Assembly (NCBI GenBank): GCA_964631145.1
Contig: CAZVXT010000001.1
Location: 457,237-521,236, forward strand
Source of the DNA: an uncultured Candidatus Saccharibacteria bacterium
GTDB lineage: Bacteria; Patescibacteriota; Doudnabacteria; UBA920
DNA: 64,000 bases
Direction of reading: 5' to 3'
Shown here: positions 1-64,000 of the stretch, one piece after another
How the letters are laid out: every line of letters starts with the position of its first letter
How positions within the stretch are numbered: the first letter of the stretch is position 1
Position numbers and translations under genes: made by a program
Notes under the pieces: model-generated
Database searches by the model: none
What the model was told of the DNA's origin: nothing
Seen by the model: only the letters and a program-made list of their open reading frames with translations

Positions 1-180
1 AAACAAGAAGTCTTGTTAAATATCAAGAGATTACGTGAAATTGGTAGTTATCGTGGAACCCGTCATATGCGTAGTTTGCCAGTTCGCGGACAACGTACTA
101 AGACAAATTCTCGAACTCGTCACGGCAATGTTCGTCGTACTGCTGGTTCAGGACGTAAGAAGGCATCTGATAAGACCTAA
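1..180 (+). CDS. rpsM: 30S ribosomal protein S13, C-terminal fragment (N-terminus lies upstream of the window)
   Basis: Frame 1 from position 1 reads ...[42 protein letters not shown]...GRKKASDKT* to a TAA at 178-180. This is the Arg/Lys-rich S13 C-terminus, and it sits directly upstream of rpsK-rpsD-rpoA, the canonical order. Confidence 0.8.
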
Positions 181-193
181 AGATAAGATTTTA

Positions 194-280
194 TTTTGGA
201 CAACTGCGTTGTTATTTCGGAAAAATATTTGTCGCCGTAACTTATATATTACGCCTCCAAATATTTTTCCGAAATGCCTA
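194..280. repeat. Intergenic hairpin element, copy 1 (rpsM-rpsK spacer)
   Basis: The arm ATTTCGGAAAAATATTTG pairs perfectly with CAAATATTTTTCCGAAAT around an inner CGTAA/TTACG stem. A second copy at 1497-1585 is ~85% identical with a compensatory C>T/G>A change in the stem. Confidence 0.6.
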
Positions 281-405
281 GCATTTGCCTCAAAATTAAA
301 TCTTAAGACACGGTTCTTAGATTAGATACTAAGTTTGTATTAGAAAGTTAGAGCTCTGGTAATAAAATCCAGGCCCACACTAAATTATTTTACTTATTAA
401 TTATT

Positions 406-873
406 ATGGCTGAAGAATTACAATCAACAACTCAAACAGAATCAGAAGTTGCAACCGCAAGTGCTGTCGCTACAGATGATATTTCTGCCAAAATCAAATC
501 TTCCAAGAAGAAGCGTGCTAAGCAAAAGTTTCCAAAGGGAAAGATTTTTATCAACTCAACCTACAATAACACCATTATTTCTATAACAGATCCAGTGGGT
601 AACGTTATTGTTTGGGGTAGTGCTGGTCGCGCAGGGTTTAAAGGCTCTAAAAAGTCTACTCCTTATGCTGGTGGTAAGACCATGGAAGATACTTTAGCGC
701 GAGCTAAAGATCGCGGCATGCAAGAAGTTGATATATTTATTAAAGGAATTGGTACTGGTCGCGAATCAGCGATTCGTGCAATCCAAGGTTCCGGTTTAAC
801 CGTTTTATCTATTAAAGACAGAACATCCTCACCTCATGGTGGTGTACGTCAGAAGAAGGTAAGGAGAGTATAA
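406..873 (+). CDS. rpsK: 30S ribosomal protein S11 with ~25-aa acidic N-terminal extension
   Basis: Translation carries the S11 core (...STYNNTIISITDPVGNVIVWGSAGRAGFKGSKKSTPYAGG...), and the gene sits in the alpha operon. Confidence 0.95.
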   Translation: MAEELQSTTQTESEVATASAVATDDISAKIKSSKKKRAKQKFPKGKIFINSTYNNTIISITDPVGNVIVWGSAGRAGFKGSKKSTPYAGGKTMEDTLARAKDRGMQEVDIFIKGIGTGRESAIRAIQGSGLTVLSIKDRTSSPHGGVRQKKVRRV

Positions 874-877
874 AAAT

Positions 878-1486
878 ATGAGATATACAGGACCAAAAGT
901 TAGAAGAGCACGTCGTTTAGGTTTTGCCTTTACTGATAAAGATGCTCGAATTATGCAAAAGCGTAGCACTCCTCCTGGACAACATGGTGCTAACCGTGTG
1001 CGTATTTCAGAATACGGTATGCAGTTGCGCGAAAAGCAAAAAGCTAAGATCAATTATGGTGTTACAGAACGTCAGTTCTTGCGTTATTTTGACAAAGCAT
1101 CTAAACATGCAGGTGTAACCGGTGATTATCTATTGCAATTACTAGAAACAAGACTTGATAATGTGGTTTACCGCATGGGTTATGCAGTTACTATTGCTCA
1201 AGCTCGTCAATTAGTAAATCATGGATTTTTTGATGTAAATGGTAAGAAAGTTGATATACCTTCATTTGCAACTAAACCAGGTGATGTTATTACTGTTAGA
1301 GCTAATAAAAAAGATAGCAAGTACATGCAAGCTCGCAAAGAATTGATGAAGAGTTTTCATCCGCAAGACTGGGTAGAGATTAAAGTTAACGAATTATCTG
1401 GTAAAGTTTTGTCTGTACCAAGTATGGATCAAATCAACAGCCAGATTAATACTCAGCTTATTGTTGAACACTACAGTAGAATTTAA
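878..1486 (+). CDS. rpsD: 30S ribosomal protein S4
   Basis: N-terminus MRYTGPKVRRARRLG... and the S4 domain match; the GGAG-containing sequence 'ggtaaggagagtat' lies just upstream. Confidence 0.95.
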   Translation: MRYTGPKVRRARRLGFAFTDKDARIMQKRSTPPGQHGANRVRISEYGMQLREKQKAKINYGVTERQFLRYFDKASKHAGVTGDYLLQLLETRLDNVVYRMGYAVTIAQARQLVNHGFFDVNGKKVDIPSFATKPGDVITVRANKKDSKYMQARKELMKSFHPQDWVEIKVNELSGKVLSVPSMDQINSQINTQLIVEHYSRI

Positions 1487-1496
1487 TAATATTTAT

Positions 1497-1585
1497 TATT
1501 TGAACAATTGTGTTGTTATTTTGGAAAAATATTTGTCGTCGTAATCTAAATTACGTCCCCAAATATTTTTCCAAAATAACGACCA
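1497..1585. repeat. Intergenic hairpin element, copy 2 (rpsD-rpoA spacer)
   Basis: ATTTTGGAAAAATATTTG pairs with CAAATATTTTTCCAAAAT and the inner stem is CGTAAT/ATTACG; it is paralogous to the 194-280 copy. Confidence 0.6.
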
Positions 1586-1694
1586 TTGTATAAAGATATA
1601 GATCAATTTAATTAATTTTTTACAAAGATCGCAACTACAAGAATATTGGACGTTTGAGAATTACGAGCTTTGTAAAATAAAGGGTATTGCAAAT

Positions 1695-2672
1695 ATGCAA
1701 CCAATTCCTTTGCCAAATCAGGCTAAAGTTAATCATGTAGAAGGTAATAGCTATGAAATTACCTTAGACCCATTGTATCCAGGATATGGAGTTACAATTG
1801 GTAATGCGCTTCGTCGTGTACTTTTGTCTTCTATGCCAGGTGCAGCTGTAACTGGCGTAAAGATTAAATACGTTGACCATGAGTTTTCTACTATACCTCA
1901 TGTTCGCGAAGATGTTATTCAAATTATTTTGAATTTAAAACAACTTCGTTTACGTAGTTTTTCTATCGAACCTGTTCGCTTAAAACTACAAGTTAAAGGC
2001 GAGGGGATTGTAACTGCTGCTCAAATCACTGAAACTGATCAGGTAGAAGTGGTTAATAAAGATATGTATATCTGCAGCCTGGATTCTAAAAATGCTGACC
2101 TTGATATGGAATTGATTATCGAGCAAGGACGTGGTTATCAACCCGTAGAAGTTCGTTCCCGTGAAAATTCTGAACTTGGAATGTTGGCTATAGATGCTAT
2201 TTTTACTCCTGTTCGATCTGTGTTCTTCGATGTTTCTAACGTTCGCGTTGGAAATATGACTAACTTTGATAAGTTGGTTGTTCGCATGGAAACTGACGGT
2301 ACAATTTCTGGAAGCGAAGCTTTAGATATCGCATCTCACATTTTAGTTGATCATTTTACAATGATGTTCAATAACGAAGGTGCGGCTCGTATGGAAATGA
2401 TGCAACAAGCTCAAGGTTTACTTGATGAAGCTGAAAGTGCAGAAGAAGCAGTTTCTGCAGAATCTTTGATGGAAGCAATGGCTGAAGAAGAATCTGGTAC
2501 TAGTGTAAACGATTTGAACTTATCAAATAGAGCAAAAAATGCATTAGTAAAGTCTGGAATTTCTACTTTAGAAAAGCTTCAAACTTTGTCTGATGATGAT
2601 ATTAAAAACATTTCAGGACTAGGCGAAAAAACTATCAACGAAATTTTAGAATTTTTAGGTAGAAGCGTTTAG
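1695..2672 (+). CDS. rpoA: DNA-directed RNA polymerase alpha subunit
   Basis: The N-terminal domain (..GYGVTIGNALRRVLLSSMPGAAVTGVKI..) and the acidic alpha-CTD match; the alpha-operon position agrees. Confidence 0.95.
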   Translation: MQPIPLPNQAKVNHVEGNSYEITLDPLYPGYGVTIGNALRRVLLSSMPGAAVTGVKIKYVDHEFSTIPHVREDVIQIILNLKQLRLRSFSIEPVRLKLQVKGEGIVTAAQITETDQVEVVNKDMYICSLDSKNADLDMELIIEQGRGYQPVEVRSRENSELGMLAIDAIFTPVRSVFFDVSNVRVGNMTNFDKLVVRMETDGTISGSEALDIASHILVDHFTMMFNNEGAARMEMMQQAQGLLDEAESAEEAVSAESLMEAMAEEESGTSVNDLNLSNRAKNALVKSGISTLEKLQTLSDDDIKNISGLGEKTINEILEFLGRSV

Positions 2673-2694
2673 TAACATTATTTAATTAAAGGTC

Positions 2695-2750
2695 ACTGCT
2701 GTTCCCGCTAAAGTTAAAATGCCAATTTTGATTTTAGTGGGAACAGCAAT
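2695..2750 (+). terminator. Long stem-loop after rpoA (possible terminator or attenuator)
   Basis: GCTGTTCCCGCTAAA ... TTTAGTGGGAACAGC forms a 15-bp stem with one G-U pair and a ~21-nt loop. There is no strong U-tract after it, so its function is uncertain. Confidence 0.4.
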
Positions 2751-2827
2751 AAGGCACCCACAAGTCCATTTCGTAGCAACCCCTATATAATACGGAAGGA
2801 TTCAGTAAACAGATTTAATTTATTTAT

Positions 2828-3172
2828 ATGAGACACCGCAAGAAAAAAAAGTTTGGTAAAGGTACTGACCATCGCAGAAAGCTGCTACGTACTTTGGCGT
2901 CCTCAGCAATTTTATATGAGCGTATTGTAACAACTTACGCTAATGCTCGCGCTGTAAAGCCTTACTTAGAAAAACTTATCACTAAAGCAAAGGTCGAAAG
3001 TTTGCATAACCGCAGACAGTTATTGTCTAAGTTGACTCGTAATGCTGCCGCAAAAGCGTTAGAAGTTTACGGTCCTCGTTACGCAGAACGTAATGGCGGT
3101 TACTTAAGACTTACTAAATTAAATAACCCAAAGGCTGGTGCTTCTAAAGTAGTACTAGAATTTGTAGAGTAA
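2828..3172 (+). CDS. rplQ: 50S ribosomal protein L17
   Basis: MRHRKKKKFGKGTDHRRKLLRTLASS... is a typical L17. Confidence 0.95.
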   Translation: MRHRKKKKFGKGTDHRRKLLRTLASSAILYERIVTTYANARAVKPYLEKLITKAKVESLHNRRQLLSKLTRNAAAKALEVYGPRYAERNGGYLRLTKLNNPKAGASKVVLEFVE

Positions 3173-3176
3173 TTAT

Positions 3177-3611
3177 ATGAAGGCACAAAAAGTAACATTG
3201 CCTAAGGTTCAAGATATTTCTCGTACTTGGTATGAAGTTGATGCTTCTAGTATGACTCTTGGAAGATTGGCAAGCCATATTGCAAATATTTTGCGTGGCA
3301 AACATAAGAGACAGTTTACTCCTCACATGGATATGGGTGATTTCGTAGTTGCTACTAATGTAGACAAACTTAAGTTAACTGGTCGTAAGATCGAACAAAA
3401 GAAGTATTACCACCACTCTGGTTATTTAGGTGGTTTGAAGACTAAACTTCTTAAAGATGAAATTATCAGAAGTCCAGAGTTTGTATTGCGTAGCGCAGTA
3501 TTTTCTATGATTGATGATATTAAATTCCGCAAAAAGTTGGTTTCTCGCTTGAAAATGGTTAAGGGCGATAAGCACACTTATAAGATTGATAAGCAACTAA
3601 CTAATAAGTAA
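3177..3611 (+). CDS. rplM: 50S ribosomal protein L13
   Basis: ..TWYEVDASSMTLGRLASHIANILRGKHK..YYHHSGYLGG.. are L13 motifs. Confidence 0.95.
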   Translation: MKAQKVTLPKVQDISRTWYEVDASSMTLGRLASHIANILRGKHKRQFTPHMDMGDFVVATNVDKLKLTGRKIEQKKYYHHSGYLGGLKTKLLKDEIIRSPEFVLRSAVFSMIDDIKFRKKLVSRLKMVKGDKHTYKIDKQLTNK

Positions 3612-3615
3612 TTTT

Positions 3616-4167
3616 ATGGCAACAACTCCAAAAACAACTGCAAAGAAAACTGTAGCAAAAAAGGCACCTGCCAAAAAAGTTGCTGCTAAAAAAGCTCCTG
3701 CTAAAGTAGAAGCTACTGAAGCTGTGGTGTTAGAAATGTCTACTCCAAAAGCAACTAAAATGACTATGGTTGGTTTGAATGGTAAATACTTATTTGCTAC
3801 TGGAAGACGCAAAACTGCTGTAGCGAACGTAAGATTATTTGAAGGATCTGATGATAGTTTGGTTAACAAAAAATCTTTTTCAGTTTACTTTTCTACAGGA
3901 CATATGCGTGATGAAGCTCTCAGACCATTGGCTTTATCAGGCTTAATGGGTGAATACTTCTTTACTGCAACTATTAATGGTGGTGGTAAAAATGCTCAAA
4001 TTGAAGCACTTCGTCATGCTATTGCTCAAGCTTTGGCATCAACCAGCGAAGAAATGCAGAAATTAATGAAGCGCAATGGTTTTCTTACCCGTGATGACCG
4101 TAAAAAAGAACGTAAAAAGCCAGGACTTCGCGGTGCGCGCCGCAGTCCACAGTGGGCGAAGCGTTAA
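3616..4167 (+). CDS. rpsI: 30S ribosomal protein S9 with ~55-aa Lys/Ala-rich (histone H1-like) N-terminal extension
   Basis: The S9 core (..GTGRRKTAVANVRL.. ..GGGKNAQIEALRHAIAQAL.. ..RRSPQWAKR) is preceded by AKKAPAKK-type repeats. Confidence 0.93.
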   Translation: MATTPKTTAKKTVAKKAPAKKVAAKKAPAKVEATEAVVLEMSTPKATKMTMVGLNGKYLFATGRRKTAVANVRLFEGSDDSLVNKKSFSVYFSTGHMRDEALRPLALSGLMGEYFFTATINGGGKNAQIEALRHAIAQALASTSEEMQKLMKRNGFLTRDDRKKERKKPGLRGARRSPQWAKR

Positions 4168-4190
4168 TTTCTTATTCAATAGATATTACA

Positions 4191-4219
4191 AAAAACACCG
4201 ATTTTTCGGTGTTTTTTTT
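4191..4219 (+). terminator. Rho-independent terminator after rpsI
   Basis: AAACACCGATTTTTCGGTGTTTTTTTTG is a GC stem followed by a U-tract. Confidence 0.7.
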
Positions 4220-4284
4220 GCTTGCAGTATGCGATAAATGGGATTATACTATGATAACTAACGAAAATAATTAAATTACTTATT

Positions 4285-7200
4285 ATGCAACAAATAATCG
4301 TTAAGTTTTTGCTTAATGCAAAGCTTAAAATAAAAGGACTCTCAGCCTCAGTGTGTCCGAGTGGTAAGGACATGGTTTTTACCACAGCTTCAGTGATTTC
4401 TGGTGTTTCTTTGGTTTTGTCTACTTTTGTGCCTGTAACAGCAAGTGCTGCAGCGCAAAGCATTAAGACCACAAATGCAAATTGTGTGGCAGTTAATATT
4501 AACCAATACTCAACCGGTGATTTTGTTTGGGTTGATGTAAATGGTTTTGACCCAAATACTGTATATGCTTGGTCTATTACTGGACAGCCAGGATCTGCTG
4601 ATCCTAGCACAATTGTCGCTTCTGGTAACGCAACTACAGATGTAAACGGAGAGCTATGTTTTAATACCAACTATGATGTAAAGTCTGATGATAGTGGTGT
4701 ATATAAAGTAGCTTTTGATAATAAGAATGATAACTATACAGTCCGCTCAATTGTGCCGGATCCTGTACAGTGTTTTGCTGCCCCTGTTACAGTTGTAACT
4801 CCAAGTAATACTCAAGGTTGGAATACTGCAGATACCCGATCTAATGGTTCTGTAACTTATGTAAATGATGCTACAAGCCCAGCTCCGACCGGTGCATTGA
4901 GTTTAGTTACTGGCGCTGCTACAGGAAGCCCGCTTCAAGATAAAGCTCAGTATATGCACGCTGTAGATTCTTTGCCTTTATCCCAGGTCTCAAAACTTTG
5001 TTATTATACAAAGCAAAATAGCGCTTCTTTTGCTGATGGTGCCCCTTCTTATCAGTTAGTTGTTTACTTAAATGGCGGTACTTCTGGCTTTACTACTTTT
5101 GTATATGAACCTTATAATAATGGTTTTCATATTAACCAAGGAACATGGCAATCTTGGGATGTTTCTGCAGGTTCAATGTGGTCGTCAAAGTCAGTCACTT
5201 GTAGCAATGGTTCTGTGATAGCTGGTGGTGGGGGAGCCCCATTTTATACTCTTTCTCAAATAACTACTATGTGTCCTGATGCAGTTGTAGCGGGTTTTGG
5301 TGTTAATGTAGGCTCAAATAATCCTAATTGGGATACAGAAGTAGATTATGTTCAGTTTAATAACAATTTATATAATTTTGAATTAGACCCTGTATTAACT
5401 TCTAATGTAAAAGTTTGTAAAGTTGATAGTAACAAAAACCCTCTATCTGGTTGGGATGTGTTTTTGAAAGGGGATTTGATAGAGACTGTAAATGTAGATT
5501 CTAATGCTTCTACAGGTGCTAATTCTGTTAATGCTTTAGAAGCAGGTAAAAAATATGTTGTAGAAGTAACTGGTACATGGCAGAACCGTGGTTTTGAAAC
5601 CGTTGATGCTAGTTTTACCACACCTGACTCATGGACAACTGTTTTAGACGCTCCTCAGGGTGGTTATCCTGATAATCTGTTGGAATTACAAGTAAATAAC
5701 AATTTTGTTAATTGGGGACCTTATAGTTTAGCTCATAAATACAGCTATATCTACACTGGTGGTGGAGCATCTGCTAATTTTAGAGTATTTGATGGTGATG
5801 TGGATACCAATACAGTTAATTCTAGTTGGTATGGAGATAACGTTGGTCAGCTCCAGGTTAAAATTTATAAGGCATACGCTGGTGTAACGACTAACATTGA
5901 TGGATGCGCTACATTAACAAATGTTCCTTATGGCAACTATGTAGTTTCTGAAATTATGCAACCAGGTTGGGCTAATGTCAGTGGTAATAATGTTGAAGTT
6001 TTAATTAATAAAGCTCAATCAGAATTCGTTTTAGTTAATCGTTGTACAACCGAAGCTTGTGCTCCACAGACAGTGGATCCAAAAATTCATTTTATGAAAG
6101 TTGTCTGCCAAAGTTACTCTAGTATAAACGGAAACGAAGCCGCTGATAGTTATGATCATACTCCAAATAAAAATTATACTCAGTTTGCTAATTTTACTGA
6201 AAGTGGGTTTGTAACAAATTATTTGGTAAATGGTTTTGTTGACCCTTCAGAAATTCCTGGTAAAGACTCTGGTTGTGGTTTGGCTAGTGGTTGGGGATTT
6301 TTACTCTCAACTGATCAAGATCAGCATAATGATAATCAGATTGTAACAACTGATGCTAATGGTGTTTATACAACGAATGTTTCTAGTCTGCCGCAAGCTT
6401 TGTCTTCTGGTATCAGAAACGGAAATTTTTGGGTTAGTGAAGTAGAGAAAAAAGGGTATGATTTCGGTGCTATTAGATGCTATAATGATGCATTAAATGG
6501 CGATAACTTAGAATTAATTAATATTGGAAATTCTAATCCTGCAGACATATATTGTATTGCTTACAATGTAGAACAAATTAAGCCTTGTGTAGTTGAGCCT
6601 ATTAATGTAGTTAGCGGTACTACAACTAAATTTTTAGGTCTTAAAGAGGGTGTTGCTCCAGTAGATTTGAAAGCTCCAGGAAACTATCCAGGTGGGGTTA
6701 TGGATTTTGCTGTTGAGGTTGGACCAACTGGATTCCCTGGTGCTTGGGACGGATCTATTAATAGTCCAGACTTATCTGGTGCCAAATATGTAAGTAATAG
6801 CATTACACAGCCAACCGTTTCTGGTGGTGCTGGATTTGATGGTAGTGTAGATTCTTGGCGCTTATTTAGCCACACATTTACTGTGCCTGCTGGAGCCGTA
6901 AATATCTCTACTCCTTCATTGCATTTTGCTGCTGATAATGAAGTTGCAGTTTATTTGGACGAAACTTTAATTGGAACAAGTTCTAGCTTTAGTAATTCGA
7001 CCACTGTGGGTCCATTAAGTAGTATTAGTGTTGCTCCAGGTACTCACACTTTAAAATTTGCCGTAAAGAATTATGCATTTGACCAAACTAACAACCCTAC
7101 AGGCGTCATTTATAAATTAGATACCATTAATTACGACTGTGGTTCTACTGGCGGCGGTTCAAATAAATTTAGTATTTCCGGTAAAATTTACGAAGATTTG

Positions 7201-7878
7201 GACGAAAGCAATTCTAATAATTCTGGTGATAATCCATTAAATGGTTGGACTGTAAAGTTGGACAATGTTGCAACCGAAACTGATGAAAATACTACAACAA
7301 CTTCTGATTCTAATGGAAATTATATATTTGAAAATTTGGACGCTGGTTGTTACTTAGTTTCTGAAGTACTGCCAAGCGGTTGGGCTCAGACCGAGCCAGC
7401 AGTAGATACTCATACTTACCAAGTTGCGATTGGTGGTGTAAATAATTGTGACGCTTTTAACGGCGAATCTTCAATTATTGGATTCTTTGCAAAGACTGCT
7501 CATGCTGCAGCTGTACAACAACAGTTAGCATTTGCAGGTAATGCGAGTGGAATTAATTTTGGTAATTTTGATATCCCTTCTGGTAATGGCGGTGGTTCTG
7601 GCGGTAATGGTGGAAACGGTGGAGGTTCTGGCGGATCTGGTAGTGGTGGAACACCTCCTGCCGACCCAGGAACTCCAACAAACACCGGTAGAGTGCTAGG
7701 GGATAGTACCAATATCCCTTCTGACAGCATTTCAATTCCTACTCCAAGAGTTTTGGGAGCTGAAACAACTCTTCCACGAACAGGATTACCTCTAAACATA
7801 ATTATTTGGTTTGTTTCAACATTAGCAGCTACTTATTGTGTTTATTCTTTGATAAGCAAAAAACTTTCCAAGAATTAG
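4285..7878 (+). CDS. Giant LPXTG cell-wall-anchored surface protein (adhesin-like; Cna-B/SpaA-type fold repeats, Gly-rich stalk)
   Basis: The C-terminus is ...TTLPRTG + hydrophobic TM (LPLNIIIWFVSTLAATYCVYSLI) + basic tail SKKLSKN, a classic sortase sorting signal. Internal G.Y....E..P.GW motifs occur (YGNYVVSEIMQPGWA; GNYIFENLDAGCYLVSEVLPSGWAQTEP). A GNGGGSGGNGGNGGGSGG linker and an N-terminal signal-like hydrophobic segment are present. The alternative start ATG at 4372 is not excluded. Confidence 0.85.
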   Translation: MQQIIVKFLLNAKLKIKGLSASVCPSGKDMVFTTASVISGVSLVLSTFVPVTASAAAQSIKTTNANCVAVNINQYSTGDFVWVDVNGFDPNTVYAWSITGQPGSADPSTIVASGNATTDVNGELCFNTNYDVKSDDSGVYKVAFDNKNDNYTVRSIVPDPVQCFAAPVTVVTPSNTQGWNTADTRSNGSVTYVNDATSPAPTGALSLVTGAATGSPLQDKAQYMHAVDSLPLSQVSKLCYYTKQNSASFADGAPSYQLVVYLNGGTSGFTTFVYEPYNNGFHINQGTWQSWDVSAGSMWSSKSVTCSNGSVIAGGGGAPFYTLSQITTMCPDAVVAGFGVNVGSNNPNWDTEVDYVQFNNNLYNFELDPVLTSNVKVCKVDSNKNPLSGWDVFLKGDLIETVNVDSNASTGANSVNALEAGKKYVVEVTGTWQNRGFETVDASFTTPDSWTTVLDAPQGGYPDNLLELQVNNNFVNWGPYSLAHKYSYIYTGGGASANFRVFDGDVDTNTVNSSWYGDNVGQLQVKIYKAYAGVTTNIDGCATLTNVPYGNYVVSEIMQPGWANVSGNNVEVLINKAQSEFVLVNRCTTEACAPQTVDPKIHFMKVVCQSYSSINGNEAADSYDHTPNKNYTQFANFTESGFVTNYLVNGFVDPSEIPGKDSGCGLASGWGFLLSTDQDQHNDNQIVTTDANGVYTTNVSSLPQALSSGIRNGNFWVSEVEKKGYDFGAIRCYNDALNGDNLELINIGNSNPADIYCIAYNVEQIKPCVVEPINVVSGTTTKFLGLKEGVAPVDLKAPGNYPGGVMDFAVEVGPTGFPGAWDGSINSPDLSGAKYVSNSITQPTVSGGAGFDGSVDSWRLFSHTFTVPAGAVNISTPSLHFAADNEVAVYLDETLIGTSSSFSNSTTVGPLSSISVAPGTHTLKFAVKNYAFDQTNNPTGVIYKLDTINYDCGSTGGGSNKFSISGKIYEDLDESNSNNSGDNPLNGWTVKLDNVATETDENTTTTSDSNGNYIFENLDAGCYLVSEVLPSGWAQTEPAVDTHTYQVAIGGVNNCDAFNGESSIIGFFAKTAHAAAVQQQLAFAGNASGINFGNFDIPSGNGGGSGGNGGNGGGSGGSGSGGTPPADPGTPTNTGRVLGDSTNIPSDSISIPTPRVLGAETTLPRTGLPLNIIIWFVSTLAATYCVYSLISKKLSKN

Positions 7879-7953
7879 TTAGCTAAAGAAAAGAGCGTTC
7901 TTGCAACGCTCTTTTTAATTTTAGATCAAACTATTTGATGTTAAAATAAGGTT

Positions 7954-8547
7954 ATGAATTTTATTAGAAAATATAAAATTATATTAATTTTAATTTTGTT
8001 GTTACTAGTTATCAGCTTAGTGTTATTTTATCCTTATTTTTATGAGCGATATATTAGAAAAAATAATTTACCCAGCTCTCTTAACTTAGATAATTCTAAA
8101 CAGCAAGATAAAGATAATCCTAATGTTTTGCAAATACCAACTCTTGGGATTTCGGCACCTATTAATTATTTAGATCAGCCCGATGAAAGTTTGTTTCAAC
8201 AGTCTTTGCAAACAGGAGTGGTGCATTATCCTGGCAGTGCTAATCTTGGACAAGAAGGAAATGTATATATTTTTGGGCACTCATCTGATTATCCATTTAC
8301 AAAAGGAGAATATAAAACTGTTTTTGCAAAATTACCAGATATAAAATTAGGATCATCTATATTTTTGACAGACAAAGATGGTAAAAAGTATGAGTATCTG
8401 GTTGCTTCAACCAAAGTTGTTGCTAGCAACGATGTTTCTGTACTATCTCAAGATACAAAAGGACAGAGAATGTTAACATTGCAGACATCTTATCCTGTTG
8501 GTACAGCTTTAAAGAGGTTTGTAGTAATTTGTTACTTAAGAATATAA
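7954..8547 (+). CDS. Sortase-family transpeptidase homolog with Ser at the nucleophile position
   Basis: An N-terminal TM anchor is followed by a conserved His (NVYIFGHSSDYP). The TLXTC-equivalent motif reads MLTLQTSYP, and an Arg lies ~10 residues downstream (ALKRFVV). The gene is immediately downstream of the LPRTG protein. Confidence 0.7.
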   Translation: MNFIRKYKIILILILLLLVISLVLFYPYFYERYIRKNNLPSSLNLDNSKQQDKDNPNVLQIPTLGISAPINYLDQPDESLFQQSLQTGVVHYPGSANLGQEGNVYIFGHSSDYPFTKGEYKTVFAKLPDIKLGSSIFLTDKDGKKYEYLVASTKVVASNDVSVLSQDTKGQRMLTLQTSYPVGTALKRFVVICYLRI

Positions 8548-8774
8548 AAATGGTAGAAGCTTTAAAAATGATATTATTTGCTTTAAATAAGCCATTTTCG
8601 CACTAAGTTAATTGGTAATCCACAGCTATAGTATAAAAATCTTTTTTAATATTATTGACAAAAAGCTTGTAAAACCCCAATATTTTCTATATCATTAAGT
8701 TATAAATATTAGTTGTCCACAACAGGACAAAACAATTAAGATTATCTTCCTAAAAAGAAGATAAAAGGAAAAAT

Positions 8775-9047
8775 ATGACAAAATCAGAGACTTTGCAACA
8801 TTTGGCGGAAAAAACCGGCAAGAGCAAAAAAGAAGTAAGTGAAATGTTAGAGGCAATCGTTGCCTTAGCTTACTCTGAAACAAAGAAGAGCGGTGAATTT
8901 ACTTTACCTGGTTTAGGTAAACTTCAAAAAAAGCATCGTGATGCTCGCACTGGACGCAACCCTGCAACAGGTGCAACTATTCAAATTCCTGCAAAAACTG
9001 TCATCAAGTTCCGTATTGCAAAAGCAGCTAAAGATTCAATTCTTTAA
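8775..9047 (+). CDS. hup: DNA-binding protein HU (HU/IHF family)
   Basis: MTKSETLQHLAEKTGKSKKEVSEMLEAIV..GEFTLPGLGKLQKKHRDARTGRNPATGATIQIPAKTVIKFR is an HU-fold signature; the RBS is AAAGGAAAA. Confidence 0.9.
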   Translation: MTKSETLQHLAEKTGKSKKEVSEMLEAIVALAYSETKKSGEFTLPGLGKLQKKHRDARTGRNPATGATIQIPAKTVIKFRIAKAAKDSIL

Positions 9048-9052
9048 TTTTA

Positions 9053-9087
9053 AAAAACCAGCCCTTTTTGGGCTGGTTTTTATTTTG
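9053..9087. terminator. Bidirectional intrinsic terminator between hup (+) and the response regulator (-)
   Basis: AAAAAACCAGCCCTTTTTGGGCTGGTTTTTATTTT: an A-tract before the hairpin and a T-tract after it serve both strands. Confidence 0.7.
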
Positions 9088-9092
9088 TAATG

Positions 9093-9500
9093 TTAAGCTT
9101 TAGTGTCTGGGGCAGATAAAACTTGATTTACCTTTTTTAAAATTTCTTCGGTGTCGTAGTACGCCTTCACCATATATGCTTGAACATTTAAAGCTTTAGT
9201 CTTGAGGATATCTTTATTGCTCCATAAGTTGCTAAGCACTATAATAGGAGTAGAGGCTATTTTTTTATCAGAATGGTGCCTAACTTGTTCTAGAACTTCA
9301 AACCCATCCATTTCAGGTAACATTAAGTCTAACAGTACCAAAGCTGGACCTTCTGAGATAATTTTTTCTAAACCTTCTTTTCCATCACCAGCTTGTACAA
9401 CTGTAAAGCCATTGTTAGATAGTTTATGTGCGACGATTTCTCGCATTGCAATCTCGTCTTCTACGATCAAGATTTTTTTATTTAAGTCTTGGGTTGCCAT
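9093..9500 (-). CDS. Stand-alone CheY-like response-regulator receiver domain
   Basis: KILIVEDE....LLDLMLPEMDGFEVL...PIIVLSN...KAL carries the REC-fold acidic pocket and phospho-Asp context, and there is no output domain. Confidence 0.85.
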   Translation of the reverse strand: MATQDLNKKILIVEDEIAMREIVAHKLSNNGFTVVQAGDGKEGLEKIISEGPALVLLDLMLPEMDGFEVLEQVRHHSDKKIASTPIIVLSNLWSNKDILKTKALNVQAYMVKAYYDTEEILKKVNQVLSAPDTKA

Positions 9501-9533
9501 CTCTTTTTCAATTAATTGTATTATAACATAGGA

Positions 9534-11075
9534 ATGTCAAAAGTAATTGAGTTGAACGGTAAAGATCTTACTATTTCTCAAATAGTTCAAATAATTTCAA
9601 ACAAAAATCAAAAAATAACTATTGCTACCAAATCTAAAAACATCATTGATGCTTCTTTTGCGTTTGTCCAAAAAAGTTTAACTAAAAATGTTATCTACGG
9701 GGTAAACACAGGTTTTGGACCTATGGCGTCCCATATTTTACCAAAGGATAAGCTAATAGAATTACAATATAATCTGATTCGTAGTCATGCTACAGGCATG
9801 GGTAAGCCATTAGATCAGGATGTAGTGCTAGCAGCAATGATTGTGCGTTTAAATACTTTAGTGAAAGGTTTTTCTGGAGTCTCTATAGAATTACTAAAGA
9901 CTTTAGAGAAATTTATCAATGCTAGGATTATTCCATTTGTACCAGAGCATGGCGCTGTAGGGACTAGTGGTGATTTAATTCAATTAGCTCATATCGCATT
10001 AACTTTGATAGGGGAGGGTCAAGTTTGGTATGAGGGTAAGATCCAATCTACAGATAAAGTATTGCTTAAACTAAAAATAAAGCCTCATAAATTATTTCCT
10101 AAAGAAGGGTTATCTTTGATTAATGGTACTTCTGTAATGGCTGGTGGGGCAGCATTGGTTTGTAATGATGCTAATAAGTTAATACAGAGCTCAATTTTGA
10201 ACGGAGCTGAGTCTTTAGAGATTGTAAATTCGTATAGCGATAGCTTTGATGAAGTTCTTCATCAGCTTCGTCCTCAGCAAGGGCAATCGCAGGTTGCACA
10301 AACTTTGCGTAGTTTATTAAAAGATTCCAAACTAATTAGGCAAAGAGAAAGCTTAACTTACCAAGATAGTTTTAACCAAGGTGTTACTAAAATTGACGAT
10401 AGGGTACAAGAAGTATATTCACTTCGCTGTATACCTCAGATTGTTGGTCCCATATTAGATACTTTGCAAAAGGCAGAAAAAGTTGTAGAAGTTGAATTGA
10501 ATTCTACAACAGATAACCCTATTGTGGATGTTAAAAATAAAAGATTTTTGCATGGTGGAAATTTCCATGGGGACTATATTGCTGTGGCTATTGATCAATT
10601 AAAAGCTTCTTTGGTTAAATTGTCAATGCTATCTGAAAGAAGAATTAATTTCTTTTTAAATCAGAATATAAATAAGATTTACCCACCATTTTTAAATTTG
10701 GATACGCCGGGCTTAACATTGGCTTTGCAGGGTTTGCAGTTTGTAGCTACATCTACTACTGCTGATAATCAGTCTTTGGCTTTTCCGCATTCAGTTCATA
10801 GTATTAGTACAAACGCTGATAATCAAGATGTTGTAAGTATGGGCACTGATGCAATGTTATTTGCAAGACAAGTAGTAGAAAATTGCTACATTGTTACTGC
10901 AATTGAAAATGTTGTTCTTACTCAAGCTGTTGATGTTTTGAATTTTTCAAATAAGCTATCCAGCTCCACTAAGCAAAATTACAAAGCAGTTCGCAAGGTT
11001 TTTCCAGTTGTTATATCAGACAAACCTTTATTTAGCCTTTTGCCAAAAGTCATTGATTTATTAAAGCATGAATAA
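9534..11075 (+). CDS. MIO-dependent aromatic amino-acid ammonia-lyase (HAL/PAL/TAL family; HAL-like)
   Basis: YGVNTGFGPMAS..IRSHATGMGKPL.. ..IPFVPEHGAVGTSGDLIQLAHIALTLIGEG.. match the family. The MIO-forming triad position reads Thr-Ser-Gly rather than Ala-Ser-Gly. The six-frame ORF track begins at a TTG at 9516, but the ATG at 9534 is more plausible. Confidence 0.85.
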   Translation: MSKVIELNGKDLTISQIVQIISNKNQKITIATKSKNIIDASFAFVQKSLTKNVIYGVNTGFGPMASHILPKDKLIELQYNLIRSHATGMGKPLDQDVVLAAMIVRLNTLVKGFSGVSIELLKTLEKFINARIIPFVPEHGAVGTSGDLIQLAHIALTLIGEGQVWYEGKIQSTDKVLLKLKIKPHKLFPKEGLSLINGTSVMAGGAALVCNDANKLIQSSILNGAESLEIVNSYSDSFDEVLHQLRPQQGQSQVAQTLRSLLKDSKLIRQRESLTYQDSFNQGVTKIDDRVQEVYSLRCIPQIVGPILDTLQKAEKVVEVELNSTTDNPIVDVKNKRFLHGGNFHGDYIAVAIDQLKASLVKLSMLSERRINFFLNQNINKIYPPFLNLDTPGLTLALQGLQFVATSTTADNQSLAFPHSVHSISTNADNQDVVSMGTDAMLFARQVVENCYIVTAIENVVLTQAVDVLNFSNKLSSSTKQNYKAVRKVFPVVISDKPLFSLLPKVIDLLKHE

Positions 11076-12591
11076 TGATAATTTTAATTGGTTAGACAAA
11101 CAGTTTGATTACAAGAAGCATCTGGCAATTGAAAATCGTATTAACCAATTTGAATATAAGCAATACCAAAAAACCTTCCAATCTGTAAGCTCAGAAGAAA
11201 TAGAAAAGCATAGCTTTAAAAGAGCTTTATCATTTTTTAAGTACGTAAGTAAGAATGTGCCTGCCTATAAGGATTTTTTGAAAAAGAATAAAATAGATCC
11301 TGAAAAAATACAAAATCAAAATGATTTTAATCTAATTCCATGGACAGACAAAGAAAATTATATTTCTAAATATAGTTTAGAGGATAGAAGCTTTGGCGGA
11401 GGTAACTTAAAAAATAATTTAATAGCCATAAGTTCTGGCACCACAGGCAATCCAACCTTATGGGCTCGCAGTGCATACCAAGAGTATGAGGCTTTTGTTT
11501 TTCATCAAAAATTGTTTATTGATCAATTTGAAGTTCATAAAAAAACAACTTTAGTTTTGATTGGCTTTCCAATGGGTGTGTATGTTTCGGGGATAGCGAC
11601 ATTATTGCCTACTTGGCTATTAACCCAAAAATACCCAGGACTATCAGTGGTTAGTGTGGGAAATAACAAAGCTGATATGCTGAAGGCAATGGAGCAGCTA
11701 AGTTATTCTTATGATCAGACTATTTTGGTTGGACATCCATTTTTTTTGAAAGATGTTATAGAAACTGCCACCGCTAGAAAAATAAAGCTAGACAAATTTA
11801 ACATTAGCTTAATGTTTTGCAGTGAGGGGTTCTCTGAAGATTGGCGAGAGTATGTTTCATCTGTTTTAAATCCTAAAGGCAAGGTAAAAGCAATTAATAC
11901 CTACGGCTCATCAGAATTTTTATTAATGGCTAATGAAAATCAGAGGACCATTGATTTTAGAAAGGCTGTTAATGGCACAGCTCTTGGTGACAAGCTTTTT
12001 GGTAGTCGTAACGTGCCAAGTTTATTTGAATACAATCCTTATCATAGATATTTGCAAGAAAGCAGTAATGGGGAAATTCTTTGTACAGCAGTTAGTGGTG
12101 TTCCTCTTATAAGATATAATATGCACGATGCTGGAAAAATTATTTCTGCCCAACAGTTTAATTTGTATAGCAGGCAGTTAAATTTGAAACCGACGAAATC
12201 AAATTTACCTATAGTGGTTTTGCAAGGTAGGAGCGATTATGGTGCTGTTTTTTATGCGGCGAATATTTATCCTAATAATATCCATGCTGCATTACAACAC
12301 GATAAGTTATTTAAAAAATTAACAGGTAAGTTTTCATTAGAAAAAAAATATAAAAATAATATGGATGAAGATTTGGTCATTCATATAGAATTGCAAGACA
12401 AAGCCTTAGCAAATAAAGACCTTCTAAAATTTATTAAAGATAATGTAATAAAAACTTTATCATCTTTAAATTTAGAGTATCAATTTTTGCAAAAGAATTT
12501 GGATAAAAACATTGATCCTAAAATAAAACTCCATGCTTATCAACACCCCAAATATTTTAAGCCGGGATTAAAACCAAGATACATTGTATAA
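11068..12591 (+). CDS. PaaK-like adenylate-forming ligase (phenylacetate-CoA ligase / CoF390-synthetase-like, ANL superfamily)
   Basis: The AMP-binding P-loop SSGTTGNPT and the PaaK-like IPWTDKENY motif are present. The gene overlaps the upstream lyase by 8 nt. Confidence 0.7.
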   Translation: MNNDNFNWLDKQFDYKKHLAIENRINQFEYKQYQKTFQSVSSEEIEKHSFKRALSFFKYVSKNVPAYKDFLKKNKIDPEKIQNQNDFNLIPWTDKENYISKYSLEDRSFGGGNLKNNLIAISSGTTGNPTLWARSAYQEYEAFVFHQKLFIDQFEVHKKTTLVLIGFPMGVYVSGIATLLPTWLLTQKYPGLSVVSVGNNKADMLKAMEQLSYSYDQTILVGHPFFLKDVIETATARKIKLDKFNISLMFCSEGFSEDWREYVSSVLNPKGKVKAINTYGSSEFLLMANENQRTIDFRKAVNGTALGDKLFGSRNVPSLFEYNPYHRYLQESSNGEILCTAVSGVPLIRYNMHDAGKIISAQQFNLYSRQLNLKPTKSNLPIVVLQGRSDYGAVFYAANIYPNNIHAALQHDKLFKKLTGKFSLEKKYKNNMDEDLVIHIELQDKALANKDLLKFIKDNVIKTLSSLNLEYQFLQKNLDKNIDPKIKLHAYQHPKYFKPGLKPRYIV

Positions 12592-13795
12592 TATAAATAT
12601 GATAAAAACTCCCAAGTGGTTAAAAGTTGCTGATATAAATACAAAACCTGTTGTTCAAATTTTTGATTTGCAAAAATTATATAACCAAAGCAAAATTGAA
12701 GAGATTATAAAAATAAATAAACCACATATCATTGATACATATACAGAGCAGTTAGAAGACTTGTATTTGGTTAGGCATCCATTTTTAAAAACACAACCCG
12801 ATAAAGCGCATCTAGAATTATCAGAACATATAGGGCAAATTTCTAAAAATCCATTATGGATGCAAGGCAGTTGGATTTTTTTACCGTGGAGTAATAGTTT
12901 GATTCATTTGTTATCAAATACAGATTATTATGAGTTGCGCACTTCAAGAAATAAAAATTTAATTACAAGTTTGGAGCAAAATAAAATTAAAAAATCTAAA
13001 ATCGGAATTGCCGGTTTGAGCGTTGGTAATGCTGCCGCCGTAGGTGCCGCTTTAGAAGGCTTTCAAAATATTAGAATTGCTGATTTTGATAATTTAGCTG
13101 TAGTAAATTTAAATCGCATTCGAGCTGGTATTACAGATTTGACTGTTAATAAAAGCTATATTACCGCAAAGCAGATTTATGAAGTTGATCCATACGCAAA
13201 AGTTGATATTTATCATCAAGGTTTGAATGGTAATAAGCTAGAGCAGTTTATTAAGGATTTGGATGTTATGATTGATGAGATTGATGATGTGGAAGTAAAA
13301 ATTAAGCTTAGACAATTAGCTCAAAAATATAAAATTCCGGTAATTTCTGCTGCTGATAATGGCGATGGGGTTATTGTAGATATACAAAGATTTGATCTTA
13401 ATAATAAATATCCAATTTATCATGGAGACTTACACGAAACCAAACTTGATAGTATAGCCAAAATGGGATTTGGATCAAAGATAAAATTAATTAATGAAAT
13501 GGTGGGTATAGAGTACGTGACCGATAGGATGAAACAATCTTTGCTTGAAGTAGGGAAGAGTTTATATTCTTGGCCTCAGCTTGGCGGTGCTGCAATGATA
13601 ACTGGCGGGGTCTTGGCTTATTTAGCAAAAGGAATTGTGCTTGGGCATGATTTGCAAAGTGGTAAGTATGATTTTAACCCTGACTCAGTATTTATAAAAG
13701 CATTTAATTCTGCCAAGCAAAAAGCCCAGCGTAGAGCTGGTACAAAGAAGTTTTTGAAAACTCAATCAGAAATTTTTAATTTTAAAGTAATTTGA
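12584..13795 (+). CDS. E1-like ThiF/MoeB/MccB-family adenylyltransferase with ~130-aa N-terminal extension
   Basis: A Rossmann GxGxxG motif (KIGIAGLSVGNAAAVGAALEGF) is followed by IRIADFDNLAVVNLNRI, the E1 Asp/Arg motif. The gene overlaps the upstream ligase by 8 nt. Confidence 0.75.
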   Translation: MYNINMIKTPKWLKVADINTKPVVQIFDLQKLYNQSKIEEIIKINKPHIIDTYTEQLEDLYLVRHPFLKTQPDKAHLELSEHIGQISKNPLWMQGSWIFLPWSNSLIHLLSNTDYYELRTSRNKNLITSLEQNKIKKSKIGIAGLSVGNAAAVGAALEGFQNIRIADFDNLAVVNLNRIRAGITDLTVNKSYITAKQIYEVDPYAKVDIYHQGLNGNKLEQFIKDLDVMIDEIDDVEVKIKLRQLAQKYKIPVISAADNGDGVIVDIQRFDLNNKYPIYHGDLHETKLDSIAKMGFGSKIKLINEMVGIEYVTDRMKQSLLEVGKSLYSWPQLGGAAMITGGVLAYLAKGIVLGHDLQSGKYDFNPDSVFIKAFNSAKQKAQRRAGTKKFLKTQSEIFNFKVI

Positions 13796-14847
13796 TGATA
13801 CAAAAAGAGGTTTTAGTAAAAATTATTACAGCGGGTGGACACGCTCCTTCAGGCGATAACTGCCAGCCATGGTCTGTTCGTTTGTATGACGATGGTTTTG
13901 CTCTATACAACTTACCTGATAGAGATAACTCTTTGTATAGTTTTGGGCAACGGGCTTCTATGGTTGCTTTAGGGGCTTTTATAGAAAACTGCCTTATTAA
14001 GGCAGCTGATTTGGGTTATAAAACAGATATTAAATATTTCCCTGATGGTGAAGACAGTGATTTGGTGGCTTATTTAAATTTTGAGATAAATAACGAAAGC
14101 TACGGAAACGATTTGGCTAGATTTATAGAGCAAAGAATAACAAATCGTAAAATGTATCTAGGGCAATTAGTCGAACCTCTAAAAGTTGACAAACTTTTAC
14201 AAACTAGCGATTCATTAAAGTTGGTTAGTGAGAAGTCTATGATTAATCAGCTTGGACAAATCGCTAGTATCAATGAGAGGATTTTATTTGAAAATCAGCA
14301 GATGCATAGTTTTTTTTATAACCATATAAATTGGACCGAGGAAGAAGATATAAATAAAAAAATTGGCTTTTATTTACCGACCTTAGAAATTCCTAAAAAT
14401 AAGCAATCGGGCTTTAAGTTATTTAAGCATTGGTTGGTGTGTAAAACCTTGAATGTGTTACTAGGTTTTTCTAAGATATTAGCTAAAGAAAATTCTAAGG
14501 TATATGGCTCTGCTTCAGCAATGGGTATTATTACCATTAAAGATTATAGTAAGCTTGGGTATATTAAAGCAGGACAAGAATTTCAGCGAGTTTGGCTACA
14601 AGCGACAGAACTTGGTTTAAGCTTTCAGCCTTTAACAGGAGTGCCATTTTTAAAGCTACGAATCGATAATAATAAAGCAGGAGAGTTAAGCCTTACACAT
14701 CAAAAATTAGTTAACGATGCTTATTTATCGATACAAAAAATTTTTGAGACTAATGATAGGGTGGCGATGATGTTTCGTTTAGGTTACGCAGACTCGCCAT
14801 CCGCACATTCTCGTCGTTTTAATGTTTTAGATATAATTCAGTCATAA
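13792..14847 (+). CDS. Nitroreductase-superfamily oxidoreductase, apparently two-domain (SagB/McbC-like dehydrogenase candidate)
   Basis: The N-terminal AGGHAPSGDNCQPW matches the nitroreductase PS..N.QPW signature. At 351 aa it could hold a tandem fold. A 4-nt ATGA overlap links it to the E1-like gene. Confidence 0.7.
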   Translation: MMIQKEVLVKIITAGGHAPSGDNCQPWSVRLYDDGFALYNLPDRDNSLYSFGQRASMVALGAFIENCLIKAADLGYKTDIKYFPDGEDSDLVAYLNFEINNESYGNDLARFIEQRITNRKMYLGQLVEPLKVDKLLQTSDSLKLVSEKSMINQLGQIASINERILFENQQMHSFFYNHINWTEEEDINKKIGFYLPTLEIPKNKQSGFKLFKHWLVCKTLNVLLGFSKILAKENSKVYGSASAMGIITIKDYSKLGYIKAGQEFQRVWLQATELGLSFQPLTGVPFLKLRIDNNKAGELSLTHQKLVNDAYLSIQKIFETNDRVAMMFRLGYADSPSAHSRRFNVLDIIQS

Positions 14848-14848
14848 A

Positions 14849-16513
14849 ATGGGTATAGATTTTGGAACATTTGCAAATATTGATTTATTAATCATTGGTA
14901 TTGCGATTGCGGGTATCGCTATTTTATCAATGGTTGTGTACTTAAATAATAGAAGAAGTATTACCGCTAAGTCCTTCTTGTTTTTTGCATTGATGACAAT
15001 CGCATATGGTGTTATAAATTTTTCTTCTAGCAAATTCATAGATCATGATCTTGCATTGTGGAGTTTACGTTTAACTTTATTTAGCGCAGTATGGCATGCA
15101 TTTTCTTTGTATCAGTTATTTGTGGTGTTTCCTTTGGAGCAAACGAGTTATGATTGGAAATACAAGTATATAGCTGTTCCCGCTACTATTATTGCTTCTC
15201 TTTTAACTTTAACACCATTAGTATTCTCTGGGATTAGTCAAGAGATTGCTTTTGGGCAAGTAGCAAATCCAGAAAAAGGCCCTGGTATTGCACTATTCGG
15301 TTTAGTCGCATTTGGTTTGGTATTCTCGGCTTTGTATGTGCTGATAAATAAGGTTAGAAATTCTCAAAGTTTAGAAAAGAAACAGTTAAGCACTGTCTTA
15401 ACTGGCACAATTTTTACTATGATGTTAATTTTTGTGTTTAACTTTGTCTTGCCAGTTTTTTATAATAATACTCGTTATGTACCGCTAGCACCTCTTTATA
15501 TCCTACCGTTCATAGCTTTCACGACTTACGCTATAGTTAGACACAAACTATTGGATATTAAAATAGTTGGAACAGAAATTTTAGTATTTGTCCTAGCGGT
15601 TACATCTTTAATCGAAGTTATTATTTCACAAAATTTTGGCGTTTTGTTTTTTAGAAGCAGTGTATTTTTACTAGTTTTGGGAGTAGGTGGTTTGTTGGTT
15701 AGCAGTGTGTTTAAGGAAGTTAAACAGAGACAAGAGTTGGAGATTTTGAGTACAGATTTAGCCAAGGCAAACGAAAAACTAAAATCTTTGGATAAAGCAA
15801 GGGCAGAATTTATCTCAATCGCTAGTCATCAACTAAGAACACCTCCAGCTACAATTAAATGGTATATGTCAGCAATTTTATCTGGCGACTTTGGTAAAAT
15901 ACTCCCAGAAACTTTACCAGCATTGCAAACAGTACAAGTAACTAATGATGCTCAGATTTCTACTATTGATGACTTGCTTAATGCTTCCAGGATTGAGCGA
16001 GGTAAGCTGGAATTCTTTTTTCAACCAGGCGTGATCGAGCCAATAGTACAAAATCTGGTTAATCAATTACAACCTTTGGCACAAATGAAAAAGTTGCGCA
16101 TTAATTATCAGCCACCAAAGACCACAATACCAGAGTTTATTATGGATCAGGAGAAGATTCGCCAGGTAATAAATAATATGATTGATAATGCTATTAAATA
16201 CACTAAACAAGGGGATATTGATGTAAAATTGGTTCGAAATAGAGACGGGGTTACGCTTAGTGTTTCTGACCAGGGCAAAGGTATTAGACAAGAGGATGTG
16301 AAGAAGTTATTTGCTAAATACTCCAGAGGACAAGATTCTGCTACTCAAGCAACTGGGCTAGGTTTGGGGATGTATGTTGCTAAGGTTATAGTAGAGCAAC
16401 ATAATGGAAAGATTTGGGCAGAGAGTGCGGGGCTCGATAAAGGTTCTACTTTTTCTTTCTTTATTCCATCAAAGAATAATTTAAAAGCAACTACTTTTGA
16501 TTTAACTAAGTAG
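14849..16513 (+). CDS. Sensor histidine kinase with ~7-8 N-terminal TM helices
   Basis: H-box ASHQLRTPP, N-box NMIDNAIKYT and G-box GLGLGMYVAKVIVEQHNGKIW are present. The start is 2 nt after the nitroreductase stop. Confidence 0.85.
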   Translation: MGIDFGTFANIDLLIIGIAIAGIAILSMVVYLNNRRSITAKSFLFFALMTIAYGVINFSSSKFIDHDLALWSLRLTLFSAVWHAFSLYQLFVVFPLEQTSYDWKYKYIAVPATIIASLLTLTPLVFSGISQEIAFGQVANPEKGPGIALFGLVAFGLVFSALYVLINKVRNSQSLEKKQLSTVLTGTIFTMMLIFVFNFVLPVFYNNTRYVPLAPLYILPFIAFTTYAIVRHKLLDIKIVGTEILVFVLAVTSLIEVIISQNFGVLFFRSSVFLLVLGVGGLLVSSVFKEVKQRQELEILSTDLAKANEKLKSLDKARAEFISIASHQLRTPPATIKWYMSAILSGDFGKILPETLPALQTVQVTNDAQISTIDDLLNASRIERGKLEFFFQPGVIEPIVQNLVNQLQPLAQMKKLRINYQPPKTTIPEFIMDQEKIRQVINNMIDNAIKYTKQGDIDVKLVRNRDGVTLSVSDQGKGIRQEDVKKLFAKYSRGQDSATQATGLGLGMYVAKVIVEQHNGKIWAESAGLDKGSTFSFFIPSKNNLKATTFDLTK

Positions 16514-16572
16514 GCTTAGTGTGGTATAATACATAGGTAAGAGTAATTTGACCGCTTGAAATAATTTGGCGA

Positions 16573-17022
16573 ATGCAAATTATGATCATAAACAAACAAA
16601 TCGAAATCAAAACTCAAAAACAGTTTGAATTAGTTGATATTACTCAGCTTATAAATGCAGAAGTTACTTCTAGCAATGTTAAAGATGGTTTGGTTAGTAT
16701 TTTTTGTCCTCATACCACTGCGGCAATTAGGCTAAATCATAATGAACCATTGCTAATACAGGATATTATGCATATGATTTATCGATTGGTTCCTATCGAC
16801 CAAAATTACAATCACGATTTGTTTGAGCTTCGTAGCGGAGTTGATGTAAATGAAAGAACTAATGGCCACGCTCATGTAAAAGCATTTTTACTTGGATCTT
16901 CATCGGAATCGGTTCCTATAAAAGATGGCAAGCTTATTTTAGGAGACAGGCAAAGTGTGTTTTTTGTTGAGCTCGATGGCGGGAGAGATAGAAATTTTAA
17001 TATTACCATTATTGGAGAATAA
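16573..17022 (+). CDS. YjbQ/UPF0047-family protein (secondary thiamine-phosphate synthase-like)
   Basis: ..FCPHTTAAIRLNHNEP.. ..NGHAHVKAFLLGSS..PIKDGKLILGDRQSVFFVELDGGRDR match the family. Confidence 0.8.
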   Translation: MQIMIINKQIEIKTQKQFELVDITQLINAEVTSSNVKDGLVSIFCPHTTAAIRLNHNEPLLIQDIMHMIYRLVPIDQNYNHDLFELRSGVDVNERTNGHAHVKAFLLGSSSESVPIKDGKLILGDRQSVFFVELDGGRDRNFNITIIGE

Positions 17023-17047
17023 CGATTTTTGTCGTTATTTTTTTATT
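17019..17047 (+). terminator. Intrinsic terminator after yjbQ-like gene
   Basis: AATAACGATTTTTGTCGTTATTTTTTTTATT is a hairpin followed by a T-tract. Confidence 0.6.
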
Positions 17048-17105
17048 ATTTATTAAAGCCATACTTGGTCGATGGTTGGTTAAAACAAATTAAGAAAGGA
17101 AATTT

Positions 17106-17798
17106 ATGAATTATTATGATAGTTATCCTGATGTCGTAAAAGGTTCTGTAGTAACTCTTTATGACCGGGTTATTCAATTTTTACCAAATATATTTGCTGC
17201 GCTAATTGTATTATTAGTGGGGTGGGTAATTGGTATATTCTTGGGAAATTTATTTAAAAAAGCCTTAGAATCTATTGGCATTGATGGTTTAGGCGATCAG
17301 GTTGGTTTGAAAAGGCTATCCGAACGCAGTGGTCGCCATATTAAGATATCTAGTATTGTTCAATGGATTATAAAGTGGTTCTTTATACTTGCAAGTATTA
17401 TTGCTGCCGCTGATATTTTGAATTTAAATACAGTAACTAACTTCTTTTATCAAGATGTTTTGGGATATGCTGGGCATGTTGTAATTGCAGTAATTATTTT
17501 GTTATTGGGTATGCTTGCTGCAAACTTTTTGGGTGATATTGTTGAGGGGACAGTTAAGGCTGGTGGTTTTGAAGGGTCTGGGGTTTTAAGTTCTATTACT
17601 CGTTGGTCTATTACTGTTTTTGCAGTTATTGCTGCATTATCAGAATTGCAAATCGCCCAAAGCTTTTTAGCTGATTTATTTAGAGCTGTGATTGCTATGT
17701 TGGCAATTGCAGGAGGTTTGGCATTTGGACTTGGTGGCAAAGATCATGCCCGCAAAGTTCTCGATTATATAGAAAATATTATCTCTCGCCGAAATTAA
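17106..17798 (+). CDS. Multi-TM membrane protein with repeated conserved TM-helix units (MscS-associated 'TM_helix'/CmpX-like)
   Basis: Three repeated hydrophobic units follow the pattern ...NIFAALIVLLVGWVIG / ...WFFILASIIAAADILN / ...VFAVIAALSELQIAQSF. The family call rests on pattern only. Confidence 0.45.
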   Translation: MNYYDSYPDVVKGSVVTLYDRVIQFLPNIFAALIVLLVGWVIGIFLGNLFKKALESIGIDGLGDQVGLKRLSERSGRHIKISSIVQWIIKWFFILASIIAAADILNLNTVTNFFYQDVLGYAGHVVIAVIILLLGMLAANFLGDIVEGTVKAGGFEGSGVLSSITRWSITVFAVIAALSELQIAQSFLADLFRAVIAMLAIAGGLAFGLGGKDHARKVLDYIENIISRRN

Positions 17799-17817
17799 AA
17801 AATAAAATAAACTAAGA

Positions 17818-17847
17818 GCCGCTGCAAATTTTGCAGCGGTTTTTTTC
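17818..17847 (+). terminator. Intrinsic terminator
   Basis: GCCGCTGCAAATTTTGCAGCGGTTTTTTTCT. Confidence 0.7.
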
Positions 17848-17880
17848 TGACACATATTGTTGATTTGCTATAATAACTAC

Positions 17881-18771
17881 ATGTTTAAAAAGATAATAAT
17901 AGTGTTAGCTTTATTGATATTAGCTGGATTTGCTTTGGCTGGAATGTGGGAGTATCGTCAATATAAAAACAGACTGGCAGAAAGACAAGCAAGATTAGCA
18001 AAACAATCTGAAGAAGTAAAAGTTGTAATTAAAGAAGGGGAGACTTTGCAAGAGATAGCTGAACAGTTTGATGAGTTGGGGATGTTTGATGCTGATAATT
18101 TTATCCGAGCTGCAAAAAACTTTGATATCAGTCAATACAATTTAATTGCTAAACCTAAATCATCAAACGGTTTAGAGGGTTATTTATTTCCAGACACATA
18201 TCGATTTTCTAAAAATTCCACTGCAGAAGAAGTTATTGGTAAGATGTTAGATAATTTTGATTATAGATTAAGGAGTATAGGAATTAAAACTTCTGATAAT
18301 CAAATAATCCCTGGATACGATAAGTTAACTTTAGCTGGAAGCTCTGAAGCTGGCTTAAATTTATATCAAATTCTAACTTTAGCTTCCATTGTAGAGCAGG
18401 AAAGTGGTGGTAAAGGGTCAGCATCAGGAGATATGAGTTTAGAGGAAGAAAGAGCTTTGGTTGCAGGAGTGTTTTATAATAGACTTACGATAGGGCAAGC
18501 CTTGGAAAGCGATGCGACCATCAATTATATAACTGGTAAAAATGCTCCATCTTCTAGCTTAGATGATTTACAGACAAAGTCGGCTTATAACACATATAAA
18601 AATGCTGGTCTTCCTCCTGGTCCAATTGGTAATCCTTCTTTAGGTAGCATAGAGGCGGTATTAAAACCTATAAAATCGGATTATTTTTACTTCTTACATT
18701 ATCAACCATCTGGAAAAGTAGATTTTAGCAAAACATTTAGCGAGCATGTAAAAAAGAAAACAGCACTTTAG
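17881..18771 (+). CDS. mltG: Endolytic murein transglycosylase MltG (YceG-like)
   Basis: An N-terminal TM is followed by LEGYLFPDTYRF and GLPPGPIGNPS, both MltG signatures. An upstream in-frame extension to 17857 is possible. Confidence 0.85.
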   Translation: MFKKIIIVLALLILAGFALAGMWEYRQYKNRLAERQARLAKQSEEVKVVIKEGETLQEIAEQFDELGMFDADNFIRAAKNFDISQYNLIAKPKSSNGLEGYLFPDTYRFSKNSTAEEVIGKMLDNFDYRLRSIGIKTSDNQIIPGYDKLTLAGSSEAGLNLYQILTLASIVEQESGGKGSASGDMSLEEERALVAGVFYNRLTIGQALESDATINYITGKNAPSSSLDDLQTKSAYNTYKNAGLPPGPIGNPSLGSIEAVLKPIKSDYFYFLHYQPSGKVDFSKTFSEHVKKKTAL

Positions 18772-19685
18772 TTAAAAGTGCTGTTTTTAAATTCTGGGTA
18801 ACCGTTTATAAAAGTTTGAATATCGACTGGGTTTTTACCTTCAATTTGAATAGTCTTTATTTCTAATGAAGTATTGTTTCCACAGCTGATCAGGTTATTT
18901 TCAATTGATCCGGGTTGGCTAGAGAAGGTTTGTTTACTGGGGGTGCATTCTAGAATTTTGATACGCTTGCCATGCCAAGATGTGTGTATTCCTGGCCATG
19001 GTTGATATGCTCTCCATTGGTTATAAATTTCGCGGGCCGGTTTAGACCAATTGATTAATCCATCTTCCTTCTTTATTATTTTAGTAAAGGTCGCTAGGTC
19101 GTGGTTTTGTGGCTGAATTTTGATTTCATTTTTACTAAACTTATCTAATGTATTTAGCAGTAAAGGTATAGATAGTTGCGCTAATCTTAGTTGCAGTTGT
19201 GGATTGGTTTCATCAGGGCTTATATCTGTTGTTATGCTTTCCAGAATTGGACCGTGATCTAATTCTTCATCCATAAGCATTATGGTGCTACCAGTTTTTA
19301 CCTCATCATTTAATAAAGCAAATTGTACAGGTGAAGCTCCTCGATACTTTGGTAACAACGAAAAATGAACATTAATTGTTTTTAGTCTTGGCAATTCTAT
19401 AATTTCTTTTGGTAGAATTTTGCCGTAAGCAATAACAATAAAGATATCTGCATCCAATTTCGAAAGCTCTTGTAATAGATTCTCGTTATTTTTTACCTTT
19501 TGTGGTTTAAGGATGGGTAAACCTATTTTTTCTGCTGCGTTCGAAATACTACTAGGGGTTAATAATTGTTTCCGCCCTACTGGTTTATCCGGAGATGTGA
19601 TTACAGCTTGGATTTGATGATGTTCGGCAAGTGAATTTAAGATTTCTGCACCAATATCTGCCGTTCCAAAGAAAACTATTTTCAT
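18768..19685 (-). CDS. fmt: Methionyl-tRNA formyltransferase
   Basis: MKIVFFGTADIG.. ..INVHFSLLPKYRGASPVQ.. match Fmt. Confidence 0.93.
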   Translation of the reverse strand: MKIVFFGTADIGAEILNSLAEHHQIQAVITSPDKPVGRKQLLTPSSISNAAEKIGLPILKPQKVKNNENLLQELSKLDADIFIVIAYGKILPKEIIELPRLKTINVHFSLLPKYRGASPVQFALLNDEVKTGSTIMLMDEELDHGPILESITTDISPDETNPQLQLRLAQLSIPLLLNTLDKFSKNEIKIQPQNHDLATFTKIIKKEDGLINWSKPAREIYNQWRAYQPWPGIHTSWHGKRIKILECTPSKQTFSSQPGSIENNLISCGNNTSLEIKTIQIEGKNPVDIQTFINGYPEFKNSTFN

Positions 19686-19686
19686 A

Positions 19687-20250
19687 CTATTTAATATGCT
19701 TAATTAGTTTTCTAAAAACCTCGGCTTCGTATCTACAATCAGTTAAAGCATCGTGCAGATTACTAGGAGTTTTGATTTTTAAATAACCTGCTAGTTCTTC
19801 CAATGTAAAGCCAGCAAATCTATCTTGATTTTTTAGTTGTTTATTTGTTGCCATAAATATATAGCACAGTGCCCAAAAATTAAGTGTGTGGTAATCAAAT
19901 GGATATTTTATTTTACAAGAACGAAAAGCCGCAGGGAAAAATATAATATCTAAATTGCCTCCATAGGTTGTAGGGATAACTTCTGTTGGTTTAAACTGCT
20001 TGCAAAAGTTATTCAAAACAGTTTTTAGGGAAGGGGCTTTCTTTAGTTTCTCCCAAGTAATTTTATTTATATCTATAGATTCTGGATCACGATTGTCCCA
20101 ATTTTTAGGTTTGATATAACTACTAAAAGAAGCTTTTTCTTTCAGAGTTTTTTTATCTAAAAGTATGGCAGCAAGTTGAATAATTTCGTGTTGAGTTACA
20201 TCAATTCCTGTTGCTTCAATATCGTAAATTAAAATATCTTTATTAAACAT
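19687..20250 (-). CDS. DEDDh-type 3'-5' exonuclease domain protein (DnaQ/Orn/KapD-like), catalytic residues intact
   Basis: Motif I is YDIEATG, motif II is GGNLDIIFF and motif III is NLHDALTDCRYEAEVF. Confidence 0.75.
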   Translation of the reverse strand: MFNKDILIYDIEATGIDVTQHEIIQLAAILLDKKTLKEKASFSSYIKPKNWDNRDPESIDINKITWEKLKKAPSLKTVLNNFCKQFKPTEVIPTTYGGNLDIIFFPAAFRSCKIKYPFDYHTLNFWALCYIFMATNKQLKNQDRFAGFTLEELAGYLKIKTPSNLHDALTDCRYEAEVFRKLIKHIK

Positions 20251-20252
20251 AA

Positions 20253-20786
20253 TTATCCTAATACTATTTTTCTAAAAATTTCTGCAGTTAGGCGAACTTT
20301 CTCAAAAGCGTTATGGGGGTGCTTAACTTTAAGGTTAAAATGGTTGGCTAAAGTAGAAAGGGTTGGAATTTTTTTCACTCCGTAATGCATCATGTAAATA
20401 TAGCCCAAGGACCAAATATTTATATAATGATTATCATAGTCGAAAGAGTTTAAAGTTCGTTTAAAAGCTTTTTGCAAAAATAAATAACTTGTGATGTCGT
20501 GACTGGCGATTAATGGGTCAGATCCAAAAGTTTTGATAAAGTTATTAATTACTTCGCTTAATTTGGGACTCTTACGCAATTGATCAAAAGTAATACCTAA
20601 ATAATCAGAATGATCCATGAGGGTTTTATCCAAAAAGCTAGCTTTGATATAAAAGTTAAAATTATTTTTTTCTAAAAGATTATCTTTATCAAGCAAAACT
20701 GCAGACAATTGAATGATGTGGTCTGTTTCGGTGTTTGGTCCACTAGTCTCTGCTTGAATTATTAAGATATCTTTTATTAGTTTCAT
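20253..20786 (-). CDS. Paralog of the DEDDh exonuclease-fold protein with degenerate catalytic motifs (likely inactive)
   Basis: It has the same length and architecture as the upstream neighbour, but motif I reads IIQAETSG (Asp>Gln) and motif III reads HPHNAFEKV (Asp>Asn/absent). Confidence 0.65.
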   Translation of the reverse strand: MKLIKDILIIQAETSGPNTETDHIIQLSAVLLDKDNLLEKNNFNFYIKASFLDKTLMDHSDYLGITFDQLRKSPKLSEVINNFIKTFGSDPLIASHDITSYLFLQKAFKRTLNSFDYDNHYINIWSLGYIYMMHYGVKKIPTLSTLANHFNLKVKHPHNAFEKVRLTAEIFRKIVLG

Positions 20787-21286
20787 TTTGATTTATTAGG
20801 TATGTACTTGGATAATAGTTCTTTGCCCGTTGTGACTTTATCTATTTTGTCAGCAATAAGTGTTTGGTTGAGATGGTCAATTTCATGCTGTAATACTCTT
20901 GCTAAAAACGTATCATCGTTGATTGTAAATTGCTCTCCATCAATGTCGTAAGCAGTCATAGTAATTTTCTTTGGGCGTTTTACAAAGCCAAAAACTCCGG
21001 GCATGGATAAGCAACCTTCTTCCATATCTGTCTGTTCTTTGGACGACTTTGTTATTTTTGGGTTGATTATAGGAAAAGCTGGTAATCCCATTTCTTCTAA
21101 ATAAATAATGGCAAGATTTAAATTTTTTCCGATCTGGGGAGCTGCTAATCCTACGCCATTGGCATGTTTACATGTTGCTACCATGTTTTTGATTAGCCTT
21201 AGATCTGATTTGCTTAATGGAAACTGTAGATCTTTAACAGGTGTTCTTAATATTTTAGAAGGTAAGTGTGATAGAGGTAATATCAT
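20783..21286 (-). CDS. def: Peptide deformylase
   Basis: GVGLAAPQIG, EGCLSMPG and HEIDHL are the three PDF motifs. Confidence 0.93.
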   Translation of the reverse strand: MILPLSHLPSKILRTPVKDLQFPLSKSDLRLIKNMVATCKHANGVGLAAPQIGKNLNLAIIYLEEMGLPAFPIINPKITKSSKEQTDMEEGCLSMPGVFGFVKRPKKITMTAYDIDGEQFTINDDTFLARVLQHEIDHLNQTLIADKIDKVTTGKELLSKYIPNKSK

Positions 21287-21287
21287 G

Positions 21288-21569
21288 TTATTTCTTTTGC
21301 TCTTTGGATGATTGATTATATTGTTTAACTAAGTAAGAAAACAGCTTGCCTTTATTAGTAATATTATGCCCCTCCAATACTTGTCCCATAAGTCTTTTTA
21401 ATACATCATGAGGGTGGGTAAGGGCAAGTTTTAAATATAAAGCAAAGTGTTTTGGGTCTGAGAGCTTAGTAGCTAATTCGTCAGCCAAAACATGAGCCGC
21501 AGAATGCAAATGCGGATCTCGTTTAGTCGGTAATTTAACTTTTTTTGCTAAATCTGCTATTGAATCCAT
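21288..21569 (-). CDS. Hypothetical small protein (His-rich), upstream of def
   Basis: The ORF has a tight 1-nt junction with def; no recognisable domain was found. Confidence 0.4.
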   Translation of the reverse strand: MDSIADLAKKVKLPTKRDPHLHSAAHVLADELATKLSDPKHFALYLKLALTHPHDVLKRLMGQVLEGHNITNKGKLFSYLVKQYNQSSKEQKK

Positions 21570-21647
21570 AATACTATAATTATACTAAGCTTTATCTGAT
21601 TGTACAAAAACTAGCTATTTTATTGAAAAAACGCTATAATTAGGGCT

Positions 21648-22508
21648 ATGTTGAACAAGATTTTTACTGGAATATTAATAATTGCTTTTATTTTTATAGC
21701 TTGGCAAGAAGGGTTGCCTGGTAAGGTTTCGAAGTGGATTTCCGGTGCATTTAACAATTCAAAAATTAGCACACTTTCTAATATAGACGATGGTGCGTCT
21801 TTTCCAGGACCATTAAAATCTTTGGTTTCAAATTTTGCTGATAAATCTAAACTAACAAACGAAGGGGTTATATTGGAGACAAACAAGCAGCGTACAGAAC
21901 AAGGGGTTTCTATTTTAACTTATAATGCAAAGCTGGCTCAGGCAGCAGAGTATAAAGCAAATGATATTTTGGCGAAGCAATATTTTGAACATAATTCCCC
22001 TGAAGGTAAAAAACCCTCAGATATTATTTCTGCGACAGGTTATGAGTATATTGTTGTTGGAGAAAATTTAGCCTTAGGAAACTTTTTGAATGACTCAGAA
22101 TTAGTAATAGCCTGGATGAATAGTCCGGGTCACAGAGCAAATATCTTAGATAAGAAATATACTCAGATTGGAGTTGCTGTTAAGAGAGGTACCTATGAAG
22201 GTAAAACAGTGTGGGTTGCTGTTCAGGAATTTGGTGCTCCTTTAAGTGATTGTCCGGGTGCTAATAAAGAGTTAAAAAATAGTATAGAATCTAATAGGCA
22301 AAAGATGCGATCAATTCAAATCCAATTAGATGACCAAAAGTCTAAGTTAGAAAATAATTATTACCAAACTCCAAGCTCTTATAATCAAGCAATTGATAAT
22401 TATAATAGTTTGGCAAATCAATATAATAATTTAGTAGCAGACACTAAGCAATTGGTAGAAACATACAATTCCCAAGTTAATAGTTTTAATAGTTGTTTAC
22501 AAAAATAG
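21648..22508 (+). CDS. CAP/SCP/PR-1-like (YkwD-type) extracellular protein with N-terminal TM and Q/N-rich coiled-coil tail
   Basis: ..AQAAEYKANDILAKQYFEHNSPEGK.. ..WMNSPGHRANIL.. is the CAP-domain HNSP/GH signature. Confidence 0.75.
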   Translation: MLNKIFTGILIIAFIFIAWQEGLPGKVSKWISGAFNNSKISTLSNIDDGASFPGPLKSLVSNFADKSKLTNEGVILETNKQRTEQGVSILTYNAKLAQAAEYKANDILAKQYFEHNSPEGKKPSDIISATGYEYIVVGENLALGNFLNDSELVIAWMNSPGHRANILDKKYTQIGVAVKRGTYEGKTVWVAVQEFGAPLSDCPGANKELKNSIESNRQKMRSIQIQLDDQKSKLENNYYQTPSSYNQAIDNYNSLANQYNNLVADTKQLVETYNSQVNSFNSCLQK

Positions 22509-22512
22509 TTTT

Positions 22513-23835
22513 ATGAATAAAGAGGTGTTTGTGGCAGGGTTAAAATTTAATAGTTACAAATTATCAGAACTAAAGTCTGAGGTTTTGTTGCGTTTAAAAA
22601 ATAAAACCAAAACTTACATAGTAACTCCATATTCTGAATTTTTATATCATAGCTTAAGAAATGTAGATATCATGAGATTATTTAATAAAGCTGATATTTC
22701 TTTGCCAGACGGTATTGGTATATTTTGGGCTGATTATTTTTTATCTTTTCCTTTAACGTTTGAAAGTTATTTTTTAAAAATTTTGCAAGCTATATGGCAG
22801 GTTGTTTATTCGGGAGCTTCCATTATTTTTAACCCCAAAAAATTATATAAAAATATTCCAGAGAAAATTTCTGGATCTGATTTTATTTGGGACTTGGCAC
22901 AAATCGCCAGCGAAAATAATTTCAGCATTTTTCTTTTAGGTGGATTTGGTAATGTCACAAATATAGTCGAGCAAAGGCTTAAAGAAAAATTTCCTAACTT
23001 AAAAATTGTTGGCAAAAGTAACTTAAATTACAATGATCCAGCAGTAATACAAGTTGTAAAAGATAAACAGCCAGATATTTTGCTTGTTGCTTTCGGTCCC
23101 ATAAATCAAGAACAATGGATAAACGAGAACTTAAAAAATTTGCCTGTTACTTTGGCTATAGGAGTAGGGGGGAGTTTTGATTATATAGCTGGTGAAGTTG
23201 CTGTGCCTCCAAAATGGATTAGGGGTGTAGGACTGGAATGGCTATTTAGGTTAATTACTCAACCAAGTAGATGGCATAGAATTTATTTGGCTACTTATGG
23301 GTTAGCGAGGTCTTTAGTGCGTTATAAAGTATTTGGCACTATGCCATTGCGAGAAAATGCAGTAGCCGTTGTTATTAACCAACAGAATAAAGTTTTATTG
23401 TGTAAGCGTATCCCAGGGCTAGCAAGTAATGGTCAAGCACCAATACATATGTACAAGAATTATTGGCAGCTGCCTCAAGGTGGTGTAGAAAAAAATGAAA
23501 ACTATATAGTTGCAGCACAAAGAGAATTGTATGAAGAAACTGGTTTGTCAGAAGGTGTAAAGTTTTGGTTTGAAAGCAAACATTCTAATTCATATGATTG
23601 GCATAATGTAAGTAGATCAGTATTAGTTTTGCCTAGATATCGGTATCGCGGACAAATTCAAAAAACTTTTTATTTTAAGTTTGAAGGTTTGGATACGGAT
23701 GTAAAAATTGATCAACATGAGTTTGAAGATTATAAATGGCTTAGTCTTGAAGATGCTGAACGATTAATTGCCGAAGAACGCAAACCTCATTTTAAAAACA
23801 TCAGTTTAGAGTTATCAGAAAAATTTAAATCATAA
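22513..23835 (+). CDS. Fusion protein: WecG/TagA-family glycosyltransferase (N-term) + NUDIX hydrolase (C-term)
   Basis: The TagA-like part carries ..LPDGIGIFWA.. ..LLVAFGPINQEQWI.. ..GVGGSFDYIAGEVAVPPKWIRGVGLEWLFRL.. The Nudix box reads LPQGGVEKNENYIVAAQRELYEETGL. Confidence 0.75.
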   Translation: MNKEVFVAGLKFNSYKLSELKSEVLLRLKNKTKTYIVTPYSEFLYHSLRNVDIMRLFNKADISLPDGIGIFWADYFLSFPLTFESYFLKILQAIWQVVYSGASIIFNPKKLYKNIPEKISGSDFIWDLAQIASENNFSIFLLGGFGNVTNIVEQRLKEKFPNLKIVGKSNLNYNDPAVIQVVKDKQPDILLVAFGPINQEQWINENLKNLPVTLAIGVGGSFDYIAGEVAVPPKWIRGVGLEWLFRLITQPSRWHRIYLATYGLARSLVRYKVFGTMPLRENAVAVVINQQNKVLLCKRIPGLASNGQAPIHMYKNYWQLPQGGVEKNENYIVAAQRELYEETGLSEGVKFWFESKHSNSYDWHNVSRSVLVLPRYRYRGQIQKTFYFKFEGLDTDVKIDQHEFEDYKWLSLEDAERLIAEERKPHFKNISLELSEKFKS

Positions 23836-23839
23836 ATAT

Positions 23840-25345
23840 ATGAATAATAAAATTAGAACAAGATTAGCACCAAGTCCAACTGGTATGGTTCATGTTGGTA
23901 CGCTTAGGACTGCATTATTTGGTTATCTATTTGCAAAAAAGAATAATGGGGTAAGTATTTTGCGTATAGAAGATACAGACCAAACAAGAAAAGTAGAAGG
24001 GGCTTTAGAAAATTTATTAAATTCAATGAGCAAGATGGGGATTGAATTTGATGAAGGTTTGTATATTGAAAATGGACAGATAAATTCTCGAGGTGGCTTT
24101 GGTCCTTATGTGCAATCAGAAAGATTGGACTTATATCACAAATACGTAAAAGAACTGCTTGATAATAAAAAAGCATATTATTGTTTTTGTAGTAGCGAAA
24201 GATTAGACGAATTGCGTAAGGAGCAGATAGCTTTAAAAAAACCTCCAATGTATGACAAGCATTGTCGCAATTTGAGTGAACAAGATGTTAATGCTAAACT
24301 AGACGAATTTAAAAATTTAAATCAAAATCCTGTTGTTAGACAAGCAATTCCAGAAAGTGGGGAGACAGTAGTAAGCGATTTAGTTTATGGTGAAATTAAA
24401 TACGATAATGCAACTTTAGATGATCAGGTTTTATTAAAGTCAGACATGTTTCCTACATATCACTTAGCTGTTGTAGTTGATGATCATTTAATGGGAATTA
24501 GCCATGTGTTTCGGGGTGAAGAATGGCTGCCTTCTACGCCAAAGCATATTTTGTTGTATCAAGCTTTTGGTTGGCAATCACCAGAGTTTGCGCATTTACC
24601 GTTAATTTTAAATGCAGATAAAACTAAGTTATCCAAGAGACAAGGTGATGTCTCGGTAGAAGATTTTTTGCAAAAAGGATATTTACCAGAAGCATTAATT
24701 AATTTTGTAGCCTTGCTTGGTTGGAATCCAAAAACGGAGCAAGAGATTTTTTCTATGCAAGAATTGATTGCTCAGTTTGATTTGGCTAAGGTGCATAACA
24801 GTGGTGCTGTTTTTGATTATAATAAATTAGATTGGATAAATGGATTTTATATCCGCCAATTATCTCCAAATCATTTATTTGAATTAACTAAGCCTTACAT
24901 TGCAAGCTTTATTTCTAATATAAGCAATTTTTCCGATGAATATTTGCTTGAAGTTGTAAAGTTGGAGCAGGAGAGACTTAAGACCTTATCTCAAATTACT
25001 GAGCAGATTAATTTTTATTTTGAAGAACCTGTTTATGAGTCAGATAAATTAGTATGGAGAAAATCCGACAGCCAAACCACAAAAGATAATTTGCAAAAAT
25101 TAGTAGATTGTTTGTCTAATCTCGAAGATTCAGACTTTATGAGTTTGTCAGTCTTAGAAGAAAAGGTAAAAAAATGGATAAGTCAATCCGGATTAGATAA
25201 TGGATCTGTTTTGTGGCCAATGCGCGTTGCTTTAACAGGACTGGATAAAAGTCCTAGTCCATTTGAAGTAGGAACTGTTTTGTTTAAACATTTTGGCAAA
25301 GAGGGTATTGTTGAAAGATTGAATACTGCTATTAGAAAATTGTAA
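23840..25345 (+). CDS. gltX: Glutamyl-tRNA synthetase
   Basis: The HIGH-type motif (..PSPTGMVHVGTLRTALF..) and KLSKR (KMSKS) are present. Confidence 0.93.
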   Translation: MNNKIRTRLAPSPTGMVHVGTLRTALFGYLFAKKNNGVSILRIEDTDQTRKVEGALENLLNSMSKMGIEFDEGLYIENGQINSRGGFGPYVQSERLDLYHKYVKELLDNKKAYYCFCSSERLDELRKEQIALKKPPMYDKHCRNLSEQDVNAKLDEFKNLNQNPVVRQAIPESGETVVSDLVYGEIKYDNATLDDQVLLKSDMFPTYHLAVVVDDHLMGISHVFRGEEWLPSTPKHILLYQAFGWQSPEFAHLPLILNADKTKLSKRQGDVSVEDFLQKGYLPEALINFVALLGWNPKTEQEIFSMQELIAQFDLAKVHNSGAVFDYNKLDWINGFYIRQLSPNHLFELTKPYIASFISNISNFSDEYLLEVVKLEQERLKTLSQITEQINFYFEEPVYESDKLVWRKSDSQTTKDNLQKLVDCLSNLEDSDFMSLSVLEEKVKKWISQSGLDNGSVLWPMRVALTGLDKSPSPFEVGTVLFKHFGKEGIVERLNTAIRKL

Positions 25346-25348
25346 AAA

Positions 25349-25378
25349 TAAAGCCGCAATTTGCGGCTTTATTTTATA
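25349..25378. terminator. Bidirectional intrinsic terminator after gltX
   Basis: AAAGCCGCAATTTGCGGCTTTATTTTAT. Confidence 0.7.
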
Positions 25379-25734
25379 AAATGCTTATAATTTATTTTTT
25401 TGTAAAGACTATAAAATAAAATTACGAATATGTTTATTAAGCCTAACAATACCCAAGGAAATAAAATACTAAAACCTGTATTAAGATGATCAGGGCTACC
25501 ATTATCTATGTACTCAATGGGATGGAGAATAAAATACGTTGTTAAGCTAAAAGCAGATAATAATTGCAATATTAAAAGTTTTAGAATATTAATAGACCTG
25601 CTTCTATAGAAATTAATGATTAAGTAAAGAGTTATAGCTACGCTAATAATTATTAACATTAATGGTATATAGAGTAAAATTATTGGTCCCATAAAATTGG
25701 GAAGGCTGTAGTCCATTATAAAAAAATTTGCCAT
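25369..25734 (-). CDS. Hypothetical small integral membrane protein (~4 TM)
   Basis: Supported by hydrophobicity pattern only. Confidence 0.4.
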   Translation of the reverse strand: MANFFIMDYSLPNFMGPIILLYIPLMLIIISVAITLYLIINFYRSRSINILKLLILQLLSAFSLTTYFILHPIEYIDNGSPDHLNTGFSILFPWVLLGLINIFVILFYSLYKKINYKHFIK

Positions 25735-25778
25735 CGTTTAGTGTATAATACAGTTAAGAACTTATAAATGCATTATAC

Positions 25779-26837
25779 ATGATTTTACATAAAAAAATTA
25801 TTTTATATTTTATCGTTGTTATTCTTATTGTTTTGTTAGGAGTTATATTTTGGCAAACAAAATTGACTGATAAAATTAATAACGATTCCTCCCAAATCAA
25901 CGGACACTCTTTGATAAAAAGTAAAACAGAAAGTTCGTTAGAACAAAAATTTTTAGAATGGAAAAATTCTAAAGACTTTGGCTACAATGTATTGGATTAC
26001 AAGGTTGACCCAGCAAATCCAAAAGTTATTTATTATATTTTTGCCGAAAGTACAAAAACCCCATCTCAGACTATTTATAGATATGACTCTTCTAATGATC
26101 AATCTTATAATGGTTCCGGAAGGCTTGATGTGGACAATAATAAAGTGGATCTGATTCAAGAGACTATGCCGTCGAATGATTTTGTTTTAAAAATTGCTGA
26201 TATTATTGATAATAAGATAATCTATTACGGATATGTTGACGATGGTGGTCCTATGCAGTGTTTTGATCCATTTGTGGATAATAAATTTGCGCCGTTATAT
26301 TATCTGGATTTAGTGAGTGTAAATAATTTAGATTCTAAAGTTAAGTTTGCTGATTTACAAAAACATAAATACACGCCCTCCTCAGAAATTAAAGATCAAC
26401 ATCAAAATTTAGTAGAAAAATGTAACGACAAATATAATGGTAATGCTACATATAGTAATAAAGATCTTGGTTTTTCTTTCAAATATCCAAACGAGTTGCA
26501 AATTGGTAAATCTGATTTATTTTTATGGAGTGGCTCCTTTAAAGACGGCGAATATTTATTTGATATAACAAAAGGGAATACTAATAAGTTGAACCCTAAT
26601 GAAGGTAAAAAAATAAAAATTGGTTCATCTAATCAAGGGCAAAAATTGTATGGTTATAAATTTTCGGAATGTGGGCTTGGCGGGTGTCAAAATGTTTATT
26701 TAATTCCTGTAAAAAATGACTATGTGTCCATTTTTGGTGCTATGTGCGAAAAACATTTGGAGGATGATAAATGTATTTTTAAACCCGGGGATGTATCCGT
26801 GGAAGATTTCATCCTAAATACTTTTAAAACTTTTTAA
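25779..26837 (+). CDS. Hypothetical membrane-anchored/secreted Cys-containing protein
   Basis: An N-terminal TM is followed by a hydrophilic domain with several Cys; no domain was recognised. Confidence 0.45.
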   Translation: MILHKKIILYFIVVILIVLLGVIFWQTKLTDKINNDSSQINGHSLIKSKTESSLEQKFLEWKNSKDFGYNVLDYKVDPANPKVIYYIFAESTKTPSQTIYRYDSSNDQSYNGSGRLDVDNNKVDLIQETMPSNDFVLKIADIIDNKIIYYGYVDDGGPMQCFDPFVDNKFAPLYYLDLVSVNNLDSKVKFADLQKHKYTPSSEIKDQHQNLVEKCNDKYNGNATYSNKDLGFSFKYPNELQIGKSDLFLWSGSFKDGEYLFDITKGNTNKLNPNEGKKIKIGSSNQGQKLYGYKFSECGLGGCQNVYLIPVKNDYVSIFGAMCEKHLEDDKCIFKPGDVSVEDFILNTFKTF

Positions 26838-26844
26838 AAAAATA

Positions 26845-26892
26845 AGCCGAATAATATTATAATTGCATAAATATTATTCGGCTGTTTTTATT
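26845..26892. terminator. Long AT-rich hairpin terminator between convergent genes
   Basis: AGCCGAATAATATTATAATTGCATAAATATTATTCGGCTGTTTTTATT. Confidence 0.55.
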
Positions 26893-28747
26893 GATTATTT
26901 TGTCCTAGCGGAGGGTCTGAGTTAGACTGTTCTGGTGACGTTTTTTCTAATTCGTCAGCAGAAGCATCATCGTCTTCAGCTTTGCTAGAAATTTGGTTGG
27001 AATAGAAGTCTGAGAAGAATTCTCGCGCTTCTTCTGTTGGGGCGACAACTACATGGTAGCAGTTGTTGTTTTCGCGGACCCAAGATATCATTCCCGCAGA
27101 TTCTAAATCTGTTAAAACAAATTCAATATCTGACTTTTCATCAGCGGTAAGCGATGAATAGGGAATATCAAATGCTAATCCATAGTAATGCCAAGATTTG
27201 TCTTTGGTGGCAAATCTATTAGTTTTTGTAATTTGGTTCTGATACCAAATTGTTCTTGTGTATGAACTTATATCAAAACTAACTGCTTGCTTGGATTTGC
27301 TATTGCGTAATTCTTGAAGCGCAGTAGCAACGTATAGTAGCATTCCAGTTGTGTATTTGTAAGCGTAGTGGTAATACTTTCTATCACTTACATTTGGATC
27401 ACTAGAACCTAAGGGTCTAACGGTGTATCCGTATTTATCTCCTTTTGGTATCGGAACCAAAGTGCCATCTTTAACCTTATTTTTTAAATCATCCATATCC
27501 TTAAAGGCAGGATCATTGTGTTGGTTAAAAAATGACCACATTCTACTTTTTTGTGCCTTGCCTTTATAAAATTGTTGCTTGGACAGAGTAATAAATTGAT
27601 CTTTATTTGTTCTATACAACGTCATCAAATTTTTCCAGCAAGCCACTTTAAACCAATAACGGGGCGACCAATCTTTTTGAGTTAAAGTTTTGATCATTTG
27701 GTATGTTCCGCCATTATGGTATGGTGTGTTACGAAAGAATATATCACGGTAGTGAATATTATACTTTTGCAGAGCTTGTTTTACAGTGCCTTCAATTTGC
27801 TTTGGTGCAATATACATCATAATAAGTTTGGTTAAAGCACCTCTTCCCATATGATATTCTACAACTGCAAATTGCCAGTCACCATAAGTATCGTAAGAAT
27901 CTTTAAGTGCCCTTGCTGCAGCGGGGATAGCTAGTTCTGGATTGTAGCGGTCATCTCGACCATCTTCAATTACCAGTCCAACTTCACGCGCCCTAGCTTT
28001 AGAAAACATCGCGATCCCACATGGTCCAGTTGGGCTGGCTCCAGTAGATTTGCCTTGATTTTCTGTTAGCAGTAAAGCCTCTAATAAATTTGGATCCAAT
28101 CCCACAGCGTTGGCAGATTCTTCGATTAAGGAACGATATTCCATAATTCGATCTGGTGCTTCTCGCTGAGGGTCTGTTTTTAAAACATTAAACGATTGAG
28201 TTTGTATATACTCTTGTTCCCGCTTTACCAAATCTTCATCCTTTGCTTTTACCCGAGATAAACCCAAACTTTCTTTTGCAGATTTTGGATTTATTTTTAT
28301 GGGTAAGATCGTTGGTTGAGGGGTTGGTAGAGTCGGTGTTTCCGAGTTTTTAACTTCTTCGTTTGCAATTTTTTTGGAAACAGATTTGCTAGACCATATT
28401 CTAATTGCTATATAAGCAAATATGGTTGTATTTAGAATTGCCGCTAAACAGATTACGCAAATTGTTGTCGCTACTATAGCCTTAGTTTTTGAGCTAAGTC
28501 TTTTAAGGTAACGACCAAAATTATCCAATTTTACGCTAATAATTTTCCCATACCACTTAGTTTCTTTATATAGTTCTGGTAAATTCATACCAGCTAATTG
28601 AGAAATAACTGTGATGGTAAATTTAGTCCAAAAGATAATCTTTTCAAAATTATTTCTGGATACATAAAAATCAGAATTGAGCCATGCAATTCTTATCCTC
28701 TTAAACACACCTAGTAAGGAACTAGGATTTAAATAGCTTTTCTTCAT
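26888..28747 (-). CDS. Membrane-anchored protein with lytic-transglycosylase (SLT)-like domain and Pro-rich linker
   Basis: ..EESANAVGLDPNLLEALLLTENQGKS..GPCGIAMF.. resembles the SLT E-S...GLMQ signature. An N-terminal TM is present. Confidence 0.55.
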   Translation of the reverse strand: MKKSYLNPSSLLGVFKRIRIAWLNSDFYVSRNNFEKIIFWTKFTITVISQLAGMNLPELYKETKWYGKIISVKLDNFGRYLKRLSSKTKAIVATTICVICLAAILNTTIFAYIAIRIWSSKSVSKKIANEEVKNSETPTLPTPQPTILPIKINPKSAKESLGLSRVKAKDEDLVKREQEYIQTQSFNVLKTDPQREAPDRIMEYRSLIEESANAVGLDPNLLEALLLTENQGKSTGASPTGPCGIAMFSKARAREVGLVIEDGRDDRYNPELAIPAAARALKDSYDTYGDWQFAVVEYHMGRGALTKLIMMYIAPKQIEGTVKQALQKYNIHYRDIFFRNTPYHNGGTYQMIKTLTQKDWSPRYWFKVACWKNLMTLYRTNKDQFITLSKQQFYKGKAQKSRMWSFFNQHNDPAFKDMDDLKNKVKDGTLVPIPKGDKYGYTVRPLGSSDPNVSDRKYYHYAYKYTTGMLLYVATALQELRNSKSKQAVSFDISSYTRTIWYQNQITKTNRFATKDKSWHYYGLAFDIPYSSLTADEKSDIEFVLTDLESAGMISWVRENNNCYHVVVAPTEEAREFFSDFYSNQISSKAEDDDASADELEKTSPEQSNSDPPLGQNNQ

Positions 28748-28862
28748 AAAAAGCCTCCTTTGATAGATTTTTTGTGGAAAAATTGAAGTTCTCCAGCGAA
28801 GTCATAGTAATATGACATCAAATTATACGTTATTGTAATTATTTTGTCAAGTATAATGGTAT

Positions 28863-28891
28863 TGACAATTAATTAAATCTATACTATAATA
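28863..28891 (+). promoter_or_regulatory. Sigma-70-like promoter
   Basis: TTGACA-17nt-TATAAT, followed by a GGAGGA RBS 7 nt before the ATG at 28969. Confidence 0.6.
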
Positions 28892-28968
28892 TTGGTGCTT
28901 AAAATATTTTAGGCAAATTCAAAACTCGCTGACCATCCAAAAAGGTCACAAAAATGGAGGACATACCT

Positions 28969-29568
28969 ATGAAAACAGTTATTGATTTTCTCAAAACCGC
29001 GAAATCAATCAACTTATTGATTTTAACTTTATTTGCATTTTCAATTCTTGGACTCTTAATTTGGCATTTTGCCGGTATTATTAAGTCCATGCATCTGAAT
29101 ATACCCTTAGGATTTTGGTATTTATTTATCTTTTCTTTATTTTTGATTAGCTTAGGAAAATTTTATGTTTACCCTAGTATAAAAAATAAAGAAATTGCTA
29201 AAAATACTAACGATTCCAAAAAGCTCACTCCAGCCAAAAGAATCGAACTTCTAATTTATCCCGTCATGCTTCTATTAGTTGCTAATATTGCTTTTACTAA
29301 TTATAAAGCCGATACTAGCTATCTACTTATAAGTCAATCTAATAACAACACTTGCCCAAGTGCTGTAAAAGGGGAGACTCTTAGTGCTTCTGCTGAACTT
29401 GAAGCTACTTTGGAAGAAAAAACTGATTCCGATACGCCCGTATCTACAGTAAATGATGAGAATAAAGAAAAAATAGAAGAAAAGCCTAAAGAAGAAGATA
29501 CTTTAACTGATAGAATCAAAAAAACTATCGTAGATTACTTCTTGGATAAAGTTAAAAAGAATATATAA
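28969..29568 (+). CDS. Hypothetical membrane protein with acidic Glu/Lys-rich C-terminal tail
   Basis: The start was reassigned to the ATG preceded by GGAGGA. Three predicted TMs are present. Confidence 0.5.
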   Translation: MKTVIDFLKTAKSINLLILTLFAFSILGLLIWHFAGIIKSMHLNIPLGFWYLFIFSLFLISLGKFYVYPSIKNKEIAKNTNDSKKLTPAKRIELLIYPVMLLLVANIAFTNYKADTSYLLISQSNNNTCPSAVKGETLSASAELEATLEEKTDSDTPVSTVNDENKEKIEEKPKEEDTLTDRIKKTIVDYFLDKVKKNI

Positions 29569-29701
29569 CTACCTCAAATAAGAGGTAAACCAAAGCTGCT
29601 ATTTAAAATAAGCAGCTTTTTATTTTTTATTAATCAAAACAGCATAATTTCTTCATAAAAAATACGTTTCCACTGTAATTTAGTGGTATAATATAGTAGA
29701 A

Positions 29702-30994
29702 ATGAATTTGAATAATATCAAAAATAAAATTAGCAAATTTTTTATCGGAGCTACTGCTTTAGTAGCAATTTTTGGCTATGTTTTTCCAGTGTCGGCACAA
29801 CAAAACAATGATAACCGTAAAGACGCATTGCAGTTAAGATTAAATCAAATCAAAAGTCAGATAAATAGTTATCAACAGCAAATTAGTCAATATAAAAATC
29901 AAGCAGCTAGTTTGAAAAATGAAATTGGTATTTATGATAATCAAATCAGCTCTTTAGAATTACAAATCCAGGCTAATGAAACTCAAACCGAAGATGCTAA
30001 TTTACAAATTAATGAGCTACAGATTCAAATAGATAAGCGCAAAGCAGAAATTGAAGAGAATAAAGCTTTAATGGGGCAATTAATAGCTCAATTGGCTGAG
30101 TTAGATGGTAATTCTTTTTTGCAAATGGGACTTGGTAGCGATGATTTTTCAAGTTTCTTGGATCAGGTTCAATATACAAAAAGTGTTCAAAGTAAAGTTT
30201 ATGACTTAGTTTCAAAAATTAAGGAAATTAAGCAAAAGTTAGAAACTCAACAGAAGGATTTAAAAGAACAATTGCAAAAGTTGGAATCATTAGCAGAGCA
30301 ACTGGGTATTAGTCAAGATGCGTTAGAATCACAACGTAAATCTAAAGAGTCACTGCTTAGTCAGACTAAAGGCGCAGAAAGCAATTATCAAAAATTGTTG
30401 TCACAAAGTAAGAGCGAACAGGATCAGCTAACTAAAGAAATTAATGATCTAGATTCCGCAGCTCAGTCTAAAGGTGGTAAATCCATCTCTGTTAGTAAAG
30501 GTATTTTGGGTTGGCCAATGGATGGTGTAATGTCCCAGGGTTATGGTAATACTGGATTCACTTCTTTGGGTTATAATTTTCACAACGGTGTAGATATTAC
30601 TGCGCCAGCAGGAAAGCCTATTTATGCTCCAGCTGATGGTACAGTTGCAAATTGTGATACTGGAGAAGCAGCTTATGGAAATTGGTGTACTATTAGACAT
30701 ACTATTGAAACTAAAAATGGTAAGAGAAATATTGTTACTTTGTTTGGTCATATGAGGTCATACAAAGTTAAGCCTGGTCAAAAAGTCGAGCGTGGAGATC
30801 TTATCGGTTATGAAGGAAACACCGGTAATACAACTAGATTGTTATATGGACCAGAACGTGGTTATCATTTGCATTTTACTGTTTTTGACGCAGATACTTA
30901 TAAGGTAACAAAAGGTCAATACACATCAGTCTACGGAAGTTATTCTATACCATCAGGATATACTTATAACCCGTTAGAATTTTTAGGTAAATAA
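29702..30994 (+). CDS. M23 (LytM-type) peptidoglycan metalloendopeptidase with long N-terminal coiled coil (EnvC-like)
   Basis: A signal/TM and Q-rich heptad repeats are followed by ..HNGVDITAPAGKPIYAPADGTV.. ..HLHFTV. Confidence 0.85.
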   Translation: MNLNNIKNKISKFFIGATALVAIFGYVFPVSAQQNNDNRKDALQLRLNQIKSQINSYQQQISQYKNQAASLKNEIGIYDNQISSLELQIQANETQTEDANLQINELQIQIDKRKAEIEENKALMGQLIAQLAELDGNSFLQMGLGSDDFSSFLDQVQYTKSVQSKVYDLVSKIKEIKQKLETQQKDLKEQLQKLESLAEQLGISQDALESQRKSKESLLSQTKGAESNYQKLLSQSKSEQDQLTKEINDLDSAAQSKGGKSISVSKGILGWPMDGVMSQGYGNTGFTSLGYNFHNGVDITAPAGKPIYAPADGTVANCDTGEAAYGNWCTIRHTIETKNGKRNIVTLFGHMRSYKVKPGQKVERGDLIGYEGNTGNTTRLLYGPERGYHLHFTVFDADTYKVTKGQYTSVYGSYSIPSGYTYNPLEFLGK

Positions 30995-30999
30995 ATTTT

Positions 31000-32049
31000 G
31001 TGAGAAAATTTTATAACCCACTTAAAATCGGTTTGCTTGTCAGCATGCTTATATTTCAGTTATTAGCATATTCGCCGTATGCACAAGCACAAGGTTTGCC
31101 TGATCCTTTAAAGCCGAGCACGTCTGTTACATCTAACGATCTTCCAAAATACAATGCAGGGGTTGACCAGAGCATTAAAGATTATCTTTGTACTCCAAAT
31201 GATAATAATTTGGGAGTCGGTTTGTATGATTGTATAACTAGATTATACAAATTTGGTATTTCTTTTGGTGCTATTGTACTGGTATTTTTCGTTGTATATG
31301 CAGGATATTTATATATAATTTCTGGAGAAAAGGGGAAGGGGAGTGCAAAAAATTATATAAGTAGCGCAATAACAGGAATGATAATTATACTTTCCAGTTA
31401 TGTACTATTAAATTTTATTAGTCCAGAATTAGTAAAGTTTAAGCCTATTCAGCCGCCAATTTTTAGTGCAGCCGATTTGCCTAAATGTGAAGATATCGGG
31501 TTTAGCACAAACTGTATTGTTGGTGATCCGACTAGCCCAAATGTTGGGCAGGTGGTTTATAGTGGTAAGACAAGCGGTGGTAGTTGTCGAATTTCTAATA
31601 CCGCTGGATGTGCTGTTGGTGTAATGAAGCAATGTAGTTTATGGAATCCAGAAGATGCATCTCGTATATGTAATTTAGAAAGTGGTGGGGGAACTAAACT
31701 TAATATTGCTAGTGGTAGCGACAAATGTACTGCGGATGGGACGCCTTTTTCTTATGGGTTGTGGCAATTCAATTTGACTGTTCATCAAGGGCAATCTTAT
31801 ATGCCTGCAGCATGTCAGAAAAAGTTATTTAGCGGAGTTAACTTTGGTTGTAGATTGATAGTTTCAAAAGCAGAGTTGGATGCTTGTGTAAACGCTTTGG
31901 GTACTGCGGAAGCCCAAACAAAAGCTGCATGTGGATTGTATCAACAAAGTAAATTTAATCCATGGAAATGTTCTGCCTTTCGATGTCAGATTTCTGGATA
32001 TGGTAATCCGAATAGTAAATATTGCCCAGCAACATTCCCAGCTAGATAA
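31000..32049 (+). CDS. Secreted/membrane protein: signal peptide + two-TM pilin-like module + Cys-rich lysozyme/lytic-transglycosylase-like C-terminal domain
   Basis: The signal peptide ends ...AYSPYAQA|QG. Then come DLPKYNAGVDQSIKDYLC, two TM helices and KPIQPPIFSAADLP. The C-terminal domain carries CNLESGGG ... SYGLWQFN (an E-S...GLxQ-type signature). Confidence 0.6.
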   Translation: MRKFYNPLKIGLLVSMLIFQLLAYSPYAQAQGLPDPLKPSTSVTSNDLPKYNAGVDQSIKDYLCTPNDNNLGVGLYDCITRLYKFGISFGAIVLVFFVVYAGYLYIISGEKGKGSAKNYISSAITGMIIILSSYVLLNFISPELVKFKPIQPPIFSAADLPKCEDIGFSTNCIVGDPTSPNVGQVVYSGKTSGGSCRISNTAGCAVGVMKQCSLWNPEDASRICNLESGGGTKLNIASGSDKCTADGTPFSYGLWQFNLTVHQGQSYMPAACQKKLFSGVNFGCRLIVSKAELDACVNALGTAEAQTKAACGLYQQSKFNPWKCSAFRCQISGYGNPNSKYCPATFPAR

Positions 32050-32065
32050 ATATTTTATAAAATAT

Positions 32066-32521
32066 ATGAGTATAAATACCAAATTAACAATTTTATTAGC
32101 AGTAGTATTTTTAATATGTACATCAGTTGTAATTTATTTTGTTTTGCAACAAAATAAAAGCTCTAATAATACACCAATTAAATCTGGCAACTCTGGTATT
32201 TATTCTGAAGAGCAATTAAAACAGAGTGCTATTAAATCTGATATGGATATATTAACTTTAGCTGATCAACCTGACTTTTATATTACATATTCGCTTACTG
32301 CAAAAGAATTTATAATCGAATTAACACCTCAAGATTTATCTACAGATTATAATCAATTAAGACTTCAAGCTGAAGACTCATTTTTAAATTTATTAAAGAT
32401 AGGGGATAAGCAAAAATTATGTGGACAAAACATTTCTGTGCTGGTGCCGCCGTCTTATAAACCAGAATACTCAGGATTTAACTATGGTTTAAGTTTTTGT
32501 ACAGGATCATTAAAATTTTAG
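32066..32521 (+). CDS. Hypothetical small membrane-anchored protein
   Basis: The ATG at 32066 gives an N-terminal TM (LTILLAVVFLICTSVVIYFVL). The longer upstream ORF would overlap the preceding gene. Confidence 0.4.
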   Translation: MSINTKLTILLAVVFLICTSVVIYFVLQQNKSSNNTPIKSGNSGIYSEEQLKQSAIKSDMDILTLADQPDFYITYSLTAKEFIIELTPQDLSTDYNQLRLQAEDSFLNLLKIGDKQKLCGQNISVLVPPSYKPEYSGFNYGLSFCTGSLKF

Positions 32522-32531
32522 GTAATTAAAT

Positions 32532-33251
32532 ATGAACGAAAATAATTTGCAAGAAAATAAAAATAGCAATATTAATTGGTGGCTTATATCGCTAGCGATT
32601 GTGATTGGATTTTGGCTAGTTGCTATGGGTATTGTTGTAGCTGGTTGGTTAATATCAAAAGAAATGGCAAAAAAAGAAATCGGTACCAATCCATATGCTC
32701 AAGTATCTAACAAAATTGATTTTGCTACCGATGACCAAATGCCTTCACTCGGGGATGCTAATAGTAAGGTTAATTTTGTTTTATTTGCTGATTTTCAATG
32801 TCCTTATTGTAAACAATTTCATGACGAAGTATATCCGCAATTGAAAAAAGAATTTATAGATACTAACAAAATTAAATTTACATTTGCTGATTTTGCTTTT
32901 TTGGGAGAGGAGTCTAAACAGGCGGCAAGTGCATCTAGGTGTGCTCTAGAGCAAAATAAATATTGGGAATATTTTGACTATTTATACAACCACCAAGCGG
33001 GCGAAAATGAAGGTGGCTTTTCAGATGAAAATTTAAAAACGTTTGCAGAGGTTTTAGGTTTGGATAAAACTAAATTCAATTCTTGTATTGATAGTGCAAA
33101 ATACAAAACAACAATAGAAAATCTAACTAAATCAGCTAGCGATGCCGGTGTTTCTTCTACGCCTACAATATTAATAAATGGTTTAAAATTTGAAGGTGTG
33201 TTGCCATACGAAAATTTAAAACAAATAATTTTATCAGAACTATCTAAGTAG
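32532..33251 (+). CDS. DsbA-family thiol:disulfide oxidoreductase (membrane-anchored)
   Basis: An N-terminal TM is followed by FQCPYCKQFHDE, a thioredoxin-fold CxxC, and a DsbA-like helical insert. Confidence 0.8.
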   Translation: MNENNLQENKNSNINWWLISLAIVIGFWLVAMGIVVAGWLISKEMAKKEIGTNPYAQVSNKIDFATDDQMPSLGDANSKVNFVLFADFQCPYCKQFHDEVYPQLKKEFIDTNKIKFTFADFAFLGEESKQAASASRCALEQNKYWEYFDYLYNHQAGENEGGFSDENLKTFAEVLGLDKTKFNSCIDSAKYKTTIENLTKSASDAGVSSTPTILINGLKFEGVLPYENLKQIILSELSK

Positions 33252-33274
33252 CTTTGTATTAAAGGATTTAATAT

Positions 33275-34960
33275 ATGAATCATAGTAAGTTTTTTAAAAA
33301 AATATTTATTATTACCTTATCGATAATTTTATTAAATCCTTTGTTTGTTTATGCTCAAGGTTCTACAGGTGCTAAGCCTACTAGTACAACCTCTAAAACT
33401 CCTACAACACAAGCTCCAACTCAGATCAACACTAACCCCACTTCTAGTGATTTACCAAAATATAATGCAGGGGTTGATCAAAGTATAAAAGATTATTTGT
33501 GTTCGCCATCAAATGACGGTAATGATTTGGTTAGATGTATAAATAGAGTATATAAATTTGGTGTATCATTTGGCGCCATTGTTTTGGTATTTTTTGTAGT
33601 TCTTGCTGGATATATTTATATTATGCAAGGAGAAAGTGGCAAAGCAAAAGCTAAGAATATTTTACAAAATTCTATTGTGGGGATGGGTATATTGCTTGGT
33701 AGCTATGTGTTACTATATTTTATCAATCCACAACTTACAACTTTTAAACCTATTCAGCCACCAATTTTTAGTGCAGCCGATTTGCCTTCATGTGAAGAAG
33801 TGGGATTTGGTACTAATTGTGTAATAACAACAGGAGCAAATGCAGGGCAGGTTGTAGATGGAGATGGGGCATGTGCCATGCCTTTGGATGCGACTAAAGT
33901 AAAAGGGTTTAATGCCACAGTTCATAACCCTTGGGATAATAATCCCGCAACACCGGATAGGCATAGAACAGTTCATTATCAGCCTAATAGTCCACCGCCA
34001 GAAGGTGCTGTAGATGCTGCAATGGGTAAAGGTAATCCATCTGCTTCTGTTTTTGCTCCAATCTCAGGAAAGGTGTATGTCCGTAAAGACCTTGGTGATG
34101 GTACCGGTAGTTATATTACCATTACCTCAGATACCAGACCTGGAGCAGATTGTTCTAATGCCAATCGTTGTGCGAGTTTGGCTCACATTGATCCTTCTGT
34201 TCAAGTAGGAAATTCTGTAACTGCTGGACAACAAGTAGGGATTACTCATATGTATACAGGTTCTCTTGGACCTCATTTGCATTTTGAATTAAAGTTAAAT
34301 GGACAGTGGATTACTGGAGACGGTAAATCAGGAACATGGGGAAATATGAAATCAGCATTATCTTCATGTAAAGCTAATAATGGTGGAGATACTCCTTCAG
34401 GTTTGGTGAATGCAAATAGCATTGTTCCTAGTTTGCAAGTAGATATGCAGTATGCTTCCGCTATTCCTTCTAGTAATAATTTCACTAAGACTGCTTTATA
34501 TATCGGCAATGATGCAAAGTTCGGCTCAGCATGTTTCTTGACCAAAGACATGGCTAATAAGTTAAAAGTTGCTTATGAACAATTGCAAAAACTAAAACCT
34601 GGTTGGAAAATAAAAGCATGGGATTGTTATAGGCCAATGTCCATACAACAAAAAATGTATGATATAGTTCAAAATGATTCTAATAAAAATAATGATGGTC
34701 TTGTGGCAAAACCTACTGATACCGCCCAGCATCCGCGTGGCGTTGCTATAGATGCAACATTGGTAGATGCAAATGGTAAAGATGTTTCAATGCCAACATA
34801 CTTTGATTATTATAATAAGTCCGATCCAAAGCAGGATCCAGGTACTAGTTCTTATAACTCGTCTCCTTATAAAAATAATTCAGAGATATTAAATTCTATT
34901 ATGACTTCTGCTGGACTAATTAGGGCTGGTACTGAATGGTGGCATTTTGGATTGCCTTAA
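33275..34960 (+). CDS. Secreted/membrane protein: same pilin-like N-terminal module + M23 peptidase domain + M15 (VanY/LAS-type) D,D-peptidase domain
   Basis: The N-terminal ~190 aa are ~70% identical to the 31000 gene. The M23 domain shows ..FAPISGKVYV.. ..HLHFEL.. The M15 domain shows ..AQHPRGVAIDA.. ..EWWHFG. Confidence 0.75.
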   Translation: MNHSKFFKKIFIITLSIILLNPLFVYAQGSTGAKPTSTTSKTPTTQAPTQINTNPTSSDLPKYNAGVDQSIKDYLCSPSNDGNDLVRCINRVYKFGVSFGAIVLVFFVVLAGYIYIMQGESGKAKAKNILQNSIVGMGILLGSYVLLYFINPQLTTFKPIQPPIFSAADLPSCEEVGFGTNCVITTGANAGQVVDGDGACAMPLDATKVKGFNATVHNPWDNNPATPDRHRTVHYQPNSPPPEGAVDAAMGKGNPSASVFAPISGKVYVRKDLGDGTGSYITITSDTRPGADCSNANRCASLAHIDPSVQVGNSVTAGQQVGITHMYTGSLGPHLHFELKLNGQWITGDGKSGTWGNMKSALSSCKANNGGDTPSGLVNANSIVPSLQVDMQYASAIPSSNNFTKTALYIGNDAKFGSACFLTKDMANKLKVAYEQLQKLKPGWKIKAWDCYRPMSIQQKMYDIVQNDSNKNNDGLVAKPTDTAQHPRGVAIDATLVDANGKDVSMPTYFDYYNKSDPKQDPGTSSYNSSPYKNNSEILNSIMTSAGLIRAGTEWWHFGLP

Positions 34961-35017
34961 ATTATGATATAGTAGGCGATCGTGCATAATAAAAAGTTTT
35001 TAAATATATTAGAGAAT

Positions 35018-35052
35018 AAAAACCCACAACAGAATAATTGTGGGTTTTAATT
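35018..35052 (+). terminator. Intrinsic terminator
   Basis: AAAAACCCACAACAGAATAATTGTGGGTTTTAATT. Confidence 0.65.
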
Positions 35053-35420
35053 ATGAGTGTGAAGTGCTTATAAATTTATCTATCTATACTATAGAACATA
35101 ATTGCAACATACTATTTGTTATATTATATGTGTCGTACAAGATACATTGTGCGACGAATGAAATATTTCAAAAAATATACCTTCCCTGATATCCAAGCAT
35201 CTATATTGTGATGGTTTAATTGATCAGTAAGTATTAATCTATCGTATAGGAATTATAAGTCTTATGTTGTTAGGTAGATAAACTTTTAAAGCTTGTGATA
35301 TAGGGAGTGTATAGTGCAATCTGGGATGTAAGATGCTTTAATAACTAAATCAGTACTTCCCTACCTTACTAATTTTTTTTATATAGCATAGAAATGTATG
35401 GTTTTTAAATAAATCACATT

Positions 35421-36677
35421 TTATAATTCTTGAGTTGTATCCTTAGTAAGTTCTACCGCCTTTTCCAGAGCGGAAATAAATTTATTTATGTCTTCTTTGC
35501 TATTATCAGAACTCAAAGAAACTCTCAAACTATTTTTAGCCAACTTTTTATTTGCTCCGATCGCTATTAATACATGTGATGGATTATCGCTTCCGCTAGT
35601 ACATGCACTACCAGTACTAACTGCAAATCCTTCCGCGTCTAAATAATACATTAAAGCTTCGCCTTCTGTTCCTTCTATATAAAAGTTTGTTGTTCCTGGA
35701 AGTTTAGATAGTCCATAATTCCATTCCTCATCTTCGTTATATAAAGTTGAATTATTTTTTGGACCATTGATTACTATATGGTTAAAAGTCTTAATCAATT
35801 TTTCTTCCAAGTATTTTTGTAAAAATAAAACTTTCTTGATATTTTTTTCTTTATTGATTTGCGCTACTTTTAGCGCGGTGCTAAATCCTACAATCCCGGC
35901 TAAGTTTTCTGTGCCACTGCGTATTCCCCATTCTTGACCACCGCCATAAATAATAGGTTCGATTGCGCAGCTATTTTGTATATATAAAATTCCAACACCT
36001 TTTGGCCCATGAATTTTACTGCCATTTAGGCTTAGTAAATCTACTTTTAAATTTTGCATATCAAGATCTAAAAGTTCTCCTGCCTGGCAGGCGTCAGAAT
36101 GAAATTTGATTACTGGTAATTTGTTACGTAACCTTTTTTTATTTATACCATTAATAATTTTTCCTAATTTATAAATTGGTTGTATGGTACCGAGTTCATT
36201 ATTAGCATACATGATAGATACTAATGCAGTATCTTTTTTAATAAGATTTTGTAATAGATTAATATCTATAACACCTTCTTTATCTACAGGCAGGTAAGAC
36301 ACTCTCCATCCCTGCTTCTTTAACTCATTGAGTGATTCTAAAACTGCTTCATGCTCTATTTGTGTAGAAATTATATGACCGGGTTTTTTATACATCTCCA
36401 CAAAGTTTTTACACACACCAAAAATTGCCAAGTTTATACTTTCGGTTCCTCCGGATGTAAAAATAATTTCTTTACTATTATGAGTATTTAATATTTGAGA
36501 AATATTGCTACGGTGTGTTTCTAAAATACTTCTCGCTTCCCTACCCTGTGAATGTAAACTTGATGGATTGGCAAACTGGTTTTTTAAAAACGGCAACATA
36601 GCTTTAAAAACTTGATCATTGATATTGCCGCTTGCTGCGTTATCAAAATAAATTTTAGGATTTAGTCTCTTTTTCAT
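35421..36677 (-). CDS. Cysteine desulfurase (NifS/IscS, class V aminotransferase)
   Basis: ..SLNGSKIHGPKGVGILY.. is the PLP-Lys region, and the C-terminal ..STGSACTSGS.. holds the active-site Cys. Confidence 0.9.
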   Translation of the reverse strand: MKKRLNPKIYFDNAASGNINDQVFKAMLPFLKNQFANPSSLHSQGREARSILETHRSNISQILNTHNSKEIIFTSGGTESINLAIFGVCKNFVEMYKKPGHIISTQIEHEAVLESLNELKKQGWRVSYLPVDKEGVIDINLLQNLIKKDTALVSIMYANNELGTIQPIYKLGKIINGINKKRLRNKLPVIKFHSDACQAGELLDLDMQNLKVDLLSLNGSKIHGPKGVGILYIQNSCAIEPIIYGGGQEWGIRSGTENLAGIVGFSTALKVAQINKEKNIKKVLFLQKYLEEKLIKTFNHIVINGPKNNSTLYNEDEEWNYGLSKLPGTTNFYIEGTEGEALMYYLDAEGFAVSTGSACTSGSDNPSHVLIAIGANKKLAKNSLRVSLSSDNSKEDINKFISALEKAVELTKDTTQEL

Positions 36678-36680
36678 ACC

Positions 36681-36709
36681 TTGACATTATAAAATTTTTA
36701 TGACATAAT
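36681..36709 (+). promoter_or_regulatory. Sigma-70-like promoter of the 'TATGAtAAAAT' family
   Basis: TTGACA-17nt(TTATAAAATTTTTATGA)-CATAAT, then a GGAGGA RBS 8 nt before the ATG at 36738. Confidence 0.6.
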
Positions 36710-36737
36710 GTCAATAATAAATTCAGGAGGATATTTT

Positions 36738-37502
36738 ATGAATTCGAAAGAAATAAATCAAGAATCTATTGAGGATTCAATTGTTAAAATTAATAATATT
36801 AAATTTCTTAGACGAGCTGCGATTACAAAGCAGCAAGAATCATTAGATCTATTTCGTCAGTCTAAAAATTTGCTACGTGAGTTAATTGATGATATTAATT
36901 CTGGTATTACTACTACAGGCGACATATCTAAAGATTGGTGCTTGGCAAATTATCACGATGTAGAAACTAGTGATATAGATATTTTTGAATTATTTAAATC
37001 TATAGAAAAATTAAAGCAAAAATTTATCAATAATACAGGAAAGTTGATTTGGATTATTGGAATCGAACAAACCCCTTTTAATGATTATATTGAGTCTCAT
37101 GTATTAGGCAGATTAATAGATAGTGATTTTAAACTATCTTATATTGGTGCTCGTTTAGATCTGCAATACGCAGATCTAAGTTTTCCAATAAAAAATTTTG
37201 TGATGATTAGCGGTTCTAAAAATGGACCTTATCATGCTAATGGAGTTAGTATTACTTTAACAATTGGCGAGACTCATAAACAATATTCCTTTGATCTAAC
37301 TAAGTTTGGTAAAAACTGTAAGCATTTGCCACCTTTGCGGTATCTAAATGAAGGGTTCCCTATAGAGCGTGTATGGTTAGAAGTAATTATCGGAGAAGAA
37401 AGTATAGATGAGTGGATAGTTTTTGCTGATAAAACTTCCTCAGACAGTTATTACAGGAGCATAATGGATAAATTAAAATCCGCTCTAGATAATCTAAAAT
37501 AA
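36738..37502 (+). CDS. Hypothetical protein
   Basis: The start was reassigned to the ATG with a GGAGGA RBS; the track's upstream ATG would read through the RBS. No domain was recognised. Confidence 0.5.
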   Translation: MNSKEINQESIEDSIVKINNIKFLRRAAITKQQESLDLFRQSKNLLRELIDDINSGITTTGDISKDWCLANYHDVETSDIDIFELFKSIEKLKQKFINNTGKLIWIIGIEQTPFNDYIESHVLGRLIDSDFKLSYIGARLDLQYADLSFPIKNFVMISGSKNGPYHANGVSITLTIGETHKQYSFDLTKFGKNCKHLPPLRYLNEGFPIERVWLEVIIGEESIDEWIVFADKTSSDSYYRSIMDKLKSALDNLK

Positions 37503-37538
37503 ATATTATGATGTCAATTATAAATTTAGGAGGACTTT

Positions 37539-37910
37539 ATGAGTAATATACTTGTTATTTTTAAAACCGACACTTTTAATAAAGGATCATATAACTGTTT
37601 AAGTTTTATGAGTTGGGAAAATTCTATCACACCTTCTGAAGCAATAAACTCTTGTTTAAACGGAACATGGAAAAATTCTTATATAGCAGGTAATTTTGAG
37701 CAATTAAAGCTGATGCTAGAAAAAGAAGTAATTCGTAGAAAGATCAAACGCGAAGATCTAATTTTAAGCCCAGTTCAAATTATTACAATCCCTGCCCCAT
37801 TTATGAGTATTAGTATAAATTCAGAAAATCAACCTGTTAACACAATATGCCAACCTATAAATACAGCAGAGCTGCAAAATTTAGGCGAAATTATAAACCA
37901 TCTTTTATAA
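37539..37910 (+). CDS. Hypothetical small protein
   Basis: A GGAGGA RBS ('ttaggaggactttATG') precedes it; no domain was recognised. Confidence 0.45.
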   Translation: MSNILVIFKTDTFNKGSYNCLSFMSWENSITPSEAINSCLNGTWKNSYIAGNFEQLKLMLEKEVIRRKIKREDLILSPVQIITIPAPFMSISINSENQPVNTICQPINTAELQNLGEIINHLL

Positions 37911-37914
37911 TTGT

Positions 37915-38280
37915 TTATCTGCTGGATTTGTTGAAACCTGCATCTATGGCTTCTTGTTCAGAATCAAAACAAAGTTCGGCAGTTGTCCGATCATAAAATG
38001 CACCACCTACCACATGGTAGGTTTTCTTTTGTCCAGAAATATTTCCTTTGATTAAGCAATTAGTATCCCCTGCTCCTGTTATATTATTAACAGGTTTTTT
38101 ATTTTCTGTTTTTTGCGAGCTCTCTTTATTTGTGGTATAATTAGATTGATTTTTATTCTTATTGGGATATAATTTACTACCTACAGAAACACCAAAACCG
38201 AATGTTATGCCACAAACTAGTATTATCAGCCCAAATAACTTTAATTTAATATTTATATTAGGATCATTAATAAAATTCAT
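37915..38280 (-). CDS. Small membrane-anchored protein with C-terminal IKGNIS...YH...CF...EA..AGF motif domain
   Basis: An N-terminal TM is present. The C-terminal motif resembles a small domain seen N-terminal to secreted nucleases and DNA-uptake proteins; this is an uncertain recollection. Confidence 0.35.
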   Translation of the reverse strand: MNFINDPNINIKLKLFGLIILVCGITFGFGVSVGSKLYPNKNKNQSNYTTNKESSQKTENKKPVNNITGAGDTNCLIKGNISGQKKTYHVVGGAFYDRTTAELCFDSEQEAIDAGFNKSSR

Positions 38281-38299
38281 TTAATAAGAGGGTTAATTT

Positions 38300-39583
38300 A
38301 TGCAATACGCATTTGTTTTGGGTAGGGTCCATACTCTATCAATAGCAGAAATATTTTTTTATTTTCAAAAGCAAAATATAGCTTTACGGGTGATTGATAT
38401 GTCCCCTGAAGTTTTGATTATCGATACAGATAGTCAGATTGATTTTCTTAAAATTCAAAAAGAACTTGGTGGGGTTGTTAAAATTTTGAAAGTCATAGAT
38501 GAAGTTAAGAAAAAAGAAACTGATTATCTTAACTTTGCTTTGCAAAATTACTTTAAGCCTAGCAAGTTAAAAAACGACTTTTTAAAAAACGCTAAAGGTA
38601 AGCTTCAGATTGGCATTAGTGTTTATTTATTAGACTCTACTGTTAAAGCTTTTGGTGAACCAAAGCGTATTGGTATGTTTATTAAGAGGTCTTTGCAGGA
38701 TGCTGGTTCTATTATTCGTTTAGTTTTACCTCAGTTTAATGGTTTGGCTTTGCCTTCGGTATCTGTTACGCATAATCATTTATTAGAAAAAGGTGTGGAA
38801 ATTTGTATTCTTGCTGCTAACAAAAAGGTTTATGTGGCTAAGACATTGGTTGTACAAGCTTTCGAAGACTATGGGCGCCGTGATTATCAAAGACCTGTTC
38901 GCGATGACAAGCAAGGAATGATACCTCCAAAAGTTGCTCAGATGATGATTAATTTTTCTGGAGGTAAAATTGGCGAGACTTTATATGATCCTTTTTGCGG
39001 TATTGGGACAATTTTACAAGAAGGTATACTGCTTGGATATAGATTTTTAGGCACGGACCTTAACCCGATTGCTATTTCTGGTAGTGAGAAGAATTTAGAA
39101 TGGTTTAGAAATCGATATAAAATCCCTAAAGGAAAATATCATGTAGAGGTTAGTGATGCAATAAAATGCAATCACATTGTAGAAAACCTCAAAACTATAG
39201 GGGCTTTTAGTACTATCTCCGGGATTGTCACAGAGGGTTATTTGGGACCTATGTATACCGAGTTTCCAAAATCAGATGATATTGAAAAGAATTTTAATGA
39301 TCTAAAACAATTATATACTGCTAGTTTTCAAGAATTTTTAAAGTTTTTACCTACTGGTGGGCGTGTGGTTTTGTGTATTCCTGCTTATAAAAAACGCGAT
39401 AATTATACCCTTTTTCCTTATATTGACGATTTGCTTCAAATTGGCTATAATTTGATAGACTTAATTCCTCAGAATTTAGCTCAAAATGTACCTTTTTTGA
39501 AGCTCACAGAGCGTGGTACTGCCATATATGATCGTAAGGATCAGATTGTGGCGAGAGAAATAGTCATCTTTGAAGTTAAGTAA
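38300..39583 (+). CDS. THUMP-like domain + class I SAM-dependent RNA (N2-G / N6-A type) methyltransferase
   Basis: ..KVAQMMINFSGGKIGETLYDPFCGIGTILQEG..GTDLNP.. matches the DPFCGSGT-type methyltransferase motif. Confidence 0.65.
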   Translation: MQYAFVLGRVHTLSIAEIFFYFQKQNIALRVIDMSPEVLIIDTDSQIDFLKIQKELGGVVKILKVIDEVKKKETDYLNFALQNYFKPSKLKNDFLKNAKGKLQIGISVYLLDSTVKAFGEPKRIGMFIKRSLQDAGSIIRLVLPQFNGLALPSVSVTHNHLLEKGVEICILAANKKVYVAKTLVVQAFEDYGRRDYQRPVRDDKQGMIPPKVAQMMINFSGGKIGETLYDPFCGIGTILQEGILLGYRFLGTDLNPIAISGSEKNLEWFRNRYKIPKGKYHVEVSDAIKCNHIVENLKTIGAFSTISGIVTEGYLGPMYTEFPKSDDIEKNFNDLKQLYTASFQEFLKFLPTGGRVVLCIPAYKKRDNYTLFPYIDDLLQIGYNLIDLIPQNLAQNVPFLKLTERGTAIYDRKDQIVAREIVIFEVK

Positions 39584-39852
39584 ATTACATATTTGGTAAT
39601 TTCTTCGTTAAAATGCTCCGGTAATTTTCACTGTAGTTATAACTACAGCTCAAATTATCCCCACATTTTGCCTCGAATTTACTCAAATATCTAATTTACC
39701 ACGAAGACTTCTAAGATTTTATATACATGCAATCTTCCCAAATATTAATTGGCTCGCCAGCTTATTAGTTAACTGGAAGTTTTTACAAGTTAAGTTTTGT
39801 TAATCGAGGCATCGCCAAAAGCGAAATTGATTAGCAAATTGCAGAAGTTCTT

Positions 39853-40137
39853 ATGGCTCATAAGAAAGCTGGTGGATCTACTAGTTTAGGTCGCGATTCT
39901 GTCTCCAAGCGTCTTGGTGTTAAAGTTTTTGGTAACCAACGTATTAGTAAAGGTGAAATTATTGTTCGTCAACACGGTAATAAATTTCATGCTGGAAAAA
40001 ATGTTAACAACGGTGGCGATAATACTCTTTATTCTCTAATCGATGGTATTGTGAAGTTTCAAGTTAAAATGGTTCGTAAGTTCCATGGTAACCTCCGCAA
40101 AACTAAAATCGTTAGCGTAGAACCACTTCAGAAATAA
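39853..40137 (+). CDS. rpmA: 50S ribosomal protein L27 with short C-terminal extension
   Basis: [42 protein letters not shown].. Confidence 0.93.
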
Positions 40138-40143
40138 TTAAAA

Positions 40144-40168
40144 ACACCCTCATAGGGTGTTTTTAATT
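40144..40168. terminator. Bidirectional intrinsic terminator
   Basis: AAAAACACCCTCATAGGGTGTTTTTAATTTT. Confidence 0.7.
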
Positions 40169-40572
40169 TTAGATAATACTTTGTCATGATGGCTATGATG
40201 TCTTGGTCTACTCATAAATCTATTTTTCAACTCTTCTTCATTTGCTTTACAATGTATTATATAGATTTTTGGTTGATATTTATTTCCCCATTTGGTAAAT
40301 AAATCGATATTACCTTCAAAAATAAATGGGGCTTCTATAATTAAATTTGCTTTGTTAGATAGTTGTTCTTCCGTTAAGGACTCTAAAATTTGCATACTAA
40401 TATTGCCAGCTTTTTTACTCTCATCAAGCGTTTTCATATCTAATTCATGATATAAAACTTCTTTAATAGAATCTTTACTGATTAATGCAATATTTAATTT
40501 TTTAGCTAATGCCATGGCTAACGTTGTTTTGCCGCTCCCAGAGCTTCCACATACTATAAATAATCTGTTCAT
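40150..40572 (-). CDS. Small P-loop NTPase / kinase-like protein (AAA_33-type)
   Basis: Walker A motif GSSGSGKTT lies near the N-terminus. Confidence 0.55.
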   Translation of the reverse strand: MNRLFIVCGSSGSGKTTLAMALAKKLNIALISKDSIKEVLYHELDMKTLDESKKAGNISMQILESLTEEQLSNKANLIIEAPFIFEGNIDLFTKWGNKYQPKIYIIHCKANEEELKNRFMSRPRHHSHHDKVLSKIKNTL

Positions 40573-40577
40573 ATTCT

Positions 40578-42266
40578 TTATTTAAGAGATTTTACAAAAG
40601 CGTTAAATAGTGGGTGTGGGCTAAACGGTCGAGATTTAAATTCTGGGTGAAATTGGGTGGCTATAAAAAATGGATGATCTGGTAATTCTATGATTTCTAC
40701 CAAGTGACCGTCTGGACTAGTCCCGGCAATGATCAATCCTAAATCTTCTAGCTTTTGACGATAATCATTATTAAACTCATAGCGATGACGATGACGTTCC
40801 GAGATTTTTGCTTGCTTTATTCCTTTTTTAAACCAACCTGATCTTTCGTAAGCTGTATAGGTTTTGGTTCCGGGGGTTAATAAGCAATCCCATACCCCTA
40901 ATCTCATTGTTGCGCCGTACTCGCGGTTAAGAAGTAGTTTTTCTTGTTCAGGCATAATATGTATTACAGGATGTTTTGTGTTAGGCTCAACTTCAGTTGT
41001 ATTTGCAGTACGAAGTTTAGCAATGCTTCGGGCAAATTCTATGGTTGCAAGCTGCATGCCGTAACAAAGCCCTAAATAAGGAATTTTGTTGATCCTGGCG
41101 TATTTTGCTGCTTGAATAATGCCTTCTATTCCCCTACTGCCAAATCCTCCCGGTACACATATGCCGCTGTAGCCTTGTAAGACAGCTTTAGCACCGTCTT
41201 TTTCTATTTTACTGCTTGATATCCAATCTAGTTCAATTTTTTTATTTTGAGCCCAAGAAGCATGTTTAAGCGCTTCAATTACTGATACATATACATCAGC
41301 AAGTTGATAATTTCCTGTTTCAAAATACTTGCCAACAACAGCAATTTTATGAACAGAGTTTTGTTTGCTGACACTAGAAATTTTTTGTGAAAGTTTCTGC
41401 CAATTTTGTAGACCTGATTTTTTTACAGGCATACCAAATTTTTCTAGCAATTTACTCGCAAGCCCTTCTTTGTCAAAATTTACCGGCACATGATAAATAC
41501 TATCAACATTTGGAGCTGCTATGATATGGCTTTTGGGAATATTTGTAGTCCAAGCCAGTGTTTCTTTTCTTCTATCATCAATTTTATTTTCTGCTCTAGC
41601 AATCAGAAAGTCTGGTTGAATACCAGAGGCAATAAGTTGCTTCACAGAATTTTGTACAGGTTTGGACTTCATCTCTCCAACGCTTGGTGGTGTTGGTAGA
41701 TAAGCTACATGTATATGTGCAACATCTCGACCATCTCTGTACTTCATTATGCGATTTGCTTCGATGAATAAAATGTTTTGGTATTCTCCTACTGTACCGC
41801 CAATTTCACAGATAACAAAGTCTGCTTTGCGCTTTCGAGCTGCTTCTTCGAGCCTGTATATAATTTCTTCAGGAACATGCAAGGCAACTTCTACATCTTC
41901 ACCGCCGTATTCAAAATTTCTTTCTTTCTGAATTATGCGCTGAAATAATTGACCATTGGTAACATAATTAGCGCTAGATAGATCCGTGTTTAAAAATCTT
42001 TCGTAATTTCCTAAGTCTTGATCGGTTTCCATACCGTCATCTGTTACAAAAACTTCACCATGCTCTTGAGGTCTTATAGTTCCTGCATCAACATTTAAAT
42101 AAGCATCGCATTTTACAGGAGCGACAGTGTATCCACGTGCTTGAAGTAATGCTGACAATGAAGCTGTGGTAATACCTTTACCAACCGAAGAAATTACTCC
42201 ACCAGAAATAAATATAAATTTGGTATTAAGTTTTTTTGCTTTTCGGGTTTTAACGTGATAAGACAT
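40578..42266 (-). CDS. pyrG: CTP synthase
   Basis: ..KFIFISGGVISSVGKGITTASL.. and the GATase GLCYGMQ motif match. Confidence 0.95.
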   Translation of the reverse strand: MSYHVKTRKAKKLNTKFIFISGGVISSVGKGITTASLSALLQARGYTVAPVKCDAYLNVDAGTIRPQEHGEVFVTDDGMETDQDLGNYERFLNTDLSSANYVTNGQLFQRIIQKERNFEYGGEDVEVALHVPEEIIYRLEEAARKRKADFVICEIGGTVGEYQNILFIEANRIMKYRDGRDVAHIHVAYLPTPPSVGEMKSKPVQNSVKQLIASGIQPDFLIARAENKIDDRRKETLAWTTNIPKSHIIAAPNVDSIYHVPVNFDKEGLASKLLEKFGMPVKKSGLQNWQKLSQKISSVSKQNSVHKIAVVGKYFETGNYQLADVYVSVIEALKHASWAQNKKIELDWISSSKIEKDGAKAVLQGYSGICVPGGFGSRGIEGIIQAAKYARINKIPYLGLCYGMQLATIEFARSIAKLRTANTTEVEPNTKHPVIHIMPEQEKLLLNREYGATMRLGVWDCLLTPGTKTYTAYERSGWFKKGIKQAKISERHRHRYEFNNDYRQKLEDLGLIIAGTSPDGHLVEIIELPDHPFFIATQFHPEFKSRPFSPHPLFNAFVKSLK

Positions 42267-42403
42267 ATTAATTTACTTTATATTTTTCTACTCTAACTAA
42301 ATTTGCCTTCACTCCGTCAGGAGTTTGTATGGAAGATTTGGCAATAATCACCATGTATATTTTATTGTTCATTTTGTATCGGTTAGTAAATTAAAGTTAT
42401 CTA

Positions 42404-43066
42404 TTAAAATGTATTAAAAGATTTTACTATGCTTTCAGTGGTTTTGGGATAATCATATTGAAAGGTTTCTTGTATGCTGATAACATAAATACTATTATTT
42501 TTTCCTTCTATGTAATAAGTTGGATAATTGCCGAATCCGCCAAGTATTGTTGAGTATGCTCTTTGGTTATTGATCTGCATTTCTTTGTAACCATAATTTT
42601 TACCACTTGCATCGTGTGCGTAAGAATCCATTGCATCTAATAGTCTAGGTATTGTTGTGATAGCTTTTTTATCAATAGTTTCGTCATGCAAAAATTGTTC
42701 TGCTACCAAATCTCGTAAAGTATTGTATTTGCGAATTTGTATATCCTCGCCATATCCTTCACCCCATACTTCTCCTGACTCTATTTGTCTTGTGGTTTCT
42801 TCATTTTTCGGACTATTAAATGTAATAGTTTGATTGAGGTATTTTGATTCTGTAATAACCCAATCTTCAGGAATACCGATTGAAAATTTTAAATCCTGAT
42901 TTTTATATTCCTTTAAACTAGGTATCATCTCCGGCGGGTTATTTTTAGTTGTAATTGGTATGCTGCCACCATTTTCAGCATGGTTGCGTGTTAGCTGTAA
43001 TGTAAAAACCGCTCCAATTAGAATAACTAAAATAATTATATATAAAATTGCAAACTTTTTATTCAT
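42404..43066 (-). CDS. Hypothetical secreted protein (N-terminal TM/signal)
   Basis: An N-terminal hydrophobic segment is present; no domain was recognised. Confidence 0.45.
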   Translation of the reverse strand: MNKKFAILYIIILVILIGAVFTLQLTRNHAENGGSIPITTKNNPPEMIPSLKEYKNQDLKFSIGIPEDWVITESKYLNQTITFNSPKNEETTRQIESGEVWGEGYGEDIQIRKYNTLRDLVAEQFLHDETIDKKAITTIPRLLDAMDSYAHDASGKNYGYKEMQINNQRAYSTILGGFGNYPTYYIEGKNNSIYVISIQETFQYDYPKTTESIVKSFNTF

Positions 43067-43068
43067 AT

Positions 43069-43515
43069 TTATTTGCTTTCTATATTAACTTTTAAAATCA
43101 TGTTTACACCACTGCCCAGTTTAACTTTAATTTCATGAAGTCCTGGCTTTTTTAAGCTATGCAAGTTGGGTAACAGATTGGCATCCAATTCAATTTTTGT
43201 TTTTTGGTATATTACCGCAAGAAGATCTTTTTTCTCAATTGCTCCAAAGACTTGCCCCTTGCTTCCAACTTTAATTAGCACTGTAAAAATCCTTTTTTCC
43301 AATTCTTTTTTTATTTTATGATTTCTTTCCAATTCTCTTTTTTGTTTTGCAGTTTTTTCTGTTAATTCTTTTTTTAATTTTTGCTCTGCTTCTGGGGTTG
43401 CGACAATAGCTGATTTGGTTTTGATAAGAAAGTTATTAGCATAGCCGTCATTAACCTCTTTTATCTCCCCCTTTTTACCCACCCCTTTAACATCTTTTAG
43501 TAAAATGACTTTCAT
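43069..43515 (-). CDS. rplI: 50S ribosomal protein L9
   Basis: [31 protein letters not shown].. Confidence 0.9.
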
Positions 43516-43614
43516 AATAATAAATTAAAAATAAAAAGAACCAGACTTTTGAGAGTCATGGCTCTTTTTTATTATATCTGGTTGTATTAATGCGTCAATG
43601 CTTGCTGTGGACAA

Positions 43615-44532
43615 TTAAATCTTTAAATATTTACGCATTGCCCAAAGACTGGAAATCGTACTTAGGGTAAAAGCAATAATTAGTTGTAATAAAATAACTA
43701 GTAAGAAATTGATAATATTACCATTGAAAATCTGATTTCCAGGAGCTAGATACATACCAATTTTAGGTAAAATATTAAAATAAATTGGCGTTAATAGTAT
43801 GCTGGTAATAATTGCTGCAATTACGCTATACATTAAAGCTTCGACTATAAATGGACCTCTAATATACCAATTTGTTGCACCTACTAAGCGCATTATTTCT
43901 ACTTCTTCTCGCCTGTTGTATATAGTTAAGGCAATTGTATTAAATATTACTAAGATTGCAATCAAGCAGAAAACTGTCATCAAAATAAGCCCGAAAGTGA
44001 TAATAAATTTTAGTAATGTATTTAATCTATTAATTATTACTCTGTTATCTTCAAAGTTTACTTTTTCAATTTTATCTTTGTATTTATCCGAAGAAAGATT
44101 TTCAGCTATAGCGCTATAATCATCTAGATTATCTGCTTTAATTTGAAGTGTTGCTGGTAAAGGATTTTCTGACAACTCATCGATAGATTCCATTATAAGT
44201 TTGTCGTTTTTATGTTTTTCTTTAAAATCCCTAAAAGCTTGCTCTGATGAGATGTAGGTAACAGTTTTTACTTTAGGATTAGACCTAAGATCATCTCTAA
44301 CCACTAATATTTGAGGTTCTGTGGTGCCTGTTTTGAAATAAGCACTAATATCTACTCTTTGTTGGATGGATTCTATAGAGTAGTTAGTAATTATAAACAA
44401 TAAACTTAGGACAGATAAAATAATCAAGGTAACAGTCATGATTAGAGTGGATGCACCTGCTAGCCATAAGTTTCTTTTTAGATTAAGAATACCGTTTTTA
44501 ATTATACGGTAAAGAGAAATAAGTGACTTCAT
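43615..44532 (-). CDS. ftsX: Cell-division ABC-transporter-like permease FtsX
   Basis: It has FtsX topology: TM1, a large extracytoplasmic loop and three C-terminal TMs. It overlaps ftsE by 1 nt. Confidence 0.85.
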   Translation of the reverse strand: MKSLISLYRIIKNGILNLKRNLWLAGASTLIMTVTLIILSVLSLLFIITNYSIESIQQRVDISAYFKTGTTEPQILVVRDDLRSNPKVKTVTYISSEQAFRDFKEKHKNDKLIMESIDELSENPLPATLQIKADNLDDYSAIAENLSSDKYKDKIEKVNFEDNRVIINRLNTLLKFIITFGLILMTVFCLIAILVIFNTIALTIYNRREEVEIMRLVGATNWYIRGPFIVEALMYSVIAAIITSILLTPIYFNILPKIGMYLAPGNQIFNGNIINFLLVILLQLIIAFTLSTISSLWAMRKYLKI

Positions 44533-45209
44533 TATAGTTTGTACTTTCCTTTCTCTTGCTCTAATGTAACTTGCCCACCTTCGATAGTAATTACACGCTT
44601 TTTTATTTTGTTAACAATATCAGCTGCGTGGGTTGCAAGAATTACAGTTGTGCCTAGTTTATTAATCTTCAAAAGAAGATCAATGACTTCTGCTGCATTA
44701 ATTTCGTCTAAGTTTCCGGTCGGTTCGTCTGCTAATAGCAAAACAGGTCTATGTGATAGGCTTCTTGCAATAGCAACGCGTTGCTTTTCGCCGCCACTCA
44801 TTTCATGAGGAAAACTCTCTTGTTTATGTCCAAGTCCAACTAACTCTAAAATTTTAGGTACGTCTTTGAGAATTTGTTCTTTTCTATGTCCGGCTACTTC
44901 CATGGCAAAAGCTACATTTTCAAATGCAGTCCTCTTTGGGAGCAATTTTATATCTTGAAATACGGTTCCGATTTTACGTCTGAGATAAGGCAGATCGGAT
45001 TTTTTGATGCGTGACATATCTATATCATCAATCAAAATGCTTCCATCGTCTAGTTCTTCTTCTCCGATGATAAGCTTCATTAAAGTAGATTTTCCTGCAC
45101 CGCTCATCCCTACCAAAGAAATAAACTCCCCTTGCTTAATATGCAAGTTGATGTTGTTTAAAGCTTTGTGATCACCGTAATATTTTATAACGTTTTTAAA
45201 CGTAATCAT
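44532..45209 (-). CDS. ftsE: Cell-division ATP-binding protein FtsE
   Basis: Walker A GMSGAGKST, the ABC signature LSGGEKQRVAIAR and Walker B LLLADEPTGNLD are present. Confidence 0.93.
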   Translation of the reverse strand: MITFKNVIKYYGDHKALNNINLHIKQGEFISLVGMSGAGKSTLMKLIIGEEELDDGSILIDDIDMSRIKKSDLPYLRRKIGTVFQDIKLLPKRTAFENVAFAMEVAGHRKEQILKDVPKILELVGLGHKQESFPHEMSGGEKQRVAIARSLSHRPVLLLADEPTGNLDEINAAEVIDLLLKINKLGTTVILATHAADIVNKIKKRVITIEGGQVTLEQEKGKYKL

Positions 45210-45314
45210 ACTAGATAATTATACCATAATAGCATATAGGTTGAAAATTTGTGACGGTTGTGTTATATTATTTGGTGCTTAAATAAAGCATTGATCACAA
45301 ATTTTTGGAGGAAA

Positions 45315-45407
45315 TATGTATACTAAAGTTGCTTGTCCAACTCAATCAGATTTTGAAAATTTATTGAACTTTTATCAAAATAAAACTAAATTGATAAAGG
45401 CAAATTA
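45315..45407 (+). CDS. Candidate 30-aa small ORF with strong Shine-Dalgarno (MYTKVACPTQSDFENLLNFYQNKTKLIKAN)
   Basis: 'ttttGGAGGaaatATG' gives a consensus SD 6 nt from the ATG, in an otherwise ORF-poor 480-bp intergenic region divergent from ftsEX. Confidence 0.3.
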
Positions 45408-45688
45408 ATTTCTATTAAAAATCATGCTAGAGATTGTCATAAATGTCACAATACTATTTTGAATCTTGTTTTAAGGACTGATAATGAAAATGAAGTTGTC
45501 GCTTCTCCAAACGATATTAGTGAAGTTATGGCATTAGAATCTAATAATACTGCAAACCAACCTTTTTGCAATTTCCCGCATTTAACGATTGTGGATCCAG
45601 AAAGAAATAACGATGGAAAATTGTCTTTGACTGCAAAAAAAAGTTATATAAAAAATTAACTGGAGCTATACTTAATAGCCCCAGTATT

Positions 45689-46783
45689 TTATTTATTTAA
45701 ATTTTGTTCTAAGTATTTTTCTACAAAATTATCGAGATTTCCATCTAGAACTTTATCGGGATCTGATTCTTCATAATTAGTGCGATGGTCTTTGACCAGT
45801 TTGTATGGATGTAGGACATAAGACCTAATTTGATTGCCCCATTCTGCGGACTTAAATTCTCCCCTTAGCTCTTTTTTTTCTGCCGCCAGTTTTTGGTCTT
45901 CTAATGCTTGAAGTTTGCTTTGCAGGATCTTTAATGCAAGTTCTTTATTTTGATGTTGACTTCTTTCATTTTGGATACTAACTTTTATTCCCGTAGGTTT
46001 ATGGGTAATTCTGATGGCACTATATGTAGTATTAACGCTCTGTCCACCATGACCCGATGCTGTATTGGCTTCGATTTCTAAATCTTTAGGGTCTAGCTTT
46101 ATTTCTTCTTGTTCTTCCAATTCTGGAATAAGTTCGAGCAGTGCAAAGGATGTTTCTCTTGTATGCGCAGGGTTAAAAGGGCTAAGCCTGACTAGTCTGT
46201 GCACTCCAGCTTCACTTTTTAGATAACCATAAGCATAGCTTCCTTTTACATGAACAGTGCAAGATTTTATACCAGCTTCTCCACCTTTGCTTTCATCAAT
46301 TATCTCTGCTTTGAGATTTTTGCCTTCGCAGTACCTTAAAAACATCCGTACTAACATTTCTGCCCAGTCTTGGGCATCTGTCCCGCCAGCACCAGCATGG
46401 ATACTAAAAATAGCATTGTGGTTATCAAATTTATCAGATAGAAGTGTTAAAAGCCTATTGTCGTGATATTTTTTTTCTAAATCTTCGACTTGGCTTTGCA
46501 AGAAATTAATAGTCTCGGTGGTATTATCTGTATTAGACTTTAGCAGTTCTGCTAACTCTGTGCCATTTTCTTGTAAATGATTCCAAAACTCAACAAAACT
46601 TTTTAAAGTATTGTATTCCTGACTGGTCTTCTGAGCTTGCTCGGGATTTGACCAAAAATCTGCACCTTGCATTAATTCTTCTAATTCTGCAATTTTTTGG
46701 CGCTTGTGATCTAAATTTAAATAAGATATCAAGTTATCTGCCTCTGATAATATGTAATGTACTCTGGTAATATATTCATTCAT
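45689..46783 (-). CDS. prfB: Peptide chain release factor 2 (single uninterrupted frame)
   Basis: The GGQ motif (ASGHGGQSVNTT) and the SPF tripeptide (RLSPFNPAH) are present. The full length sits in one frame, so no +1 frameshift site is needed. Confidence 0.93.
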   Translation of the reverse strand: MNEYITRVHYILSEADNLISYLNLDHKRQKIAELEELMQGADFWSNPEQAQKTSQEYNTLKSFVEFWNHLQENGTELAELLKSNTDNTTETINFLQSQVEDLEKKYHDNRLLTLLSDKFDNHNAIFSIHAGAGGTDAQDWAEMLVRMFLRYCEGKNLKAEIIDESKGGEAGIKSCTVHVKGSYAYGYLKSEAGVHRLVRLSPFNPAHTRETSFALLELIPELEEQEEIKLDPKDLEIEANTASGHGGQSVNTTYSAIRITHKPTGIKVSIQNERSQHQNKELALKILQSKLQALEDQKLAAEKKELRGEFKSAEWGNQIRSYVLHPYKLVKDHRTNYEESDPDKVLDGNLDNFVEKYLEQNLNK

Positions 46784-46831
46784 ATGATAATTATAGCCAA
46801 GATTTCTACAAAATAAAAAGCCCGCTGTATA

Positions 46832-47353
46832 TCATCTGCGAGCTTTATAATGAATCACTTTATAACCGTGTTCAAAATATCGATCTGTGCTAACAATATC
46901 CCAATCTTCAGGATTGTAGTCTGGAAATTTTACATCTCCTTCATATTCGTGATCTGTAACTGTTATATACATTTCATTTACTATTTTGCTATCAAGAGCT
47001 TCTTGGTAAATTTTATTTCCACCGATTATAAAAATGCATTCTGCATAGAGCTCATAATGTTGTATTGCGGCAGCCATGCTAGAAAACTTCTTAAATCCTA
47101 TCGGTGGATGCCATAGTTCATCTCGAGACAAAACTATGTTTACTCTATTTGGGAGCGGTTTTGGTTCTTCCTCTCCGGGTCGCTTTAGGGATTCCATGGT
47201 TTTTCTACCCATTATCACGACGTGTCCTGTAGTTAAAGCAGAAAATCTAGGTAAATCTCCTTTTAATGGTTTGTCCCATGGTAGTCTGCCATTTTTGCCA
47301 ATATAGAGATTAGGGGTGTGTGCTGCAATAAGAATTATTTTAGCTGTTCTCAT
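46832..47353 (-). CDS. folA: Dihydrofolate reductase
   Basis: ..IILIAAHTPNLYIGKNGRLPW.. ..VIMGRKT.. Confidence 0.9.
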   Translation of the reverse strand: MRTAKIILIAAHTPNLYIGKNGRLPWDKPLKGDLPRFSALTTGHVVIMGRKTMESLKRPGEEEPKPLPNRVNIVLSRDELWHPPIGFKKFSSMAAAIQHYELYAECIFIIGGNKIYQEALDSKIVNEMYITVTDHEYEGDVKFPDYNPEDWDIVSTDRYFEHGYKVIHYKARR

Positions 47354-47370
47354 AATATTGATTCTCCTAT

Positions 47371-48225
47371 TTATACTGCAACAGGTGCAGAAATTTTTCC
47401 ATGACTATTATAACCTTCTAACTTGAGATCTTCATATTTAAAGTTTAATAAAGCTTGCAATCCGCCACCTTTAAGATTATTTTCTGGATCAACTATATTC
47501 AAGGTTGGAAGTGGTAATGGTTTGCGTTTTAATATTTCTTTAACTTGTTCCAGATGGTTGCTATAAATATGCAGGTCTCCAAATGTATGTATAAACTCTC
47601 CTACTTCCAGTCCACAAGCATAAGCAATCAATTGGGTTAATAATGCGTAAGAAGAAATATTAAATGGAACACCTAAAAATGCGTCGGCACTTCGTTGGTA
47701 TAACTGACAATGCAAAATCTTTTCGCTTTCCACTTTAAATTGAAAAAGCGTGTGGCATGGTGGTAGATCTACCATTATTGCCTGTTTTGGGTTCCAACCA
47801 GTAACAATTAATCTACGAGAATTAACATTAGTTTGAATTTGCTTGATTAAATCTGCAATTTGGTCAAAGCCATTAAATTCTGGATAATCTCCACCAAAAC
47901 TTCGCCATAAGTATCCATACACAGGTCCTAAATCCCCTTCTTCTCTTCCAAACTTTTTGGTATGGTCTTCATCTGCCCATTCTGCCCAAATATCTACACC
48001 CTTGGCGTTAAGATTTTTTTCATTAGTGTCACCACTTAAAAACCAGAATAATTCTTCAGCAATCCACCTGAATGGAACTCTTTTGGTAGTCACAATAGGA
48101 AATCCTTCTCTAAGATTATACCTATTTTGGTATCCAAAAGTAGATATTGTTCCTACCCCAGTTCTATCTTTATGTTCTACACCTTTATCTAAAATATGTT
48201 GTAATAATGCATGATATTGCTTCAT
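47371..48225 (-). CDS. thyA: Thymidylate synthase
   Basis: ..DLPPCHTLFQF.. is the active-site Cys region. Confidence 0.95.
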   Translation of the reverse strand: MKQYHALLQHILDKGVEHKDRTGVGTISTFGYQNRYNLREGFPIVTTKRVPFRWIAEELFWFLSGDTNEKNLNAKGVDIWAEWADEDHTKKFGREEGDLGPVYGYLWRSFGGDYPEFNGFDQIADLIKQIQTNVNSRRLIVTGWNPKQAIMVDLPPCHTLFQFKVESEKILHCQLYQRSADAFLGVPFNISSYALLTQLIAYACGLEVGEFIHTFGDLHIYSNHLEQVKEILKRKPLPLPTLNIVDPENNLKGGGLQALLNFKYEDLKLEGYNSHGKISAPVAV

Positions 48226-48361
48226 AAAGCCTCCTTAAATTATGCTTGGATATTAGCATGCGACTAATAAAATAGCAAAATTTAATTAATTTATTAATTA
48301 CGCTTATGTTCTAGTATATTGGCTGTGTTTCTATTATCGACGTATTGGTTAAAACTGTTTT

Positions 48362-49066
48362 TTACTTCAAGACAATTCTGCGAATTAGCTCCCAAACTTT
48401 TGCGTGGATTTTTCCAGGAGATAAAAGCTCTCCGTTTTCTGTGCATTCAACAATTTTAGTATTAGGAATAAGCTCCGCAAGTTCTAGGTAAATTTTCTCA
48501 GCGGTTTTGAGGTGTTCTCTATCTAGTTCGTGGATATCTCTTGGGCGGTTTTGTTCCATCGCTCTTTTTTCAATTAGTTGCCAAGAAATTTCTGCTGGCA
48601 CATGTAATATTATATTGATATCTGGTTTGGGGATTTGAAATATACCGTATTCCAAATTGTCTAACCATTTGTAGTAAGCTAGTCTGTCTTGTAAATTAGG
48701 TATTTTTGCCCCTTGGTGTCCAGCATTGCTAATCATGTATCTGTTAGACAAAACTATGTGTCCTTCATTCAAAAATTTTCTCAGCTTAAAGCTGGCGTCA
48801 TATCTATCTACTGCATAAAAAATGGAAGCAGCTTCGGGTCCAACATCTTCTCCAAAACCACCAGCTAAATACTTTTCTAACATACCAGCTGAGACTGTGT
48901 TGTATTGAGGGAAGTCAAATACTACGCCATTGTAATTATTTTCTGATAAAGTTTGAGCTAACAGTTTGGTTTGCGTAGCCTTACCGCTACCATCTGGTCC
49001 GTCTATTACTATAAATTTTCCTGTTTGTATTTTTGTCTTCTCTGATGATTTTGAAAATATTCCCAT
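48362..49066 (-). CDS. tmk: Thymidylate (dTMP) kinase
   Basis: The P-loop IVIDGPDGSGKAT and the DRY motif (AVDRYDAS) are present. Confidence 0.8.
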   Translation of the reverse strand: MGIFSKSSEKTKIQTGKFIVIDGPDGSGKATQTKLLAQTLSENNYNGVVFDFPQYNTVSAGMLEKYLAGGFGEDVGPEAASIFYAVDRYDASFKLRKFLNEGHIVLSNRYMISNAGHQGAKIPNLQDRLAYYKWLDNLEYGIFQIPKPDINIILHVPAEISWQLIEKRAMEQNRPRDIHELDREHLKTAEKIYLELAELIPNTKIVECTENGELLSPGKIHAKVWELIRRIVLK

Positions 49067-49081
49067 ATCTTATCTTTCTAG

Positions 49082-49672
49082 TTATTTAAATTTAATCCAC
49101 TGATTATTTTTTACAAAATTTTTATAATACTGAGATGCTTGTGGTTTGGTTGCTCCGTAATACTTACTACCAAGTTGATCTTTGCCATAAGGCACTTCTG
49201 CTTCACTGGTCATTTGTATAAAAGTCATTTGTCCAATTGGCATTTTGTAATACAGCTTAATCGGCATATTGGCTATATTATGAAGCTCTAAAGTAATTTT
49301 TAATTTGTTTCCAGGGTCAATATAACCAGCTGTGGCATGAACGATCAATCCTATTCTGCCAAGGCTAGATTTACCATCTAAATGTCCTACGATGTCATTA
49401 GCTAGTCCAATTGTTTCGTATGTCATACCAAGAGCAAATTCCCCCGGGTGCAATATGAACTGAGTTTTTTCATCAATTTTTACTTCTTTCATCATATCGT
49501 CTACTGGGAGTTTTGGATCTATAACAATATGCTTAGAAGATTCAAAAATTAGAAAATCTGCCCCTAAATGCACATCAACGCTGGCTGGTTGGATTGCATT
49601 AGGAAAAATTGGATCAATTAAGATTCTCCCATCTTTTAAGGACTTTTTGATATCTTGGTCAGAAAAAATCAT
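49082..49672 (-). CDS. dcd: dCTP deaminase
   Basis: MIFSDQDIKKSL..GRILIDP......ASVDVHLG.. matches the Dcd/dUTPase-fold N-terminus. Confidence 0.85.
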   Translation of the reverse strand: MIFSDQDIKKSLKDGRILIDPIFPNAIQPASVDVHLGADFLIFESSKHIVIDPKLPVDDMMKEVKIDEKTQFILHPGEFALGMTYETIGLANDIVGHLDGKSSLGRIGLIVHATAGYIDPGNKLKITLELHNIANMPIKLYYKMPIGQMTFIQMTSEAEVPYGKDQLGSKYYGATKPQASQYYKNFVKNNQWIKFK

Positions 49673-49785
49673 AAAATATTTTAGTTACTATGACTATTTT
49701 ACTATAAGTAGCACTTGCTCACAAACCATCAAATTTAAGGAGTTTTGGCAAAAATAAGCTAGCTATCCCCAATTTAAAAATGATT

Positions 49786-49818
49786 AAAATAAAAAAGCAA
49801 AGGAATTCCTTTGCTGTA
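49786..49818 (-). terminator. Intrinsic terminator after sigma-factor gene (minus strand)
   Basis: Plus-strand AAAATAAAAAAGCAAAGGAATTCCTTTGCTG; the A-tract is upstream on plus, so it reads as a T-tract on minus. Confidence 0.55.
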
Positions 49819-49827
49819 AATTATAAG

Positions 49828-50439
49828 CTACCAGACAAGTTTTGGATTTGCTTTTTCATTTATTAATTTCCGCATTTTAAGACGGGCTTTGTGGAGTTGA
49901 GATTTAGAAGTCCCTAACGAACATCCTAAAATTTTTGCAACTTCAGAGTGCTCATATCCTTCAACATCATGTAATACAAAAACATTTCTGTAGCCTTCCG
50001 GTAGTTGTGATATGGCTTTATCTAGGGATATTTTTTCAATTAATGGCATGTTAAATCTTTTGCTAGCATCAATTTTAAATTTAATCCATTCCTCGCCTTT
50101 TTCTGTAGTCTCTTTTTTAACCACTCGTTTTCTAAAGTGCATTAATACTTGGTTAACAGTCATTCTGTGTAACCATGTAGTAAATTCGGATTTTCCCGCA
50201 AAAGTATGAATCTTTCTGTGAAGCTGTATAAATACATCTTGCGTTAGGTCCTCGGCTTCATGTGTGTTTTGTAGCATTCTTAAACACAAACTATAAACTC
50301 TTGGTCTATGCCTTTCGTATAAAGTTTCAAAAGCTTTAGTATTATTTGAAGCAGATGCAGCTAATACTTTATCATTTTCTTCGTTTAAGCTACCTATGCT
50401 AACTTCGGTTACGCTAGTATCAGTTAAGAAACTTTTCAT
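49828..50439 (-). CDS. RNA polymerase sigma-70 family factor (ECF-like)
   Basis: Region 2 is ..[27 protein letters not shown].. and region 4 is ..[33 protein letters not shown].. Confidence 0.8.
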
Positions 50440-50512
50440 ATAAAAACCTCCTAGATAGAATTTTAAGTATTATAAAGATTTATCTTACATCTGTCAAATT
50501 TGATGTAAAATA

Positions 50513-50542
50513 AAAAACATCCATTTAAGGATGTTTTTAAAT
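50513..50542. terminator. Bidirectional hairpin after rplA
   Basis: AAAAACATCCATTTAAGGATGTTTTTAAAT. Confidence 0.6.
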
Positions 50543-50547
50543 AAAAT

Positions 50548-51228
50548 TTATTTGAATTTGATACCAGGACCCATTGTGCTATTTAAGCTTGTCCCAATAA
50601 TAAATTGCTTTTTAACTGCAGATGGTTTTGCTGCATGTACAGAATCCATAAAAGACTTTAAGTTTTCTTGCAATTGTTCTTTTGTAAAATTGGTTTTACC
50701 AATTGCTTGATGGATATTACCAGAACTGTCATTTTTGTAGTTAACTTTACCGCCCGCAATTTCTTTAACTGCTGCTGAAATATTCTCTGATACGGTTCCA
50801 TTTTTTGGATTTGGCATCAAACCCCTAGTTCCCAAAATCTTAGCAATTTGAGCCAATTTTGGCATCATAGCAGGTTCTGCTACTGCTACATCGAAGTCAG
50901 TTTTACCAGTTTCTTTAATTTGCTTAATCAGCTCTTCACCACCTACAACGGTAGCACCTGCAGCTTTAGCCTCTGCTTCTTTGCTTTCGCTAACAAAAGC
51001 AGCAATTTTTTTAGTCTTACCAGTACCGTGAGGTAGGGTTACAGAACCGCGAATAGCTTGATCTGTTTTCTTTACTTCAATTGCTGTTCTTACATGAACT
51101 TCAACAGAACCAGTAAACTTAGAGTTAGCTGTTTGTAAAGCCAAATCAATTGCTTCTTCTGGTGTGTAAACTTTATCTTTATCCACTAATGCATTATTTG
51201 CTTTGTGACGTTTTGATATATGTGACAT
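50548..51228 (-). CDS. rplA: 50S ribosomal protein L1
   Basis: ..KFTGSVEVHVRTAIEVKKTDQAIRGSVTLPHGTGKTKKIAAF.. Confidence 0.93.
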   Translation of the reverse strand: MSHISKRHKANNALVDKDKVYTPEEAIDLALQTANSKFTGSVEVHVRTAIEVKKTDQAIRGSVTLPHGTGKTKKIAAFVSESKEAEAKAAGATVVGGEELIKQIKETGKTDFDVAVAEPAMMPKLAQIAKILGTRGLMPNPKNGTVSENISAAVKEIAGGKVNYKNDSSGNIHQAIGKTNFTKEQLQENLKSFMDSVHAAKPSAVKKQFIIGTSLNSTMGPGIKFK

Positions 51229-51282
51229 ATTTTCCTTTCGTGGTAATCGTTTGCTTTAACAAACTCCCACAAATTAATTAAT

Positions 51283-51606
51283 TTAACTATTATTTGATTC
51301 GATCTGAAGGATTAGTCTATCTTTTAAATCTTCAAATAATTCTTTTCCATCACCTGTGTTACCAGGATTATTTAAAAAGTACTGTGAAGTGATATTCTCA
51401 AATTGAGAATAAGCATTAGGTCCAATAAGTTTTTCTTTATACCCAGGACGATTTTTGCAAAAATCTTCAAACATAGATATTAAGTTATTGTAAACTTGAA
51501 TATCGTTAGTTCGTTGTTCTTTTGCTTTGCATTGTTCTAAAAAAGAAATAATATTGATACTGTCATCCAGCATTTCTGGACTAAATGATCTTTCAGCGTT
51601 ATTCAT
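51283..51606 (-). CDS. Hypothetical small protein
   Basis: It sits 2 nt downstream of the preceding gene; no domain was recognised. Confidence 0.4.
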   Translation of the reverse strand: MNNAERSFSPEMLDDSINIISFLEQCKAKEQRTNDIQVYNNLISMFEDFCKNRPGYKEKLIGPNAYSQFENITSQYFLNNPGNTGDGKELFEDLKDRLILQIESNNS

Positions 51607-51608
51607 TC

Positions 51609-51974
51609 TTATGCTTCTTTTCTAGCAAGCTTCCAGTGATAATAAAATACTGGGCTAGCTACAATTATCATTGCTAATGCTTGTGCAGCGTCTTGCTGCT
51701 TTTGAGCTGTTTTGCGTTCTTTTTCTTCCGCTAACTGCTTGGCTTGATATTCAGGGTTGTTGCAATTTGGATCTTGTGGAAGTACTGTACCATCGGTATT
51801 TTTTACTTCAGCACACATTAATTGCGGGCTGTAATAACTATTGTTATCAGCTTTAGTTAAGATCCAAGTTTTTAGTCCGAGATTTATAAGGATAATCCCT
51901 GCTACAACTAAAATAACTAATGAGATTAGTGAAACCATATATAGGTACACTGTTTTGATCCATGATAGGTTCAT
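51609..51974 (-). CDS. Hypothetical bitopic membrane protein (N- and C-terminal TM)
   Basis: It lies immediately downstream of the SPFH gene, an NfeD-like position, but no OB-fold signature was seen. Confidence 0.4.
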   Translation of the reverse strand: MNLSWIKTVYLYMVSLISLVILVVAGIILINLGLKTWILTKADNNSYYSPQLMCAEVKNTDGTVLPQDPNCNNPEYQAKQLAEEKERKTAQKQQDAAQALAMIIVASPVFYYHWKLARKEA

Positions 51975-51977
51975 TTT

Positions 51978-52751
51978 TTATTTGTTAATATTTTCGCTAT
52001 CTATAAAGTTTTTTATATTTTTTATAGTGCTCATAAATTGAGCGGGAAAAATAATTGTAGAATTTTTCTCAATAGAAATTTCTGCCATTGTTTGCAGATT
52101 TCTAAGTTGCAAGGCTATTGGATGCTGTGCCATAACATCAGCAGTTTCAGCCAATTTTTGAGAAGCTAAAAATTCTCCTTCAGCAGAAATAATTTTTGCT
52201 CTTTTCTCTCTTTCGGCTTCAGCTTGTTTTGCCATGGCTCTTTGCATGCCTTCTGGCAATTCAATATCTTTAATCTCAACTACTGGTACTAAAACTCCCC
52301 AAGGTTCTGTATGTGTATCCAAAACTTTGGTGATTTCGTTATTAATAGTTTCTCGTTCAGATAGAATTTCATCTAGCTGAAACTTCCCTACTATATTTCT
52401 GACAGATGTTTGGGCAATTTGGTCAATTGCTCTACGGACATCTTCTATCGCAATTATAGATTTGATCGGATCTGTGATTCTGTAATACGCAACTGCAGAA
52501 ACGTCCACCGAAACATTATCTTTTGTGATAATTTTTTGGGGAGGAATAGGTAGGGTTACAGTGCGAAGATCAATCTTTTTAACCCATTCTATATAAGGAA
52601 TTATCCAAGATAATCCTGGCTTTTTTTGTCCGACTATTTTACCTAGCCTAAAGACTACGCCTTCTTGGTATTGTTGTATGATTCGTAGTCCCGGTAGGAC
52701 TATGAAAATTATTATACCTAACACCAGGAAGAACAATATTATGAAAATCAT
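51978..52751 (-). CDS. SPFH/band-7 (stomatin/prohibitin-like) membrane protein
   Basis: An N-terminal TM is followed by the band-7 core (..QEGVVFRLGKIVGQKKPGLSWIIPYIE..RTVTL..) and a C-terminal coiled coil AEAEREKRAKII. Confidence 0.85.
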   Translation of the reverse strand: MIFIILFFLVLGIIIFIVLPGLRIIQQYQEGVVFRLGKIVGQKKPGLSWIIPYIEWVKKIDLRTVTLPIPPQKIITKDNVSVDVSAVAYYRITDPIKSIIAIEDVRRAIDQIAQTSVRNIVGKFQLDEILSERETINNEITKVLDTHTEPWGVLVPVVEIKDIELPEGMQRAMAKQAEAEREKRAKIISAEGEFLASQKLAETADVMAQHPIALQLRNLQTMAEISIEKNSTIIFPAQFMSTIKNIKNFIDSENINK

Positions 52752-52818
52752 ATTTATATGATTAATGATTAAATTAACAAAGCTAATTTAATATATTTTG
52801 TCTATAAGGGTTTTATAG

Positions 52819-53247
52819 TTAATCAATTACGTCAACACCCATAGAACGAGCTGTGCCGCGGATGATTAATTCTGCAGCTGCTAAATCAACAGCGTTAAGG
52901 TCTGGCATTTTCTTCTCTGCAATTTCTGTAACTTGTGCAGCGGTAATTTTTGCAACTTTAGTTGTAAGTGGATTTCCTGATCCTTTAGCAATTCCTGCAG
53001 CTTTCATTATAAGGTTAGAAGCAGGAGGTGTTTTAAGGATAAATGTAAATGAACGATCTTCGTAGATGGTCATTAAAACTGGGATGATAATATCTCCCAT
53101 TGGACCAGTTTGGTCATTAAATTGCTTGGTAAAATCGGCAATGTTAATACCGTGGGGTCCAAGAGCAGTACCTACGGGAGGTGCTGGGGTCGCTTTTCCA
53201 GCTGGTAGCTGAAGCTTGACTATAGCTTTGACTTTTTTTGCAGCCAT
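52819..53247 (-). CDS. rplK: 50S ribosomal protein L11
   Basis: [36 protein letters not shown].. Confidence 0.95.
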
Positions 53248-53356
53248 GTATTTGAGTAGTATCCTTCTTAGGGACGAGACGGCAAACGTATTTGCCAGCC
53301 AACTACTTATTAATAATTTACCTATATTTTAGTATATTTCAGTTATTTTGACAAGA

Positions 53357-53385
53357 GTTGATAATTTTAGTTTTATATGGTATAA
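53357..53385 (+). promoter_or_regulatory. Sigma-70-like promoter with extended -10
   Basis: TTGATA-17nt-TATAAT with TGn immediately upstream of the -10; an AGGAGGA RBS follows and the ATG is at 53424. Confidence 0.55.
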
Positions 53386-53423
53386 TTTATTAAAATTTGA
53401 ATTTTTAGGAGGAAGAAAAATAG

Positions 53424-53840
53424 ATGAAAATTATACTTTTGATGTGTCTATTATTTTTATTAAACGGGTTAATATCTCTGTATTTACTACCGATAATCAG
53501 ATATAAAATTTATTGGCATAGATATACCTATTACCAACATTCAAATGATATGTATTTTGATAAAAAATATGAATTTGGCAATTTCTGCTTAGCCATTCTG
53601 TTTCCTTATCAATTTTTTGATGGCGACAAATTAAGTAGTTTTAGCTATTCGTTTGGAGGTGGCGAAATTTCTAATTACAACAATTACGCAGATATGAAGA
53701 AATCATTTAATTCTGAAAATGTTGTAATATGGTATTTATTTTCCGTAAGTTATTTTCTATCTTGCTTGTTATGGGCATCATTTGCATTTGTATTCATAAA
53801 AACAGCTAAAGTTGTTGCTAAGTTACTTTATGCATCTTAA
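53424..53840 (+). CDS. Hypothetical small membrane protein (3 TM) inserted between nusG and rplK on the opposite strand
   Basis: It has a strong RBS and its own promoter and terminator. Confidence 0.5.
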   Translation: MKIILLMCLLFLLNGLISLYLLPIIRYKIYWHRYTYYQHSNDMYFDKKYEFGNFCLAILFPYQFFDGDKLSSFSYSFGGGEISNYNNYADMKKSFNSENVVIWYLFSVSYFLSCLLWASFAFVFIKTAKVVAKLLYAS

Positions 53841-53850
53841 ACAGTAAAGA

Positions 53851-53880
53851 CGGATTAAAAATCCGTCTTTTTTTATGCTT
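53851..53880. terminator. Bidirectional intrinsic terminator
   Basis: AAGACGGATTAAAAATCCGTCTTTTTTTATGC. Confidence 0.7.
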
Positions 53881-54418
53881 TTTTAACTTGTAGAAAATCC
53901 AATTCAACTGGTGTTTCGCGTCCAAAGATTGTTACAAATACTTTTAGCTTGCCTTTGTCTTGATCGATTTCTGCAATTTTACCTTCATAGTCTTTAAAAG
54001 GACCATCTGTGATTGTAACCATCTCCCCTGCTGTATAATCGACTTGGAATTTTGGCTCTTCTGTTCCCATGCGCTTTTGAAGATAGCTCCATTCTTCAAT
54101 AGATACTGGAGTAGGGATAGTACCACTGCCCACAAAACCTGTTACGTTAGGGGTGTTTCGAACTACATACCAAGAGTCATCTGTTACTATCATGTTTACC
54201 AAAACATAACCTGGGAAGATTTTTTCTTCAATAGTAGAACGCTTACCATCTTTGATTTTTACCTTTTTTTCTTTAGGTACAATAGCATCAAAGATTTTGT
54301 CTTGCATATTTAAGTTTTCGATACGCTGCTTTAAGTTGAAAGCAACGCTATCTTCGTACCCACTGTAAGTGTGAAGTACATACCAGTTTTTTTCGCCGGT
54401 AACTTGTTGTTTAGACAT
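53873..54418 (-). CDS. nusG: Transcription termination/antitermination factor NusG
   Basis: The NGN domain (..NWYVLHTYSGYE..) and the KOW domain (..GEMVTITDGPFKDYEGKI..) match. Confidence 0.93.
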   Translation of the reverse strand: MSKQQVTGEKNWYVLHTYSGYEDSVAFNLKQRIENLNMQDKIFDAIVPKEKKVKIKDGKRSTIEEKIFPGYVLVNMIVTDDSWYVVRNTPNVTGFVGSGTIPTPVSIEEWSYLQKRMGTEEPKFQVDYTAGEMVTITDGPFKDYEGKIAEIDQDKGKLKVFVTIFGRETPVELDFLQVKKA

Positions 54419-54443
54419 ATTATTTATTAAGAATACTCAATAA

Positions 54444-54626
54444 TTATTTTAGTATTGCTTCAAAGCCCTTTAGTAAGCCGTAGTCAGCAGCACCCAAAAT
54501 ACCTGCTACAACCAAAGAGAAAACAATCACAGTAACGGTGTAACGGATAGTATCATATCTTGATGGCCAAATTACTTTACGCAATTCTGCCAAAACATCT
54601 TTAAAAAATTGTATAATTTTAGACAT
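54444..54626 (-). CDS. secE: Preprotein translocase subunit SecE
   Basis: It is a 60-aa protein with a single C-terminal TM (..VIWPSRYDTIRYTVTVIVFSLVVAGILG..), immediately upstream of nusG. Confidence 0.85.
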   Translation of the reverse strand: MSKIIQFFKDVLAELRKVIWPSRYDTIRYTVTVIVFSLVVAGILGAADYGLLKGFEAILK

Positions 54627-54740
54627 ATTTTATTAAGCTTTGCTATATTCGCATTCGCTTTATTAAAAAATAAGTTTTTTTAAAACCCCTTCCGGGATTT
54701 GCTTATATTATACTAGATTTAATTTGAATATGTCAAATTA

Positions 54741-54769
54741 TTGACAGAACGTAGTATTAATTATATAGT
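54741..54769 (+). promoter_or_regulatory. Sigma-70-like promoter
   Basis: TTGACA-17nt-TATAGT, then a GAGGAGGA RBS; the ATG is at 54795. Confidence 0.6.
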
Positions 54770-54794
54770 TATAAAAATTTCTGAGGAGGAAAAT

Positions 54795-55325
54795 ATGGAA
54801 GATTATTACCAATATACTTTTTTGATTTTAACTAGTTTAATAGGAATCGCACTCAATGGCTTTATTGGACTTTCGGTTATACCTCGTTTAAGATGGTTTG
54901 TGTTAGTAAAATTGTCAGATAAGGTTAATACTTTTGAAAGCAAACTTAGTTTTTGGGATAAATTTGTTATTTTATTTTTATTCCCAGTCAATTCTTACAG
55001 TATTTTATTGGATTGTGAAGAATTAGCAAAAATTAAAAATTTTTGCCTAAATAAATATTTAGATGCAAACACTTACGATGATTTTAAAAATATGCATAAC
55101 ATACTTGGAAAAGCTGTTGCTTATATATTTGCGTTTCCGACCTACTTATTTTTATTGCTAGTAGTTTCCCCTATTTGTTGGTTATTTGTATATATTATCA
55201 TTTCCTTAGATTGGACGATCAAGTTAATCGGCAATTTTTTATCCAGTTTTGGATTTAAATTTACGTTTAGATTTGATCAGAGTATTTTAAGTAAACAAAA
55301 TTTGCAAAAAGAAAAAGAAAAATAA
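54795..55325 (+). CDS. Hypothetical multi-TM membrane protein
   Basis: The start was reassigned. The track's ORF begins at the TTG of the -35 hexamer TTGACA. Confidence 0.5.
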   Translation: MEDYYQYTFLILTSLIGIALNGFIGLSVIPRLRWFVLVKLSDKVNTFESKLSFWDKFVILFLFPVNSYSILLDCEELAKIKNFCLNKYLDANTYDDFKNMHNILGKAVAYIFAFPTYLFLLLVVSPICWLFVYIIISLDWTIKLIGNFLSSFGFKFTFRFDQSILSKQNLQKEKEK

Positions 55326-55417
55326 TTTTGCATATTTTTTAAATCTTATATTTAAGTGTTGGTAATTCCAACACTTTAATAAAAACACTTTGTACAAAAT
55401 ACAAAGTGCTTATTATT

Positions 55418-57502
<2,085 letters not shown>

Positions 57503-57563
57503 TCAATATTTAAAGGATTATTTAGTACTTATATTTTACCATAACCACGCAGGTTTTTATACT

Positions 57564-57596
57564 TGACAATACATGCATTTTATGATAAAATATAAT
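57564..57596 (+). promoter_or_regulatory. Sigma-70-like promoter (TTGACA-N17-TATGATAAAAT family) + conserved leader ATTTCGGAGGAAA
   Basis: TTGACA-17nt(ATACATGCATTTTATGA)-TAAAAT/TATAAT; the RBS is TTTCGGAGGAAATTATG. Confidence 0.6.
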
Positions 57597-57626
57597 GGTT
57601 TTTTAAAAATTATTTCGGAGGAAATT

Positions 57627-57974
57627 ATGTACCCATATGATGATAAGTTATTAGAAAAAATGAAAAAGACAGATCGTTGTAAATTTTATTTTTGTAATAA
57701 GTTAAAAATAAATTTCTTTGTGATTGACTATTTCCCTCAAGGAGATGTGCATGTTGAAAAAATACCAGCCCTGGTCGCAAACATGAAAAATGTAGAAAAT
57801 ATAGCTCATGATTTCTGTGAAGCAACAGGATTTGATTTTTCAACTATGAATATCTCAATAATCAAACAATCTCACTTTATGAAAGATTTTAAAGTTTTAT
57901 GGTCTTCTACTAAAGATCAAATCCCTTTTAATAAATCTCTTGAGGTTGATGGCTTTTGGGAGTATGTAAAATAA
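57627..57974 (+). CDS. Hypothetical small soluble protein (115 aa)
   Basis: The start was reassigned to the ATG 7 nt after GGAGGA; no domain was recognised. Confidence 0.45.
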   Translation: MYPYDDKLLEKMKKTDRCKFYFCNKLKINFFVIDYFPQGDVHVEKIPALVANMKNVENIAHDFCEATGFDFSTMNISIIKQSHFMKDFKVLWSSTKDQIPFNKSLEVDGFWEYVK

Positions 57975-57977
57975 GGT

Positions 57978-58005
57978 AAAGCGGCAAATAACCGCTTTTT
58001 TATTT
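57978..58005 (+). terminator. Intrinsic terminator
   Basis: AAAGCGGCAAATAACCGCTTTTTTATTTT. Confidence 0.7.
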
Positions 58006-58014
58006 TATGCATTG

Positions 58015-58043
58015 TTGACATGCTTGGTCAAAATTGGTTAAAT
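58015..58043 (+). promoter_or_regulatory. Sigma-70-like promoter + conserved leader ATTTCGGAGGAAAA
   Basis: TTGACA-17nt-TTAAAT; the leader ATATTTCGGAGGAAAATTATG is nearly identical to the one at 57610. Confidence 0.55.
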
Positions 58044-58068
58044 ATAAAAAATATTTCGGAGGAAAATT

Positions 58069-58578
58069 ATGTCAGATAAAAAAGATAAACCGCATATTAT
58101 TTATGATAAATATAGCAATCTAGAAGATTGTAGTGTTTCTGTTGATAGTAATCTAGAACTTGCAGAGTATTTGACTTTGAAACCTGGTGTTAACATTTCT
58201 TTATTAATAAGTGAAGAGATTAGTGGCGAGCCGATCTGTTATATAGATCTGTTTGAGACTAGTAAAAATAATTTAAGTGAAGATGAGGGTTATTTGCAAA
58301 TTAAAATGAAAGATTTGGTTAATGTAAATTTATTTCCTCATCGGCTATTATTGGATATAAATTCGTATTTCGATGCACCTGGAGCAATAGAGACCTGGCT
58401 TGCATCCTGCATCCAAGATTATTTTAAAAATTATTCTAAAATTATAGTTAAACTTTACGATGCTAGCTTTTATCAAATTATTTTAAAAATTGGCGAATAT
58501 GAAATTTCTAGCGACAAAATTGAAACAAAAATTTTAGCTCAATTTTTTGAAATTGATAGAGAACGGTATTTTTCTTAA
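58069..58578 (+). CDS. Hypothetical acidic soluble protein (169 aa)
   Basis: It has a strong RBS; no domain was recognised. Confidence 0.45.
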   Translation: MSDKKDKPHIIYDKYSNLEDCSVSVDSNLELAEYLTLKPGVNISLLISEEISGEPICYIDLFETSKNNLSEDEGYLQIKMKDLVNVNLFPHRLLLDINSYFDAPGAIETWLASCIQDYFKNYSKIIVKLYDASFYQIILKIGEYEISSDKIETKILAQFFEIDRERYFS

Positions 58579-58588
58579 TCTATAACAA

Positions 58589-58616
58589 AAGCCTAACAAA
58601 TGTTAGGCTTGTTTTT
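58589..58616 (+). terminator. Intrinsic terminator (copy 1 of duplicated terminator sequence)
   Basis: AAGCCTAACAAATGTTAGGCTTGTTTTTTATC is identical to the hairpin at 59456-59486. Confidence 0.7.
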
Positions 58617-58631
58617 TATCAATTTTTACAT

Positions 58632-58660
58632 TTGACAAATTTGTATATTTATGATAAAAT
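58632..58660 (+). promoter_or_regulatory. Sigma-70-like promoter (TTGACA-N17-TATGATAAAAT family)
   Basis: TTGACA-17nt(AATTTGTATATTTATGA)-TAAAAT, then TTGGAGGAAAGTATG. Confidence 0.6.
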
Positions 58661-58693
58661 AATATAGTTTTCAAAATTTCATTGGAGGAAAGT

Positions 58694-59104
58694 ATGATGT
58701 TTAAAAAATCTATTCGAGTTATTTTGTCATTTGGTTTGTTGGGGTTGTTTTTGCCAAGCTTTTTGTATTTATACATAAACAATAAGATTGAGTTAAGAAC
58801 AGCCGGACAAATTTATGGTGTTTTGTTACTCACCGTATTTTATATCGGTTTGATGTATGTGTTTATTACAAATGCCTTCAAAACTTCACAACAGGCTAAG
58901 TGGATTCTTTCTTTTTCAGTAGGATTAAATTTATGCCCTATTGGAACTGTTACCACTGTTGCAGGATTAGTTTTATTTGTAATGGGTCAGGTTTATGCGC
59001 CTTTGGTGGTGTTGCTTGGACAAGTTATTTTGATCCCAGCATGTCTTGCCCTTGTTAATAGGGGCTTTATACCAAATGTGTTAAATAGATATTTATACAA
59101 TTAG
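58694..59104 (+). CDS. Hypothetical small membrane protein (4 TM)
   Basis: The start was reassigned: the track's TTG start is the GGAGGA RBS. Confidence 0.45.
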   Translation: MMFKKSIRVILSFGLLGLFLPSFLYLYINNKIELRTAGQIYGVLLLTVFYIGLMYVFITNAFKTSQQAKWILSFSVGLNLCPIGTVTTVAGLVLFVMGQVYAPLVVLLGQVILIPACLALVNRGFIPNVLNRYLYN

Positions 59105-59131
59105 GTCTAACCTAAAACAGAGGATAAATCT

Positions 59132-59440
59132 ATGAAAAGAATAATGTGTTTAAGTATTTTTATTTTGACTTTTTCTTTAAGTGTTGTTCTCGGACAAGCT
59201 CGTAATACCACTGCTTCAGAAGCTTCTGATCAATATATATTGATAGCTCGATTAGTTAAAAGCAATGAATTACTTAAAGAACAAGTTAAATCTTTGCAGA
59301 GTCAAATTGATATGTGCGCTGTTGAAGCTTGCCATCAGAACGATGATGAAAATATAACGTCAGCCTTTAATGTAGGCATGGCTTTTGGATTATTGGCAGG
59401 GCTGCTTATATATATCTTGTATAGAATATTTCTCACTTAA
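59132..59440 (+). CDS. Hypothetical small secreted/C-terminally anchored protein (102 aa)
   Basis: It has an N-terminal signal-like segment, a C-terminal TM and an RBS 'acagaGGAtaaatctATG'. Confidence 0.4.
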   Translation: MKRIMCLSIFILTFSLSVVLGQARNTTASEASDQYILIARLVKSNELLKEQVKSLQSQIDMCAVEACHQNDDENITSAFNVGMAFGLLAGLLIYILYRIFLT

Positions 59441-59455
59441 TTGAAGAGAATATTA

Positions 59456-59486
59456 AAGCCTAACAAATGTTAGGCTTGTTTTTTTA
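59456..59486. terminator. Bidirectional intrinsic terminator (copy 2 of duplicated terminator sequence)
   Basis: AAGCCTAACAAATGTTAGGCTTGTTTTTTTATC; it also terminates pheS, which converges from the minus strand. Confidence 0.7.
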
Positions 59487-60623
59487 TCTTAGTTCTGCAG
59501 AAAATACTTCTGCGGTTTTTTTGTATACTTCGTCTTGGATTGGATCTATTTCTGATGCTTCTAATGTTCTTTCATTGCTTCGATATAAAATTCGGTAAGT
59601 ATAGCTCATTCTGTCTGCACCAAATTTCGCATCATTTTCATACTTATCCGTTAACTGAACTTCTTCTACTAGATCTCCCCCAATATCGCGAATTAAATCA
59701 AAATAATCATTTGGTGTAAAGTTTTTTGAAACAATAAATGAAATATCTCGAATTACTGGAGGAAACTTAGAAACCTCTACAAATTTTTGTCCAAGCTTTA
59801 GCTGCTTCTTTACTCTTTCGTCTTCGCTCCAGAGTAGTCGGATGTCAGGTAGTTCCATGCTGATAATTGCTAAGCGTTCTAGACCAAAACCAAAGGCCCA
59901 GCCAGTATATTGCTTTGGATCTAGTCCTAACTTCTCTAACACACTTGTTTGAACAAGTCCTGCTCCAAGAACTTCAATCCATTTACCATCTTTATCAACT
60001 TCCATTTCTAGAGAATCGTACGTGTAAGGGAAGGTGTCGTCATTAAATCTATATTTGATATCTTCACCGAAAATAGTTTTGGCGATTTGTGCTAGAACTT
60101 CTTTAAGTTCATCTTGCTTAACTTCGCCTTGGTTAACCGGTCTAAGATATAGTCCATCCATTTGATGGAAAATATTCATATGATTACGATCGATCTCATC
60201 TTTACGATATACCTTACCGTGGCATAAAACTTTAATCTCTTGGTTATCTTTAATCTTTGCTACTATTTGAGGTTCTCTTAAATAGTAATACCACATTACT
60301 GTTGTGTGTGGGCGAAGAATATAATCTTCATTTATAAAATAGGTATCAGATTTGCTGCGTGCAGGATGATCTGGTGGAAAATTAAACAAGTCAAAGCTCT
60401 GGCTGACCGGGACTATTTCCGGGACATTTGCTATATCAAAACCTTTAAAGATATCTAGTGACTTAATTCTGTTTGCAAGTTCTGCTATTGGACCATCGGA
60501 CTTTCGCGATAAGTCGGACATGTCCAAATAACGCTTAATTCTGATGCTTTCTGCATTGGATTTTGCTTTAACTTCTTGAAGTAAGCTTTCTGTTTCTGGG
60601 GAAGTAATTATAATGTCTGACAT
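59484..60623 (-). CDS. pheS: Phenylalanyl-tRNA synthetase alpha subunit
   Basis: Motif 2 region (..FPPDHPARSKSDTYFI..) and motif 3 (..GWAFGFGLERLAI..) are present. Confidence 0.95.
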   Translation of the reverse strand: MSDIIITSPETESLLQEVKAKSNAESIRIKRYLDMSDLSRKSDGPIAELANRIKSLDIFKGFDIANVPEIVPVSQSFDLFNFPPDHPARSKSDTYFINEDYILRPHTTVMWYYYLREPQIVAKIKDNQEIKVLCHGKVYRKDEIDRNHMNIFHQMDGLYLRPVNQGEVKQDELKEVLAQIAKTIFGEDIKYRFNDDTFPYTYDSLEMEVDKDGKWIEVLGAGLVQTSVLEKLGLDPKQYTGWAFGFGLERLAIISMELPDIRLLWSEDERVKKQLKLGQKFVEVSKFPPVIRDISFIVSKNFTPNDYFDLIRDIGGDLVEEVQLTDKYENDAKFGADRMSYTYRILYRSNERTLEASEIDPIQDEVYKKTAEVFSAELR

Positions 60624-60706
60624 ATATTTTTATCAATTATATAAAGTATATCTAAAAAACGCCTTAAAACACAAGAACCCGCTTTTTGCGGGCCTATGCA
60701 GTTAAA

Positions 60707-61132
60707 TTAAATAATAGCGGATCCTAATTTTGTTGTTTGGGGTAATACCATAATCCCTTTCCCTATTTCTTCACTTTTTCCTAGTTCGAAAGCAGCGCAA
60801 ATCATACCTTGACTTTCTATCCCCCTAATCTTAGCTTTATCTAAAATAAAGCTTTCGTGTTGTTCAGAGTGAATATTTTTTGCTATGCGTGCTCCTGGTA
60901 GTGCCAGAGCAACAATGTCGCCTGCTGAAAAATTTTTTGCTCCGCATACAACTGGGTCATAAGTATTATTTCCGTCTGTTAATTTTACTACAACTAGTCT
61001 GTCTGCATTTGGATGCTTGTTAACCTCCAAAACTTTTGCGGCAATAATTTTGCTATCGCTTGCTGGATGTTGTTTAGAAAATAAATTTTTAAGTCTTTCT
61101 ATTATATTCATAAATTTTAAAATTCTTGGCAA
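60707..61132 (-). CDS. Stand-alone tRNA-binding domain protein (Trbp111/CsaA/PheT-N-terminal OB-fold type)
   Basis: ..VLEVNKHPNADRLVVVKLTDGNNTYDPVVCGAKNFSAGDIVALALPGA..KIRGIESQGMICAAFELG.. matches the fold. Confidence 0.8.
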   Translation of the reverse strand: MPRILKFMNIIERLKNLFSKQHPASDSKIIAAKVLEVNKHPNADRLVVVKLTDGNNTYDPVVCGAKNFSAGDIVALALPGARIAKNIHSEQHESFILDKAKIRGIESQGMICAAFELGKSEEIGKGIMVLPQTTKLGSAII

Positions 61133-62481
61133 GATTCTTGATTACACATATATCCGGTCGTGCCAGCAACTGGTGCTTGTAGGATAGCTTTTATGGTAAA
61201 AGTGGTTGCGTCAGGTCCTAGCTGGTATTGATAATTAATTTTGCTTACCGGATCTTTTGGTAAAGAACTGATGTATTTTGGCACTAAAGATTTTTCTAGA
61301 TTTTGAGCAGTAGGAAAAACATTTAGAGCTGCTGGATCATTTGGATCCATTTGTCCTGCTGCATAAACCACTAAAGCATTGCGGATATTTTCTAAGTCGC
61401 CGCGACGTTGGTCATCGTTAACTTGAGAGCCTTCTTTTTTTGCTGTTGCTTCTGCATCTTTATTTGTGTATTTGATCAATTGTTTTTGTGTCTCGCTGTA
61501 ATAAGATAATATAAAATTATTTTTATCTGTTGATTCGTAATTGTATACGTAAGGTGATTGATTGATTGGATCGTTATAATTAGTTGCTACTGTATTATAA
61601 TTTTTAACTTCATCAGACATTTTGATAAAATCTTTGCCTTGTGGGAAAGTTTTTTTATCTGTTTGGTAAGCGATTAAGGCGTTACCGATTTTCTTGATTG
61701 TTGATTGGCGTTGTGTATCTCTATCGAGTTTGGATTCTGGAGATAAATCTAAATCAGCTGGCAATGGTGGGTTGCTTGGATCTGAAAAGTCGTATAATAC
61801 AAATGAAACTTCCCCTAAGGTTGTTATTGTAGGTTGATGAAGTCCTTTGTCTTTAATTTTTGCTTTAATTTCTACTAATTTATCAGCGGTATAAGGTTGG
61901 TTGGTTGTGATATCGTAACCACCTTGCACAAATTGACTGTCATTATAACTACCATCTCGGTAGGTTCTAGAAATTAATGGATCGGTGTTAAAAATGTTAA
62001 CTTCATCGCCATCTGCTAGTCCGTCATTATCGCTGTCTGCATTATTGGGGTCTGTTGCTTTATTGCTTTCGTCTACATTTATTAAGCCGTCACGATCTGG
62101 GTCAGATTTGTCTCCACAAATAGGTAAATCTGTACATGTTTCTGAGCCAAAGTATTTTTGCAACCATTCTGGGCTTGTGGTTACATCTGCTGTTTGAGTT
62201 TGGTCATTAGAAGTCTGTACATTGTTTGTGGTATCTGTAGACTTCTTTTTTGATAATAATTTATAAGCCAAAAATACTCCCCCACCCATTATTAATAGTA
62301 TTAAAATTACAACTATAATTTTAAATAGGTTTGGATGATTTGCTGGCAAAATTTTTGCACCAACTTTATTAGCAACAGGTGTGACTAATTTTGGCTTTGG
62401 TTTTGGAATGATTTTACCAGGTATTGATTCTGGTAAAACATTAAAAAATTTTGCTTGATTTTTGTTATTGTTTTCTTCCAT
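61117..62481 (-). CDS. Membrane-anchored extracellular protein with Asp-rich calcium-binding (TSP3-like) repeats
   Basis: An N-terminal TM is followed by repeats DPDRDGLINVDE / DSDNDGLADGDE and a Ser/Thr/Asn-rich region. The family call is tentative. Confidence 0.45.
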   Translation of the reverse strand: MEENNNKNQAKFFNVLPESIPGKIIPKPKPKLVTPVANKVGAKILPANHPNLFKIIVVILILLIMGGGVFLAYKLLSKKKSTDTTNNVQTSNDQTQTADVTTSPEWLQKYFGSETCTDLPICGDKSDPDRDGLINVDESNKATDPNNADSDNDGLADGDEVNIFNTDPLISRTYRDGSYNDSQFVQGGYDITTNQPYTADKLVEIKAKIKDKGLHQPTITTLGEVSFVLYDFSDPSNPPLPADLDLSPESKLDRDTQRQSTIKKIGNALIAYQTDKKTFPQGKDFIKMSDEVKNYNTVATNYNDPINQSPYVYNYESTDKNNFILSYYSETQKQLIKYTNKDAEATAKKEGSQVNDDQRRGDLENIRNALVVYAAGQMDPNDPAALNVFPTAQNLEKSLVPKYISSLPKDPVSKINYQYQLGPDATTFTIKAILQAPVAGTTGYMCNQESCQEF

Positions 62482-62484
62482 ATT

Positions 62485-62862
62485 TTAGTTGGCACTTAAA
62501 AATAATTCTATCATCACAACTAATAAAACTGTTGTAAGTGCGCTCCACCAGTTAAATAAATGTAGGCTTGAAAGTAATACGCACCCAGAAATTAATATAC
62601 TGATTAATATTGATTGTCTAAAACTTACTTTAATACTACTTTCGAAAAGTTGTTTTTTAATAATTTTTTGTCTGACTAGCAAATTTACTAGGAAAAAAAT
62701 AGACCATAAGCTTAAAAGCAAAGTTATATAAAATAAACTGATAATAAGTACTGTTGTATGAAAAGGGTCTATATACTTTATGATTGCTACTAATCCGCTG
62801 ATCGAGCTTAACGCAACTAATAAGCTTGCTATATAAACATATCTGTTTTGATGCTGAATCAT
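62485..62862 (-). CDS. Hypothetical small membrane protein
   Basis: Supported by hydrophobicity only. Confidence 0.35.
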   Translation of the reverse strand: MIQHQNRYVYIASLLVALSSISGLVAIIKYIDPFHTTVLIISLFYITLLLSLWSIFFLVNLLVRQKIIKKQLFESSIKVSFRQSILISILISGCVLLSSLHLFNWWSALTTVLLVVMIELFLSAN

Positions 62863-62869
62863 GCATTAA

Positions 62870-63280
62870 TTATAACAGTTTTAATCCTTTTTTATCTAGC
62901 CAAGCAATAAATTTTTCTGGTAATGGCATTACTGAAAGTCGAGATTGCTTTACTAGAGCTATATCTGAAAATTGCTTTTCCTGCTTTATTTGCTGTAAAG
63001 AAATTAAAGGCTCGGAAAACTTTTTTAAAAATTTAATTTCTACAAGATAGCTTTTGGGGTTTTTTGGGTCTATACCGATAATTTTACTAACTTGCGCTAA
63101 TCCTTGAATATTTTTATCACTCCCAGAATGGTAAATAAGTACTCTATCTTTTAACTTCATGGATTTAAGATTTTGTACTGCTTGTGCATTATTAACTCCG
63201 TCCCAAATTGTAACTTTGTCTTTTTGAAGATTGTCTATGCTATAGGTACTTGGTTCGGTTTTGGCTAAGAAATAATTCAT
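62870..63280 (-). CDS. EVE (PUA-like) domain protein
   Basis: MNYFLAKTEPSTYSIDNL....WDGVNNAQAVQNLKSMKLKDRVLIYHSG.. is the canonical EVE N-terminus. Confidence 0.75.
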   Translation of the reverse strand: MNYFLAKTEPSTYSIDNLQKDKVTIWDGVNNAQAVQNLKSMKLKDRVLIYHSGSDKNIQGLAQVSKIIGIDPKNPKSYLVEIKFLKKFSEPLISLQQIKQEKQFSDIALVKQSRLSVMPLPEKFIAWLDKKGLKLL

Positions 63281-63334
63281 AAGTTTATTATAACAAAAAA
63301 GAGTCTAGAAAAAGACTCTATTATATAAAATAAG

Positions 63335-63616
63335 TCACACTCTATCAAAATCATCAGCAATCCTTTGTATATCTGCTTCATCAAACTTTCCGAAAGTAAT
63401 TTCGATAAATTCTAAATTAATAAAAGATATGTTTTTTATACGATGAAGTTGGTTTTGAGCAATAACAACAACTGATCCCTGGTTAACCATTATAGGCTTG
63501 AGATAGTCGATGGTGACCAGTCCGTAACCCCCCGTAACTACCCATGTTTCTTCTCTTAATAAATGTTTTTGCAAAGAAAGTTGCTTATCTGGATAAACAG
63601 TAATTTGCTTTATCAC
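63335..63616 (-). CDS. Cupin-fold small protein
   Basis: ..WVVTGGYGLVTID.. ..VIAQNQLHRIKN.. are cupin motif 1/2-like spacings; the call is tentative. Confidence 0.5.
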   Translation of the reverse strand: MIKQITVYPDKQLSLQKHLLREETWVVTGGYGLVTIDYLKPIMVNQGSVVVIAQNQLHRIKNISFINLEFIEITFGKFDEADIQRIADDFDRV

Positions 63617-63757
63617 TCCATTGTTTCCACTTTCATTTTGGTATTGACCTATTACTTTAAATTTACCCCACGGCCGTTCTTCTTCTATCTGAGCATTTTT
63701 TGGGTTGATATCATTTAAAAAGCCATAACTTACCTCCTTTAAGTTATGGCTAGTTTA

Positions 63758-64000
63758 CTACTTTTTTAAGTATCTTACAATTAAAGTTTTTAGATAAGGA
63801 CTGATTGAAATTAATATAATAACTCCGGCAATTGGAATAATGTATTTGTCTATATGCTCAACTTTTGTACCTAAGTAGTAACCTAAACCTGTAATGCTTA
63901 CCACCCATAATATTGCTCCAACTATGTTATAGGTTAAAAATTGATAATAGTTCATTTTGCCCACACCAGCTATTGTAGGCGCGAATGTTCTGATCACTGG
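63758..64000 (-). CDS. DedA/TVP38-family membrane protein, C-terminal part (N-terminus beyond window end)
   Basis: ..YNIVGAILWVVSITGLGYYLG.. is the DedA C-terminal motif; the ORF is open to the window edge. Confidence 0.6.
   Translation of the reverse strand, partial: PVIRTFAPTIAGVGKMNYYQFLTYNIVGAILWVVSITGLGYYLGTKVEHIDKYIIPIAGVIILISISPYLKTLIVRYLKK

Follow-up and report, generated by a model that had tools for sequence, protein, structure and literature searches.

A probable lineage-specific islet of orphan genes at a variable core-gene junction in a Patescibacteria genome

In a Patescibacteria (Parcubacteria/Paceibacteria-like) genome, the 1,996 bp that separate gyrB from pheS are filled by four plus-strand open reading frames (O1 to O4; 115, 169, 136, and 102 aa), which we consider, at a probability of roughly 65%, to form a lineage-specific islet of orphan genes at a variable core-gene junction, arranged in units whose expression signals are in part local copies. 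The islet spans ~1.92 kb (57563–59484), from the gyrB promoter to a terminator abutting the pheS stop codon, and is neither a regulon, an integron, a phage remnant, nor a recognizable toxin/immunity set. Our analysis covered a 64-kb stretch (the window) of a ~654-kb genome, and statements made at the genome-wide scale are therefore extrapolations.

Three expression units occupy the gap, P1-O1-T1, P2-O2-T2, and P3-O3-O4-T4 (Table 1). The ORFs, promoters, leaders, and terminators that the initial annotation had placed here are present at their reported positions, with two adjustments: three of its four ORF sizes stand, while O3 is 136 rather than 137 aa when read from its first ATG, and the terminators it had placed between ORFs follow O1 and O2, with none between O3 and O4. 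Because O3 and O4 are separated by only 27 nt, and O4 is preceded only by a weak GAGGA (59120–59124), we treat this pair as one operon. In public annotation O1 is called at 130 and 133 aa, with starts that lie within the P1 spacer. These versions are probably overlong, and we prefer the 115-aa form because it matches the position of the Shine-Dalgarno (SD) sequence.

Table 1. Coordinates of the islet features and of the gyrB promoter at its left edge (positions in the 64-kb window).
Feature	Position	Strand	Description
gyrB core promoter	57529..57544	-	extended -10 TTATGGTAAAATATAA, TAAAAT at 57533-57538; left edge of islet
P1	57563..57591	+	TTGACA 57563-57568, N17, TAAAAT 57586-57591, TG extension
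O1 SD	57617..57621	+	GGAGG, 5 nt from ATG; duplex energy -9.5 kcal/mol
O1	57627..57974	+	115 aa, soluble, pI 6.8, without detectable relatives
T1	57978..58004	+	intrinsic terminator, fold -10.7 kcal/mol
P2	58015..58043	+	TTGACA 58015-58020, N17, TTAAAT 58038-58043, TG extension
O2 SD	58058..58062	+	GGAGG, 6 nt from ATG
O2	58069..58578	+	169 aa, soluble, acidic, pI 4.6, without detectable relatives
T2	58588..58617	+	terminator, repeat copy 1; terminator-like on - strand too
P3	58632..58660	+	TTGACA 58632-58637, N17, TAAAAT 58655-58660, TG extension; P1 paralogue
O3 SD	58684..58688	+	GGAGG, 5 nt from ATG
O3	58694..59104	+	136 aa, four hydrophobic spans, pI 9.8, without detectable relatives
O4	59132..59440	+	102 aa; N-terminal signal/anchor segment, polar middle, C-terminal membrane span
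T4	59455..59484	+	terminator, repeat copy 2; T-run overlaps pheS stop codon (59484-59486); right edge of islet

In-frame codon scores are positive for all four ORFs (0.09–0.22; 0.17 for O1), compared with a mean of 0.23 and a minimum of 0.12 for genes with a Pfam match, and 500 shuffles yielded no ORF longer than 123 codons, against the 169 observed. Judged by these sequence statistics, O1 to O4 are real coding sequence with host-style codon use at the low end of the range. Their GC content is 28–33%, compared with 36–39% for gyrB and pheS; across the window, genes lacking a Pfam match likewise average 30.4%, versus 35.0% for those with one (p = 2e-6).

Comparison of the junction across 80 related species shows that the gene order pheS→gyrB→secE→nusG is conserved, and 62 of the 80 loci have pheS and gyrB as same-strand neighbors. 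Among these 62, 38 loci have a gap shorter than 300 bp and 15 have one of at least 600 bp. An empty junction is about 130–220 bp long, and gaps that are not below 300 bp contain unrelated lineage-specific ORFs; these inserts are common to sister species only, and none is like O1 to O4. Searches of the 80 relatives with O1 to O4 by tblastn and tblastx gave no match, and we found no similar DNA or six-frame match to the islet elsewhere in the window or in the relatives. The synteny check proposed in the initial annotation thus finds the island missing at this junction in 80 of 80 species, and the proposal that these are accessory and not core genes is borne out by that absence, by the low GC content, and by the self-only matches of O1 to O3 described below. 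Three other assemblies of the same organism are 100% identical to its sequence. The junction would be a site of repeated gain and loss of unrelated small genes in related species. Genomic islands in Patescibacteria bring in novel sequences of ambiguous phylogeny, and roughly one gene in four is restricted to a single genome (PMC12455944).

T2 and T4 are identical over exactly 30 nt (hairpin plus T-run) between unrelated flanks; the 33-nt identity originally claimed shrinks to this length, and a figure of ~33 nt requires tolerating a 1-nt difference in the T-run. Both hairpins have a 9-bp stem and a 4-nt loop (a 22-nt perfect stem-loop) and fold at -12.7 kcal/mol (z about -4). The repeat stands at two of the three unit ends, as a direct repeat on either side of P3-O3-O4. 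Our interpretation is that the 30-nt terminator has been duplicated and therefore now brackets this unit, an arrangement that would be compatible with two histories: recombination may have inserted P3-O3-O4 at a bidirectional terminator that was already there, or a local duplication may have occurred recently.

An exact bracketing repeat, absence from relatives, low GC content, and four co-oriented ORFs could also be left by a mobile element or phage, or by an integron-like array in which the repeated hairpin served as the recombination site. We regard such an origin as unlikely. The repeat is a plain hairpin followed by a T-run, and in 21 unrelated metagenome contigs the same 22-mer acts as a terminator of the A-tract/hairpin/T-tract type; the units carry promoters of their own, unlike integron cassettes, and their codon use is host-like. 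The genes called near the islet include no integrase, transposase, or recombinase; its neighbors are gyrB, pheS, secE, nusG, and a tRNA-binding-domain gene, and the window contains no tRNA gene. The records of the called genes at ~1–34 kb and 39.6–64 kb list no recombinase domain, and a separate scan of the genes at 35–39.6 kb gave none. Phage and plasmid records and IMG/VR likewise yielded no match, and PHROGs nothing significant.

The promoters bear on both the local copying of signals and the proposal of a shared regulatory family. Near-consensus promoters had been assigned to three of the ORFs individually; all three are present, but the -10 element of P2 is weaker than implied. P1 and P3 each match 11 of 12 consensus positions, with a TG and a 17-nt spacer, and they are the only occurrences of TTGACA-N16-18-TAAAAT in the 64 kb (0.17 expected). 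They align over ~80 nt; among 91 promoter pairs theirs is the closest, with a score reached by 0 of 2000 shuffles. The -10 region of the gyrB promoter, in turn, is an inverted near-copy of that of P1 (15 of 16 positions identical). This gyrB promoter is recognizable in relatives with an empty junction: its TAAAAT-ATAAGTAC (-10 plus start region) corresponds to TATAAT-TTAAGTAC in front of gyrB in the relatives. The -10 elements of gyrB, P1, and P3 would thus be one 13–16-nt sequence, P1 and P3 would be paralogous over ~80 nt, and the islet signals may have been built partly by local copying. Of the suggestion that signals were copied as cassettes, what survives is the kinship of P1 with P3 and the identity of T2 with T4, and not a special promoter/leader family.

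Within the window, promoters that agree with the consensus at 11 or more of its 12 positions are also found upstream of secE, a sigma-factor gene, an SLT (lytic-transglycosylase) gene, an aminotransferase gene, yceG, an EVE-domain gene, and rplI. The sigma-factor gene even has an islet-like layout, with the same promoter, a 29-nt leader, and AGGAGG. Taken at the sequence level, the islet promoter is the general sigma-70 consensus, core genes included.

Among the leaders, TTTCGGAGGAAA occurs in two exact copies, upstream of O1 and O2 (0.28 expected at no more than 1 mismatch), and O3 has the variant TTTCATTGGAGGAAAG, so that the near-identity claimed for the three leaders is exact for two and loosens to a variant in the third. 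Recurrences of the promoter/leader style at 36682, 53358, and 54741 are real, and the leaders of the neighboring ORFs at 36738 and 37539 are identical at 22 of 24 positions. GGAGG is a canonical leader element, yet it is found at only 10 of the 74 window genes, 7 of which are Pfam-less ORFs (7/21 Pfam-less versus 3/53 other genes, Fisher p = 0.004); across the 80 relatives, a link between SD sequences and lineage-specific genes is not significant at the family level. A TATAAT-like hexamer lies 5–11 nt before the ATG in ~15 of the 74 genes, which suggests leaderless transcripts, and the remaining genes have neither this hexamer nor GGAGG.

The shared leader of O1 and O2, the relatedness of P1 and P3, the minority status of GGAGG and its enrichment in Pfam-less ORFs, and the paired leaders of the ORFs at 36738 and 37539 all speak for the proposal in the initial annotation of a dedicated regulon or cassette family, in which a common cis-element would co-regulate small accessory genes. 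We nevertheless find this quite improbable. The conserved columns comprise only the generic -35, extended -10, and SD elements; equally good promoters serve core genes, including a sigma-factor gene of the same layout, and the same -10 sequence is found on gyrB itself. The leaders show no extra folding relative to shuffles (z from +0.5 to +1.3) and no match to an Rfam family, and the SD association is not significant at the family level in the 80 relatives. Similarity beyond the generic signals is limited to neighboring pairs, as expected from local duplication. A promoter and leader amounting simply to the genome-wide consensus had been named as evidence against a special family: the promoter is indeed generic, but the GGAGG leader is confined to the 10 genes noted above.

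Under the reading that we favor, an orphan-gene islet with partly locally copied signals, each unit would be transcribed from an extended -10 promoter of the housekeeping sigma-70 type, carry a predicted 5′ leader of ~20–28 nt that is AT-rich and unstructured, with GGAGG 5–6 nt before the ATG, and be closed by a predicted intrinsic terminator. Expression would be constitutive, and the predicted terminators would probably stop islet transcripts from running antisense into pheS.

The islet encodes two soluble proteins and a membrane pair (the four-span O3 and the small O4, hydrophobic at both ends). Against 5.8 billion protein clusters, O1, O2, and O3 match only themselves; the sole non-self match of O2, covering 43 aa and inflated by six identical repeats, was rejected. 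O4 has no relatives in the related loci or in viral or phage data. Searches of Pfam, PADLOC, PHROGs, NCBIfam, PDB, phage and plasmid records, and IMG/VR returned nothing significant for the islet, the best family matches being the sub-threshold BrxB (E = 0.016, 13 bits) and SLATT_5 (E = 0.017, 14.6 bits, where the cut-off is 60). AlphaFold confidence is very low for O1 (pLDDT 50, with no Foldseek match below E = 0.05) and O2 (pLDDT 31). A phmmer search of PDB offers a C-type-lectin-like candidate for O1 through a match to 9kpl_A (E = 1.3e-3 over 65 residues); in Pfam, O1 has no family even at E <= 1. Our best guess for O3-O4 is a putative strain-specific role at the envelope or in interaction with a partner or phage.

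A variable site holding small, diverse ORFs with promoters of their own recalls toxin/antitoxin, toxin-immunity, or anti-phage defence genes, as does the small, acidic, cytosolic O2, since many immunity proteins are small acidic cytosolic proteins. We consider it very unlikely that the ORFs belong to any of these classes: the toxin- or immunity-like collection suggested by the initial annotation finds no support in PADLOC, Pfam, NCBIfam, or PHROGs, and no toxin-domain or secretion-system gene adjoins the islet. Moreover, O1 and O2 are not a co-transcribed pair, because T1 (followed by P2) separates them, and the O3-O4 operon encodes two membrane proteins. Least probable is birth of the ORFs de novo, or divergence beyond recognition, in an expression-ready intergenic region beside duplicated resident promoters, in spite of the missing homologues of O1 to O3 in very large databases, the low GC content, the host-like but low-end codon statistics, the very low AlphaFold confidence, and signals that are copies of resident ones and not imports, as no similar DNA or six-frame match was found elsewhere in the window or in the relatives, 1.9 kb of DNA needs a source because the empty junction is so short, and four long ORFs tiling one strand at such low GC imply maintained reading frames.

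A broader reading, tentative and less likely than not, is that in this CPR lineage, in which SDs are scarce, junctions between core units may offer sites ready for expression where new lineage-specific ORFs land or are born. Such ORFs would be wired by copies of resident promoter, leader, and terminator modules and prefer canonical SD initiation, most core genes being leaderless or non-SD. The copying paths in such a scheme would run from the gyrB -10 to P1 to P3 and from T2 to T4, alongside the paired leaders at 36708 and 37511. If true, genes that are young or acquired would be recognizable in these genomes by their SD leader. The islet adds one more case of CPR/Patescibacteria small proteins without recognizable relatives, here delimited with unusual clarity and with intact, readable expression signals, and it offers a ~2-kb test case for how reduced-genome symbionts gain and wire up genes, for whether such small proteins are expressed at all, and for whether canonical SD initiation is reserved for one gene class in SD-poor lineages.

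Mixed translation initiation, with leaderless, non-SD, and SD classes, was defined for GeneMarkS-2 (PMC6028130), and the window likewise mixes SD, leaderless-looking, and other genes. It differs in that Pfam-less small ORFs are over-represented in the SD class, a suggestive pattern seen in the window only. With integron cassette arrays, the islet shares small unrelated same-strand ORFs and a repeated hairpin at unit ends. Integron cassettes, however, are promoterless and end in attC sites, imperfect palindromes of 57–141 nt, whereas the islet has its own promoters, no integrase, and a 22-nt perfect stem-loop with a T-run that occurs only twice. Orphan immunity-gene arrays of polymorphic toxin systems and toxin-antitoxin pairs are similar in their rows of small, diverse, lineage-specific ORFs, but the islet has no family match and no adjoining toxin or secretion-system gene, and its O1 and O2 are insulated from each other. 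Horizontal-transfer hotspots in cultured bacteria hold small strain-specific gene islets between core genes, without mobility genes. With these hotspots and with Patescibacteria genomic islands (PMC12455944), the islet has in common its conserved core flanks, a junction that is empty in most relatives and carries different cargo in others, low GC content, no known function, and no integrase. It differs in its very small size (1.9 kb) and in units whose signals are resident in style, some of them local copies and not imported. The islet points to no new system or mechanism, and is a common kind of accessory patch.

The 1,996-bp interval between gyrB and pheS is filled by four short plus-strand open reading frames (O1–O4), and we consider it probable, at roughly 65%, that these form a lineage-specific islet, composed of genes without detectable relatives and lodged in a variable junction between core genes. 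The islet would comprise three autonomous units, each with a sigma-70 promoter, a Shine–Dalgarno sequence (SD), and a predicted intrinsic terminator: P1-O1-T1, P2-O2-T2, and P3-O3-O4-T4. The ORFs, promoters, leaders, and terminators described in the initial annotation are all present, with small corrections: O3 had been assigned 137 residues instead of 136; of three promoters called near-consensus, P1 and P3 deserve the description while P2 is weaker; and the duplicated terminator repeat is indeed exact, but spans 30 nt, not 33.

Features of the gyrB–pheS interval and of a second pair of ORFs lacking a Pfam family
Feature	Coordinates	Strand	Description
gyrB	55418-57487	-	
P1	57563-57591	+	TTGACA-N17-TAAAAT, TG extension
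O1	57627-57974	+	115 aa
T1	57978-57998	+	hairpin then T-run
P2	58015-58043	+	TTGACA-N17-TTAAAT; weaker
O2	58069-58578	+	169 aa
T2	58588-58617	+	copy of exact 30-nt repeat
P3	58632-58660	+	TTGACA-N17-TAAAAT, TG extension
O3	58694-59104	+	136 aa
O4	59132-59440	+	102 aa
T4	59455-59484	+	second copy of exact 30-nt repeat
pheS	59484-60623	-	
Pfam-less ORF	36738-37502		254 aa; leader 36708-36731
Pfam-less ORF	37539-37910		123 aa; leader 37511-37534

P1 and P3 are the sole matches to their shared promoter pattern across the 64 kb (0.17 expected). GGAGG lies 5–6 nt ahead of the ATG of O1, O2, and O3, and TTTCGGAGGAAA is identical ahead of O1 and O2. Because only 27 nt, with no terminator, separate O3 from O4, whose ribosome-binding site is only GAGGA, we treat these two genes as an operon. 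All three terminators fold into good hairpins with T-runs (-10.7 and -12.7 kcal/mol). T2 and T4 have the same sequence, their flanks are unrelated beyond the shared 30 nt, and the T-run of T4 overlaps the pheS stop codon. Public gene calls lengthen O1 (57573-57626) to 130 and 133 aa from an ATG inside the P1 spacer; these are probably too long, the SD-supported start yielding the 115-aa product.

Just past T4, within the 3' coding end of pheS, the plus strand carries a further hairpin, CTGCAGAAAATACTTCTGCGG TTTTTTT (59495-59515; -9.9 kcal/mol, z = -3.3), which may serve as a second stop for transcripts that would otherwise enter pheS in antisense, or may have arisen by chance. Read on the minus strand (58589-58610 and 59456-59477), T2 is terminator-like and T4, beside pheS, has a poor T-tail; pheS transcripts might therefore, speculatively, run antisense over O4 and O3 up to T2.

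Codon models trained on the Pfam-positive genes of the window score each of O1–O4 best in its own frame, with per-codon log-likelihood ratios of 0.17, 0.22, 0.09, and 0.13, respectively (training genes: mean 0.23, sd 0.05, minimum 0.12). In all four, GC1 exceeds GC2 and GC3, as in real genes, and when the islet was shuffled 500 times, the longest ORF beginning with ATG measured 55 codons on average and 123 at most. Since these coding statistics are joined by a promoter, SD, and terminator in register, O1–O4 are, as judged from sequence, real genes written in the coding style of the host. Hydrophobic spans are absent from O1 (pI 6.8) and O2 (pI 4.6); there are four in O3 and two in O4, one at each terminus.

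Identical DNA (100%) occurs in three other assemblies of the organism (Logan) and in a 653,896-bp NCBI contig. Among 185,579 species representatives the best pheS matches are 71% identical, in assemblies labeled Doudnabacteria, Yanofskybacteria, Giovannonibacteria, Parcubacteria, Minisyncoccia, and, in many cases, Saccharibacteria, all uncultured Patescibacteria. At 62 of 80 related loci, gyrB comes next after pheS on the same strand, and secE-nusG lies farther downstream; the pheS–gyrB gap in those 62 has a median of 176 bp (38 gaps are shorter than 300 bp, 9 span 300–600 bp, and 15 measure 600 bp or more). Empty junctions hold the pheS terminator and the gyrB promoter and nothing more, and their gyrB -10/start region, TATAAT-TTAAGTAC, matches TAAAAT-ATAAGTAC in the window. 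Occupied junctions hold differing ORFs, common to sister species only, and no junction ORF of the 80 relatives resembles O1–O4 at the protein or six-frame level. The comparison of synteny called for by the initial annotation thus finds a mostly short junction, with the island in none of the 80 relatives.

Neighboring junctions vary likewise: the gyrB–secE gap has a median of 770 bp in relatives, and the nusG–rplK gap, usually below 200 bp and below 300 bp in 32 of 42 loci, reaches 2,020 bp and is occasionally occupied. Given junctions that are empty or differently filled in relatives, and adjacent junctions that are also variable, the islet is best read as having been inserted at a junction that, like several others, varies recurrently. 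In the window, plus-strand ORFs occupy both the gyrB–secE (54795-55325) and the nusG–rplK (53424-53840) junctions; they are small, low-GC (26–27%) membrane ORFs that lie on either side of the secE-nusG pair and break up the usually tight nusG–rplK cluster.

To the initial annotation, the expression signals looked as if they had been copied as cassettes. Among 91 pairs of promoter regions, P1 and P3 show the closest similarity, aligning from ~10 nt upstream of the -35 element through the ATG with a score (18, vs a mean of -3.5, sd 6) reached by none of 2000 shuffles. The 13-mer TTATGATAAAATA (at most one mismatch) has just three sites in the 64 kb: P1, P3, and, inverted, the gyrB -10 region. 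Two further leaders, at 36708-36731 and 37511-37534, are identical at 22 of 24 positions (ATGTCAAT[A/T]ATAAATT[C/T]AGGAGGA), apparently making their genes a second instance of adjoining unannotated ORFs with a copied leader; that pair adjoins a methyltransferase-like gene (38300-39583). We also note a 16-nt inverted repeat (15/16) formed by the divergent gyrB and P1 -10 regions, 35 nt apart (57529-57544 vs 57580-57595), which might reflect plain duplication of a promoter or an operator common to the two.

A mobile, phage, or integron-like element is unlikely, although it is the best placed of the alternatives: no match emerged when O1–O4 were scanned against IMG/VR, when the islet was compared by blastn with phage and plasmid records, or when O4 was compared by tblastn with phages. 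The exact 22-nt hairpin AAGCCTAACAAATGTTAGGCTT does recur in 21 metagenome contigs (31–43% GC), and was considered as a dispersed element. In every one it lies between an A-tract and a T-tract, and the rest is unrelated to the window; because the contigs share only this arrangement, the hairpin appears to be a bidirectional terminator that has arisen convergently, and not a dispersed element. What survives of the cassette proposal is thus local duplication of resident signals among neighbors, as far as the alignments indicate, and not a dispersed mobile cassette. Such duplication of promoter-leader and terminator modules would have helped to assemble the islet, and the 30-nt repeat around P3-O3-O4 might record either insertion at a bidirectional terminator that first abutted pheS or duplication of that terminator. 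Demonstrable local copying of expression signals is one of only two mildly unusual traits of the islet.

The proposal that the promoters and leaders mark a special regulon fares slightly worse, and we think it improbable. Thirteen intergenic promoters in the window agree with the consensus at 11 or more of its 12 positions. Six stand ahead of Pfam-less ORFs and seven ahead of conserved genes: secE, yceG, rplI, and the genes for a sigma factor, a lytic transglycosylase (SLT), an aminotransferase, and an EVE-domain protein. The signals of the sigma-factor gene are arranged identically, with TTGACA-N17-TATAAT followed by a 29-nt leader and AGGAGG. Equally good promoters on seven conserved genes leave no special promoter family. 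The leaders have a mixed standing: they consist of a canonical SD in AT-rich, unstructured surroundings, with no Rfam match, yet GGAGG precedes only 10 of 74 window genes and so is not the genome default. About 15 of the 74 instead have a TATAAT-like hexamer 5–11 nt ahead of the ATG, which suggests leaderless mRNAs; the remaining genes have neither. Examples of the hexamer lie on the minus strand at 36678-36686 (aminotransferase gene), 45210-45218 (ftsE), and 62863-62869, and on the plus strand at 17869-17874 (yceG).

Within the window, GGAGG precedes 7 of 21 Pfam-less small ORFs vs 3 of 53 other genes (Fisher p = 0.004). Counted per gene in the 80 relatives, an SD precedes 1.2% of widely conserved vs 15.5% of lineage-restricted ORFs; counted per family, the contrast is not significant (0/10, 2/14, 1/24, 7/54, 70/424), and we therefore confine the suggestive link between SDs and lineage-specific genes to this window. 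The other mildly unusual trait is that canonical SD leaders cluster on small unannotated ORFs in a genome where most genes have no SD; a literature search for SD usage or initiation modes in Patescibacteria found no paper.

A collection of toxin, immunity, or defense genes is less probable still: scans of O1–O4 and four similar ORFs against Pfam, PADLOC, PHROGs, and NCBIfam returned nothing significant. Searches of 5.8 billion protein clusters with O1, O2, and O3 returned only self matches. When O2 was searched exhaustively with HMMER against 1.84 billion representatives, it retrieved itself and a 2043-aa protein; the latter was rejected as a homologue, since its E-value arises from a 43-residue match repeated identically six times. 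Among PDB sequences O2 has no match, and O1 has a borderline one, to a C-type lectin, for which Pfam offers no support. AlphaFold single-sequence models (pLDDT 31 for O2, 50 for O1) are too poor for use, and Foldseek of the O1 model against the PDB gave only generic beta-beta-beta-alpha-beta matches (E > 0.05). An origin of the four genes de novo is the least probable of the alternatives. Pairwise, O1 weakly resembles the 254-aa ORF (26% over 84 aa, E = 3e-5), and a similarly weak resemblance links the 138-aa and 176-aa membrane ORFs flanking secE-nusG (24% over 111 aa, E = 4e-4), which hints, short of proof, that unannotated ORFs of the window are old paralogues.

Two other regions of the window deserve mention. 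The cluster at 9093-16513 contains a response regulator, an aromatic-amino-acid-lyase-family gene, a 507-aa Pfam-less gene, a ThiF/E1-like gene, a faint nitroreductase-fold gene, and a 7TM histidine kinase; its ThiF and nitroreductase pairing presumably resembles azole-forming peptide-modification clusters. At 4285-8547, a sortase gene directly follows a surface protein of 1,197 aa that carries SdrD_B/SpaA-like repeats and is likely, in this CPR genome, an adhesin or pilin anchored by sortase.

The islet itself is a real finding of an ordinary kind, in which the O1–O4 proteins are what is new: genomic islands with novel, phylogenetically ambiguous genes have already been reported in Patescibacteria, where about one-quarter of genes are unique to one genome (PMC12455944).
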